Shown one piece after another: positions 1 to 64,000 of a DNA stretch of 64,000 bases. The stretch's first letter is position 1. The number at the start of each line of letters is the position of its first letter. The notes under the pieces are model-generated. The model was not told the origin of the DNA and did no database searches. It saw only the letters and a list, made by a program, of their open reading frames with translations. Both the position numbers and the translations under genes were made by a program. This DNA is from Nageia nagi (Eukaryota; Plantae; Pinophyta): positions 197,966,001 through 198,030,000 of the forward strand of contig JBITNC010000001.1 of NCBI GenBank assembly GCA_050084985.1, written 5' to 3'.

Positions 1-3000
1 TAGAAGTTGTGATGGTAGCGATCATGGAAGAGGCAATCATGATAGACAAAGAGTTCGATCAGCTTGTAAAAGCTAGAGCTCAACCTCCCAACATTGTGAC
101 TTATGTGGAAATGATGATCAAATAGAGCAATATTTCTTTTAGAAGAAGGAATAGAAAGCCATATATAGTGAAGAGTAAAATGATGTTGTTAATGTCATAC
201 TCACCCATAATAAGTTTGAAGGTACTAATGACCATATTTGGTATCTATATAGTGGGTGTTCAAATCATATGATCAAGTACAAAAGTTTATATACTCAACT
301 TGAAGAAAATGCTTCTAGCAAAGTTTGGTTTGGTGATAATAATCAAGTTTGAAAAAATCTTATATATGAATGATACTTTGTATGCTACGATATTGAAGCA
401 CAATCTTCTTAGCATTAGTTATATGTGCTTAAAATAATATTGTTTAGTCTTTCAGAAGAAGACCTACACCATCATAAATGAGGCCAAATGGTAAGTTATT
501 GCAAATATTCTCATGTCTAATAATTGTATGTATATGATGAATATGTATCCAATAATAATAAAATACCTAAAATCCACCATTGATCCTACTTGGTTGTGGC
601 ATCGAACATGTGGCCACATCAATTTCAACTCACTCTACAAATTGACTATACTTGTGAGAGATATTCCAACCTTCTCACTACCACTTAAAACTTTATGTGA
701 GTTACATTTTTGGAAAATAACATAGAAATAAATTTCCCTCCCATCCATACTATGCAAAGACACCTTTAGAGTTGGTGCATGCTGACATTTATGGACCTAT
801 GTAGAATCCCACCTTAGCCAAGTGTAGGTATATGCTTATTTTTACTAATGACTATTCTCAAATGAGTTGGTTGTATTTATTGTAGGCCAAGTCAAATGCC
901 TTTGAAACTTTTTTCAAGTTCAAATCACTTGTGGACAAGCATATTACCTATCATCTCAAGAAGTTTTGGATAGACTATGATGGTGAATTCAATTCAAATG
1001 AGTTAAAAGAATTCTACCAAAAATATAGGATCAAGTAGTAATATACAACTACTTATACTTCATAGCAGAATGGAGTGGATGAGAGGAAGTATTAGAATAT
1101 CACTAAAATGGCTTGAAGCATGCTCAAGGATATGGGAATGGATAATAAATTATGGGGGAAAGTTGTGCATAGTATTTTCTACATTTTGAATTGCTATCTA
1201 ATAAAGATCATGCAACATTCAATCCCTTATAAGGCTTGATTTGGTCAAAAACCCAATCTTTCATTAAGGGGGAGCATACAAGAATAATAATGATTACCCT
1301 GGAATCACTTTAATGATTGAGGACTCTAGTTTGGATTATATAACTAAGCCATTATAACCTAACCAACCTCTCTAGTACCAATAGCCTATAAGTACCCAAA
1401 CATAACCTTAAGTGCAAATTATCAAGTTCAATTACAAAGACCTCGATGTTAGGTCTAGGGCATCCGAATTAATCATAAACAACACAATATTGCTAACATT
1501 TGGCCAATAATAGCATATACAAATATTTAAACCCTCAAAATGCCAATATATTGCTTACATAAGCATACATACACAAATTAATCCAATGATATAAACATAG
1601 AAAAGTATACAAGGTAATATGAAGATCAAATTGCATAATGGTTGTATTAATGATATGAAGTAGCAAAAATACAACACCAAGCTCCTAGAGCTAAACGTTG
1701 GCCTCTAAGGAGCCAACTAGGGAAATTCATGTATCTTCAATATTGGATAAATAGATAGAACCATGGAACAACCTCACTCCCTCAAAATTTGAATCCCCTC
1801 CACTAAAGGAGCCCTCCTCTAATCCTAGAAACCAATTGAATGGTAGAATCCCAACCTCAAAATACAACTAGATGGGTAAGGGTGCTACATCAATATCATA
1901 TACAATTAGGATCCCTCAGTTTGATAGCCCTACTATATGATGCACATAGGGTATTTATTAACATCATTAAGTCTTGTTGTTGTCTAGATGATATGAAGTA
2001 TAATAATAATTAGGTATATCCAATAATGAGTCTCCAATGTCTCTTTGTACACCCAACTTTATCTGAATCTCATCTTAGAGTCATCATCTGACTCCTTAAT
2101 CCTAATGTTATCCTCCTAGGTCCCTAAAATGCCCAACATGGGTGCCTAGAGGTTAGGCATGCCAACATGGGGGCCTGGAGTGTTGCATATATTCAAAACT
2201 ATCATGATTTAGGAGTTTGGGATGAGTGATTTGGAGTACATGAAATACTTTCTTGGTATACAAGTTTAGCAATCATCCTCTAATATCTTGATGACATGCT
2301 TACCAGGTTTTCCATAATGGATTGCAAACCTATTGACACTTTAGTAGTGCTTGGCATCAAACTCATGAAGTAGGAAATCTTCTACTCCCCTTGTAGATGC
2401 CATGATGTATTGGTCACTTTTTTATATTCTGATGTATATTACAACTACCCAATCATATATCATGTATATAGTTAGCCTTGTGGCTTGATTCATGCACTCT
2501 CCACATGAATCTCATTGGAAAGTCTTTAAGATGATCCTTCGGTATATCAGTGAAATAAAATCCTTTATTTTATGGTATAAATCATTTGATGTTAACATCC
2601 TTGAGGCCTACATAAATGTTTATTGGGCTGAAATTCTTAATGTTAGGAAATGCACCTTTGGCTATGCTTTCTTCTTTTTTGGCTCTCTTATCTCATGGAG
2701 CAAAAGAAGTGATAAATAATTGCCCTTTCCATTGTTGAAGTAGAATACATAGTTACCTTCTTTGTTTGCACTCAAGCCATTTATATGGCTCAATTATTTG
2801 AATACTTTGGTTTGGCCCCTCCCCTACTCATTCCCATTTATTGTGACAACACTAGCACCATTTCTATGATCAAGAACCTAGTGTTTCATAACCAAAGTAA
2901 GCATATCGACATTCAAAATTATTTTATGTGAGATCTAGTGACTAATGGATTCATTGAATCCATATTTTATAAGTATGAAAATCAACTTGTAGATATTTTT

Positions 3001-3075
3001 ACCAAGGATCTACCTAAGAATTGATTCTTTAGTCACCAAAATCAGCTTGGAATTCAAACCATTCATATTAAGGAA
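1..3075 (+). mobile_element. Highly degenerate Ty1/copia internal region (gag knuckle, protease, integrase, RT/RNase H remnants), 5' end outside window, interrupted at ~1270-2200 by an unrelated LTR fragment
   Basis: Protease-like WYLYSGCSNHM near 240; ORF 513-725 LWHRTCGHINF (GAG-pre-integrase); LELVHADIYGP near 770; QQNGV near 1060; ORF 2492-2719 MHSPHESHWK...ISW and IYCDN/KHIDI remnants at 2830-2920; many stop codons. Confidence 0.85.
1270..2200 (-). mobile_element. Fragment of the LTR family also found at 34016-36493
   Basis: cccctccactaaaggagccctcct (1794-1818) and gttggcctctaaggagccaact (~1697) are reverse-complement matches to motifs at ~35950-36090 and ~35230-35260; boundaries approximate. 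Confidence 0.6.
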
Positions 3076-3742
3076 AATAATGAAGGAATTTAATGCTTCA
3101 TGGTTTGAATTCTCATAGAATTTTGAACTCCAATGGCTACTATCTATATAACACTTATTTCTTCTACATAATACCAAGTTCTTTTGCATAATAGTATTTA
3201 TGTTTTCATAGGGATAAGTCTCATCGCACCAAGGCTACTCATCATTTATGTACTATTTCATCTATCAGATTTATTATGTTGCAGGAATATGGTTGAGCAT
3301 CGAACACATAAAGATTTAATCCTTAGACTATATAAAATTTGATTTTGCACTCCTTTATGGAATCCATACCTATCTCTAAATTTATGGGTACTTCATCTAT
3401 GTTTTATTGACTTCTCTATGTGGATTTGTAATCCATCAATTCTTGTGGAGTCTTCTACACTCCACTTTATTCTTGTATAAATAGGGATTTTTTTTCCTAT
3501 TCTAATATAGGAGAATGCTTATTGATGTAATGTTATGATACCATTTTTGGATAGAATATAAAGCATTCATATTTTCTTTGTAATACCTTGTGATTGTGTA
3601 TTATGTTTTCTCTTTTCAAAGCTTGTATGCATGAGAAACACTTGCAGATCTTTGTAATAGTATTTTGTATCTAATCTAAGGTTTTTTTTATCTATTTGGG
3701 ATCATTTTACTTCATGCATACTTATTTGTATTCCCATATTTG

Positions 3743-6700
3743 TGAAGTTATTAAACACTTTCAAATAAAATGAATTGCTCTACAACTCAAAGTATGAACA
3801 CACACTCAATAATGGAGGATTGGGATTTAACCAAAAACACCCAAATATTTATTGAGAATGCAATTCACACACTAACACACTTCAAACCTTGCTAATACAT
3901 CATACAACACATAATAAGATGTCATAGGTAACCTTAACCATTCAGCTTATAAGCTAGAAATCAAAATGGACTGGAAATGAAATGCAAAAACAAATAAGAA
4001 ATGACACATAGGAAACACTTCTAGTCAGTCGATCGGTTGACTAGTTGGTGGTCCAGTTATAGACTGGACTAACCAGTGGTCTAGTTATAGACTAGACCAA
4101 CCAGTGGACTGGTTATGAACTAGGCTAACCGGTCTGTAGCATACTGGTCTACATACAAACAAGAAGCACTTAAAATAGTAAGCTTAAATTTCACACAATT
4201 TTGATGTCTTAGGTTGTCTTAAGATCTTCAAAGTCTTCATACTCCCCCTTGCTAATAAGAGGACCAACAATCATGTCTCTTAATAGCACAAATTAAGATT
4301 TTGCCATTTATATTATGAATATATCCACCACTTGATCTTGTATTGGATAATACCTCAATTTTACTATCCCTTTCTCCACCAAATCTTGGATGAAATGAGT
4401 GTTCAAATCAAAGTGTTTTGTTCTAGAATGATGGAAAAAGTTTTGTGCGAAATTGATGGCACTTTGGTTTTCATAAAAAATTATTATTGCTTGTGTTTTC
4501 TCCTCTCCAATCTCCTTCAACACCTTCCTCAACCATAGTGGTTGTGTTGAAGCACTTGTTACTGCTACATATTTAGCTTTAGTAATTGAAAGAGCTACAA
4601 TAGATTATTTTTTGGAGCTCCATGATATCAAAACTAATCCAAGAGAGAAGAAATTCCCACTTGTGCTCTTTCTATCATTCAAATAGCTTCCCCAATCACT
4701 ATCACTAAAACTTGTAAGTTGGAGCTTGGAATTACATGTATAATGTATTCCATAGTTTGTTTTTCCCTTCACATATTTGAGTATTTCTTTGCTACCTTGA
4801 GGTGTATAATTGATGGATTGATCATGTATCTTGCAACCAAATATACACTAAATTGTAAATTTGTTCTTATATTTGTTTCAAACATAAGGCTTCCAACAAT
4901 GCTTCTATATTATTTCTTATTCACCTTTGGTTCTCTATATTCTTTGCAAAGGTGTTCTCCATATGCTGTAGGTGTTGCAATAAGTGTAAAATTCTCTATA
5001 CTTAATATTTTTAACATGTCTCTTGCATATTTGGATTGAGACACAAAGATTTTATCTTGTGTTTGATGCACCTCTAAGCTAATAAAGTAGCTCATCAAAC
5101 CAAGATCTTTCATTTCAAACTCAACCATCATATGAGTTTTGAAATTTTTATTCACTTTGTTATTGCTTCCCATGGATATCAAATCAACTACATACAAGCA
5201 AACAATCAAAATATTAGTACCATTTTTCTTGAAATACAAGGTAGGTTCACTTACACTTCTTTGAAAACCCACACTTTTTTAGTATCCATCAATTCTTGTA
5301 TACCAAGCTCTTGGAGTTTGCTTCAACCCATATAGAGCCTTTTTGAGCTTGTATACATGGTCTTGTTTTTTGAAAACCTCAAATTCTTTAGGTTGTGATA
5401 CATACACCTCTTAATTTATGTATCATTTAAAAATGCACTCTTTACATCCATATGTTGGACTATCCAACTTTTTCTTATAGCTAATGAAAGTACCAATCTA
5501 ATTGTTTCTTGCCTTACAATCGATGTAAATGTCTCTTCAAAATCCACTCCATATTATTGAGTGAATCCTTTTTCCACTAGTCTTTCTTTGTATCTTTCAA
5601 CACTCCCATCACTCTTGCATTTTATTTTGTACACCTATTTTGAACCAACCATTTTCTTTCCTTTGGGAAACTCACAAAGTTCACAAGTGTCATTCCTCTC
5701 AATAGCATCAATCTCCTATTCCATAGCCTGCATCCCAATGCCATTAGAATAAGCTTCTTCATAACAAGATGGTTCAATAACAATAATATTTGAAACAAGA
5801 ACAAAATATGAAATAGAACAAAGTGAATAGTTTACCATTTCACCTTTGGGCTCTCCATTGTCTTCATCTCCATACATTTGAATGCTCTCTAATCTTGACA
5901 CTAGATTTTGTGTTTCTTAATTCTGGCTTCTTGTGATTCTCTTCATGGTGTTACCATCTATAATTTGACTTTTTGGATGATCCTTCAACCATATCTTGCC
6001 TTTGTTGCCTTGATTCAACAATATTGCATTGGGTGAACTTAATGTTATAGTGGAACTAGATGATCTTGGTGAGCTTGGAGCACTCACACTTGGTGGTTTT
6101 CCTTTAATTTTATTTCTCAAAACATGGTTGGACTACTCTTTTACTATTTATTTATCCTCCAAACTCTCTTCTTCAAGACCACTTTACTGCAATTTTTTAT
6201 TACTATATTCTCCCCCTTCATCTAAAATTGCATCTCTTGATACAATTATTTTTTCGCTCTTGGGATTATATAATTTGTACATTTTTGAATGCTCATAATA
6301 TCCTATAAACACACAAGGCTAAGATTTTACATCCAACTTCCTCCTCTATTCATCATTAATGTGCACATATGCAAGACACCCAAAGACTCTCAAGCATTCC
6401 AAATTTTGTTTTCTTTCAAACCAAGCTTCATGGGGGGTAATTTTATCAAAGCTTCTTGTAGGAGACTAGTTCAAAAGTACATTTATTTCCTTATTGCTTC
6501 AGCCCAAAAAATGTTTGGCAATTTTTACTTTGCATCATGCTTCTTGTTATTTCAAGAAGAGTTCTATTTTTCCTTTCTACTACACCTTGTTGCTATGGTG
6601 TGTAGGGAGAGGTAAGGTGTCTCCTAATTCAATTCTCCTTGAAAAATTGAAAAAATTCATTGCTACAATACTCCCCTCCTCTATTTCTTCTCAAACACTT

Positions 6701-9069
6701 CACACTATGCCCACTTTATTTCTCAACAAATAATTTGAATTCCTTAAAATAATTAAATGCTTCATCTTTGCTTGAGATAAAATAAACCCAACTCATTCTT
6801 ATGAAATCATCAATGAAAGTGATAAAGTAAGAAGATTTACCAAAACTTTGATTTTGCATAGGTCCACAAATGTTAGTATGGATCAATTGGAGAGGGTGTT
6901 TGGCTCTCCATGCTTCATTCTTCAAAAACTTGCCCCTTGCTTACTTTCCTAGTGCACACCCTTCACACACATCTTTACTTTCTTCTACTTGTGTAAGCCC
7001 TCTCACCATTTTTGAAAGAGTTTTTAAACTTTGAAAATTAAAGTGACCAAGTCTCATATGCCAAAGTTTACTCTTGTCCTCAATCCCTACAAAAACATAG
7101 CCACCATATTTCTTAAGAACTTTTACAATAAAGAGTTTATTTTCAATCATATGAATAGTAGTCACAAGTCTCTCACCATGATTTTTATCATATATCTTGT
7201 ACATTTTATCTTCAAATACCAATTTATAATTCTTTTCTAGCATTCGGCCAATACTCAATAAACTTTGTTTCAAATTCAAAGTGTAGTAATTTTTCTTTGC
7301 CTTCATGGTTCCCTTCTTTGTTGAAACTTGCATCTCTCCTTTGCCAACAATATTCAATCTCTTCTCATCTCCCAATCTCACACTAGATTTATAAGAGTAG
7401 TCAATTGAGGAGAGCAAAGATTTTTCACCAGTCATGTGATTTGAGCACCCACTATCCAATAGCCAAGTCTCATCTTTAAGTTTTTGAGAATCTTTCATTG
7501 ATATGAATAATTGTTCTTCACCATAACTATGTTCTTCCTCTCCATAATTTACTTCTTTGCCTGCATGTGCTTGCTTCATTCTACATTCATACTCAATATG
7601 GCCAAATTTATTACAACAATAGCATTGCATATTTCTTTTATCTTTACCTCTACTGGATCCTCTTTTAAAGTGTATCCCCCTTAATGATGATGTTGGTTCA
7701 TTTTTTGAATTTTTTTCTCTTCCTTTTCCTCTTCCAAAAGAACCTCTTCTTCCTCCTCTTATAGATCTATTTCTTCCTCTTGCACCTCTACCTTATCCTC
7801 TTCCTTGTCCTTCATTCTCTTTGATGGAGAATGCTTGCTTATTACTGTTACTTATTCCTGCTCTTGTTCTCTTTGACATTCTCTCTTCATGTGATGTGAG
7901 AGAGCTAATTAAATTATCAATTTCCATGGTAAAGAGGTATTTATTCTCTTCAATAATAAGTGCAACATGATCAAGCTTCTCTTTCAATGTTGTCAAAACC
8001 TTCTTGATGACAACCTTCTTTTCTATCTTCTCTCCAAGAGTGGCCATTTTATTAATTATTGATTTCAATCTCACATAGTAATCTCCAGCAGTCTCCTTCT
8101 CTTATTACTTCATGTTCTCAAACTCCCTTCTTAGTGTTTAGAGTTTTACTTCTTTTACTTTGAGACTTCCTTGATATCCTTCTATCAATACTACCCATGC
8201 TTCTTAGGTTGAGACACAACCTGAGATTCTGGGTAAGATGCTCTTATCTAAAGCTTCTTGTATGAAGGATAGAGCCATGGAGTTTTGTCTCTCATTATCA
8301 TTTTCTTCTTTCTTTGCATCTATACTAAAGGCACTCCAATTTGCAAGATCATTATAGCCAACTTCTACAATATCCCAATAGCCTTTTCCCTTCAGAAGAG
8401 TCTTCATATGGACACTCTACTACTCATAGTCACTTCCATCAAATTCTGGAATGGTGATTGAGTTTGAGTTGCTTTCCATTTCATCTCTTCTTCTTCTTGA
8501 ACCCAAAATGATCCAATAAAAATCTGATACCAAATAAAGTTATTAAGCACTTTTAAATAAAACAAATTACTCTATAATTCAATTCTACAACTCAAAGTAT
8601 GAACACATACTCAATAATGGAGGATTGGAATTTAACCAAAAATACCCAAATCTTTATTGAGAATGTAATTCACACACTAACACACTTCAAACCTTTCTAA
8701 TACATCATACAACATATCATAGGTCATAGGTGACCTTAACCATTTAGCTTACAGGTTGGAAATCAAAACAAACTAGAAATGAAATGCCAAAGTGGACAAG
8801 AAATGACACATAGAAAACACTTCTAGTTGATCAATCGATTAACCAACTGGTGGGCAAATTACATATTGGAATAACCAATGGGTCGGTTACGTATTGGACT
8901 AACAAGTGGGCTAGTTATGAAATGGACTAATTGATGGGCCAATTACGAACTAGGTGAACTAGTCTATAGTGTATCGATTTGCAAATAGAGAAGATGCACT
9001 TAAAATAGTAAGCTCAAATTTCACTCAATTTTGATGTCTTAGGTTATCTTAAGGTCTTCAAAGTATTCA
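3743..9069 (-). mobile_element. Full-length but decayed Ty1/copia LTR retrotransposon (5,327 bp)
   Basis: LTRs 3743-4239 and 8535-9069; 5-bp TSD ATTTG at 3738-3742 and 9070-9074; tRNA-Met PBS (TGGTATCAGA) at 8523-8532 on -; PPT AAGGGGGAG at 4242-4250 on -; fragmented gag (8204-8407, 7793-8074), knuckle CYCCNKFGHIEYEC plus protease WLLDSGCSNHM (6941-7630), integrase (6716-6925), RT (4910-5272), RNase H (4308-4532). Confidence 0.95.
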
Positions 9070-11631
9070 ATTTGAGAAAATAGTTTTGATATTTTGTGAT
9101 TATGTCAAACTACCTTATTCTATAGTAGATTTCCTTATTTCCATTTGGAAAAGTGTGAATTATATTTGAAGCTTTTTTAACCAAGCCCTAGGTGTAGGGG
9201 TGTTACCATCAAACATTAGTACTTGCATATTTTGAAGGTGTTTCTTATTATAATAGTCACTTCCCCTTCCTATTTTCTTTTCCATGATATTAAGAAAACT
9301 CTTAAATGTAATTATTTTCTTGAATTCAACACTCTTACCTTAATATTGAGTGAAGTATGTATCAAGGACTTCATTAGAGTTTTCCTCTTCCTCTTGCAAT
9401 AACATAAGCATGTACAGCTTAGGTATATATGATCACATAGGATGGATGTATTCTTCCTATATGGGATTCTTGATCCCTCTTGTGCTTGTGGAGTTGGTGC
9501 AAGAGCATCCATATTCTTCACAAGTTGAGATAACAACTCTATCATGGTTGTAAATTATTATTTTGGATCAACCTCCTTTGTTATTTCCATTTCTAATTCA
9601 TTCTCACTCTCAATTTCAATCTTTAAGGAATACTTATTCCTTCTTGTGTAGTATTGATGCTTTGGCATGTAGGAATTCCTCACAAGTAGGTAGAAATTTG
9701 AGCCCTAATACCACTATAATGTACCCTTCTATGGTTTATCCAATTTAACATTCAATTCCACACTTAACCATGAATTATGGCATCAATGAACATGCTCATA
9801 AATCATCCAAAATATGCATTCAAATTGAGATGTAATAACAATAACCAAAATTGATACAAAGCTCTTATAATATGTGCATATCATTAAAATTAGGGCACAA
9901 ATCATATATGTAGCATAACATAAATATAGCTCCAAAAGTACTCAATTTGCATACATTCCCATGCATAAAGAAGATAGATTCATAACAAAAATATATAGCT
10001 ACATACATTAACATTCAATATGCAATATAAGAGCCAATATCATCAAAAATGAACCAATAATAAGTATAGGGTTTTCACAAAAGTTTTACAAGTTCTAGGG
10101 ATAATCCCAAGACTCTAAATATGTCAAATATGGCTTCAAGGTGGTGCTCATATTCCCAAGTTCTCTTAAGTGATGTGCAAGGTCTCCCAATGCCCCACAA
10201 GGGTGGTTCAAGTCTCCAAGAGCCTCCAAATATGCAATGTTAGTCTCCAAGGTCTCCAAGAGAGTGACACAAGCTTTCTTTAAGTATTCAAGCATATAGA
10301 AATACGAATAAGCCTCTTCTAGGCTAGGGAGCATCCCTAAGCCCTTGAATATAGAGAAGGGAAGCATCCCTAAACTCTAAATGATCAAAGATCAAATGCA
10401 TAAGATGATGTATTCAAATAACCAAATGCATTTCCTTTATAACATTCCAAACTTATCAATATTCCCTCCTAGGTTGGTCAACTTGTTAAGGAGCAATAAT
10501 GATTTATAATATTATTTTTATCTAAAATGGATGCATTAAAATTTTGCTTGTTATCTCACAAAGAAATAAATTAATTAAATAACCAAGTGCATAACATTGC
10601 ATGAATCAGAAATTAAATCCATAAGAAAGATTACCCAATAATCAAGCTCTCTTATTTCTATGGAGTGTATTAATCCTCTCTGGTCTATCACCTTGTTACC
10701 ACACTTAGAAATTTCTTCTCCTTTTTTACTTCTCATGAACTAGCAAAAATCTAGCTTAAAAAAAATACATAATCACTAGTCTTCCTTTTCTAAATTAAGG
10801 AAGATAGGTTACAAAATTTGGCTATAAAACATTAATTTATAATGCTACCTCATAGAGATAATTTTGGTTGTGTCCATCAACCAATCTTATCTCTTACTTG
10901 GCCTCCTCCAAGATAGCTATAACAAACGCACATTATCTCCCTTCCTATTTTAAAGGAAATAACAACTCTCTATTTTAAATATATCCCTCAACAATATTTT
11001 TTTAAAATACCAAACAAATATTACCCCAAAATAATAAAAATCCAAACACCCATATTTAGACCTCAAAATAGGGTATTGGTTGGCATTGGTAGCTTAATAG
11101 ATAGGTTCCATTTCCACGTTGAGCTTGTCCATCTCCATTCCATTAATTAACTTACAAGATCTCCCAAGATAGCTTTCCTCTAGTGTATGGGATCTAGAAA
11201 TAAGCTCACATTGGTGATGATACACATCAGCATTCAAAACTCTCCCTGATTCCTTCCACTTTGGCATGTATCTCTAAGACAAACCCTCCATTCTATGCAT
11301 GGCTATCAAGTGAGAGGTCAAATGGTATAAAGTCTATTTTTTTCCCTTTATTTTTCCCATGCATCCTCTGTTGGATTGCGAGCTCCACTCCTCACTAGGG
11401 TTATGCGTAAGAAATTTTGGCAAATCAAAATAAATGAAATAGTGGCAACACAATTTCAAAATCTTGGTGATTTTATCCAAAAATACCATAGAATTAATGG
11501 TGATATTTCAAATTTTTAAGAACTATGTTATAAAAAATTGGCTAGTTAATATCATTTTCTAAAGAAAGATAAAATTTATAGGTGAATTTGAAATATTAGT
11601 TTATATAAAATGCTCATCTTGATATTGATTG

Positions 11632-12335
11632 GATGCTCATATTTAGTAATAAGATACTCATGTTCAGTAACAAGATGCTCATCTTCTACAACAAGTTGCT
11701 TGTCTTCAGTAACAAATCCCTCCTCTTCAATAACAAGTAATTGGTCTTCAATAACAAAGTTGCTTGTCTTCAGTAACAAATCCCTCCTCTTCAATAACAA
11801 GTCATTGGTCTTCAATAACAAAGTTGCTTGTCTTCAGTAACAACTTGCTTATCTTTAGTAACAAGTCACTCATCTTGAATAATAAGTTGCTTCTCTTTAG
11901 TAAACAAGTCACTCATCTTCAGTAATAAGTTGCTTATCTTCAGTAACAAATCACTCTTCCTTAGTAATAAGATGCTCGTATTCATTAACAAGTTACTCAT
12001 ATTTATTAACAAGTTGCTCATTTGTAGTAACAAGCCATTTGTCTATAGTAATGAGTCACTTATATTTAGTTAAAAAAACTTTGGTCTTCACTAACAAGTC
12101 ACTCATCTTTAATAAAATGTTTCTCATATTCAATAACAAGTTTCTCATTTACAGTAACAAGTCACTCATCTTCAGTAACAAGTCACTTGTATTTAGTAAC
12201 AAGTTGCTTATCTTCAGTAACAAGATGCTCATCTTCAATAACAAGTCACTCATATTTAGTAACAAGTTGCTTGTGTTTAGTAACAAGATGCTCATCTTCA
12301 GTAACAAGTCACTTTTGTTCTGTAGCAAGTCACTT
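11632..12335. repeat. 21-bp minisatellite, roughly 33 degenerate units (consensus ~TTCAGTAACAAGTCACTCATC)
   Basis: AGTAACAAG recurs at 21-bp spacing; gives 7-aa periodic ORFs (SNKSLIF)n. Confidence 0.9.
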
Positions 12336-15300
12336 CTATTCTTCTCTTATAATACAGTCTTTTTTTCTTTTAGATATGCATTCTTCTTCGTATAGAACTT
12401 GGGTCTAATAGATGATTCCCTTGAGAAAATTAAAAATATTTATAAAATATAGGTGATAAGGTGTGAATTTAGTGGGGATATATTTGGCTAATTTATATAA
12501 AAAATACTTTGAAGTTATAAAATTTTGGCTAACTAACCAAGAAAAAAAATTGAACCCAAAAATATTAGGCTACCTGGGCTCGATTCGGTTTGCATAAAAA
12601 TAGCAAATTAAAAAATTAGAAATCCTAAAAAAAAGCTATTTTGCTATAAATAGCCACTATGCATTTCCCTACTCCTCATGTGGCATTGACAGCTAGACAT
12701 TAAATGGTGGATCACCTCTATACATGGTTTGAATTTTAGCAACCCAACATCAGGCTCCCTCATGTTGTCCAAGTTGTCTTTGTTATTTTGTGGGTCCCTC
12801 TTGGAAATAATCAACCTCCTATGTGACATGGATCTCCTCATTCTAACTTTGTGCCACATCAAACCTACAGATCCTCTCACATTAGGTCCACCACATTTAA
12901 CCAAGCCATCCCATTTTTGGGCCTTTCAATATAGTTTTAAAACAATAGTATTTCTTTTAAAAAAATAATATTTAATAAATAAATAAAACCCAACTAAAAC
13001 TAATCCTTCAAACCTTTATAAATCATAATCCAAAATTCATTTTTTCACACTATTCAAATTGATTAAATCATAAAGGAGAGAACTTCGATATGAAGTTCTT
13101 ATTTTGTTACTAGGTGACAATCAAATTTTAGATCAAATAATCAATTATTAAATGTACATTAAATCTCCCCTTCATGGCCAACTTGGTCAAGGAGGATTTT
13201 TGATATTAAATGGTCCCTTTGCTTAGCCAAATAGACACCAAATATGCCCTTAAATTAGGCATATGCCTCTTAGGCACAAATATAAATTAAATAATAACAA
13301 AAAGATCACAATGAATAGGCATGAGGGGGAGATGTCTAAGTATGCCAAATTGGGGATATTACATACATCAATGCAACATAATGAGAGAGGAATTAACATC
13401 TAAACTTTTATGGAAGATCACTATAAATCTCTACTTACCAAAATCTAGCTTTGTTCTTTTAATATATGTAAGAAAGAAATGATTATGTTATATTTTAAAT
13501 TCAGATTTGATTAGTTCTAGGTTGCATTATTATTCATTATTTAAGATTTAATCATGATAAATTTATCTATTTATTTTATTATTTAATTATTTAAAAAATA
13601 ATTATTATTAATTGAATAAAATTAATTTTTATTATCTATAAATTGATGAACCGAAAACTTTGTTATACAAACCTTAAGTTTGTTGATCATTGCATTTTAT
13701 GTGGAGTTTTTCATTGGAAACCTTAGGTTTTGCATGATCTTTTTTTAAAATTTTCAACAAAATTAGAAAATTTTATTGCTTTCAAATTGGTGAAAAATCA
13801 AGTTATTTTTATTTTATAAAAACATTTGTTTGCAAGAAATGCTAGATTTTAAAGGTTATTTTATTGAATTTGGTGAGTCTTTGCATCATCAAAAATTTTC
13901 TAAACCATGTATTCTTAATTAGAAACTATTTTTATCCGTAAACACTTTTTAGGATTGAATTTGGATCTTCACACTTTGTTCATTTTAGTGCTTGCGAAAA
14001 TAAAATTACACCCCAAATCAAAACACCAATATGATGTACACATATAGTTATCCTGGTTTGATCAATGTGTTCTACATCCAGCAAATAAAAATCCATTATT
14101 GTAAAGTTCATTTTACAATGTCACTTGTATGATCCTTCTTGCTTCACTCTTTTGTTTATTGAAGCTTAATCACATGATCATTATAGGCTCTCCATTGAAT
14201 CCCTTTCTTGAAGATGGCTCTCTTTTCAATGAAATTCCTTAAGCATAGTTCCACATCTTTTATCTCGAGATGACATCTTTATAACTACTCTTTGTCTTTT
14301 TTTCTTTCCATAATGGTTATTATATCATCCACTTCTTTCTCCATGGCAATAATCTTATCCATGTTCTTTTTCTTCTTCTATGCAAGCTTGAAATGCAACT
14401 CCAATATTACTCTCATAGTTTTGTTATCTTCCATCGATTTTATAATAAAATAGATTCTTCTACATTCTTTTCAAACCTACACTAACTCACTCCCCTTGGG
14501 AGTAAATTCACACTAAAGGACTTAACTTTTTTTCATACTCCTTGTTCCCTTTTATAACATTAAGGGATTACAAATTTGGAGTTTATGGTTACATGGTGAT
14601 AAGATAATATTTGTTATTTTTCCTCCTTTACAATATGCTCTCTCATCCTCAAAATAATAATCTCCCTAATTTGTACTCTTGTAGCATTATTTTCACCTCA
14701 TATGGTTATATTCTTCTATCTTTTTGGATTTTGCAAAATTGTCAAAATTGCTTCTAGTGCCATTTGGCATGACCATAACTTCATGACCATAATTCTAAAT
14801 CTCACAAAATTTGATCCAGGTGTTCTTGAATATATGTAACTTAACTGGTCCAAATTTCATGATTTAAATCCTTATTGGTAGCTCCAAGAATCATCATCAA
14901 GTTGGCCTCCAACTCAGATTTGCAACTAGCAGCTGTCAAAATTTTGACAAAGTCATGAACATAAAATGATAATTTACCATTTTGTGAGCACCATAACTTT
15001 CAATTATTTAATCCAAATGCCTTTATATTGTAACCACATATTCACCATAATATAAGGTACCATTGATTCAAATTTCATGCTATGAATCCATCAATAGAGC
15101 TTTCCATGCATATTTTGCATTTTTTATATTTAACTCCAAATTTCGAAAAGCCATAACTTACAAACCATATCTCTATTTTATTTGCCATTTGAAGAATTGG
15201 AATCATGGAAGAGAGATCTTTAATGTGGAAGAAAATAATTAACAAAATTATATACTTGAAAAATCACTTTTCTTTTAAGACTCTGAAATCCATTTCGGAT

Positions 15301-16939
15301 CATATTTGTAATTGTGCGAAGCTCAAAATAAAATATTTTTGTTGAATTTTATAAAAATTCTAATTTGGAATTATTAGATCTTGCATGTGTACATTATTAT
15401 GAATTCTCAGATAACAATGAAAGAACAAATTGCTTTAATGGATTATGGAAAATATTATATGTTGTAATCATAATGTTATGTTATATATTATGTGCTACAT
15501 TCATTATATGTTGTGTTTTATGTGCTACAATCATAAATTTCTTGTTGTATATCCATGGTATGTTGTATTTAGAAATCATGGATCTAAAATAAGTGTAGGA
15601 GCAAATATCCAAATTTGATGGATTTTAAAAATGGATAAAAGAAATGGAAAAGTTGATCATGCTAGTCCTCCAAAATCTATAGAGCCTTTATCTAAAAATA
15701 TATTAATTGAGCCATGCATTGATGCACCAATAAAAGAGCAACATTGGATCCAAAATCATTATATAGGTACAATTGATCCCCTTGATTAATTCTTAGAAAA
15801 ATGTTTTTAAAAATCATAAATAGAAAATAATAAAGAAGAAGCTAATCAAATTGGTAATTATGATGAATTGGAATTAATTGATATTGATAAGGAAGATGAA
15901 AAAATGGATAATCGAATTTGTTTTTTTGATAAATCAGATAAGCAACAAGATTAGTCAATGTAAAAATTCAAAACAAAAAGAGAGGAATTCCATAATATTC
16001 TAGATAACGATGTATTCATGAGAGCATTCAAAATTGAAAACTAACAAATGATTAATTCTTTTGAAAAGATTTTTTAGAAGCAAAGACAAGATAGGAAAAG
16101 TCTATTTGCATGTTTAAGAGAAGAATATAAAAATATAATGAAAGTGCCAAATATGATCCTTTAGAGACAATGATGTAGAAAATAAAATGGTCGTATAAAG
16201 AATATAAAATAAAAATAGAAGCATTAAATAAAGTTTTGTAGAAATTCATTGCAAAGTGAAAGTATCAAGCAAAAGGAAAAATAAATTGATAGAAAAAAGC
16301 AAGGAAAAAAGTGGATTACAAATAATATTCAAAATAGTGGAAAGGTTTATGGACTTATTTGGATAGATGGGGATGGTTGAACCATCCCATGGTAGCTCAT
16401 GTATTTCTTTTCCATTTCATGTAGGATAGGATTGCATGGACATTCTTAGTTGCATTTATTGCGTATCATACAGTGTTATTCATATTATACATTTCTTTTG
16501 GTTTGAATTCATTTTGTGTTATGTTCAAGTGTATTGCATAATTTGAGCTTATCCCTACAATAATAATGATTTGTTGTGTGTCATTGTCCTATGTTGGGGA
16601 AAAAGTTTGGTTGGTTATTTCACAATTATGAGAAAGATTTTTAATTTTCATATAAATTCAAAATATATGAACTAATTATTTTGTGCAAGAATTAAGATAT
16701 AATTTCAAGAATAATAAAAAGTATAAAAAGTTATCAGTTGTGAAAATAGCAAGGAAAATAGGTTTGAAGAAATTAAACTTATATATTAATGTTTTTGGTT
16801 GACCAAAAACATTATCAATGGGAATGTTAAAAAGTACATTTAAGAAGAGTAAGGGAGAACCTAAAGTGGTTTAAATTTGTAACACTGAGAAGTAGACAAA
16901 ACAAGTTTCAAGTACAACAAATGTGAGTGAGGCAAAAAG

Positions 16940-17600
16940 TTTACTTATGTAGATTCAAGGGTATCCTCTAGCATTTAAGGTTAGAAAGAAGCTCATGATA
17001 TCAAGCAACAAGACAAAGTAACCCTAGTGGGTTTAGCAATAATGTGTTGATGGATAATCCTTGTATATTCTTCAAGTATCATGTGATACTTTCAATTTGT
17101 ATTTTCCTACAAGTGAAGATAAGATGTAATAAGTTTGGAACTCATTGTACTATAATCTCTATTGATGATCACTTTCTATCTTATGCATATATGAATAATA
17201 AATGGAATTAACCTTGAATTTCATAGTATATGGGGTAAATTAATATACAATTCTCTTTAATATAGGATTCCATGTTGCATAGTTTTCAAATACACATTGG
17301 TCTTTAAGGATATAGTGATATCTTTTGATATAGAGCTAGTGTGAGTAAATCCTTAACTATCCAAGAGGTAAATAGAAACCATGTTATATGTGCACTTTTA
17401 TATAATCAGAGATGATAATAGCACCATTCTCTAGTATCATGTAAACCTAAAGATAATGGAATATGTTTAACAATATTTTTAGTTCAATCCAAGTTATTCT
17501 TAAGTAACATGAGTATATTTCTTTCCCGATCCTTTTGTTGATATTTTTAGTAGTAGCATTAGAGGTCACATTTGAGAGATGAGAGGGAGGTATTTGATTG
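16940..17600 (+). mobile_element. Possible very degenerate copia RT/RNase H remnant with PPT-like tract
   Basis: Weak remnants (GYSD-like at ~17307; purine tract GAGAGGGAGG at 17581); no open frame. Confidence 0.3.
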
Positions 17601-18059
17601 ATATCTAAGCCTATGAATTTTAGAAGAGAGGTAGATTTTGAGTACCAACACTAATGAATGTCTTTAATTGCAAGTTACATTGAGGATTTGAGTGCTAATA
17701 GAGGTTATATATTTGAGTCAAGAGTTGTTGAAATGATGTGATGGATCTTATTCAAAATCCTACTAAAATGAAACATTGCGAGATAACATGGATTATGCAT
17801 CAAATTCAACTAGAATGATGGATAGTTCTTTTTTCCTAAATAAATATTGATATAATATTAATCAAAATCCTCTGAATGCAAGCCCAACCAAAGTGTCTCA
17901 AGCTAGGTCCCCAAACTTCATATCCATAAAGTAGGGTTGGAGAGAGAAAAGAATGGAAGATTTTAATGTTTGCTATGATATATTGGAAATAAAATTGAAA
18001 ATATTATCTCTTGATGTGATAATTACAATATGATGGAATTGAATGGTTCTATAATGAAT

Positions 18060-19211
18060 ATCACCTTATTAACCATTGCACAAAGGTATGACATACATCA
18101 CCTTTTTACCCAAGGGGAACGCACATGAGATGGAGTGTAGGACAAGTTACATTATCATATTCATTAAATACATAATGTATCTAGGGATACCCTTAACTAT
18201 TAAGTAAATTACATTAAGATACCTTACAATAATACATTATAAATTCTAACACTCCCCCTTAATACAATATTGGGGTAGAGAATAGAGAAGACAAAGAGAG
18301 AAAGAGTAAGAGAGTTCTCCTCCATAAGAATACAAGTGGAGATGAGAACTTGTAAGAAAGTAATAGAATTTATATGGTTCTACAAGGCTCAATTACTTAA
18401 CCATTTTAACAAATTATTTACAATACAATAATTAACCATAAACAGTTTCAATGTACAAGTAGTAGTTAGCCAACAAGTTGACATGATGAGCCTTCAAGAG
18501 ACTACATAGCTAAAGTAAGTAACTTACAATATCTAGAAGAAACCTCTAAGCTACCAGTAGCTTCTAACAAAACTAGTAATATACATCATTACACAATATC
18601 AAATATGATGTATATCATTAACTATAATATCTAATAATATCACATGTTCATACTAACAAGTCCTTATATATCATATGTGCAATGTGCATTATCAACCAAG
18701 TGATACATAAAAGCATTATCAAACAAGGATATATGAAATATCCACAAGTGCACAAAATGTGCACAACATGATCACCAATCATAATTTAAAAAACAAAATT
18801 GATTTTTACTTTTTTTATATCATTATTTGAGTTTATTTTTTGGTATGAAGGTATCATCGTATCATAACATGAACTCTCCTACAAATTTTTAAGAATTCTT
18901 TTACAAGACTCCTACAAGATCATTCCTATAACTCTACAAGACTAGCATTTTCATGTTTCTCCAAGTGTGTAATCTCAAAGAGAGTTACCTCTATTTATAG
19001 GCCAAAATCTTCCCTTGGATCACCCTATTAACCATTATACAAATTCATGACATGCATCACCTTTTTTACCCAAGGGACATGCACGTGATATGTAGTGTAG
19101 GATAAGTTATATTATCATATTCACTAAATACTTAAAGTATATAGAGATATCCTTAAGTATTAAGTGAATTACATTAATATATATTACAATAATGCATTAT
19201 AAATTCTAATA
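18060..19211 (-). mobile_element. Small non-coding LTR element (TRIM-like or internally deleted copia), related to the 37647-47901 element
   Basis: Two direct LTR copies starting T(G/A)TTAGAATTTATAATG on - at 19211 and 18251; PPT AAGGGGGAG at 18252-18260 on -; shares TGTTAGAATTT, CCCTTGGGT(T)AAA and TATAAATAGAGG with LTR 37647-38147; internal 18418-18560 resembles 38255-38400. Confidence 0.75.
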
Positions 19212-19379
19212 CAATATTAATTTTATTTAATTTCTTCTTTGAGGTTAGTATCAAGCTAAAAGTTTGTGAAGAGTATACCCAAACAGGTGTAGGAAATGAT
19301 TTTCTTGATAGGTTATCCTTGAAAAGTAAGTGGATTTTAGTTACATTTTTTATTAAAATATTAAAGGACATCACCTTGA

Positions 19380-21300
19380 TCTTTTTAAGAATAACTTTGA
19401 GATCATGACTAGCACAGAAGGTACTCCAGGTATCAACTGAATATTAAAGCCCAACTATTATATGAGATAACAAAATAATATCATAAACAAAGAGAAAAAT
19501 TGAGACAATGAAATCATATAAAAATAAACCTATACTTGGGCCTAAGGTATTTGAAATAAACTATTCAAATTCATTAATATGCATCCCAAATAGAGTAAGT
19601 GAGAGGATGCAATCTTATTTTTCCCTAACAATGCTATAGACCATATTGAATAAGTGAGAGAAAAGTCAGACTTGGCCAACTACTTGTTCATATATTGTAA
19701 TGAAAATGGATATGATATCTCAAGGGATCCCTAGGTTCTCAAGTATCTAGAATATGAGACATCTAGGGATAATATTAACAAAGCTAGATATAAACTCACC
19801 AAGAGTCATAGAAAAGACTTGTCCTAACGTATGGCCAACCATAATCACTTTGTACTTGTTAGGATTGAGAGAGGAAATGGATTTGTAAATGAATGAGAAT
19901 ATATGTAATTGAATATTTTAACAAAATGGGCACCCAAAATTGTAAGAATGTATTTAAGGAATTCAAAACTTCATTTTTAAAGTCATTAGTTTTACCAGTT
20001 TGGATTTTGTATATAGCTTAGAGAACCATTTTACCAGTGAAGAAATAAAGAGGATGTGGTTAAGGAATGGGAATAATTGAGGGTTGATTCAGGAAACTAT
20101 AGAGAGTAGAGGCATAAATGGATTAAACATGTAGGTCATTAATAAAGCACATGAGAGACTTAAAGAGAAAGAGTGGTCAAAAGTTCTTGCATTCATCTTT
20201 AGCATATTGATATTTTTTAATCTTTTCACATTAGTATATTAACTCCTCTCTTTTTTGAGTAGGTTACAATAATTTTTTTGGGACTCTGTATCCATAAAGG
20301 ATTTTATTTACATAGCAAAGAGAGTGAGTTTATGGAGGGTCTTGCATTCATTATCAAACTTGAGTTACGAGGATTATGGTTATGGTATGGGTGAGAGGAT
20401 GGGGTTTTATGGTATGAGGCAAGGATTAAATAACAACTAACTAAAGGGATTTAAAGAAAAGATCCACCTACAAGATGGGTTATTATATATGGTGAAGGCT
20501 GATGATATATTTATTTAGGATTTCAGTGTAAATATGGTTAAGATTATGGTTAAAGTGAATATGTGAGGTAGTAGAATAAAAAGATAGGGTGTGTATGGGG
20601 AGGTGTATGGTAAGTGGAATGTTAAGGGTGACATAAGCATTAATAGATAGGGGTGAAGTATCAAAGATACTAAAATCAATGATAGATAACAAAAGGGGGA
20701 TATTACCTAGTACATAATCAACCACACTAATTCCACCACCAAAAAGGAAATAAGTAAAATAACTATACAAAGGGAATTAATAAATCTCATTTAGGATGAT
20801 CAAATAATGTACTTCACCCAAGTTCAGTAGGTATTTTTCTATAAGGTATGACATTTCAATGACATCATCTGAATATTGTGTTAGGCCTAAGTCATTGACA
20901 TAAGTCTCTAACAAATGAAGAGGATTTGAAGTAATATCATGTAAGTGGAATTGAGATATGTTTATTCATACATTGAAGTCCCCTACTAGCATGATATCAT
21001 CTAAGAAAAAAATCTAAATATCTCAAGATAAAGATCTACGTAGGGTGAGTCCTTGTCATCTATTATAGAATGCGATGAGTAAGAAGGAAGAAAATAACAT
21101 ATAATTTAAAGATGTTGGTATGTTGGATTCCTATCAAGAGATATTCGTATGTATCTAACATGAAGAGCTGAGGTTTCTAAGTAAATGCATGACATCAAGT
21201 TCTAATTATATAACCAAGAAACACCTTTAGAGCATTTGATACCTTGATGATTCTCCAATTTATAAGCAAACAATCAAGAATAACTTGTATAGGGTGGCAA
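19380..21300 (-). mobile_element. Degenerate non-LTR retrotransposon (LINE) ORF2: APE endonuclease plus RT remnants
   Basis: DIMLVGDFN at ~20973-20999; ORF 20483-20770 SVVDYVLGN...SPLS (APE C-terminal motif); NPNKYKVIMVGHTLGQVF at ~19815-19866; LFVYDIIL (degenerate YADD motif) at ~19470-19495. Confidence 0.7.
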
Positions 21301-22925
21301 TAGTATCATTTGTATTTCATATTTTTTGATGAGAAGGATGAGATCCTTATCACTAATTACATTACTTAATGAACCTAGAGAAAACAAATAGCCACCACTA
21401 TTCTACATGCAATTTTGATATGAGATGAAAGACCTAATGCCTCATATCATGTCGATGTGGGCCAAGGTTTAGTCTATTATGAAGGAGGACTATCATGTAT
21501 CCAAAATCTATTGCTTTGAAGAATAAACCATTTTCCTTATTTTATAGATTCAATCATTGTATTTTTATTAGCTTTGAGTTAGTCATATTGTATTCGAGTT
21601 AGGTCTTGATCAAGGAATACTTTATTTGGGACACATAATAGTTTCCTCTTGGCTCGTAGAGCTTGTAGGTGTTCCCTTGCTAAATGGAAATTAAAAAATA
21701 AGAGTCTTATTTGACATATTCCAAGCCTTGTTAAAGGTGATATTTTTCATATCCAAGGTATCACATAGGAAAACATGGCCATAATGTAATGGGTTAGTTA
21801 TTTTGGAAGATTGAGTTCCTTGGTGTGGTGCATCTTTTCCTCCTCAAACTTACATGTATTACCATTTCAACAATTGTTGGAGCTTTCTTTCCTTTAACAA
21901 CCTATACCCTTAGGTTTTGATCTTCTACTTATTTCTAGTTAGTTTAATGTTGGGTAATGTTGTCTTGCTTGAGATGTTTGTATTGTGAAAGAATATTAGG
22001 GTATTGAGTTTTGCGTTCAAAAATCATACCTTGGACTATTGTAGAATCTCTGTAGTAGGATGAAATTAAGAGTTTTTGAGTTAGTTCATTCTATCTTTTG
22101 ATTCTATGATACAAGCCTCATTATAATCCAAATGTTATTTATATTTTATCTTTGAGATAAGTTTTTCTAGTTCCAAGATTTTCTCTACCTTTGTGGCTAT
22201 GATAATTCCTTAGTCTTGAATTGTTAGAGAGAGATTAATGGTTAATGGATCAAGCAAGTCAATTATCTATTTGAATAACTTTTTAAGGCCATCCATCCCA
22301 TTCATGATAAGATTCTCAATATTTGAAGTGAGTTTTTTTTCCATAAGATTCAAGTTGTTTATGGGATCAACATCTTTGATTGTATTTTTAGGGGACGCAT
22401 ATCAGTTTCAAGGAGTTAAGAGACATTTCCAACATTAACACACTTTAATCCCTTGATACTTGATTGAAAATAGCTCTTGATCACACAATAAAAAGGTAGC
22501 AACCCCAAAGTAAGGAAAAAGTTAAAAAGACACTTCAAAATAAGAAAGTAAGATCTTTACAAAGTCACTTGAAAAAAGGAAAAGAGAATCCATTTTAAAT
22601 AAAAAAAAAATATAAGAATTGATACTTAAATTTATATTTAAAATGTTCAAGAGAGAACACCATTTGTTGCTTTTCCTTATGTATTTTGCATTTTTGTTTC
22701 AATTCTAAAATTGAATAAAATAAAATAAAGGTTTAACAAAGAAAAATAAGTGGAGTTCCATGGAGGTAGAGCCAATATAGAAAGTCTAAAAGGTCAAAGG
22801 GGGATAGGGGGACTCACAAGAACATGTGGGTAGACAAAGTCTCGAATAGGACAAATGGAGATGATCAATAGTAAAAGGTGATCAATGTTGGGACTTTAGG
22901 AGACTATATACCTTTGTGAAGTATA

Positions 22926-23103
22926 AAATCCCTAAAATGCATGAGTGGGTGAGGAAACACCTTAAATGTGTTTGTGGATGAGGAAATCCTAGAATACTTT
23001 ATTTGGGTGAAGAAACCCCTAAAATTCTTAAGTGGGTGAAAAAAACCTTAAAACTCTTATGAGGGTGAAGAAAAGACCTAAAACTCATATGTGGATGAGG
23101 AAA
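22926..23103. repeat. Tandem repeat, ~6 units of 29-30 bp (AAACCCTAAAA...GTGGGTGAGG)
   Basis: GTGG(G/A)TGA(G/A)GAAA recurs with ~29-bp spacing. Confidence 0.75.
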
Positions 23104-26100
23104 GCCTTGATAAAATTACTTTGAGGCTTTAAGGCCCACACGTAATTCATTCGCATGAGATAGGTAGGACATTGATGCGCAACAATGATTTGCAAAACAA
23201 AAGCATAGGGACAACATCTAAACAACTATTTTTTGGTTTAGTCAAATCTTAGTGACCATGTCCTAGCCAAAGGAAATAAGAACACATGCAAACCACTCCT
23301 AAGTGAAACCGATCCAACAAACAAATATGCATATGCTCATATGCTTCCCAAAGAGAACCCATGATCATGATGCTAAAAAAAATTCTTAGATGTTCATCAA
23401 TACTATGTTGAGGTGTTCACTTGCTATGTTTAATTATCCTTATTGCCTTCATATTACAACTTCTCTTTTCTCTATGTTTGGATCCTCTTTTACTTTTGAT
23501 TATTTCCTATTTTTCAATTATTTTTAAATGAAACTTGTCTAAAAACTTGAAAAGTTTGGTTTTCTTATTTTTTAATAACTTTTTATTTTTTGGGAATTTT
23601 GAAAAATAAAATTATATGAAATCAATCTATAAATAATTCTTTACAAAATGAAAAATGATAAGTTTAGGTCCAATTATGAGTGTCGTAAACAAGCAATTTT
23701 CAAAATAACAATTAGGGCTAATAAAAAATTATTCATGAAAAAATTACTAAAAAAAAATCCTCATCAATATTCATTGTCTTAGGTATCTTTTCCCAAAAGG
23801 ATTTAAACAAAATACTTTAATTTAGGTCAAATTATGCGTGTTATACAAGTGTATGATATATTGATAAAATAATATATTTTAAATAGTGATTTTTATACAT
23901 GTCTATTAAAATTTAATTTCTCTTAGGTATTAATAAATTATATATTTGAAAACTAGACTCGGAGCACCACATTTTTATATTAGTGAACTTTTTCAAGATT
24001 CATCTCTAAGTGTTTCAAATTTTGAGATCAATTATGATCAAACTTAAAAATTAGGGAAAAAAGCTTTCACTTTTTGGCCATAAAGTGGACCCAACTTCTT
24101 GCATTAAACTATTACACATTTTGTAATTCTCATTATCAAATATGATCTGTGATTCTCATCACCACCTATCAAATTCAAATTTTATACCTTTTTGCTATCA
24201 CTACCTTTGTACTTTCATTATTATTGCTAGATTAGGTTATATCATAAGTTTAACAAACAATCAACTTTAAGTTTGGGCTAAGCTATTAAGGAAAAGATAT
24301 GTGATGACATATAATAGTAACAAATTATACATCGATACAACACAATGAGTGAAGAAAAACATCTAAACTTCAAGGAATATTGCTACAAAATAAAATCTAG
24401 CTTTGTTCCTTCAAGACTAGGTCCAAGTCACATTGTTCTTCATTGTGTGAGATTTAATTGTGATAAATTCATCCATTCATTTTATTATTTAATAGTTCTA
24501 ACATAGATATTATTAATTGAATAAAACCCATTTTTTAGTATCAACATATATCAATTATTTGATCTCAAATATCAATGACTCAAGAATAAAGAATGTATAT
24601 AAAAGAAAAGCAAACATGAACCCCACTAATCATTTGATCAAAACACAAAATCAATTCATTTATAAAGTAATACTTTTGAAAGTAGTTATAAGGTGCCTTC
24701 AATATTACCATTCACTTCTTACTCATAGCAGATTATTTGTAGTTAAGGCCAAAACAATCACCATTAATATGAAAAAGATGTACATTTTTTTAAAGAACTA
24801 TTAGATGCTTTTAATATCTCCAACTACCTCTTCTTATTTGCAAGAATATACCTCATAACAAAATAAGGAACCCATCACAAGCTTGATAAATATGTAATTT
24901 ACCATTAAAAATGGTCAACAAATAGATCAAGATACCCATCATAGGTATGGTGAAGATGTAATTCTATCAACAAGAATAATGAGAATATATAACGAACCCT
25001 TTATGGAGTCCAAAAGGGTTGAAATTTTAAATTCTCTAAGGAGAAACTTGCTTATGAACTATGACCTCAAGCCTAATTGAAAAAGAAAAGTTTTTTGGCT
25101 TAGTCTTAATACCTAGCCTTGTCTATATATTTTCTTCCATGTTCTTATCTATTTGGTGAAATTTGTACATTACATAAGTTAATTTTCATATTACAAGCCT
25201 TCTCTTATTTCCATTAGAATCATTTGTATAGAATACCTTAACATAACAAGGTATGATTATTGTCTACCCTATGTCTTGAATTAATTCAATTCTCTCTTTT
25301 TTTTGTAGTTTTTGGAACTATATTTATTATCTAAGGATTGATTATGCATTATAATTTTAGTGCATAGATAATGAATCTTTGATCTTCATGCATAATTTTC
25401 CCTAAATTAGGATTTCATTTTCAATTGCTGTACTCTACATACAGTGCAAGTATGAAATGCATCTAACTTCTACAATATATCATTGTTATATTAAAGTAAT
25501 AATAGCTTATGGCATGCATAAGGAGAACCAATAAACTCACCTAGAGTGAGAGTTCAATAAAGACCCCCATCTTGTTGATTAAGTAGAAACATTATGTAAT
25601 CACTTCAACTAACAACAACAATGAAAGAATAGAATTGCTCAAAGCATACAAGACCAAAATAAATCACTAGATCCACAACAAGAAAAAATTCTCAAAGCTT
25701 TGCTACCACCCCTTAAAGATACTAGTAAAAGAAGAGCACACCACCAATCTATGGTAGTATTGTAGACCACAAATCATTTAATATCCTTTTAAACCCAATT
25801 GGTTTCTAGGTCATCTAAATTTATCCACATATAAATATATATCAATTATGTATTTGAGTTATTGTTTCTACCAAAATTAAGATGCACAATAAAATTGGCA
25901 AGCTTATTCTAAACCCTATAATCACAAATTCCTCCAACTACACGAGACCATATTCCAACCTTTACATTAAAATCATTATTATTTTATACAACACGCAACT
26001 ACATCTATGAAAGACTTGCATCAATGAAAGTCAAATAATTTCAACATAAGCTATCATAAGCCTTGGTTCATAATTTAAAATGAATTTGTCAGTTTTTAGG

Positions 26101-28122
26101 CATGATCTAAATCTATTATTTAAAAGCATTAAATTCTAATATAACAATGCTTATGTAATCAAAGCATTGTAATTCCCTATTAGAAGCCTATAATATAGTT
26201 ATTAGCCTAAAAATAATTTTATTAAAATATGAAGATTTGCTCATAAGGTGCTAATTCCTTAATTTCCCAAAATATAGCTTCTCATTCAACCCATTCTAGA
26301 TGTTTAACCAATTTTTATTATAATTCCTATACAAAATTCTTTTCCTATTGTTATTCTTGAATATCATCCATATAATGAGCATAAGGAGGTCAAAAATCTA
26401 TTTAAATCTATTACTAATAAGGCCATAACCCTTAAAAGATAACAAAATACTCAAACTTTCATGCCTAATCCTTAAGATAATATAAACACTAGGTCTCCTC
26501 AAAATAATCAAAAATATCAACAACCGCATGTCAATCTAACAAATACCCAAACGAAAAATAAAATTCTTAAATAGCCTCTCTTGAAACTCCAACCACATTG
26601 CAATAGATCTTGAAAAATGCTATCAAAGCTATAGTTTCTTTATAAAAGAACTATGTTAATTATCGAAATGCATGCATTTATCATTACATTGATCCCTTCC
26701 CTTCAATCGTTTGTCCTATAGTTGAACCTCAAGAAAAATAGACTGGAATTATACATATAACAACATAGAGTCCTCCATCAAAGGAAGATCCATCAAGCAT
26801 TAAGAAAGTAATGATAATCTAGAATAAGGGCGAAGTCTATGTCATTGCAAATAATGTTGGTAGTGACACTTCTATACAATAGGTTATTACAAATAATGTT
26901 GCTAATGACACATCTACTAAAAGTAAGCCCCAAGTGCATTTGATTATATGACTAAGTCCAAATTAAAAGCAATCGACACTGACGAAGCCAAACCAAAATA
27001 TCCAAAAGCCTTATTAAAATGTTCCAATTGTAGCTAGTTCACGCAAAAATATGCCTCATGCCTAAATAGCTCACAAAATAAATGTTCCTCAAGCTACTAG
27101 ACAACAAGAGGATCACTTGGAGGTAACCAAAGATCAGTTATCCCAAAGTCAGTACTCAAATGGTACAATCAATTGGATCATTCAATGTAGTTGACCATAT
27201 AAAAAATCCACAATTGCATGCGCAAGTCAAGAAGGAAATGAAAACTATGCATTTGGACTACAAATTATTTATACCTCTTGTGTATTCATTTCAACATTGA
27301 CTGTCCATTATATATTACTAATAAACCTCGTATTTAGATATTATTAGCTTATTTCACATTCAACATAATAATAGCAAATGTAAATATGTATAAGATTGAA
27401 TATTGTCCAACCTTTACAAAGCGAGTGGACCTTTCAAAAGAAACATCATCTAATATATCTTTGGTTTGCTTGGGCTAAGAATCAATGAAGAATTTTATGT
27501 TAACAAGATATTTGCATGCATCATTAGAAACAAATATCCATTTGAACGACTAGGCACCCAACTGGATGCTTTTAAAATAGGATCAATTGTAGTAAGTGAT
27601 TGTCCCATAAAAATGAATCGTTTTTACATATTAAGACACTTCAAAAATCACATAATACAAATCCAGGAACAAACCCTTTCATATAAAAGATAAGATAAAC
27701 CATTGATGTCTTCCTTCCCTGTAGTTTGCAGAGGTGCAAACCATGATAACATTGCTTCAACCCCTAACTTGTTAACCCACACCAATATTAGAGAGTTCTC
27801 ATTTTCATGATTGTGATTACCAACATTATTACAAACAAATTTGCATTCAATACGCAGTCATGTGTGAGCAGCAAAATCAGTGTACATGCAAACTGCACTG
27901 TCAGGTAGTTTCCTGACATGTAAGTACGTGGAGAAGCAACAATACACAATTTGAATGCTCCCTTTACCCCACAAAATGCTAAAATGTTAAGATTTTCAAT
28001 AGAACTCACAGCAACATAGAAGGCTTATGCAGCAAATACCAATCTACTATGTATTGCCCACAATCTTGAACATATCCTGCACAGACTTAAGCATGACATT
28101 TTCATCTGGAACAGTACACAAT

Positions 28123-28353
28123 TCATTCATATGCATTACCTGGAAATGCTTCCTTTAACGAGCAAAGAGGTATCTGGATGTTCAGTTCATCTAAGCTTGG
28201 CCGATCTTGGATAATTAAGCAATACTCATTAGCTAAATGTAATAAGCAAATGAAACAAAGATGAACTGATATATCCTCGGCTGCAGCAGCTTGACAATTG
28301 GTAGGGAAATCGCTAAGAAGTCCCTTGAATGACATATCAGGCTTCTGTTTGTC
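28123..28353 (-). CDS. CAPH: CAP-H terminal coding exon (DKQKPDMSFKGLL...CFICLLHLANE...stop)
   Basis: Acceptor tttttttctggatag|GAC at 28354/28353, phase 0; kleisin C-terminal motif. Confidence 0.95.
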   Translation of the reverse strand, partial: DKQKPDMSFKGLLSDFPTNCQAAAAEDISVHLCFICLLHLANEYCLIIQDRPSLDELNIQIPLCSLKEAFPGNAYE

Positions 28354-29130
28354 CTATCCAGAAAAAAATGTATCCAATCAGCAACTAACACTAATGGAGA
28401 TAGTATGTCCATTGTTGAAATTTAGAAGTAGAATGAAACTCAAGGTAACAGTCAGAATGGTTTAATTGCACCTAGGTAACATGAATCAGGAAAAAGCTGG
28501 CAAAATAAAAGATTAGCTATTCATTACTTTCAGAAATAGCAGACAGTGGAGTGTACTCAACCAAATAAATGCCCAGAAATCAACCAAAGCCTTGTTACAA
28601 TACATATTGCCTGCCTAAAATTACCAAGATTCGATTTGCTATGAGCAATTAGAAGGGTTGAACACCAAGGAAAAACAATCTAAAACCTGTGAAATGTGTT
28701 ATTTCTCTGACCTGAAAATAAAATTGGTTTTTGCTGTATCGCAAAATGAAAAATATAGTTTCCATGAACATTTGCAAGCACCAGTTAAAGTACAGACTCT
28801 TTGATGGATTATAACCATACTTTGAGGAAACGTCCAAGATAGGAAATGAGTCATTTTTTAGCATTAAGCAAAGACAAAATTACCAAATTGGAAGAGTCAA
28901 CATCAGCAGGATCAGAGAATATTACAGGTAGGGAATGTTTAACAAACTCTTTGAAAGACGTTCACCAACGAATAGAGACAGACTTCAAAGATCAAAACTC
29001 TGATTTTCCAATTCTGGTGGCAGCTTTTTGAAAACTAAATGAGAGAATGGCCCTCCAGACCCTAGGAGCAGATCCTTTTGTAACACTGACTGATTGCTTA
29101 CATGTTCAAAATGGGCACTTAATAATAAAG

Positions 29131-29743
29131 TTATAAACCTTTAATTTCTATGAAAACAAAGATGCCTTTTTCTGCAATAATAATTTTATAATTTCAATGT
29201 AGTGTGTGAATGCTCAAACACAAATATGAGGACAAATAAGCACATGGGCTAGCAGTTATATCAACCAAAGATTACAGAGATTATGGAAAGAAAGACGTGT
29301 CATTCTCGCTATCATTCTAATTTTGGTGCTCTTGACAAAATGCATAAATAGAACAAGTTATTCGCCCTCAATAGCTGCTGTTTACATTGACGTCTCTGCC
29401 ATTGCAATTTAGGATTTTTACTTTGTTCTTGGATACTTATAAACCTCTAATTTCTACAAAAACAAAGCTACCCTGTTTCTGCAATAATAATTTTATAATT
29501 TCAATGTACTGTGAAAATGCTTAAACACAAGTACGAAGGCAAATAAGCACATGACCTGGCAGTTATATCCACCAATGATTACAGAGATAATGGAAAGAAA
29601 GAAATGTGACTTACACAATCATTATAATATTGGTACTCTTGACAAAATGCATAAATAAAACAAGTGATTCTCCCTCAATAGCTTCTGTTAACTTTGACGT
29701 CTTGGCCATTACAATTTAGCCTTTTAACTTTGTTCTCGGATAC
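29131..29743. repeat. Diverged tandem duplication of ~306 bp (29131-29436 and 29437-29743)
   Basis: Both copies begin TTATAAACCT, share GCAATAATAATTTTATAATTTCAATGTA and end ACTTTGTTCTYGGATAC. Confidence 0.9.
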
Positions 29744-30329
29744 TGCTTATGTTTATCTTGAGAATAGCCTTCATTGATCTAAATACTTACAACTTACATC
29801 TTTGCATTGCATGCTCTCATGTGAGCTTATGACTCTTTCTTACCCACAGAACAGATTGACAATCATGCCAATTGTTTTATTCCTACTACATCATTAGTAG
29901 GATTTCTCCATGTCAATGAAGTCAAAGGAATCTGTGTGCTTCTCATCAGATGCGAATCTCTGTGTTCTTGATTTTTGCATTATGATCTTAGGAGCAGCCT
30001 GGTAAAACTGGATATCATTCTAGAATATCATATCACAGTTTAATGGGAGATTTCTTCTACTCCAAGGCTCTATAGACAAATGCTTACAAGCTATATATTG
30101 AGTTCTGCCATGTGGGTTGCTCAGCTGTGGTTAATTTAGATTGAATGAATCCTTTCACAACCTCAAATCAGTCGCAAATTTCATTTCCCTGAAAGAATGT
30201 AAACTCTTAGCATCAACATTGTTGACTGACTAACTCCCTGTTTAAGTAGTCTAGCCAGATGCAAAAACAGACTGGGAGGTGCATTGACTGTTAAAAAAAG
30301 GTTGTTGCATTTATCGGTGGAAGATGTTC

Positions 30330-31970
30330 AGGAAGAGGAGCATCATGGCGAGGGGAATTCGGCCAGGAGAGTAAGATCTCCTCTGTCTAGAAGGAAGTGG
30401 AGCCCAAGGAGAAGCTCTACTCCAATTGCCAAAGAAAGAAGTCCAAGAAGTTGTCCTACACCAAATAGAGACTCTACACCTGAAAGGAAATTCAATGAGC
30501 TCCTTACAGCAATGAAAAATATGACAGAGGTAGTGCAGAAGCAAACAGTGAAGATGGATGATTGGTTTGGTAGAGAAAAAGGCTCCAAAGAAGAATGCTA
30601 GGAACCTTAGCCCTCCACGTTCTGTCTCTGAAGATGAGGATGATCCAGGAGACAAGGAAAAGAGTGAAAGGGTGCATAGCTTGAGAATATCACATAGCTT
30701 GAGAGACAAAGGATCCACATATCATGGGTCCATGAATCATCAAAACTCACTCTCATAGGGCACAACGTGGGACAAATCCTCTCTTGGGGAGGTACCAAGA
30801 TGAGGACGTTGGGAAGATAGAGGAGCCCCCAATCATTCCTAAGTCGTCCAAGGCTATTTTTGCAAAAAGGTCATCAAATGAGGTAAGAAATTAGATCTCA
30901 AATCCTCTTGAGTTGTATCAGATTTTCCAGGATTATTCCATGCTTGATTGAGAATTTAAAAAAGATGTGAATTTCAGTAGTTATTTGGAGATATTGGGTT
31001 TGAAAGGAAATAGTTCTCATGGAACTCAGTCTTAAGGAAGTCCATGGGGTGATAAGAAAGATTTACACCAAAAGATAAACAAAATACAGTTGCCTATGCA
31101 TGATGGGAAAAACATAACAGCTAGGGCATGGCTACAACAACTCCAAACATACTTCACTCTTTGCCCCAATATGATTGAAGAGGATGCAATATGTTGTTTT
31201 TGGAAGGAGATGCACTTGAGTGGTCGCAACATGGAGTAATTCGTCAAGATTATTCTCCAATTTCCTCTTTTGATGAATTTGCTAGAAGGTTAGTAAACGT
31301 TTTGATAGAAAGAAGGAAACTGACTATTTTATGGAGCTCACAACTTTGAAAAAGCAAGGATCAGTTGATGACTACATTTCAGAATTTCATAAAATAGCAA
31401 TGATGATTCATAATATTTAAGAGGAAAGGTTGACCTTTATTTTTATAGAAGGATTAATGGAACCTATACAAGGTGTGGTGAAAATCTCAAAGCCAAGAAC
31501 TCTTGATGATGCAATAAGAGCTGCCTACAATTTAGAACCCACTATGACCACAAAAGGTGTTCATACACATAAAGGACATATTACACAAGAGATTACAACA
31601 ACAATGGAAGTGACCAGCAAGCCCAAGCCATTCTTTCCACCAAGAACAAGCCAATTGGATGCAACTACTAGAAACAAATTGATGGAAGAAGGTAATTATT
31701 TTCATTGCAAGAAACCATGGGAACCGGAACATAGTTGCCAAGGCAAAGGGCAAGTACACTACGTTGAGGTCCTTCCTCATGATGATGAAAGTTCAGATTT
31801 GAAGCTAGATGGTGACATGTTGGAGCATGAGGATACACCCAAGGAAGAGGCATCTCTTGGAAGCATGATTGCTTCCCTCAATCGAGCACCAAAATATTTC
31901 ACCATGAAGGTAATTGAACAAGCAGGAGGACAAGAGGTAATGGTTCTAATAGAACCTGATGCCAACCAAT
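30330..31970 (+). mobile_element. Degenerate Ty3/gypsy gag and start of protease
   Basis: Retrotrans-gag-like ARAWLQQLQTYF (~31120); ORF 31430-31972 FIEGLMEPIQG...KPRTLDDAI...CKKPWEPEHSC...VMVLIEPDA. Confidence 0.8.
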
Positions 31971-32800
31971 AATAGGCCCAAAGGGCTCAACGTTGGCCTC
32001 CAAGGAGCCAACTAAGGCACACAAGTGTGCAAATTTGACCATTGAAGAAGATATATCGTAAAACAACCACACTCTCCCAGATCTATGGATGCCACAGTGA
32101 AGGGCTTCCTCACAAGCTTGCTCTCGATGAAGAGAACAAAGTGCAGTTCCGAAATACCACCGAATGGATTCAAAAATGTTCACCACTATGGATGCCTCAA
32201 GGAAGGGAAACCTCACAGCACGAACAATCACCTCAAACGCAAAATAGAAGGTGTTCCAAGGCTCCTAATCTCTCCCTGAACTACACGACCAAGGGTGCGT
32301 GATGCCACCAAGCCTTTAGAACCTCCAAAGAGAAGAAAGGGTTTCAATATCAAAATCATCATATCCTCCTAGATTTGGATCTCACCTAGGAGACATCACC
32401 CCATCCTCCAAATCCAATGTTAGCCTCCTAGAAGCTCCCAAATACCAAATGTGGGGTTGGATGTGTTTCCCAATGCATCTAGAAGACATGCATGCCCAAC
32501 ATTAGCCTTCTAGAGGCTACTCACACCAAGTATGGGTCAACAAGGGGTCTAGAGTCCTACCCAAGTTTGGAGCAGGTGTACAAGTGCAACATTGGGGCCA
32601 TAGGTGTCCATACATGCCATGCATTGGCTCTTTAGGTATCATACAACTCATGGGATTCCCAGAATCTATCTTTAGGATCTCCAAGTGCATAAAAATAACA
32701 ATAAAATAATTCATCCTATGCTTGGGAGAAAACTTTCCAACCTTGGGACTCACAATGTGGGTCCAATGGACCTTTATTTTTCTATCCCATGTTATTACTA
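31965..32800 (-). mobile_element. LTR fragment related to the 34016-36493 family
   Basis: gttggcctccaaggagccaactaaggcaca (31992-32021) and the tgggattcccagaatc and cttgggactcacaatgtgggtcc motifs are reverse complements of family motifs. Confidence 0.6.
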
Positions 32801-34015
32801 ATGCAAAAACAAAATATTTATAAAAAGGACACCAATGATCCTAAATTTCCTTAATTTTGTTCAAAAGGGGATGTTAGAAAAGCCTCCCCTCTCAAATTGC
32901 TTGTCCTCAAACAATTGTAAAAAACCAAGAAATATTATCTTCCAAGAATACTTTGGTTCAAGTGCATGTGTTAGTTGTAGCTTCTTCAAGTGGAATGCAA
33001 CTTCAATATGTCCCATGACTATGTGACTTGAATCAGCCAATGAACTCTTCATCCATGTAGCAGCAATGGAAATAGGATACGCTTCTTTTATGAGGAAATT
33101 TTCATCCCTTGGAATGAAGAGAAAAACACTTATCATATCTGAAATATCAAAGAAGAGAACAGCCCCCTTTTTGAGAATACTTTCACTCCTACTGTTGAAC
33201 TCAGCCTTAAATAATGTCGAACATGAACTGATATTATTCATCATCTCCTAACTGTAATTTTCTGTTTCCCTGAACTGATATGAAATCTCAAAATGTTCTC
33301 CCTCAAAACCAGCTCTTATCAAGCAGGTTTGGCTCTGTAATTTGTATGCAAAAATTCTGATATTAGAATGGAATGTTTTCTATCAATAGCAATCCACATT
33401 AAGCACAAAAAAGCAGCCTTGATCCCATTATTTGCATGCAAAAAACTGATATTAAAATGGAGTTTTTTCTGTCAATAAGAATCCACATTAAGCATAAAAA
33501 TGCAGCCTTGATCAACTGCAAGAATTCTAAAATAATGTAGCCATGAGCTAGGACATATTCATGGTAGAATACATTGCCTCCAATTTGCTCAAGTTCTTCA
33601 AAACAAGATTATCTTTCCTGAAAAAACACAATCAGAAATAAAAGTGAGTAAAAACAAGTGGGGCTCTTGCCCCATAATGAAGGCCATGTCCTTCTGGGTC
33701 CCAATGTTTGATCTTCTTGTTGTCAGGCCTTCCTTTTTTTGTCATATCTTGGCCACATCACTTCCATATCTTCTTAAATTCCATGCAAGGTATGAACTTT
33801 ACCATCAACCTAAAAACTCATAGTTAAATTCTTGTCATCGATGTGAATATCACCCAATTCAAACAATCATTGTACTCCCAAAATCATATGAGGACGGCCA
33901 TCAAGAGGATACACAAAAGTTTCTCTAGTTGTATAGTTTGGCAGTCTTACTCCAAATTTTTCAACCACTAGATCTACAAGAGTAAGTTTCCCATTAGCAT
34001 TAGAAACTCTAAACC

Positions 34016-36493
34016 TAAGACATCCCCCTTGCACTTTTAGTTGGACTAGTTTGGTCATCTTGTACTATATCTATTCGATGTATTTGCATTTGCATTGTTG
34101 TAACTCGGGATAGGAGTTTAATGGGTCATGTGGACCCCACTGTCAGCCCAAAGTGGGACATCACCCTCTTAAGTAGTAGATTAGGAATGTGTTGCATTGG
34201 AGATCCCGAATTGTGGGAATCCCAAGGTATTTTTATGCATTTGTGAGTTGGACGGCTACCAGCATGCTAGTGCCACACTAGGGAGGGCCCCATACCCCCA
34301 CGTTGGCTCTTGAGGACTCTAGGACCCTAATGTTCACACTTTAAGTGCTAGGGACCCCACGTTGGCACTTTATGTGGTCATGACCCCCACGTTGGCATAT
34401 TATATGATTATGACCCCCACGTTAACACTGTAACGTTCCCCTTGAACATGTAATGGGACCCATTGGGACATCTTGTAATATATCAATTTAGTATGTCTTC
34501 ATCTACTTCATTGTAACTCAAGACAAGAATTATAATGGGTCCTAAGGACCCCACTATGAGCCCCAAGTGGGATGTCACCCTCCTAAGTAGTAGTTTTGGT
34601 TTGTGAGTTGTACGGAGATCCAAGATTGTGGGAATCCCGATGTCTATATATGTGTTCATGGGTTGGACGGACTTCAACATGATTGCACTACATTGGGGAG
34701 GGTCCCACACCCCCACGTGGGCACTTGAGCACTCCAAGACCCCCACATCAGCTATCTTGGTCATCATGGATCCCACTTCAGCATAAAGGGCCTTTATTAG
34801 TCCCAAGTTGGCACACAGGGCCATTATGACCCCCATGTTGGCTGGTTTGACCATCTTCACCCCAATGTTGGATTAAGAGGGGCTTGGCATGATTTCGATG
34901 TGATAAGGAAAATATAAATAGACATGAGGGCCTCATTGCTAAGGTAGACTATTGATTATATTTCTTGATACTAGACCTTTAAGAAAAAGACTTAGCGATG
35001 CCAGGCAACACATCCTATGCAGGTCGTCTAGAGGGTAGGCAGGCGTTGGGATCCCTAATTATATACTACTTTGGTGGGTCATCAAGCCAATTCCGAGGAT
35101 ACATCTTTACCATTCAATTGGTCGCCAGGGTTCGGGGAGGGCTCCTTAAGTGGAGAGGAATAAAGGTCTGAGGGGGTGGATCTAATCGTGTGGTTCAACA
35201 GATTGCAATGAGGGTTTCATCTTGTTGTGCCTTAGTTGGCTCCTATGAGGCCAATGTCAGGCTCTTTGAGCAAGGTTTTGTATTGTTGTCCATTCTTTAT
35301 CATAACACCAGCCATTGGGCACTACATCTCAATTTGTGTTGTCAATTTTGTTCTTGTGGCATTGTTGTGGTGTTTGTGGTATTTGTTTGTGTTGGTTTTC
35401 CATATTGTGGCCATCGTTGATGTTGTAAACTGGTATAATCATCATTGTGAGCATTCGTTGGGTATGTAATGAGTTTGGTAGCCTTGGAGGGTTGACGTCA
35501 ACAGTGTTTGTGTGTTTGGTGCCCTAAAGGACTAGTGTTGGTGCTATGGATGCATTGTTAAGGGAGTTGGAAGCCCTAGTTAGTGTCTTTGATGATTGTT
35601 TACAGAAATTTGGTTTGAAATCCGTTTTGGATCATTACAAGCACTTTAAGTGATTGGTCCCCCCAAATACCCAACGTTGGATTAGATGAGCCTGGGATGA
35701 CTCCTAGGTTTGTTCCAGACACAAGAAATGTATAAATAGACATTGGAGCTTTAGTATTGAACAGCTATTGATTATTATTACACTTACTACAGACCTTCGA
35801 GCACAAGTCTTAGCGGTGCTAAGCATTCCATTCCTAGGCAGAGCATCTCTAGGGTAGTCAAGTAGTGGGATCCTGATTATCTACAGCATAGGTGGAGCAC
35901 CTTGCCCATTCGGTGGCATTACAAGGATTTATTTCTACCTTCAATGGTTCACCAAGTTTCGAGGAGGGCTCCTTTAGTGGAGAGGATTCGGGATCTGAGG
36001 AAGTAAATCTATCTCGTGGTTTGGTAATTGTTCAGTGTTGAGGGTTTCATAGCATTGTTCCATAATTGGCTCCCTTGAGGCCAATGACTACCCATTGGTC
36101 ATTGGTATTGTATTATTATCATTCTCATCATTCATATACAACCAGAGGGTATTGGATCTCTGTGTATTGTGTATTCCATACTTGTGCATGTGTTGGCTTG
36201 ATTATGCTTCATTGTACAAGTATGAGCCAGACGTTGGCATTGTGATCTGTTATTCATTGTTATATGCTTGCAATTGCTAGATGTTGGCATACTGGGGTTT
36301 GATGGTTGGATCTTGCATTTTATACTTAGGCATTGGCATTTTAGGTATATGAATGTGTAATCTTCATATCCTAACCCTAATGTTGCATGCTTCAAGGTTT
36401 GTTGATGCATGTGTGATACCCTGGACCTAACATTAGGGTTTGATGATTACATCTTACTAGTTTGTCTTCGACTTTGAAATTTGGATCATCACA
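34016..36493 (+). mobile_element. Solo LTR (outer), TSD AAACC
   Basis: AAACC at 34011-34015 and 36494-36498; ends GGATCATCACA; removing it restores the gypsy protease region. Confidence 0.8.
34429..35639 (+). mobile_element. Solo LTR (inner, same family) nested in the outer solo LTR
   Basis: TGTAACGTTCCC...GGATCATTACA; flanks AACAC (34424-34428) and AGCAC (35640-35644), one mismatch; collinear similarity to the outer copy. Confidence 0.8.
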
Positions 36494-37034
36494 AAACCCT
36501 TAGTCATAATTCTTGTTTTCCTTAAAAAATTTTCATCAATGAAATTATGAGTAGCAAATTTCAACAAAAGAGAAAATATGAGAATAGTCTTGGCTAATTA
36601 CACCATGTTGCCACCACTCAAGTGCATCTCCCTTAAAATGCAACATTGCAAAATGAATTGCATCTTCTTCAATCATATTGGGGCTTAGGGTGAAGTACAC
36701 CTAGAGTTGTTGTACCTAGCCCTAGCTGTTATCTTTTTTCCATCATATATAGGTGCTTGCATTTTGTTTATCTTTTGCAGCAAATATTTCCTATCACCCC
36801 ATGAATTTCCCTAAGAACGGGTCCCATAAGAATTGTTCCCTTTCAAACCCAATAACTCCAAATAGCTACTGAAATTCACATCATTTCTTAATTTTGAATC
36901 AAGCAAGGAATAATCTTTGAAATTTTGATTTAACTCAAGAGGGTTTGGAACCCAATTTTTTACCTCATTTGAAGACCTTTTTGTAAACATAGGCTTAGGA
37001 GGCCTACGAAAGATTGGCGACTCCCCTATCTTTC

Positions 37035-37645
37035 TGTAGATGCCTAAAAATGAATTATTGTTTATTAAATAATTCATTTTAGAGCCTCAATGATGTATTA
37101 TGTACATAGGGATGAAATAATACCCTAAGTCATAATAAAGCTATGTCATATGTTTAGTGGACCCTTGTGGTATGTACAAGGGGTCAAAAAGATCAAAGTC
37201 ATGTAAAATTGTATCATATATAAAGGCATCAATTGATGACCTTAAAATTTACGGACAAACAAATATGAGGAGAACTCTAGAGAGATTCTAACACATGATA
37301 CATCACTCTGTTATGCTCACATATTATTCATAAGTTACATTCTTAGGTTCACTATCTGATGATTATTTCGTTCAGTCGTCGCTATATTCTTTCTTGTATT
37401 TGTTTTATTGCTTATCTTAAGCCGTCAATGGCGTGCCAAATATAGGATGCCAATGGCGTGCAATTAAATGAATATATGCTTGTCTTTCATGTATGTTTCT
37501 CTTAATGGAATGAATATGTGATATGATTAAACACAAGTATTTTTCTATTATGCGTTATTCCAATATTTCAGATATATGCATCAAAAAGAAACAAGTAGAC
37601 CAATACATCCCTATAAACAATTATATGCATTATTTTGGGACTACA
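37035..37645. mobile_element. 611-bp solo LTR, TSD CTTTC
   Basis: TGTAGATGCCTAAAAATG...CATTATTTTGGGACTACA with imperfect inverted termini; CTTTC at 37030-37034 and, displaced by the copia insertion, at 47906-47910. Confidence 0.8.
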
Positions 37646-37646
37646 C

Positions 37647-38147
37647 TGTTAGAATTTGTAATGAAATATTGTGAATATCTAAACTCCTTGTAAGTTCAAT
37701 TAATCACTTAAAGGATATGTAGATACCTTAAAGGATTAATTGAATTCTTTATTATGTGTGGACTTTGACCTAACTATGGGGTTAGTTGGTAGGTTAAAGT
37801 TAGGTCACACATTTATTGTAACCCTAACCTTACCCTTGGGTTAAAGGGAGGTTAGGGAGGTGCTCTCACATTATAAATAGAGGGCCTCTCCTCTTGTAAA
37901 GACATCTAAGTTTTGAGTAAGATTACTCTACTAGGTTGTGTAAGAGAGAGCAAGAGAAAAGTTGTAAGAGGCATAGATTGAGAATAGAGAACTAGTTGTG
38001 GATGTACTCCCAAGGAGGGAGGAACCACACTATATTGGTGTCATATTGTGGGAATGTGTTAGTAGCTTGTAGATGTTGCATGTTGAATGTGATTGAGCTT
38101 TCTATAGTCTTGGACCTTTGGGAATTAGATCTAGGCTAATTCCATCA
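37647..38147 (+). repeat. Intact 5' LTR (501 bp)
   Basis: TGTTAG...CCATCA; TATA-like box; immediately followed by a PBS. Confidence 0.93.
37872..37879 (+). promoter_or_regulatory. Putative LTR TATA box (TATAAATA)
   Basis: TATAAATAGAGG in mid-LTR; the same motif is conserved in the related LTR at ~18988-18999 (- strand). Confidence 0.7.
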
Positions 38148-38149
38148 AG

Positions 38150-38161
38150 TGGTATCAGAGC
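38150..38161 (+). promoter_or_regulatory. Primer binding site for initiator tRNA-Met
   Basis: TGGTATCAGAGC 2 nt after the LTR-terminal CA. Confidence 0.92.
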
Positions 38162-38570
38162 TTGGTGTAGAAGCTCTTCTTCTACATCTTGGAGGTTCTT
38201 CATCCTTCTCAAATTTGGAGATCTTAATCCTAATCTTCATTGTGAGGTAAATGGTTTACAATACAATCATTAACCACAACTGGTTTCACTGTACATAGTA
38301 GTCGATCAACTTTAAGCTGACATGTGAGTCTCCATGAGCTTGCTTTCACAAGGTGAGTAACCTGCATTTCTGAAGATCCTGCATGCTACAAACAACTTAT
38401 GAACAAAATCAGTTAGATGCATCATATATTCAAATAAGAGAATCAAATAATGCTATCTTATAAATAACTGATTAATGGTGCACTATAAGTCATCACGGAG
38501 ATGCTAAGCCATCACTCATAGTCACCTGTTGTATATAGACATGTGTTGATTATTAATAGAGCATAAAATT

Positions 38571-39003
38571 TGTACAACGAGTTTCTCACGCAGAGCAAAC
38601 TCACAACAGAGGTATAGAATGTACAACAAGTTCGTCACGCAGAGCGAACTTACCACGGAGGTATATTAATTATATGCTCAAATATTGTACAACGAGTTTC
38701 TCACGCAGAGCAAACTCACCACGGAGGTATAGAGCATCAAAATTGTACAACGAGTTTCTCACGCAGAGCAAACTCACCACGGAGGTATAGAATGTACAAC
38801 AAGTTCGTCACGCAGAGCGAACTTACCACGGAGGTATATTAATTATATGCTCAAAATTTGTACAACGAGTTTCTCACGCAGAGCAAACTCACCACGGAGG
38901 TATAAAATGTACAACAAGTTTGTCACGCAGAGCAAACTTACCACGGAGGTATAAAAATGTACAACAAGTTAGTCACGCAGAGCAAACTTACCACGGAGGT
39001 ATA
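38571..39003. repeat. Array of 8 ~45-bp hairpin-containing repeats with 4-21-bp linkers, in the copia 3'UTR
   Basis: Core TGTACAACRAGTTHSTCACGCAGAGCRAACTYACCACGGAGGTAT at ~38571, 38620, 38686, 38744, 38793, 38859, 38908, 38958. Confidence 0.95.
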
Positions 39004-39074
39004 TCATAATCAACAAATGGTATACAACAACAAAAGAGCCTCTTAGAGGTGAAGTTGTCATCATTAACAAAGGT

Positions 39075-42000
39075 TCAAACTTCACTCCCCCTTGAGGGCA
39101 ACTTCACCAACCCGAGAGAATCCCTAAGCTTGCTGAACTGAGCTTCAGGAAGGGGCTTGGTGAATAGATCAGCGGAGTTTTCAGTAGATGGACAATACTC
39201 CAAGTGTATGATGTCATCTAGAACCTTCTCCTTGATAAAATGGGCTTGGATTTCCACATGTTTGGTTCTCTGATGGAACACAGGATTCTTAGCCAAAGAG
39301 ATAGCCGATTGATTATCTGAAGAAATAAGAGATGGGTCATTTTGCTTATACCCAATTTCGTTCAGAAGATGTCTTAGCCAAATAGCTTCTTGGGCGGCAA
39401 CAGACATGGCTCGATATTCGGCTTCGGTGGTAGAAAGAGTCACAGTAGGTTGCTTCTTGGAAGCCCAAGAGATAGCACCTGAACCAATGTTGAACACATA
39501 TGCAGAGGTTGATTTTCTGTCATCTCTATCTCCCCCATAATCAGAATCTGAAAACCCTGAGAGAACAATTAAGGGCACTTTGGAATACTTAAGAGCAAGA
39601 TCCTTTGTCCCTGCCACATACCTCAAGATTTGCTTCACAGCATTGAGGTGTTCAATATATGGTTTTTGCATGAATCGTGCCATCAGATTCACTGCAAAGG
39701 CAATATCAAGACGAGAGATAGTCAGATACAGAAGACTACCGATCAATTGCCTATAAGTTGTAGCATCGGCCAACTGAGAATCTGAGCTCAGTGATACAAC
39801 GATTCCAGGAGAAACAGGTATTGTAGCATATCTACCCTCCTCCATTCCAAACTTTTGCAAGATGTCTGATATATACTTAGATTGACTAAGATAAGTACAA
39901 TCTTTGTGTTGGTATACTTGCATTCCAAGATAGTAATGCAATAGACCTAGATCAGTCATTTCAAATGTTGCCTTCAGTTTGGATATGCACTCTTGGATGA
40001 TTTCAATATTGTTGCCTGTTATCAGAAGATCATCCACATAAAGGAGAATTAAGACCACGTCTTTTCCTTGATTGAGTACATAGAGATCTGAGTCGGAGAA
40101 GCACTTGGAAAAACCAATATCTGCAAAGAATCCTGAAATTTTCTTGTACCATGCTCTAGTGCTTGTTTAAGTCCATACAAAGACTTCTTTAGTTTGCACA
40201 CAAGAGACTCTTTTCCTTCTGGAATAAATCCTTCTGGTTGATTCATGTAGATTTCTACATCCAAGTCACCATTGAGAAATGCACTCTTGACATCAAGTTG
40301 GAAAACTTTCCATCCCTGAGCTGCAGAAGAGCAAGGATTATCCTAACAGTAGGCATTTTGGCCACAGGAGCAAAGGTTTCCTCATAATCAATACCATATT
40401 TCTGAGCGAATCCTTTGGCCACTAACCTTGCTTTGTATTTTTCAACTTCTCCATCAGAATTGTACTTGACCTTGTAAATCCATTTATTTCCAATCACATT
40501 TTTCTCATTGGGATAAGGAACCAAATCCCAAGTTTCATTTTTCATGAGTGCCTCGTACTCAACTTTCATAGCTTCCATCCAACACTCTTGCTTGCAAGCT
40601 TCTTTGAATGTTGATGGCTCATTCATATTATCAATTTTGGCAAATAAGGATTTATTCAAGGTCATACTTCTTGTAATTCTCTGAGCTGGAGAATTTTGCT
40701 CTTGTGGTGACTTCCCTACATGATCATCCAACCAGTTAGGTGCAAGCATAGAATCTTCTGAATCAGACACCTCAGCATGAGAAGTCGTATCCTCAGGAAG
40801 TTCATTGAACTTGACATCCCTAGAAACAAAGATTGTTTTATGAGATGAGGAGTAGAGCCTGTAACCTCTATGCTGATTATCATACCCCACAAAGATGCAT
40901 TTTTTTGATCTTTTGTCTAGCTTCTTTCTTTTCTCTGAGGTAATGAAGGCAAATGCATCACATCCAAAGACCTTGAAGTGTGAGATGTTAGGTTTCTTTC
41001 CTGTCCATGCTTCATACGGAGTTTTTCCTTTAACTGCTTTAGTAGGACACCTATTAAGGGTGTGAATAGCAGTGTGAACAGCTTCTCCCCATAAGAAACT
41101 AGGAAGGTTACCCAACATGCATCTTGCCATTTCCATAATGGTGCGATTCTTTCTTTCAGCAACTCCATTTTGCTGAGGGGTGTAAGGGATTGTGAATTGT
41201 CGCTTGATCCCATGTTTAACACAATAATCGTTAAACTCATTGCTATTATATTCACCCCCATTGTCAGATCTCAGCATTTTGATCTTAAAATCAGTTTGAT
41301 TTTCAACAAGTGCCTTGAAGTCCTTAAATCGATCAAGAGTTTGATCCTTGTGCTCAAGTAGATAACCAAATGTCATCCTACTGAAGTCATCAATGAAGGT
41401 CAGAACATAAGAAGCTCCCCCTAGAGACTTAGTCTGAATTGGACCCATCAAATCTGAATGCACTAGCTGAAGAGGACGAGTAGCCCGAGTTGCCTTATCC
41501 TTTTCAAACTTTTGCCTATTCATCTTTCCAAGAATGCACCTTTCACAAAGACCAATTGTGGGTGAAATATTAGGTAAACCTTCCACAAGTTCTTGATTTT
41601 TCATATCTTGAATACTCTTGTGGTTAAGGTGCCCTAATCATTGATGCCAAAGATTACCTTTTGAACACACATTTGTAGCAAGACAAATCTTTGAAGGTAC
41701 TTGATCCACAATATAAAGGTCATTCTTTACTGATCCTTTCATCAAAGTGGCAAGTCCTTTCTTAACACACCAGGAGTGTGAGGTAAACTCAAATGAGCAT
41801 CTTGTCCTTGTAATCTGAATTACCGAGATAAGATTCATCCTTAGTTTAGGCACATAAAAGACATTATCAAGTGTCTTTCCATGAATCTTCACATTCCCTA
41901 TTCTTTGAACATCAAGGACTGTATTATCACCTATCACAACTGTATCCTTGTTGTACTTATGAAAATTTTCAAACTTATCCTTTTCATAACACATGTGATT

Positions 42001-42600
42001 AGTGCATCCTGAATCAATAATCCAATCATTTGAAATAGTTTGAGTCATTGAGTAGTAGGCAACAGAAGCAGCATGCTTGTTCTTCTTTTTATTATTGAAA
42101 TTTCTCACATTTGCATTTCCCTTTCCTTTTTGAGCAAATTTCTTTTTGCGACAATCATACTCTTTGTGCCCAAAGATGCCACAGAAGTTACAATTCCCAT
42201 CAAACTTTTCCTGCGGTGTTGGTTTGCTTGATCTAGCTTTGTCATTCCTTTGCTTGAAGTTGTTGTGCTTCCTGATGGTAGATGAGAATTTGTTGTCTTT
42301 GAATTTATAATGTTTGAACGTTTATTGTAAGGAGTTTTGGTTGCTCCTAGAGCAATGCTATTATACTTTGGAGAAATGTTCAACATTTTCTTGTTCAAAG
42401 CTTCCTCATGTTTCAGAAGTAGTCTAGAAAGATTGTCAAGGGAGATAACATCTTCTTCATCATCGAGCCTAGTCTCCATAACTGTGACAAAGTTACTGAA
42501 CTTTGTAGAGAGGCTTTGAAGAATAATGAAGACCATGAACTCATCATTGATCCAATTGCACCCACAGCCAACCAGTTGTGTCCTGAGGTCAATGATTTGT
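39075..42600 (-). pseudogene. Ty1/copia gag(C-terminal)-protease-integrase-RT-RNase H polyprotein with few lesions, 5'-truncated
   Basis: gag IIDLRTQLVG...IILQSL; knuckle CNFCGIFGHKEYDC (~42153-42194); WIIDSGCTNHM; LQLVHSDLMGP, LRSDNGGEY, PQQNGVAER; KARLVAKGF; LYGLKQA; YVDDLL; RTKHVE, ADLFTK. Domain order PR-INT-RT-RH is copia. One stop (41638) and about 3 frameshifts. Confidence 0.96.
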
Positions 42601-43681
42601 GTCAAAATCAAAGCTGTCAAGCCACAGCTTCCACCTTAATAACCTGGTTTGACTGACCACATTGTCAGTAGCAACCTTGAAAAATCCCATTGCATGCTTA
42701 AGATCAGTTCTTATCAAAAATCTTTCTGACATCACAAACAAAGAGAATGTTTTTATTCCTTTGACAATGGCTAACAATTCTTTATGAGTACTGGGGTACC
42801 TTTTTTCTGTATCTGTGAATGCCCCTGAGGCATATCTACAAATGACTTCTGCAACTTTTCCTCCAGGAGCTTCTTCTTGTTCTTTTAATACGGCTCCCCA
42901 ATATTCAGCAGAAGCATCTGTTTGTATCACCTTTTTCCCTGTTCCTGGAATTCTCAAAGCAGGTAAATTAGCACATTTTTTCTTTATTCTTTTCACTGCA
43001 TCTGTATGTGCTATACTCCAGGATTTTGGATTCTTAGTTAATCTCTGATTTAATAACTGTCTATCTTGAGCCAAATGACTATACCAACCAGAGATAAAAT
43101 TGACACATCCTAAAAATCTTTGTAATTGTGTCCTATCCAAAATCTCATCAGGGAATTGCTTTAAATTAGAAAAAATATGTTCTTGTAACCTGATGGTACC
43201 ATTCTGTAGATGTACTCCCAGATACTTGATGTCAGCTTTGCCAATCTCCATCTTTTGTTCTGAAAGCACCAGCCCATTAGTATACACCAAAGAATAAAAC
43301 TGCTCAAGGTGGATGATATGTTCTGAAACAGAATTGCTGTAAACTAAAATATCATCAATGTATACTATTATGAAATGGGCATAGTCTTTAAAAATTTCAT
43401 CCATTGTTGCTTGGAATATACTGGGTGCTGTTTTAAGACCAAAAGGTAGTACAGTCCACTGATATAAGCCTCTAGGAACTATAAAAGCTGTTTTAGGCTT
43501 ATCTTCTTCTCTCAGTTTGATTTGCCAAAACCCAGATTTCAAATCAAATTTAGAAAACACTTTAGCATGCTGAATCCTCTTAATGATTTCATCTTTTGAA
43601 GGCAGAGGATGTTTAACTGGTTTTATGAGTTTGTTTAAAGGTTGATAATTAACTACTAACCTTTTCTTGCCATGTACTTGC
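42601..43681 (-). pseudogene. Caulimovirid reverse transcriptase plus RNase H (RNase H C-terminus cut at ...WLDSFDFD)
   Basis: ORF 42589-43560 extends upstream in frame to 43681; PFGLKTAPSIFQ, VYIDDILVYS, LQRFLG, TDAS, KELLA, IRTD. Confidence 0.93.
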
Positions 43682-46072
43682 TCAGCTCTTGTTTACATAA
43701 AACGCATGGCAAGCAAACTCATTGTTGCTTTTTTCTATTAATCCTTTCTGCAGGAGTTCTTTGATTTCCTGGGCACACTCCTGTTGTGCTGAGGGGCTCA
43801 TCCCTTTATGATGTGCTTTTTGCTGTGGCAATTTCTCAACATCTAGTGAGATGGTACAGGTGTTTACCTTTCTGCTCCAGAATGCTGTAGGATCATTACT
43901 GCACAGATTTCTCTTAATCTTTTCTGTGATAGTCTGAAAAGCAGTATGATTAGTATGAATTTGTTTATACAACCAATCTGATTTGAATTCTTTCACCTTC
44001 TGATTTAAGGGGATTCTGACAATATTTTTTAACACCCTTGGAATAATCAGATTTTGGTTTAATATAAACTTATCTGCAAGGACCTGGAAACTCTCAAATT
44101 GACCAATGAAATCATATCCTAATAACAGATCATACGTTGGTATTTCATGAGAAGCAACAGTAATAGGATATATCTTTTTTCCTATCATTACTGGTAGTGA
44201 AGCTTCTACAGGGGATATGACTTTTTGTGTATTAAACACAATTCTATTGGTTCCAGGTTTCCACAGATCTACTGGGCATATATGATATCTAGCAAGACTT
44301 AATGATGCACCAGTATCCATTAATGCATGCACCTTATAGGGTTTATACCCATCATATTTTAAAGAAATCTCAGCAACAGGCATATGGGGTTTATCATTCA
44401 TATTTACCTCATGTTGCTGGCTAGGTGCTTCTTCATCTTGTGTTTCTTGAGTAAGGAGCCCTTGCTGTGCCTCGAGCTGTTCAGCTTCTTCATACAAGGC
44501 TTCTTCATACTCAAGATCCTGAGCAAACTGGGTTTCTTCTGCTACCAGCTCATCTAATTCCTTTTGTGCACGTTCCAGGAATCTGCTCAACTTCTCTATT
44601 CTAGAGATCCTCCATTCTGTTCTCTTGGCTATATCTTTTTTAGAAGGAACAGTTAATGTTTGAGCATATTTATCAAAAATGGAGGAAGGTCTTGGTGGTA
44701 TTACCTCAGGACAGTGTAACTGTGCTTTGACATCAGGAGCACAGGGTACCACTGGGCTTTTACCCTTCTTCTTATTCAAATCCTCTTCTGCTTTTCTTTT
44801 AACCTCTCTTTCCCTGAACTGTCCAAATTCAAGTACACCAATAGGTTCTGGAGAAGATGCTCTGGAATGTACTTGTTTTGACTGTGAGGGCCACAATCCT
44901 TCTTCATGCAGGCTGGACAGATCTTCATGGATAGCTTTCTTATGTTTGTCACGATTAGTTCCCCAGAAAGCTCTACACTGTTGAGTAACATGGCTTTTCA
45001 ATCCACACTGTGCACAAGGAAGATGTGGTCTGACAACTGGTCTACTAGGAGGAGAAAGAGGAGTATACACAGGTGCTGATTGTTCTGAAGATTGTACTTG
45101 CAGAGCACGCTGAGTTTGGATTTGAATATTGCGTTGCTCTACTTCTTCACGTTTCTGCTGGAGTTTCAGGGCTTCAATGTGTTGAAGAGTGAGCTTATGG
45201 ATTAGATCAGAGAGATTATGACGTTGATGGATTAAATGAGGAGGTAAGGACTCAAGTTGTTGAGTCAGGTTGAGAATTTGGATTTTGATTTGTTCAGGAT
45301 TTTGGAACAGTGGATTATATTGATTGGTACTGGGAGTAGCAGTATTCATGAATATAGGATTGTAATAATCAAGAGAGGAATCTATACAAAATCCTTTGTC
45401 AGACAGATCATCATTCTCAAACATATTTACATGATCTGACATGTCAGAATCAGAAGTTTCTGAATTCACATTGATTTCTGCACTAGAAGAACTTATAGAA
45501 GAATCTTCACATTCATAATTATAATGAACTTCAAAATCAGAGCATACTGATTCTAATTCAATGTCATAACTGCCTGAATCTGAATAACACACAGTATGTA
45601 CAAAATTAACTTTGGCAGTACCTTTCTTTGTACTTCTCTGAGGACATTTGGAGGCATAATGTTGGCCTTTGCAAATGTAACAGGAGACTGCCCCTCCTGC
45701 CTTCCTTCTTTTAGAAAACCTCTTGAATCTGAATTTAGGTTTTCTTGTGGCTTCCCTTCTGTACTTCATCTTTTTTCTTCTTTTCTTTTTCTTGCACTTG
45801 CAAGAGAAGGATCCACACTTGCAGCCTTTATACTTTTTCTTGGAAGACTTTCTGCCATAGTATTTGTCCTTACAACCAAATTGATTAGTTTCATGGTCAA
45901 GACAGAATTTATCTAACATCTTATTCTTTTTAGACTGTACTTTAGTCTTTCTTTCAGCACACAAGTCATTATGAACAGAAATGATGTACTGTCTTAACTG
46001 ACCAAATGTAAGATTTGCAAGAACAATATTACCTTTCCTCTTAAGGTACTCTTGTTTGAAGTATTTTGGCAT
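43682..46072 (-). pseudogene. Caulimovirid polyprotein middle part: CP C-terminus, Zn knuckles, coiled coil, aspartic protease, RT N-terminus
   Basis: 796-aa ORF; CYICKGQHYASKC (45644-45682), CAQCGLKSHVTQQC (44975-45016), LMDTGASLS (~44310), LLLGYDF, EIKELLQKGLIEKS; frameshift at ~43685. Confidence 0.9.
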
Positions 46073-46084
46073 GCCCTCCAGAAG

Positions 46085-47695
46085 CTAGACTTTGTAAGCT
46101 TCATTATACACTTCTCTGCTCTGATAGTACCATTGCTGCATTTTATTAAGGTACTCAGGCAGTTTCTTCATGGAGCACAATCTGGCGCCCATAAAAGCAT
46201 TCTTGCCCAGTTGTATGTCATCTGCAATATCTCCTACAAACTCTGTACCTACTGCTGCTAGTAGGTTTACATGACTGCCGCCAAGCCTATCTTTTGAATC
46301 TTGGTGCAGGCTATTCCACCAGTTGGCCAGATTGCCATTAAAACCTGTAATCAAAATAGAGTAAATTTGCTCATTTGTCATATGATTACCTTCATATTGG
46401 AATGCTGCCCAACCATACATGGCTCGCAGTACTTTGTTGGCTTCTTCACGGCTCATGTTGTCCATGTTCCAAATCATGGGTCCTGACAAGGCTTTTGGAA
46501 CATTAGGGAGATCTTGCATTCTTTTGTCTGTGGGAATAGTGAATCCTCCCACAGGATCATGTTCTGCCACAGCACTGGATTCTTCATCATGATAGCCAAT
46601 AGACAGTCTAGAGCCTTGCTCCATGTGTATATATTTTTCCCTTTCAGCTCTAGCCTTAAAATAAGGTGACAGAGGAGTCTTGATTTCTCTTTTAGCTTCT
46701 TCCTTTGCTTTGGCTCTCCTCTCTGCTTCTAGTTCTTCGAACTGCCTCTGCTGTGCTGTAATAACATCTTCAAAAGAGGCTTCACTCTTTCCATGAGGTC
46801 TTCTAACAGGAGGTGGAGGAGTGAGAACTTTTTCTATCTTATGAAATTCATGTTCTGTTCTTGAAGCATTTCTCTGTACAGAAACAGTAAGATTATCAAG
46901 AACAGGAGCAATAGCAGTTACCTTTTCCTCAACGGAGGCCAAACTTTCTTCAACCTTTTTCTGCTGCTCTTCTTTGGCTTTTCTTCGTGCTTCTTTTGCA
47001 GCAAGAGCATTGGCTGTCATTCTTTGTGCTTCTGCCCATCTTTCTTGAAGATTTCTTTGATTATCCACTATCTGCTGTTGAGACTTGCGCAGTTCAGCAA
47101 TGTCTGCATAGATTTGTCTGGAAGTTCCGTACACATTGTGTACACCCAAATTAGTCCAGGTGGCCAGCTTTTCTCCCATGGTATGCTTGCTTGCATCCTG
47201 GCTGGTTCTGACGAATGAATAGGCAGTTTCATGCCCATCATCGTCCTTATAAGTAATATCTTCCAATTTGGGGAAAGATAATGACAAACCCTTTTTTGAA
47301 CTAGTTCCTGCACTAGTTTCTTCAGTGGATATCATGTTACAAAATTTAGTAGGGCAGTTAACCTTCTTATTGCATATATCACACATATGTACATCAGCAT
47401 TATGAATACAGGTATTGACGGTATTCTGTACATACCCTTTCTTGCTTTTCAAAGCAAGATATGCAGCAACTTGAGCTTGGATTTTGTCTGCTCTTTCTGG
47501 AGGAAACATTCTGATGCTTCCATCTGACATTTGAACAGGAACTAAGGAGCTTTGAGGGACAAACTCCTTTTCTTCTGTCTCTTCCTCTTGATACATAGGT
47601 TTGGTTGGAACACGAGCTGAGCTGCTTCTTTTGAAGGAAATGGCTGAATGATCTGAGTCAATGTGACGAACATCTTTACCAAGTCTGGCAGTAAG
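46085..47695 (-). pseudogene. Caulimovirid polyprotein N-terminal part: possible movement-protein tail, coiled coil, coat protein core
   Basis: Same frame as the 43682-46072 ORF, separated by a single TAG (46085-46087); CP motif; AISFKRSSSAR resembles the segment after the MP domain in such viruses (inference). Confidence 0.85.
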
Positions 47696-47901
47696 TACTA
47701 GGTTGTGTAGGAGAGAGCAAGAGAAAAGTTGTAAGAGAGGCATAGATTGAGAATAGAGAACTAGTTGTGGATGTACTCCCAAGGAGGGAGGAACCACATT
47801 ATATTGGTGTCATATTGTGGGAATGTGTTAGTAGCTTGTAGATGTTGCATGTTGAATGTGATTGAGCTTTCTATAGTCTTGGACCTAGGCTAATTCCATC
47901 A
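47696..47901 (+). repeat. Truncated 3' LTR (first ~282 bp and PPT missing)
   Basis: Matches 37929-38147; ends CCATCA followed by TSD TACAC. Confidence 0.93.
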
Positions 47902-50172
47902 TACACTTTCCAACATCCACATCCAAGAATCTCCCTAAGAGAGTATTTGTCCCACGTGGCGCTCTATGACAGTGAAATCTCAAAAAAGCATGCTCTTGGT
48001 GACTCATGGACCCATGATGTGTGGATCCTCTGTGCGATCTTTTCATGTTATTTGCTCTTTCACTCGTTTCTTCATCTTTTGGATCATCCTCATCTTCAGA
48101 AATAGAACGTGGAAAATTAGGGTTCCTAGTGTTCCTTTTTGGGGCCTTTTATTTCCCAAACCAAGCATCCATCTTGGTCTTTTGGTTCTGCACCACCTCT
48201 ATCATGTTTTTCATTGATGTAAAGAGATCATTGAATTTTCTTTCTAGCATGGACTCTTTGGTTGTATATCCGTATTAGATCTAACCTCAACGAAAATATC
48301 CCAACAATGCCTTGACTGGACATTTTGCTCCACAAGTCTAAAAATGTTTTTAAAACATTGAAACGGCCCTTCCAATGCTAGACGCTTGATTCCAAGGGTC
48401 GACTAGGTATCTATGATGCATAGAAAAATTCCAACAAAACCCTCAATGCTAGATCTAAACTCATGTAGCCAAATGTATCCTCAAACTTGCTCAATCTTCC
48501 TCTTAAGACTAGACGTTCCACCTTGGGCTCAATATGCCTCCACATCTGACCTGAAATTGCAAACTTCAATCTCTCCAATGGCAGATATGGGATATAAAAT
48601 TAGTCTTTTCAGCAATGAATTGTAAATGCAAACCCTGGATGGATTTGCCTCTCAAGTAGGTAGATAGCTCTAGGGTTTTATCCCTCAAGCCTCTAGAGGC
48701 TTTGATCCTCTAGGAACCCCAATAATCTCTTGCAAAATTTCCAATGTACAAGAGCCAAAATAAATGGCTAGCCACAATAATATTCTCCCAAGGAAACAAC
48801 AATATTCTCAATAGTCTGATCTCACAAATGAAATGCTTCCTCCTTTATATAAACAATACTCCTCATTAGGGTTTCTAAAAACATCCTTTAGATCCAACGC
48901 ACCATGTTGCTCCATGTTGGGGATTAAGTCTCCATCATTAGATGCTCAAGATTGAATCCCCACATGGATGGCCCACAATCACTTAAAAGGTTATTCAAGC
49001 ACATGCTTAAATAAAAGTACTAATGTATTTGGCATATTATAATGTTACTTTATAAAAAAAATAAAAACATATCCCTTAAATACTTTTCCACTTCACTAAA
49101 ATAACTGTAAAGCACTTCTAACTTGTCCAAGAGGATGGACATTTCTCCCTTGGAGATACTTATTCAACACTTAGACAAAAACAAGATAATATTTACAATG
49201 CTACCAAGGAACAACATAATCACTCAATTCATGTCAACATCCTTGTTTTGCACCACCAATTAGAATCTCGTAAAATCATGGGACACAAGAGGAGATAAAC
49301 ACTTCAGCACACCCGCACTCAACTTACAACAACAGACTTTTGCTCTACCTCTCTTTGAGTGACAACATTGTGAAGAATAATTGGTACTGTAAGGCAATCT
49401 AACACTGTAGTCCGAAAAACCCAATTGGCATCCTTTGCAACAAGCATGAACCTAACTATATTTACAAGTATATGCATGGTTTATGAAGATCCAATATAAT
49501 AGATTGAAATGGAGAATTATAAGGTATAAAAAGAGAAAATACAAAGGATGAATCCGGACCTATATATTTGTGTTGAGTCTTTCTAATCCTTTGAGCAACC
49601 ATGCATTACAGGAAATGTAGAATTTGATTAAACCATTTTTGTCAGAGTTCAATTCAACGAACCCTAAAATTAGAAATTTTTCCATTGCTTCCGAGGCATT
49701 TGTGTAGCTCCAAGGATATAAAGTGAAGGAAGGAGTCATTGTTGTTTCTCTTAATTTCTAACTGCAAGAAGGGTCCATTCTGAAGGGACTTTTGAAAGCA
49801 TCAAACATTCTAAGGGTGACTTCTTGAAAAAAAATTTATCATTCTATTTTTTTTTATCTTGCGGTGAGAGGGCCTTCCCAAAGATCAATGTTTTATGAAT
49901 TTTTCATCACATTTAAAATTATATGGATAACAGGTATCAAAAACAAGAATACTACAAGACCCACTAATAACATTATACCATTTCAAAAGAGCAACAAAGA
50001 AAACCTTGTCTTCTCAATTTATTTTAAATATTTGACTGCATTACACAAGGTATGCTGAGTTATCATCTTATGAGCCCAAGAATACTGTGTACCACCCCAT
50101 AAATGCAATGTAACAAAAAAAATAGTAAAAACATATTTAGGAACTTTTATGAAGTAGAATAAAATAGTATAC

Positions 50173-50283
50173 CACATATTTTTCCTTGCAAAAGTCCTGA
50201 ATAGAGTCCCAAAGAGTTCTTTTTAACACATGAACATCGACTTGTTTTGATGTTTTGTCATAGTCTACTTCGATCTTTTGAAC
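50173..50283 (-). CDS. CAPH: CAP-H penultimate exon (VQKIEVDYDKTSKQVDVHVLKRTLWDSIQDFCKEKYV), absent from the ORF track
   Basis: 111 bp, tgtgcag|GTT...GTG|gtatac, phase 0/0; conserved Cnd2 motif. Confidence 0.93.
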
Positions 50284-52249
50284 CTGCACAATAAAAGCAC
50301 AAACTGAAGTCTAACTTGCTAAAATAAATGAAGTTCCAACAGTCAGTACTATAACCCTAATTATCAGAAGCTTCTAATGTGCAGAATCCTACTATATATA
50401 TAAGAGGCATGGATCCAAAAAGTTATTTAGACCTTCTGTAATAATTAATATCAACATCTTCCTAAATCATTTTGAAGACCTAGAGGAAGACTGTTGTTCA
50501 GATTTTGAAAATATGAGAAACAATTGTTAATGTGCATTGCATGATTGGCAGTGATACACCCTATAGGAGTATCTTTTATGACTATATAAAATATGAGATT
50601 CAATAACTCGGGAGGAAAATTATAATGATCTTTCACATGAGGCGACTTGTTATTTATTGTTTAGAGTATTTCAATTAGATGAAGATAATCATGATCAAGT
50701 CATGTCTACCCTTATCATTTTGTTGGCAATTTTATTCAAACTGAAGTTATATTGCAACGAAAATAAGACATCAAATTGACAGTCAATGTCTTATTCTCAC
50801 TACTTGAGAAAAAAATCAAAAGTTATAAGACACTGAAAGTATGTTTCCATTTAAGTCCAAGCTATGGGGTTAGATCATAATGTTTCCTGAATGTTTTCAA
50901 ATTGTTTTTTGGGAGTATCTATTTTGCCAAGCGTTTTTTAAAATGTAAAGTTCCTTATACTCCAATTACTGTTTTCTTCAGGCAATCTGAGAAAAGCTAT
51001 ATCAAATACTTATGTCTTTTAATGGCAAAGCTTAATGATTACTTTCATTGCATTAGATATATTTCCCTTTTTTTCTATGTTAAACAGATATTCCTCCACC
51101 ATTAAATAGATGTGTCAGCTTTCTAATGATGATTTTTCATTTAGTTTTTATAAACACTATTTTTTTTGAAGAAGGAATCTTTGGTTATGTTTTGAATTGA
51201 ATGATTTCAAGGCCTTTACTGTTATGTTGGTTTTGATAAGTTTGAGTTTTGTTTGATTCCGTAATTGATTTTCTATCTTATCAAGGAAAGAGAGAGATTT
51301 ATTTATATTGGTCTTCCCTTGTTTATATACTGTCGGTTATATATTGCATCATAGTTCTGTTTATGTTTCTCATCTATTTTCTGTGTGCAAAGCAGGTTAT
51401 TAGAACAGAATATATTATTGATTTGAGTCGTACTGCTCCTGTCACTCCAATAGTAGAAATTCCATCAGTAAATTCTCATAATACTGATTTATCCAATGTC
51501 TGAATTCTCTTTTTTTTATTTTTTTAAAGTAGAATCATAACAAGTAGTATCATAACTGTTTCCATGGCCGAAGTATTTGTTCGAACCATTCCGTTCGCAT
51601 AGTACTATATCCTATTTAGAATCTGTTAGTTATAAAAATTTTAAACAGTCCATAGACTAAGCGGTACATTATAAAAAAAGTAGTGTTGAAGCTTCGCACT
51701 GCAAAAGGCCACAAAAGAAAGAGTAAAATAGTGAGAGATTACTTGGTTTTGAGTTGGTCTATTACAGCAAAAAAAATTCAAAAAATTGCAAAAAAGCCAA
51801 CAAAATTACTCATAAACAATCCAAAATTACAAAAAACAAAATTTTAAAACAGGTTTTTCTTAGTTACCCCATCCCACATCTCCACAAATTTTCAATCGCC
51901 CATCTTGCATATTTCAATTTTACCCCAAAAAATCTCATTTTCCCATTCTCATTAATTAGCATAAAAATCCAAAAATACCCATTATGACCCCAGAAACTAG
52001 AGAAGCTTCAAAAATCAAGAGTGGCAAAAAGGAGGGGAACAATTGGCACAACAAACCTCACAAAGTGCCATTCTCCATGGGAATTTGGAACGATATGCAT
52101 CAATGATGTCAGGACTCCAAAATACCCAAGATATTTTGGCCACCGAATTGACATCTTGGCACAATCAATAACATTCATAAGCAACCACACCTAAATTTGA
52201 TCAAGGGGAAACTAACAGAAGACGTTGCTACCATTATCGTGAGAATTAT

Positions 52250-53560
52250 GAAAAACAATTTACATGCGCATAGCAAGGTTACCTAAAATTGATTTTTCTT
52301 GATTTGATGGTACAAATCCGCAAAGTTGGCTCATCAAGGCTGAGCAAATTTTTCATCTTCATCAAACTCCACCCAATCAAAAGGTTTACTTGGCAATCCT
52401 TTATTTGTACCAAGAGGCAAATCATTGGTACCAATGGCTGACGAAGATGCATGAGGACCTTGCAAGGCCTCAATTCAAGGAGATGACACGCTTTAGTCCT
52501 ATTGAGTTCGAAGATTTTGTGGGCGCTTAGATTAAGTTGCATCAGACCAACATGATGTTTGATTATGTGGCAGCCTTTGAGAAACTTGCATCGTACTTCA
52601 GATCTAGCAGATGCTTTCTTCAAAAGTCATTTCATTAGTAGGCTTTGGGAGGCCATAACTAGCTTTGATATACCCCCCTTATATATCAAAAAAATGTTGA
52701 GAAATATCATTCCCGAGGTGTAATTTATTATATTTAATGTGTTTTATATATTTTTCTTAAAAAGTATGATATTTATATAGTTTTTAAATTTTATTTTTGA
52801 AGCCAACTATTTTTTTTGTAAATAATAAAGTCGATTCATTTTCTTTAAATATTGAAGCCGATGTTTAAAGGATGAACTCACATGTGACATTTTGGCTCTC
52901 CCCTCAACCTCCACTTCAACTAAAGGAACGCATCTTCAAGTTAAAGATTGAGGTTCAATTGCTCAAACCTGCTAAATGGATGCAAGCAATCAATATAGCC
53001 AGGTTTGTTGAAGGCAAGTGCAATTTGCAACTCAAGCCTAATCGACCCTTGCACCTTGCAAATAAATCACAATTCCAATCAATTAATGTCTCTTCTACGC
53101 CACCAAAAGCACCCATGGTTAAGAGATTGACCGTTGACGAAATGGTCAATCGTCGTAGCAAGGTACTTTGCTACATTTGCAATGAGAAGTTCAAGATTGG
53201 TCATCGTTACACGGAGAAAAAGATCTATATCTTGGATGTTGACACCCCATCATCATCAATCAATGATGGAGGAAGATTTTGATATTTCAATCCATGCTTT
53301 GGTGGGAGTCACTACTCCACGTACTATAAAAATAAATGGCTCATCGAATCACGTAGCACTCATAATTTCATTGACTTAATATTTTATTCATAATTGTGAG
53401 AACTTCCAAGTTATTGTCGCAAATGGAGGCAAACTTCCATGCATTTGTCATTGCAAAAATGTCTATTTGACCATGGGGGATTTCGAGATGCACTCTGACA
53501 TGTACGCTCTCCAATTGGGTAGGTGTGATGTACTCCTATGATGTCGATGGCTCCAATCAC
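52250..53560 (+). mobile_element. Degenerate Ty3/gypsy gag-protease
   Basis: ORF 52872-53282 VKRLTVDEMVNRRSKVLCYICNEKFKIGHR; ISIHALVGVTTPRTIKING; STHNFI; VIVANGGKL. Confidence 0.8.
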
Positions 53561-53562
53561 TA

Positions 53563-55900
53563 GTGTTGACTAGAAAACACCCCCCTAATTTTGCAAAACT
53601 TGGGGACCCTCCATCAAAAGATAGGCGCAAATATTGAGCTTTATTAAGGAATACTTGCTTACAACAGAAGAAAGAATAGTTTCTAAATGCTCTTGGGAGC
53701 AGAGAATAGAGAAATACAAGATATCCAGTGAAAAGGACCATAGTTCCGAAGTTGAGCAAGATTTATTAAGTATGGCCACCAAAAACCATGGTCGCATGGT
53801 TGAGGAAAGATACATTTCTAACTATAGGAGCTGGTGCAATCACACATGCATAAGGTCCTCACCATCCTTCCTCAAGGTGGCCACCCACACCACAAGCACA
53901 TGGTGCTAAGTTGGCCTATAAATACCAAGGTATATTGGAAACATTTAGAAAAGGTGCGACCACCCCCTCTTGCACATTTCAAAATCCGGTTGGACACTTG
54001 GTAGGCAAATATCACGTGATTTTTCATTCGCCCTTCATTCTGACCTCTTCGCAATGGACATTTGGCTTAGGCAAGACTATATGAAAGGAGAATGAGCCTT
54101 CACTTTGTCACTTTAGTAGCCAAATTAACCCAACCTAACACTCCAAGGTTGGTCGTAGAGTGTAAGAAAGTTAGATTTGCAACTATTTAAATATGTACAA
54201 CCACCCTCCCTTTAGACTTTTTGAACCAAAAATTTGGCTAAGTATTAGTCACAAGGCACCTTATTATTGGTCGCATGGTCTAGAAAAGATATATTTGTAA
54301 CAACTTGAACAGGTGTGATCGCTTCTCTTTTGATCCTTTTGATCTAAGAATTTGCCTAGGTTTTTTATTAGGCAAAAGGAAAGCTTGGTCACATGATTTA
54401 AAGAGGATAGAATTCCATCATGTCAAAAAGGTGCGACCACCACTTAAGGCCCCCTTTTTTTGGTGCAAAAGTTGGCTAAGTGTTTAACATAGGTGCTTGA
54501 CCGTTGGTCGTATGGTTTAAAAAAGATAGAATTGCATCTTTTCAAAGAGCTACAACCACCTTACAAGACCCTTTTTCACTAAATTGTGGTACATAGCCCC
54601 TCCACTAAATTGTGGGACGTAGCCCTCCAATTGTTGGTCACATGGTCTACCAACAATACATTTGTAAAGTTATTGAGGGTTGCAACAACTTTGTTTTGCA
54701 TTCATATGGCTCAATTGTGACACTTGTTGGAAGGTCGTCCTCCCACCCATTGGGACAATACCACCTAGCATCCAAAGCAACTATAAAAAGGGGACTTAGA
54801 TTATTTCTTGCACATATTTGCTCCCACTAAGGTTGGTCACATGGTTTTCTAAAGTTACTATTTCATCTCTTCAAAGAGGTGTGACCATTGTTTCCATGAG
54901 AGTTATAACTTATATGACACGTATTTATTAATCACCCTCTCACCCTATGGCATGATGATACCTATCCTATTCAAGCTATAAAAGCTTTGGCACTTGATCA
55001 TCCTTTGCATCAATCATTCCAAATTGAACATGTTCACATGGTTTTAAAGAGATAAATTTGTAACATTTGAAGGTGGTGCACCCATTAAGTTTGAACTTTA
55101 GCCAAAGCATTTGTTTTATCACTTGGTCACATGGCTTCCAAAGGTTACATTTGCAACTTTATTTTCAGATGCACCCCACATGAGCGATAAAGGGATCAAG
55201 TCTTTCAATCAAGCAATATCCTTGGGGACCCACACCTAGTTGCATGCCTCTATGATGAAAAAAGTTTAACCTTTTTTTAGTTATCCACTGTTTTTGTTTA
55301 CATGTCATTCCCCTTTGTTGACGTCTCAACACACCTCCACTTCTTTTGAAAAAGATAAGAGACCCTCAGTTTCAAAAGAAAGGTGGAAGCTTCAGAAGGC
55401 TTGGCCCAAACAGCATTTTGGGCAAAAATGGAAGAAAGTTATTCAGAATAGCCCAAAGTGCAACTTTAAAATGCACTCAAAGGCTTACTTGAAATAAAGA
55501 GAAGGCATTCTCGAGATATCACTAATAGAAACGAGGGTGAAATCTAAAAAAAAAATGGCTAAGTCCAAGGTTGGTCACATGTAAAACAGAGTCACTTCTT
55601 CATCTTCAAAGAAAGGTGCAACCACCCTTTTAGGCAAGTTTAAACCCCAAAAAGTGACTACGTGCTCAAAATTTTGCATCTTGAGGGTGTTCGCATGGTT
55701 TCACAAAGATGCCTTTCCATCATTTTAAATTCATGCGACCACAATCCCCCTTTGAAGAACCATGGGACAGCATTGCTCCCTCAAAATCTGAATCCTCTCC
55801 ATAGAAGGAGGCCTCCTCCAACCTTGGCGACCAACTGAATGGCAAAAGCTTAACCTCGAAATACCACCTAATCAAAAAGAGTGTTGCACCAATGTTGTAG
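53563..55900. repeat. LTR-like insertion with many dispersed TTGGTCGCATGGT / AAGGTGCGACCACC motifs
   Basis: More than 10 degenerate copies of two mutually complementary motifs; starts TGTTGACTAG; boundaries approximate. Confidence 0.55.
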
Positions 55901-56437
55901 ACGATCATGATCCCTTAGCCTAAAATCCCTCCCAGATGTTGCACATAGGGGATAGCTTTGCACCACTAAGTCTTGTTCTCCTCTGGACAATATGAAGTAT
56001 AATAATAATCAGGTATATCCAACAATGAGGCTCCAATGTCTCTTTATACACTCAAATCTTTCGGAATCTTACCTATTTGTCATCACCTAGCCTAAGAGTG
56101 CCACACATGCCCACGTGAGTCAAAGAGTCATGCGTGGAGGTATGGGAGTCTCCCCAAGGCTGGAGCATGTATATAAGTGTCCATCCATTCATTGAAGTGT
56201 AATAACCAACCGTGGGATTCCCACAATCAAGATCGGGATCTCCAAGTACAATAATAACACCTAATCTAAGCTTGGGAGGGAGACGTCCCACTTGGGGCTT
56301 ATAGTGGGGTCCATTAACCCATTAAGTCTTTTATCCCAAGTTACAAACATTAAAGTACAATGCAATAATAAAATATATTACAAGAGGAACCCATTGGAAT
56401 CCACAATTAATTATAAACATGCAAGGGAGGCATCACA
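55900..56437 (-). mobile_element. LTR fragment of the 34016-36493 family
   Basis: gtgggattcccacaatc, cccacttggggcttatagtggggtcc and a terminal ...GGCATCACA match the reverse complement of the family 5' end. Confidence 0.65.
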
Positions 56438-56529
56438 TTTCGCATGTTCGAATTCTTATTTGGCATTCCTAACTAGACGTTGGGTTGCTTGTGCATTTTT
56501 GAGCATGATCCGCCGATTTGGGATCATCA

Positions 56530-59102
56530 CAGACAATGAATGATTATAAAGTCATAAATGATTTTTATGTTTATCCAATGGCAAGACTTTCTCAAATAGT
56601 ATTGGAAGCACAATGGTTCTTTGATCTAGGAGATGTGACATGTAATTACAGGAAGTTAGAATTAAGATTTTTGCATGAGCGGCATGAAGTCATTCTTAAA
56701 GGGATCAAAGAAAGGCCCAATATGTCAATCAGGTGGATGGAAGGCATCATAACAGGTAGGGATCCGCAATATGAAGAAAAATCTAAGGGGTTGTTCATCC
56801 AACAATGTGGACATAATGATATGAAAATAATGGATTGCTCTCATAACATAAACAATGATAGACAAATGAAGAATGATGACACTTTAGAGAGGGTTGTGCA
56901 TGAAGATACTATTGTTGTAATTCCAAAACACTCTTTCTCCATAAGACATGATATCAATACACAATTTATAACAGCAGTTCGATTGATGTTGAAGGAGATT
57001 CTTGCATTACCAGTTTCTTTGCACTTGGAGGTATGTTTCACTTCTATGGGCAGCATTGTTTTAACAAAGTTCAAGTCACAATATTAAGAGATGCATTTCC
57101 AGCCATTAGAGACTTGGATGCTACTAGTTCTGAGCTTCAGTATGGGAATCAGTTTCAGCCCTCGTCACACATGTCACACACATTCACTTCAGCCTTGGAA
57201 CAGCAAAATAAAAAGTTATGCGATATGGTTTTGATGAAAGAAGTTGCTCCTGAAAGAGCAATTGGTTTCCTTCTTAATTTGGATAAAACACAAGGGCTAA
57301 AGAACTTCATTTATGACTTTGGAGAAAAGAAAAATGCACTTGCTGTACATTCAACTTTCAGACCTTGTTTCATTAATATGATTGCTAATTTAATCTCATT
57401 CATGCATGGCACAACCATGAGAAACAATGAAGACATGAGTTTAGATGATTGTGAGTCACTAATTGATGTTGGAAAGAAGGAAATAGGCCTGTCAAACCTA
57501 TATTCCAACCACTTTAACAACAGCTCATTCATTATCATTGTTGGTTTATCGATACTCATGCGTGGTACAGCTATAAGGGATATTAGAGCACATATTTTGG
57601 ATACATTTTGGGTATATGAACAGACGTTTTTGGCTGCTTTAAACAGAAAATCAGAGTTTTTACTTATTCAGGATTGGTTGGGTAGCAAGGAATCAGTTGG
57701 GTCTTCACTTGATTTGGGTACATGTGGACATTTGGGACAATTTCTATATAGCCTTTAAAGTATTATTTGGGCAGCATACAGGTTTGGCATTCTTCTTTTA
57801 TAAGAAACCAAGGTCGGGACAGTTTGGAAGAATAATTTATATGTTTTCCTTTGCATTCACCCTTGGATCAATACTGTGGCAGTATGCTAAGACTTTCTTG
57901 AGGTTAATTTGGGACCTTGGGATCATTCTTGGTCATGTTATAAATTGATTTGATGGATTTGTGATGCGATTGCTTGAGGACAAGCAATCTCAGGAGGGGA
58001 TGTATTTTAATGTCCCATTTTTGAATTATCAGCATTATATATATATGGTGGTATGTTAATAATTATTTTGTGGCTAAGGTAAGGGAAAATAATAAAATAA
58101 ATAATAATGTGGCTTAGTTATGTGTTATGTGACTTAGGTGGATAAAAAATAATAAAAAAGGAAAGGAATGAGGAATGCCACATTAAGGGGATATTAGAGA
58201 GTTATTGTTATTTTAATAAAATAAAATAAAATAATATGCTCAACAATGGATTAGGGTTTGGTGATCTAAAAGTGAAATGAGACTTCATTCTACAGATCCA
58301 TTGTTAGCAAATTTTATCTCTCATTTGAGTTTTGGCTGAGAAGTCATTCCATAGCTTCAAAGGACGAATGCCCACAGAAGTATTTGCTCTTGTGGACGAA
58401 AACTTACAGGAGTAAACCCTTGAGGACAAAAACGCTCTAGGTTTGGGAGATTGAGGACGAAAACCCTCCATCTCAAGAGACAAATCCATTGAGGGTTTGC
58501 AAGGGAGCATCAAAGATAATTATTTTCAGAGCGGAGAGCAGATTATCAATTGATGAGCAACCCAAATCAGATTTTGATATCAGATTGAGCATATTGCAGC
58601 AGAAATTAGTATCCAAATCAGTTTTCAGGGCTCTCTATTGTTGGATGTCCCATTTCTGAAGCATTGTAGAGTGATCTTGTGCATCTTTCAGCCAGATTTG
58701 GTATACCAAGTGGGATAGCCAACCGTAGGAGGCATTTTCCTGCATCTTGTATTCATTTTGGAGTTTTGAGGAGGGTCATTCAGCTTGAAAGACGCAGAAT
58801 GACGTTTTTGAACATTTAGATCGGATCACCTAACCTTTGGAGCATTTTCTTCAGCAATAGAAATCTGATTTGGTATTTTGTGAGTTGTTTAATGTAGCCA
58901 TTTCCAATGTTATCCATGTAATGGTTTCTATTTTTCAAATTTAATGCAAAATTGTGTTGTTGGTGCTGTGTGGCAAGAAAATGAGTAATTTTGTTACTCA
59001 AAATTATAGATTAGAATTTTTATTCAGATAGCTATTATTTTGTTTGGGTAAATATTGCAATCTAACTAGGGTTTGATAATTTTTCAGAAAAGGATCATTA
59101 CA
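56530..59102 (+). mobile_element. 3' half of a non-autonomous gypsy derivative: protease tail, unexplained ORF-like region, PPT, LTR (~58004-59102)
   Basis: DFYVYPM...QIVLEAQWFFDLGDVTCNY protease tail; CTTGAGGACAAGCAATCTCAGGAGGGG (LEDK plus PPT) at 57973-57999; LTR ends GGATCATTACA at 59102. Confidence 0.7.
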
Positions 59103-59343
59103 TAGACTTGTTTCTATCAGCCAATGTCGGGTAGAAATCTTACCAAAAAAGTAAACTATAGCATATCCCAATGCAGTTATTTTTAGATTTAAGACTTAGA
59201 TTTTTTGTTTATGCAACTTTCCTTCAATTTTAAATGTTCTATTATCATTTTATGATATTCAGAAGACAAAGTAAGCATTAATCAGAAAAGAAAAAACAAA
59301 ATACTTTGAAAGCCTATTAAACAAAGTACTTTCAAACCCAAAC

Positions 59344-59486
59344 CTTTCTAGGCTGAACAACCATGTTTACATTTGAATCTTCCATATCACTATCAACTTG
59401 TGCATCATCCCAGTTAGCATCAAACACATTTTCATTTCCCCATGTACATGACGGTTCAAAACCATTCGTATGTTCAAGAGATTCAT
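59344..59486 (-). CDS. CAPH: CAP-H exon (DESLEHT...NMVVQPRK)
   Basis: ttttcag|AT...AAG|gtttgg; 143 bp, phase-compatible. Confidence 0.9.
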
Positions 59487-59617
59487 CTGAAAATAATTTC
59501 ATAAGCATTTGTAAGAGCAATATCCAAATAATGTGCATGAATAAATTAAAATATGCATAATCACAGTACACATAGATCTTTTATCAAACCAAGAAGGACA
59601 TGTATTAGAAAGATCAC

Positions 59618-59648
59618 CATGGACGTTTCTTCCCATTCTTCTGATACA
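59618..59648 (-). CDS. CAPH: CAP-H 31-bp micro-exon (CIRRMGRNVH)
   Basis: gttttcag|TGT...CATG|gtgatc; needed to bridge phase 0 to phase 1. Confidence 0.8.
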
Positions 59649-59774
59649 CTGAAAACAATAAACCACAATTAGATGAGTACATGAAAGTTCAAAAAACGCA
59701 AACTGAATCTCAGGCTACTCCATTATCAATAACGAGCAAGACAGACAGCTGCCCTTCAAGGTAAAATTGCTTAC

Positions 59775-60034
59775 CATAACAGATGGAAGTAAGAACAAGT
59801 TTACAAACTCCTCTGATTGGTAATGACAGTCTTCTGGAAGAGTAGTTTTACAAGAGGCAGTGTTATTCTGGGGCAATAACAAGAACCGCTGATTTTTTGG
59901 AGGAGCAAAAGAAGCAACATTTGCAGTTTCAGAAGTATTTAAAAAGTCTATTGAAAATGGCTCCCGTTTCTTTTTCTTTGATTTGTTGTCTTTTATTGAT
60001 GTTTCATTCAATGAATCTGAGCTTTGATGCACAT
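59775..60034 (-). CDS. CAPH: CAP-H exon (DVHQ...TLPEDCHYQSEEFVNLFLLPSVM)
   Basis: atatag|AT...ATG|gtaagc; an alternative in-frame acceptor at 60016 is possible. Confidence 0.88.
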
Positions 60035-60143
60035 CTATATAGCACATTTGAATGTCAGTTATTGAATCAGTTCTCATTTACAAAAATAACTCAAATATAA
60101 GTTTGTTGCATTTAAGACATCAGCAATGAGTCAATGAGAATAC

Positions 60144-60294
60144 CTTTAACTTTTCGATACTTCCAATGCTCAGGACCAGCCCAAGCATTTGATTTGGATG
60201 AAACACCCATGCCAAAAAACAAATATTCCAGTGTCTGTTCACTCAGCACATCCTTATCTTCCTCAAATTCAAATTCACCATAACCCAATCTCAC
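60144..60294 (-). CDS. CAPH: CAP-H exon (VRLG...NAWAGPEHWKYRKVK)
   Basis: ttccag|GTG...AAAG|gtattc. Confidence 0.93.
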
Positions 60295-60392
60295 CTGGAA
60301 ATGAAACACAACCAACCACAAACATATTTGTGTAAATTTAAGAATAAATAAATTCCGACACAAAGCAATTAAGGATTATAAATAATGAATAC

Positions 60393-60712
60393 CTCATTTT
60401 TATCATTTTCATGAGAGAGAGAGCTATGAGTGTCGAAATGCAAGGTATTCATGTCATCCTCAATATCTCCAACATTTTCATCACAATCAAAATCATGCAG
60501 CTCTACATCATTAACAGAATTATCCGTACAATCTTCTCTATCATAGCTTTCTTGGTTATCAATAGAAGAACCAAGGGTATCATCATCCTCCATGGAAGCA
60601 ATAGCCTCAGCTGACTTGCGATAAGGATCCTCAAGAAATCTTAGGATTTCTTGAAGCATTGGTGAAATTTCCCTATTGGATTGCAAGCCTTCTACCATCT
60701 GTTTAATACAAT
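60393..60712 (-). CDS. CAPH: CAP-H acidic exon (DCIKQMVEG...ENDKNE)
   Basis: caaacag|AT...GAG|gtattc; EISP motif. Confidence 0.88.
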
Positions 60713-60808
60713 CTGTTTGACAAAATATTGTTAGTTATCTCATACTTCTCAAGAAAGAACAAGCAGAACTTATATGAGCTTATTCAAAAATAATAATTCA
60801 TACAATAC

Positions 60809-61015
60809 CCTCTATAAAAAGCATATTGATTGTGTCAAAGCTGTCTCTGTTTTGTGATAAGGCAGATTTCATGTTTATCTCAGGAACTTCCAAGGAATCA
60901 AACACTATTCGACAATCATTATAAACGCTAAGGGTATTCAGAAGAAGACCCTTGGCCCCCCCTTCATCAAATTGTGCTGACGTTTGATGATACAAAGGAT
61001 CCACGGTAAACGCAA
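60809..61015 (-). CDS. CAPH: CAP-H exon (VAFTVDPLYHQTSAQFDEGGAKGLLLN...)
   Basis: tttacag|TT...GAGG|gtattg; hallmark Cnd2 motif. Confidence 0.95.
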
Positions 61016-61148
61016 CTGTAAATATCAGAAGCAAATACAAGTCAGCAACCAATGTGAGAAACTTCTACAAGCAAACATTAAATACCTTTGATTTTTAAAC
61101 CAAATTCAATTGATGAACCAGTCATTGCTATGAAAACTAAATACTGAC

Positions 61149-61212
61149 CATCAAACTTCTTCACGTTTAGTGCCTCGAAAGAAGATTCAAGTGTGGCTGA
61201 TGGATCTGATAT
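61149..61212 (-). CDS. CAPH: CAP-H exon (ISDPSATLESSFEALNVKKFD)
   Basis: gtgcag|ATA...GATG|gtcagt; 64 bp; conserved TLESSFEALNVKKFD. Confidence 0.92.
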
Positions 61213-61307
61213 CTGCACAAAAAATGAAGAAATTATGTCAGTATTGTACTTTTTGTACCCTAAAAAACTTATAGATATAAGCTGATTCTAAATAGTTTGT
61301 TCACAAC

Positions 61308-61378
61308 CTTCTTTTGAGGCTCGTTATTGTCACCTTCATCTTCATCTGTATATACAGTTTGTCCCTCGTCAACATTTT
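61308..61378 (-). CDS. CAPH: CAP-H exon (ENVDEGQTVYTDEDEGDNNEPQKK)
   Basis: ttgcag|AA...AAG|gttgtg; 71 bp, phase-compatible. Confidence 0.75.
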
Positions 61379-63479
61379 CTGCAAAGTCATTAATGGATAT
61401 TAAGCAAGAGGAAGAAACGCAGAAATAAAAGGTTATAATTATTGATATTCTATTATGATGCAAATATACCTAAATAGAGTAGCCATAATGATGATATTCA
61501 AGATGGTATTGTCATAGAACCAACTATTAAGTCTGACATTTGTTGATTCCCAGTCTGAAATTTGTTGATTCCAACTTTATATTCAAATAAGGTGTGTAAT
61601 GTATCCTAGATGATGTCCTAACAATTCTAAATATCCCCAATAATCTGCATATCCGTAAAGGTAGATGTCCACAAGCAGGCTGCATGCGAAGAACTCAAAT
61701 TTCTAAACAAGCAGGTTTAAGACATAATTCATTATCTGAATCCAGCAGTATATCTTGAAATTTGTTCTTCATATCTCATTCGATTATTACTGAACCTAGT
61801 GAGGTTACCCTTAGACTACTGGTACTACCATTAGCAGGTTATTGCTGCCATTTTGGTAGGTCCAATACTGCTTGGATACAAGAATGTAGAGAACAGGAGA
61901 GCTTCATAAGAAGGGAGATCATTTTCAATTAATAATACTACTATTCCTGCCATTGTTGATCGGCTGGGAGATGGTTGCTGCTATTCTAGTTTGGCAAACT
62001 AGTAGTGGATGGTCAGGCCTTGGTGGAGCAGAAAAGCTTCAAGGAGAGCTCTAGAAGAGATTTATTCCATACTACTGTTGGTAAGACTCACTATTAACTG
62101 GAAGAATTGTTGCTTCAGTTTGCAGGAGGTGAATACTCTAAATATATAAATGTATGATGAACAACATCATTGCCGTTCTATGTGGAGATGTTGAGATAGA
62201 TGGCTTGGTGTGAGTGTGGCAATCATATCAGGAGTGAGAATGTTGTGTGTGACAGACATAGTTTTATCTTGACAAACTTGTTCTATTGCATTCCTCTAAG
62301 TTGTACTGAAGAATGGCAGCTAGGAAGTGTTTTGGGAGTGGCAATTTGGTTGATCTTGGAAAATTGGTGACCATTGCAGCTGTTGATCCGAATGTGGCCA
62401 AGATTTGGCTGTAGTATACAAGTTCACTACAGTTCTTCCACTATAAAGATTGGTGTTTTTATTTGTGTGCATGGATTTTACTGGTAATGTTTTGATGCAC
62501 TTTCGTTATCAATAAGTTGTACACTAAATGAAGTATATGGAGTTTGTTAAGTCAAGTTAGTAGTAAATTTCAGTGCTAATGCTGGTTCAAATGCCAACAT
62601 TGGGATTTGACATGATTTGGCTGTTTAAATTTGAGGCTCCATACTCTTGAATAAAATGCAAATTAAATCTGTATTTGAAAATCCCAAAATAGCATAGCTT
62701 ACAAGTGATTACAGAACATAACGGGAATTGTTATTTAAACTGAAGTTTTTTTTTTAATATCTTTTTATCTTTTACTCAAAAAAAAAATCAAAGGCTCATC
62801 TAGTTTTTCAGCAAGACGGTTGCCATTTCAATCAACAATTAGGAGAGGTATGACAAACAACATTGAGAGGATGTATCAAGAGTTAAGATGGAAAAAAAAG
62901 GATGGGGGGGAAGTTTCCTTTAGGAAAGATAGTTGGGAACTAGTAGGTTTTTAGAAAAATTTCAATAATTAAAGCGTTTGAAAGAATTTCGTGAAGAAAA
63001 ATTTGGTGTAACGCTTAAGGACTAACCAAGAAAAAAAAGGAATCAAGTCTTGCATGGAAGAGATATTTAGTATTATTCTAGATTGCTAAGTTAAAAAAGA
63101 AGAGAAAGATTCAACATATGTTCATTGAGAAGTTTGGGCAAGACATGTTTATTCGTGACATGAACTCCTTCGGATAGTATACAACAAAATAAGGGGGACA
63201 ACTCTTTTACAAAAATATGAGAGAAATTCAGAATTTAAAAGTAAGTTTGAAAAAGGGAGGGTCTAACAAAGCTTAAGAACTTTATGTAGTTAATGTTCTT
63301 GTTGTGCCTGCACAACACCCCTCCAAAAAAAACTACATTTTTGAGGACCCTCATTGTACTGAAACATAAAGGCATGAAGGACTTTTTCTAAGTAAATGCA
63401 TGCATCGTAGAGAAGAGGAAGGAGAACTTAACAAATTTGCTTCTTCATGATGAAACAAGTCAAAATTTGGTCATTCAAC

Positions 63480-64000
63480 CTATGGCACACATTCTGAGGC
63501 ACATGCCTTTTCATGTACCATGGAACATGCGCCCTCCTTCATGTTGCTAATTTTAGGGTTAAGTCTTGCATTTTCAGCCTCAAATTGCATCATTCAAGCC
63601 CCATTTCACTTGGTCATCTTTGTGGAAATTCCATCCTCTCCTTTGCATTGTGTTATTGAGGGTCATTTTGGAAGAAAAAATTGCATTTTGTGCCTGAGCA
63701 CATGTTTTGAGGCACATGCTTTTGCATGTACCCAAATCGGTGTGCCCTAGGCAAGAGAGGTATCCTGACACTTAGAAAATTTTCAAGGTAAATATTAGGA
63801 TAGCTTGAGCACATGTTTTCTGGCACACGCTTCCGCATGTACCTGAAATGGTGCACCCATCACAAAAAATCATTTTCGGCACTTAGTCATTTCGGAGAAA
63901 ATTGGTAAAGATGGTTGAGCGCAAGGTTTTGGGGACATACTTTTCCATGTACCAAAATCGGTGCACCCTATTTCATGTGGACACTTCACTCGCACCAATC
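63480..64000. repeat. Degenerate ~110-bp periodic repeat (GGCACA...CATGTACC..AAATCGGTGCACCC), probably TE-derived
   Basis: Motif recurs at ~63500, 63710, 63820, 63930. Confidence 0.55.

What the first reader, a model, noticed from the sequence alone, without database searches (positions are those of the whole stretch)
37647..47901. Copia LTR element that has captured 5.1 kb of a pararetrovirus: one TSD-bounded unit with two unrelated RT/RNase H genes
Seen: a single TSD pair (TACAC) and near-identical LTR ends enclose a copia gag-pol and a caulimovirid CP-AP-RT-RH segment, joined directly at ~42600/42601. The viral DNA replaces the gag N-terminus on one side and the PPT plus the first ~282 bp of the right LTR on the other. 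Known: Caulimoviridae lack an integrase and enter genomes by illegitimate recombination or break repair, and reverse transcription regenerates two complete LTRs. Inference: the virus was captured in place after the copia inserted, as filler at a break inside the element. The low LTR divergence (2 substitutions in ~204 bp) would then give an upper age bound for a recent infection. AGTAAG at 47690-47695 also occurs in the left LTR just upstream of the breakpoint and may be the microhomology used.
Basis: partly seen in the sequence, partly recalled or inferred. Interest (0 to 1): 0.9.

Follow-up and report, generated by a model that had tools for sequence, protein, structure and literature searches.

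The report
Flipped retrotransposon fused to plant virus
This is a dead 10-kb copy of a plant jumping gene whose coding middle is flipped and joined to 5 kb of a plant DNA virus; the pieces were likely stitched together while the element copied itself and then inserted as one unit, although repair of breaks in place is nearly as likely.

Summary
The unit is real: one TACAC target duplication, TG/CA ends, a Ty1/copia gag-pol and 5.09 kb of a caulimovirid (RT groups with Caulimoviridae; closest relative has a movement protein). Relatives show the normal order 3'UTR-PPT-LTR in 6 of 7 contigs. So there are three junctions. Here the right LTR starts 13-26 nt after the predicted transcription start, virus and copia coding strands share polarity, and one relative also has an LTR start fused to an inverted interior. 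I lean to a chimera made by template switching and inserted by copia integrase (0.45) over in-place repair with viral filler (0.35) or two steps (0.13). No listed contig bridges any junction, so the assembly is unconfirmed. Age is about 2 My (0.3-8) at the gymnosperm rate. New variant of a known kind; a testable case for an open question on how plant pararetroviruses integrate.

The parts
36552..37034 (.). Older repeat D, left part; ends in CTTTC (37030-37034), the left target duplication of solo LTR E
   Evidence: 80% match to paralog 31284-30814; sequence
37035..37645 (+). Solo LTR E of another family (TG..CA); the copia inserted at its right end
   Evidence: Repeat boundary at 37035 in X9 loose ends, start also in L003; right end inferred from the CTTTC duplication
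37642..37646 (+). Left target-site duplication TACAC
37647..38147 (+). Complete 5' LTR, 501 bp; TATA box at 37872 (LTR position 226), transcription start predicted near 37900-37908 (position about 257)
   Evidence: start site predicted from TATA spacing, not measured
38150..38161 (+). Primer-binding site for tRNA-iMet (motif assignment from general knowledge); fixes the element's orientation as +
38162..38248 (+). 5' UTR stub; junction J1 at 38248/38249
   Evidence: Homology to family 3'UTR begins at 38249 in 6 of 7 loci, 38250 in L003
38249..39074 (-). Copia 3' UTR, inverted; holds 49/173-bp tandem repeats (38556-39004); its last 159 bp and the true PPT are lost
39075..42605 (-). Copia gag(C-terminal part)-PR-IN-RT-RH, inverted; 363 bp of gag lost; 4 frame breaks (frameshifts near 42250-42320, 40327 and 40160; stop at 41638-41640); second purine tract at 39085-39093 shared with relatives
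42601..42605 (-). Junction J2: copia matches to 42605; viral RNase H codons overlap by 2 nt for certain and 5 nt if the Asp codon is viral
   Evidence: Asp follows F-x-F in 25 of 68 motif-bearing relatives
42606..43824 (-). Caulimovirid RT and RNase H, cut about 15 codons before the usual end; frameshift near 43685-43692
43844..44368 (-). Caulimovirid aspartic protease (Peptidase_A3)
   Evidence: E 1.7e-8
44975..46860 (-). Coat-protein region: DUF7746 (about 46289-46471), CX2CX3HX4C knuckle at 45682, second CX2CX4HX4C knuckle at 45016; in-frame stop at 46085-46087
46861..47695 (-). Open-frame viral segment without a recognised domain; weak match to a Taxus element up to 47449; no movement-protein domain captured
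47690..47696 (+). Junction J3: AGTAAG (LTR positions 270-275) then LTR position 283
47696..47901 (+). Truncated 3' LTR (positions 283-501; predicted to be R-U5 only), intact CA end
47902..47906 (+). Right target-site duplication TACAC; overlaps CTTTC (47906-47910) of E
47906..48244 (.). Older repeat D, right part, continuing the paralog at 30816-30482

Best explanation
The locus is one copia insertion with a full left LTR, an inverted interior, 5.1 kb of caulimovirid sequence and a right LTR cut to its last part, and it was likely assembled by template switching during reverse transcription in a virus-infected cell and then likely inserted whole by copia integrase. Shown: the anatomy, the inversion, the three junctions, the single TSD with both integrase ends, the viral identity. 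Inferred steps: (1) minus-strand synthesis on copia RNA ran from the 3' end into gag and switched to viral RNA at J2 (same polarity, as in copy choice); (2) a minus strong-stop DNA (R-U5 only) paired with the viral end of that cDNA at the AGTAAG look-alike instead of the 3' R (J3), which gives the U3-less right LTR and flips the copied part; (3) synthesis returned to copia RNA just behind the PBS (J1) and the normal second transfer supplied a full left LTR; (4) integrase inserted the product, making TACAC. The product lacks a PPT and is predicted to be immobile.
For: Right LTR begins at position 270-283, 13-26 nt after the predicted start near 257; a random cut in a 501-bp LTR lands in such a 30-nt window about 6% of the time (arithmetic, post hoc). 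HIV-1 precedent for intact 5' and U3/R-deleted 3' LTRs made in reverse transcription (PMC9278108). Virus and copia coding strands share polarity, the pattern read as copy choice in mosquito EVEs (10.1101/127498). The other two copia breakpoints lie near priming sites: 87 nt behind the PBS and 159 nt before the LTR start. 1 of 7 relatives (L006) has LTR positions 1-28 with a clean TG end fused to an inverted 3'UTR just before the PPT. Short overlaps at J3 (35 of 5045; gapped 90 of 5030) and probably J2, as in LTR-mediated chimeras (PMC5131818). No (TA)n run within 100 nt of any of the 3 junctions. Both LTRs share two letters that differ from all listed family depth at 47726 (3 of 4 runs) and nearly all at 47820, so they are one insertion.
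Against: The transcription start is predicted only. Three aberrant switches are needed, and packaging of caulimovirid RNA in copia particles was not shown in anything I read. Short overlaps are equally expected from end-joining repair. Frame breaks are fewer in the virus (2 in 5.09 kb) than in the copia (4 in 3.53 kb), which leans to a younger virus, though p = 0.19. The 7 LTR bases after AGTAAG are missing, which needs an extra slip or a later deletion. The virus is antisense to the LTR promoter, unlike standard LTR-mediated capture. L006 is one metagenome contig with its other end unseen and could be a later inversion. Illegitimate recombination is the route most reviews favour (PMC8256270). 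No listed contig bridges a junction.
Confidence: 0.45

Rival explanations
1. Capture in place: a normal copia inserted first; later two breaks, near the gag start and near the PPT, released the interior, which rejoined inverted with losses of at least 363 and 441 bp, and viral DNA was caught as filler at one join.
For: Break repair with viral filler is one of the two standard hypotheses (PMC10377300 section 3.1) and ECVs sit in TE-rich DNA. Short overlaps fit end joining. Fewer frame breaks in the virus. Losses on both sides of both cuts look like resection.
Against: It needs both breaks to fall by chance next to the LTR borders, the right one at the predicted U3/R border, and the filler to share polarity with the flipped gene. 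No (TA)n at the junctions. The truncated LTR is no proof of a post-insertion event.
Confidence: 0.35
2. Two steps: an inverted-interior copia (like L006) arose first, by reverse transcription or by later inversion, and the virus was added afterwards as filler at a break that removed the old gag/LTR join.
For: L006 shows an inverted interior without virus; the virus may be younger.
Against: The viral break would have to hit the earlier junction; the age difference is not significant.
Confidence: 0.13
3. Misassembly joined unrelated repeats.
For: No listed contig bridges any of the 3 junctions (most records not shown).
Against: No N in the window; two nested target duplications and the collinear host repeat close correctly across 10.3 kb; both LTRs share rare letters.
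Confidence: 0.04
4. A mobile chimeric family, or a Ty3/gypsy rather than a virus.
For: Two RT/RNase H genes between LTRs; RT also resembles Ty3 RT (168 bits).
Against: No PPT and no full right LTR; listed family contigs that reach 42605 (2 in X2, 2 in X3) and 47696 (1 in X3, 2 in X15) go on in copia sequence. RT is split from 3 gypsy-type rows at 100/99 support; CaMV RT scores 310 bits; closest relative has a movement protein and no integrase.
Confidence: 0.03

Closest known systems
Endogenous banana streak GF virus next to a Ty3/gypsy element (Gayral et al. 2008; known to me only through PMC10377300 passages)
   Same: Caulimovirid DNA linked to an LTR element; chimera-then-integration proposed; dated by LTR divergence; one-step versus two-step left open.
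   Different: Here the partner is Ty1/copia, the host is probably a conifer, the virus is a 5.1-kb fragment inside one TSD-bounded unit, the interior is inverted and the right LTR lacks U3.
LTR-mediated retroposition by template switching (Tan et al. 2016, PMC5131818 passages; maize Bs1)
   Same: Foreign sequence replaces part of the interior between LTR ends; short overlaps at the joins; both ends kept for integrase.
   Different: Cargo is a DNA virus, antisense to the LTR promoter; interior inverted; no PPT, so no second round is predicted.
Asymmetric-LTR HIV-1 proviruses (Joseph et al. 2022, PMC9278108)
   Same: Intact 5' LTR, 3' LTR losing U3 and sometimes part of R with the loss starting upstream; rare inversions; integrated normally.
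   Different: No foreign sequence; their model is a deletion during minus-strand synthesis, not a switch to another virus.
Virus-LTR chimeras in mosquitoes and LCMV-IAP in mouse (10.1101/127498 passages; Geuking 2009 cited there, not read)
   Same: Viral sequence in the same polarity as the retroelement's coding strand, read as copy choice.
   Different: Those are RNA viruses with gypsy, Pao or IAP partners in animals.
Gymnosperm clade-B endogenous caulimovirids (Gymnendovirus 1-4 and newer OTUs; PMC5766536, PMC13308828)
   Same: RT falls with Ginkgo, Taxus and Cryptomeria elements (91/85, not starred); single-frame CP-AP-RT-RH order.
   Different: Best RT-core identity 61% to an unnamed protein and 57% to Ginkgo, under the 62% OTU cut; two zinc knuckles where 3 of 4 relatives checked have one and one has none by the same pattern; OTU not assignable without the reference set.
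Autointegration inversion circles of Arabidopsis copia SISYPHUS (PMC7197481 passages)
   Same: Copia particles do yield molecules with an inverted part between LTRs.
   Different: Those joins use LTR ends and give circles; here all three joins are internal and both ends are joined to host DNA.

Membership tests
Caulimoviridae (endogenous caulimovirid) | RT-RNase H groups with Caulimoviridae, not Ty3/gypsy | tested here: met
   Tree of 34 rows, 100/99 split from 3 gypsy-type rows, two of them partial; CaMV 310 bits vs Ty3 168
Caulimoviridae (endogenous caulimovirid) | Order coat protein with zinc knuckle, aspartic protease, RT, RNase H | tested here: met
Caulimoviridae (endogenous caulimovirid) | 30K movement protein | tested here: inconclusive
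   Not in the captured part; the segment starts downstream of where P0124 carries it at residues 40-194
Caulimoviridae (endogenous caulimovirid) | No integrase after RNase H | tested here: inconclusive
   Segment is cut inside RNase H; P0124 ends right after RNase H with no integrase domain
Caulimoviridae (endogenous caulimovirid) | tRNA-Met priming site, circular DNA, virions | not testable with these tools
   Intergenic part not captured; only a 2-mismatch look-alike inside the coding region
Named gymnosperm OTU (Gymnendovirus 1-4 or newer) | At least 62% RT identity to OTU members | tested here: inconclusive
   Best 61% (unnamed), 57% (Ginkgo) among 31 proteins compared; OTU reference sequences not in hand
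Ty1/copia LTR retrotransposon | gag-PR-IN-RT-RH order with RVT_2 | tested here: met
Ty1/copia LTR retrotransposon | TG..CA ends, PBS, 5-bp target duplication | tested here: met
Ty1/copia LTR retrotransposon | Two full LTRs with a PPT before the 3' LTR (intact element) | tested here: not met
   3' LTR lacks positions 1-282; no PPT there
Ty1/copia LTR retrotransposon | Coding region in the same direction as LTR and PBS (intact element) | tested here: not met
   Inverted; normal order in 6 of 7 relatives
Template-switch chimera inserted by LTR integrase | Both integrase ends and one TSD enclose the cargo | tested here: met
   also expected under capture in place
Template-switch chimera inserted by LTR integrase | Short shared sequence at the switch points | tested here: inconclusive
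   J3 6 nt with a 7-nt gap; J2 2-5 nt inferred; J1 unknown, family 5'UTR not obtained
Template-switch chimera inserted by LTR integrase | No virus-free allele of the insertion; virus and LTRs of equal age | not testable with these tools
   No genome held; frame-break counts do not reject equal age, p = 0.19
Break-repair filler ECV | (TA)n or AT-rich simple repeat at the insertion site | tested here: not met
   No (TA)4 within 100 nt of 3 of 3 junctions; common, not required
Break-repair filler ECV | Pre-existing target allele without virus | not testable with these tools
   Needs population or sister-species data

The most novel reading that the evidence does not exclude
A fossil of a plant pararetrovirus carried into a genome by a Ty1/copia: viral RNA copied inside a copia particle, a strong-stop DNA jumping onto the viral cDNA, and the hybrid inserted by copia integrase. 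It would be a nucleotide-level case of the retrotransposon route of caulimovirid integration, from a conifer copia family that also throws off inverted-interior copies.
Probability: 0.45. Interest if true: 0.75.

Novelty: new variant of a known kind. Interest (0 to 1): 0.55.

Why it matters
A 2023 review calls the mechanism of caulimovirid capture speculative, with break repair and LTR-retrotransposon integration as the two hypotheses (PMC10377300 section 3.1). This locus has sharp junctions, a known empty site and opposite predictions under the two models, so one PCR survey can decide it. It also yields a searchable signature (full left LTR, right LTR starting at R, one TSD, viral cargo) for large conifer genomes, and warns that a truncated LTR does not prove a later event. 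If the in-place model wins, it is an ordinary endogenous virus fragment in a rearranged repeat (interest about 0.25).

Tried and rejected
No genome held, so copies and alleles could not be counted. My first reading, two nested elements with the 3'UTR as a second LTR, was rejected. No RNA holder listed. Most viral bins have no contig cover in the 7 runs laid; this is no evidence of absence, and summed depth is no copy number. Two contigs of a guessed-RNA run end near the predicted start site; contigs cannot show a start, so I did not use this. Viral-contig scans found no relative of either RT or of the LTR-PBS motif; the prokaryote genome scan found nothing, so the family 5'UTR and any J1 overlap are unknown. 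An ungapped 15-nt match at J3 was not above background (1926 of 5045). The first 400 residues of the upstream viral frame gave no hit among 1.84 billion representatives or in the Atlas, and its first 120 residues did not align to P0124 above shuffles, so I cannot say whether AGTAAG is viral or LTR-derived. CG/CHG ratios lack a baseline and were not used. Autointegration was rejected because no join uses an LTR end. Three look-ups of earlier findings gave nothing. Gayral 2008 was not held. No structure or complex prediction was needed.


Full report
1. Observation. The unit 37647-47901 (10,255 bp) is bounded by TACAC on both sides and by TG and CA. The window has no N. The duplication is genuine: flanks 36552-37032 and 47906-48244 are contiguous in a paralog at 31284-30482, and between them lies a 611-bp solo LTR (37035-37645) with its own CTTTC duplication, at whose right end the unit inserted. 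The right LTR equals LTR positions 283-501 with 2 substitutions in 204 aligned bases, a 2-bp and a 15-bp indel. Pfam gives copia gag-PR-IN-RT and viral DUF7746, Peptidase_A3, RVT_1 and RNase H.

2. The inversion. A primer-binding site follows the left LTR on +, but gag-pol runs on -. A scan of metagenome contigs with a 3'UTR motif returned 7 loci; they may come from one campaign and from other host species. L001 is 81% identical to 38951-42598 and shows gag-pol, 3'UTR, 159 more bases with the PPT, then an LTR start matching 37647. A PPT followed by TGTT lies 173-184 nt past the motif in 6 of 7 loci, and the same order holds in a relative at 18.2-18.7 kb of the window. So LTRs and interior are one family and 38249-42605 is flipped here. 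Lost: 363 bp of gag plus an unknown part of the 5'UTR, and 441 bp of 3'UTR, PPT and LTR.

3. The virus. RT-RNase H scores 310 bits against CaMV RT and 168 against Ty3 RT. In a 34-row tree it lies among 31 rows split from 3 gypsy-type rows at 100/99, in a 9-row group with Ginkgo, Taxus and Cryptomeria elements at 91/85, not starred. The closest relative, P0124 (56%), has a movement protein, RT, RNase H and no integrase and is collinear from 46837 down. The fragment runs from behind the movement-protein region to about 15 codons before the end of RNase H, with one stop and one frameshift. Best RT-core identity is 61% of 31 proteins compared, under the 62% OTU cut of PMC13308828; the OTU stays open. 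The host is probably a conifer (inference from these relatives and air-metagenome holders).

4. Other samples. In 7 runs laid, the copia parts are covered by tens of thousands of contigs; the virus by few, among them 202 nt with 2 differences and 156 nt with 4. No listed contig bridges a junction, and most records were not shown. Listed family contigs that reach 42605 or 47696 go on in copia sequence. This argues against a mobile hybrid family but does not confirm the assembly.

5. Junctions. J1 (38248/38249) is 87 nt behind the PBS; overlap unknown (searches found no family 5'UTR). J2: copia to 42605; viral codons overlap by 2 nt, or 5 if the Asp is viral, the commonest residue there (25 of 68 motif-bearing proteins, 113 examined). 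J3: the last 6 viral bases match LTR 270-275; 35 of 5045 viral positions do as well, and 90 of 5030 in a gapped test, while an ungapped 15-nt test was not significant; the next 7 LTR bases are absent. The TATA box is at position 226, so the start is predicted near 257 and the right LTR would be R-U5 only. No (TA)n at any junction.

6. Mechanism. Both main models need three irregular joins. Here the cut at the predicted U3/R border, the shared polarity of virus and copia coding strands, the closeness of J1 to the PBS, and L006 (LTR 1-28, clean TG end, fused to an inverted 3'UTR at a short palindrome just before the PPT) fit events in a copia particle. I therefore put template switching plus integrase insertion at 0.45. 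Against it: predicted start only, no shown co-packaging, fewer frame breaks in the virus (2 in 5.09 kb vs 4 in 3.53 kb, p = 0.19), and break repair is the favoured route in reviews. In-place repair 0.35, two steps 0.13, misassembly 0.04, other 0.03. These odds are judgement, and the positional arguments are post hoc.

7. Age. 2 of 204 gives 2.2 My (0.27-8.05) at 2.2e-9 (rate from PMC12122422), 0.38 My at 1.3e-8 (rate from the Cupressus preprint) and 7.2 My at 0.68e-9 (rate recalled, no call). Gene conversion would bias these down.

8. Prior art. Chimera-then-integration was proposed for banana eBSGFV with a Ty3/gypsy and questioned as possibly two-step. Eight searches of the open library listed no copia-caulimovirid unit with an inverted interior in titles or abstract openings; subscription papers are not covered. 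What I saw of each paper: PMC10377300 passages and section 3.1; PMC13308828 abstract and the phylogeny section; PMC9278108 passages and part 1 of 2 of the discussion; PMC5751070 abstract; passages only of PMC5766536, PMC12122422, PMC6894440, PMC7197481, PMC8256270, PMC5131818, 10.1101/127498, 10.1101/2020.12.02.407783 and 10.64898/2026.07.23.736688; Gayral 2008 and Geuking 2009 second-hand. No supplements opened; those of PMC13308828 bear on the OTU.

9. Verdict. A real, single, predicted-immobile locus; new variant of a known kind. Interest 0.55: a cheap, decisive test case for an open question, ordinary if repair in place is shown.

Noticed in passing
L006:2728-2755: Family relative with LTR positions 1-28 (clean TG end on unrelated DNA) fused to an inverted 3'UTR at a short palindrome just before the PPT; would fit a fold-back right after plus-strand priming. 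Other end not in the contig.
   Followed up: partly
window 18082-19209: Diverged relative of the same copia on -: partial LTR, 3'UTR, PPT, partial LTR, with no PBS or gag-pol; a deletion derivative.
   Followed up: partly
window 39085-39093; L001, L002, L003: The family keeps a second purine tract at the end of pol, like the true PPT about 0.8-1 kb further on; possibly the older PPT before the 3'UTR grew, or a second priming site.
   Followed up: no
window 38556-39004: 49/115/173-bp tandem repeats in the 3'UTR, much shorter in L001.
   Followed up: no
window 45016-44975: Second zinc knuckle between coat protein and protease; 3 of 4 relatives checked have one knuckle, one has none by the same pattern.
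   Followed up: partly
window 46861-47695: Open viral frame with a Cys/His-rich stretch and a coiled-coil-like part, without a hit in Pfam, representatives or the Atlas.
   Followed up: partly
window 37030-37645 and 47906-47910: The copia inserted within the last 4 bases of a solo LTR, splitting it from its target duplication: a clean three-layer nesting.
   Followed up: yes
window 3779-9069 and 2216-3054: Two older copia elements: one on - with LTR pairs 75-94% alike and a PBS near 8525, one RT remnant on +.
   Followed up: no
window 11609-12370: Array of about 36 units of 21 bp.
   Followed up: no
window 38162-38209: Family contigs in 2 runs show this 5'UTR stretch duplicated in tandem (joint 38209 back to 38162).
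   Followed up: no
L002:1939-2607: A second fragment of the family in opposite direction 1 kb from another copy's LTR.
   Followed up: no

Follow-up and report, generated by a model that had tools for sequence, protein, structure and literature searches.

An end-clipped endogenous caulimovirid fragment among nested retrotransposons of Nageia nagi

In a 64-kb stretch of Nageia nagi DNA (the window, to which all positions refer), we have characterized a lightly decayed piece of an endogenous caulimovirid of about 5.1 kb. We consider it probable that this end-clipped piece, of clade B type, was taken up as filler during DNA repair, replacing a deleted part of nested retrotransposons in an intron of the host gene for the condensin subunit CAP-H. 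We will show that the piece holds most of a capsid-to-RNase H reading frame, and that its capsid-protease linker carries a predicted second zinc knuckle not seen in the relatives that we fetched.

Results and Discussion

The viral fragment was delimited by means of its open reading frames, Pfam searches and alignment to relatives. MP, CP, AP, RT and RH denote movement protein, capsid protein, aspartic protease, reverse transcriptase and RNase H.

42590..47695, minus strand: caulimovirid fragment, ~5.1 kb, both ends clipped
46088..47695, minus strand: frame 1, post-MP region (Cys motif, coiled coil) and capsid N part (DUF7746, Pfam E 2e-8)
46085..46087, minus strand: break 1, in-frame stop within the capsid region, relatives collinear across it
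43685..46084, minus strand: frame 2, from the C part of the capsid to the start of RT, taking in two zinc knuckles, a long helical linker and the aspartic protease
45644..45682, minus strand: capsid zinc knuckle, shortened CX2CX3HX4C type, common to the Ginkgo and Taxus relatives
44975..45016, minus strand: second knuckle, canonical CX2CX4HX4C, in an additional stretch of linker that P0001 lacks
43844..44368, minus strand: aspartic protease (Peptidase_A3, E 1.7e-8)
43685..43692, minus strand: break 2, frame change within the N-terminal part of RT, relatives continuous across it
42592..43692, minus strand: frame 3, RT and RNase H, the latter curtailed at the copia junction

Together, the three minus-strand frames amount to 1,697 codons of capsid, protease, RT and RNase H, with the Pfam domains in the order DUF7746 (capsid N part), Peptidase_A3, RVT_1 and RT_RNaseH. 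The best match, Logan contig P0001, encodes MP-CP-AP-RT-RH in a single frame of 1,768 aa and is collinear with the fragment across the stop as well as before and after the frame change. The preliminary description, which had joined the three open reading frames into one frame of about 1,700 aa with two lesions and assigned it to an endogenous caulimovirid with a single CP-AP-RT-RH polyprotein, is thus borne out by both domain order and relatives.

One can ask whether the two breaks belong to the virus itself, as read-through, ribosomal frameshifting or separate ORFs, or whether one of them is an assembly error. Split layouts do occur in the family, and in the Glycine max virus ORF1 is split after MP (PMC4241990). 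Here, however, the stop lies in the middle of the capsid and the frame change within a conserved RT segment, the relatives P0001, P0005 and P0238 are continuous at the break sites wherever they cover them, and one stop is what a decay of ~0.5% would be expected to produce. We therefore regard this explanation as very improbable.

The same description had called the copy near-intact, which does not hold, as the fragment is clipped at both ends. Frame 1 begins to align at residue 82 of the Taxus protein P0005 and at residue 286 of P0001, and the RT-RH frame stops ~18 residues before those of the relatives, with the final conserved motif of RNase H missing. At either end the fragment abuts retrotransposon DNA. 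No movement protein was detected by Pfam, tblastn or profile in the six frames of the 64-kb window; the likeness of the first 40 residues to an MP tail is without significance, being reached by 165 of 2,000 shuffles, and the profile test was negative. An exact or 1-mismatch scan of the viral strand gave no tRNA-Met primer site, the region expected to hold it being absent, and the window shows no further viral remnants. Lacking MP, primer site, promoter region and the RNase H end, the viral copy cannot replicate. Identity as a gypsy element was rejected on account of the tree position discussed below and the absence of an integrase from the viral piece, the nearby integrase being that of copia.

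Judging from the relatives, MP is likely to have stood in the same frame as CP-RH, and the source virus would then likely have made one MP-CP-AP-RT-RH polyprotein processed by its own protease. It is important to point out that such a layout was considered earlier to be a petuvirus-like mark that sets the virus apart from florendoviruses. This distinction fails. Both Petuvirus and Florendovirus have MP-CP-AP-RT-RH in one polyprotein, the florendovirus content being in ORF1 with ORF2 downstream (PMC4241990). One frame spans CP-RH in our fragment, which stops inside RNase H, where a second ORF could follow; since florendovirus ORF1 has the same content and ORF2 would lie beyond the cut, the layout cannot tell petuvirus-like viruses from florendovirus-like ones. 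Nor can it be counted as a novelty, as it is found in three described gymnosperm viruses as well as in florendovirus ORF1.

The predicted second CCHC knuckle, located in an enlarged capsid-protease linker, is one new trait. None of the 88 knuckle-bearing proteins that were fetched has two CCHC knuckles, and the distance from knuckle to protease is 440 aa here versus 275 aa in P0001. When the linker was folded from its single sequence (mean pLDDT 56), two long helices were predicted with confidence and neither knuckle was resolved, and a PDB sequence search with the second-knuckle region returned only a match of E 9.2 to a nucleocapsid protein.

We now consider the relationships of the virus. 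Among the 312 full-length RT-RH matches fetched, in searches that were not exhaustive, the highest protein identity is the 56% of P0001, and with protein identity as a proxy no described species reaches the 80% RT-RH nucleotide threshold, in line with what had been anticipated. P0001 shares the one-frame MP-CP-AP-RT-RH layout and the same shortened knuckle with the window sequence, but does not have the second knuckle; its identities of 56% over RT-RH, 61% over RT and 62.6% over the RT core place it at the genus-level threshold and far under species level. The nearest named relatives are gene models from gymnosperms, as the earlier proposal of a gymnosperm lineage had it, namely Ginkgo Gb_06750 (51% over RT-RH) and Gb_05161, Taxus chinensis (50-52%) and Cryptomeria (48%). 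These gene models have the shortened capsid knuckle and the helical linker in common with the window, and all named matches show 54-58% identity over RT, under the 62% RT threshold of PMC13308828.

A careful RT-RH tree was built from 33 hand-picked rows of fetched proteins plus the window sequence, with WMV2 absent, while a larger tree of 61 rows was run in quick mode only. The window sequence joins the caulimovirids on a 100/100 branch against two gypsy outgroups, and falls in a 10-row group with Ginkgo, Taxus and Cryptomeria rows and one Adiantum row. This group stands apart from the florendovirus-like, petuvirus-like and clade A rows, although its value of 85/90 is not strong support. The window sequence lies outside both the 100/100 petuvirus-like group (Citrus, Arabidopsis, Gossypium and Lonicera rows, PVCV being absent) and the 100/99 florendovirus-like group (rows labelled from domain content), the rows of either type having ~43-46% RT-RH identity to it. 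The position within the caulimovirids beside gymnosperm rows agrees with what had been suggested earlier.

It can be concluded that the fragment is an endogenous caulimovirid, and its probable home is among the gymnosperm groups of clade B that were published in 2026. Its likely place there is group B.2.2, which Vassilieff et al. 2026 (PMC13308828) report from Ginkgoaceae, Gnetaceae, Cupressaceae and Araucariaceae, or a neighbour of that group, the gene models being tied to B.2.2 by inference. The three described gymnosperm caulimovirids also have one large ORF (2,129, 2,264 and 2,111 aa), but represent a different subclade. WMV2 has 35% identity to the window over RT-RH and 42% over RT, and PnV1 has ~53% over the RT core (79/150, a hand count on the printed supplement). 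For Gymnendovirus 1 and 2 (Diop et al. 2018), two of nine printed references were counted; Gymnendovirus 1 of Picea agrees at 80/150 RT-core positions by hand count, under the 62% OTU threshold. The references for Gymnendovirus 3, 4 and Ginkgo appear no closer by eye on the printed RT cores.

Other sources yielded nothing nearer. Viral contigs gave no relatives with a single-protein query and five loci at 34-44% with an alignment query, and metagenome contigs gave 32 loci with long matches of at most ~42%, a row at 78% being an 18-residue motif. RT peptide words of the window found no close row among the rows listed in the de Tomas and Vicient supplements. The sensitivity of a whole-length search with P0001 was low, as it mostly returned gypsy elements and failed to recover a relative known at 50%. 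A bolder reading is that the fragment represents a gymnosperm caulimovirid of a genus yet to be named, lying outside all 71 published OTUs. Such a virus would have infected the host in the last few million years and had a two-knuckle polyprotein, the second knuckle having come from linker duplication or recombination. This may be so, but taken as a whole we find it doubtful.

The surroundings of the fragment comprise two retrotransposons and a host gene:

37642..37646, plus strand: 5-bp target-site duplication, left copy
37647..38147, plus strand: 5' LTR of the enclosing element, complete, 501 bp, TG...CA
38150..38161, plus strand: primer-binding site for tRNA-Met, part of the enclosing LTR element and not of the virus
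38240..39093, minus strand: polypurine tract of copia at 39085-39093 and what is likely its 3' LTR, containing 49-bp tandem repeats; position of the left limit approximate
39075..42600, minus strand: copia gag end, protease, integrase, RT and RNase H, without 5' LTR and gag start, four breaks
47696..47901, plus strand: 3' LTR remnant of the enclosing element, its first ~280 bp replaced by viral DNA
47902..47906, plus strand: 5-bp target-site duplication, right copy, identical to the left
28126..28350, minus strand: last coding exon of host CAP-H, downstream of the insertion (Pfam Cnd2 E 1.2e-14, profile 706-763 of 764)
50173..50283, minus strand: exon of host condensin CAP-H (Cnd2) on the upstream side of the insertion; its Pfam Cnd2 match, E 2.7e-5, falls short of the whole-protein cut-off

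The nested elements and the virus thus likely sit in the last intron of the CAP-H gene. This intron is 21.8 kb long. The primer site at 38150 is the sole exact or 1-mismatch tRNA-Met site found, and was rejected as a viral one, being on the opposite strand and belonging to the host LTR element. The preliminary description had overlooked the nesting of the LTR and copia elements, their likely location in a CAP-H intron and the additional zinc knuckle.

The LTR pair of the enclosing element differs by 2 substitutions in 204 nt. At a rate of 2.2e-9 per site per year this corresponds to ~2 Myr (0.3-8), a date derived from these two substitutions with gene conversion left out of account. A single stop in 1,697 codons is compatible with a decay of ~0.4-0.6%, with an upper bound of 2-3%. 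The integration is accordingly likely to be a few million years old at most, and the copy is young, as had been supposed. The virus has 2 breaks in 5.1 kb versus 4 in 3.5 kb for copia, a difference that is not significant (p 0.23). The observed/expected ratio of CHG, 1.49 in the virus, 0.84 in copia and 0.5 in nearby intron, also speaks for a young copy.

The preferred scenario would proceed as follows. A plus-strand LTR element would have inserted first, leaving the 5-bp target duplication, and a minus-strand copia would then have inserted ~90 bp behind its primer site. A deletion would next have taken the 5' end of copia, the interior of the first element and ~280 bp of the start of its 3' LTR, and viral DNA would have been joined into the gap, probably via short matching ends. 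The stop and the frame change would have arisen after capture. Filler capture is a standard hypothesis for endogenous caulimovirids (PMC10377300). At the virus-copia junction, ~16 nt are plausible, as judged by eye, both as RNase H end and as copia gag, and short matching ends (putative microhomology) may mark the junctions. There is no (TA)n run at either junction, the nearest being 2.7 kb off.

Retrotransposition gives two full LTRs, and the 3' LTR of the enclosing element is clipped; the virus-LTR junction was therefore formed in place, after insertion. The virus and copia are on the same strand, head to tail, with viral DNA standing where the gag start belongs. This shared orientation is what a chimera would show, and it counts against the filler model.

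A virus-copia chimera could have formed first, by template switching in reverse transcription, and been inserted by the copia integrase, with a later deletion removing the 5' LTR and the viral 5' end. The head-to-tail arrangement and the gag-start position of the viral DNA speak for such a course, a route already put forward for banana badnaviruses (PMC10377300). However, no copia 5' LTR or primer site is found upstream of the viral piece, and one event more than in the filler model is needed to account for the clipping of the enclosing element's 3' LTR. We judge this route to be rather unlikely.

Another option is that the virus came first, as a longer piece or perhaps a whole genome, and that later deletions trimmed both of its ends against the retrotransposons. 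An identical end state would be expected, with both ends being junctions at which the host side is missing sequence too. This requires two deletions, independent of each other, in the few million years that the LTR pair leaves, and the 64-kb window shows no other viral remnant, which makes it less probable still than the chimera. Capture as repair filler remains the reading that we favor.

Conclusions

Outside the pine family and Welwitschia, most of what is known of gymnosperm caulimovirids consists of RT clusters. The 5-kb piece, lightly decayed as it is, reveals the capsid-to-RNase H anatomy of such viruses, with a shortened knuckle in common with Ginkgo and Taxus and a second knuckle that is absent from the fetched relatives. 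Tens to thousands of such RT loci are reported in gymnosperm genomes (PMC13308828), and the overall picture of Caulimoviridae is unchanged by the present case. The age of one integration is given a rare upper limit by the enclosing LTR pair, whose clipped member argues for capture in place over transport by a retrotransposon, one of the two routes under debate.

The viral piece

Three minus-strand frames, together 1,697 codons, cover the interval in which the preliminary description had seen one frame of about 1,700 residues with two lesions, and that reading holds: P0001, a Logan contig and the best relative, is collinear with it across the stop and on either side of the frame change.

Features of the viral piece and its surroundings (window positions)
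46088-47695, minus: viral frame 1
46085-46087, minus: in-frame stop separating viral frames 1 and 2, which share a reading frame
43685-46084, minus: viral frame 2
~43685-43692, minus: frame change; viral frame 3 overlaps frame 2 in a different frame
42592-43692, minus: viral frame 3
37647-47901, plus: enclosing LTR element, identical 5 bases at both flanks
47696-47901, plus: 3' LTR remnant of that element
39075-42600, minus: copia within the LTR element (protease, integrase, RT, RNase H; four breaks)
39085-39093, minus: copia polypurine tract
59.3-61.4 kb, 50173-50283 and 28126-28350, minus: condensin CAP-H exons (Cnd2 matches)

Pfam identifies DUF7746, Peptidase_A3 (E 1.7e-8), RVT_1 (E 1.6e-37) and RT_RNaseH in the viral frames. 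Because of these domains and the P0001 alignment, a single capsid-protease-reverse transcriptase-RNase H (CP-AP-RT-RH) polyprotein with two breaks is a well supported reading. P0001 itself is a 6-kb contig whose unbroken 1,768-aa caulimovirid polyprotein holds movement protein (MP, residues 40-194), RT and RNase H within one frame; searches gave no close relative of it.

The viral piece is a fragment, and the term near-intact must be withdrawn. No MP was found in the window by Pfam, tblastn or a profile over all six frames, and the first 40 viral residues show no significant likeness to an MP tail (165 of 2,000 shuffles). The RNase H ends short: the match stops at P0001 residue 1750 of 1768, and the viral frame ends before the last conserved RNase H motif, which four of five aligned relatives reach. 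The sole tRNA-Met primer site in the window lies at 38150 and has plus orientation.

Surroundings, arrival and age

Given the positions of the CAP-H exons, the nest sits inside a 21.8-kb intron of this gene, probably its last, with the viral piece in sense orientation to the gene. Cnd2 was matched by four of seven exon pieces in one Pfam test and by one of one in another. The 3' part of the gene (28126-61400, minus) has tight exons at 59.3-61.4 kb, followed by introns of ~9 kb and 21.8 kb. Elsewhere in the window, an older degraded copia (3745-9069; Pol_BBD, gag_pre-integrase and RVT_2 pieces) lies between a 76%-identical LTR-like pair, and 11632-12313 is a tandem array of ~32 copies of a 21-bp unit. 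A degraded retroelement stretch recurs in inverted copies (73-80%) at 30482-31284, 36552-37032 and 47906-48244; a stretch of this kind was where the enclosing LTR element inserted.

The 5' LTR of the enclosing element is complete (501 bp) and followed by the primer site, while the first ~280 bp of the 3' LTR are gone, with viral DNA in their place. The copia is without 5' LTR and gag start, and its gag remnant directly adjoins the viral RNase H, ~16 nt being plausible as either when judged by eye. Its likely 3' LTR contains 49-bp tandem repeats in higher-order 115/173-bp units (38556-39004), and the end of that LTR (38249-38425) is matched at 71% by 18411-18589, perhaps a related solo LTR piece.

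Retrotransposition produces two full LTRs. Since the 3' LTR is clipped, the virus-LTR junction arose after the enclosing element had landed. The simplest history would be a single deletion, with the gap filled by viral DNA. Filler capture and retrotransposon chimeras are the two routes considered in the literature (PMC10377300); the chimera route, favoured here by one observation, the shared orientation of virus and copia, is less simple in that it requires one additional deletion.

As to when such gap filling would have occurred, the LTR pair differs by 2 substitutions in 204 nt and two indels, which corresponds to ~2.2 Myr (range 0.3-8) at 2.2e-9, the gymnosperm rate used in PMC13477047. This age is an upper bound for the viral capture, if the host was a gymnosperm and no gene conversion took place. 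One stop per 1,697 codons is consistent with 0.4-0.6% decay. The viral piece shows no CHG depletion (1.49), unlike the copia (0.84) and the intron (0.5), but its CpG sites are depleted (0.13); breaks are not significantly sparser in it than in the copia (p 0.23). Overall, the caulimovirid fossil is real and young, and it is clipped at both ends.

Relatives and described viruses

Among 312 near-full matches fetched, RT-RH identity is 56% for P0001, 51% for Ginkgo Gb_06750 and 50% for both Taxus and the fetched relative P0240; another, P0239, has 55% over 81% of the query, and Cryptomeria 48%. For RT alone, P0001 and Ginkgo reach 61% and 56%, and for the RT core 62.6% and 58%. An exhaustive HMMER search with the middle viral frame against 1.84 billion representatives gave 107 matches, led by P0001 (36%), a Taxus gene model, two contigs, Cryptomeria and Ginkgo. 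In the Taxus model a caulimovirid polyprotein is joined to a polygalacturonase (Glyco_hydro_28), which probably reflects an error of gene prediction. In a careful 34-row tree, the viral piece pairs with P0239 (95/84) within a 10-row group (85/90) that includes Ginkgo, Taxus, Cryptomeria, P0001 and an Adiantum pair, separate from the florendovirus-like, petuvirus-like and clade A rows.

As to the suggested undescribed lineage, the best match found reaches 56%; the layout is already known. Pinus nigra virus 1 has a single 2,129-aa ORF (PMC6256638), and the two Welwitschia viruses, 1 and 2, likewise carry one ORF each, 2,264 and 2,111 aa long (10.1101/2022.02.23.481439); Welwitschia virus 2 shares 35% RT-RH identity with the viral piece. 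The petuvirus-florendovirus contrast drawn earlier is inapplicable, because florendovirus ORF1 has the same domains (MP-CP-AP-RT-RH; PMC4241990) and ORF2 would lie downstream of the cut in RNase H. PMC13308828 sets 62% RT identity as the limit for 71 OTUs, of which 35 are new; they include OTUs specific to Taxus, Ginkgo and Cupressaceae, and a gymnosperm-wide group B.2.2. Group B.2.2, or a neighbour of it, is where the viral piece probably belongs. By hand counts from the printed supplement of PMC9794742, Gymnendovirus 1 Picea and Pinus nigra virus 1 each have ~53% RT core identity to the viral piece. Our verdict is a known layout with one odd trait and no close relative found in searches.

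A second zinc knuckle

The capsid knuckle has a shortened CX2CX3HX4C spacing. Of the 362 fetched proteins checked for it, 6 have this spacing, among them Ginkgo and Taxus models as well as a row that does not belong to the 10-row group. A second, canonical knuckle (CX2CX4HX4C) follows 220 residues later, in a segment that P0001 lacks. The knuckle-to-protease distance is 440 aa, versus 239-288 in four comparable relatives; it is 120 in Welwitschia virus 2 and 611 in a Ginkgo model, there measured to a later protease motif. None of the 88 knuckle-bearing proteins among the 362, many of them fragments, has two knuckles, and we found no publication on a second zinc motif in Caulimoviridae, a literature search being a weak test. 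That the viral piece represents a lineage of genus rank which falls outside every published OTU and has a polyprotein with two knuckles is possible but less likely than not.

Among the fetched proteins, the second knuckle is most similar to the region of an ordinary capsid knuckle (E 0.004), a hint that it arose by duplication or recombination. The obvious guess at its putative role is added RNA binding in packaging.
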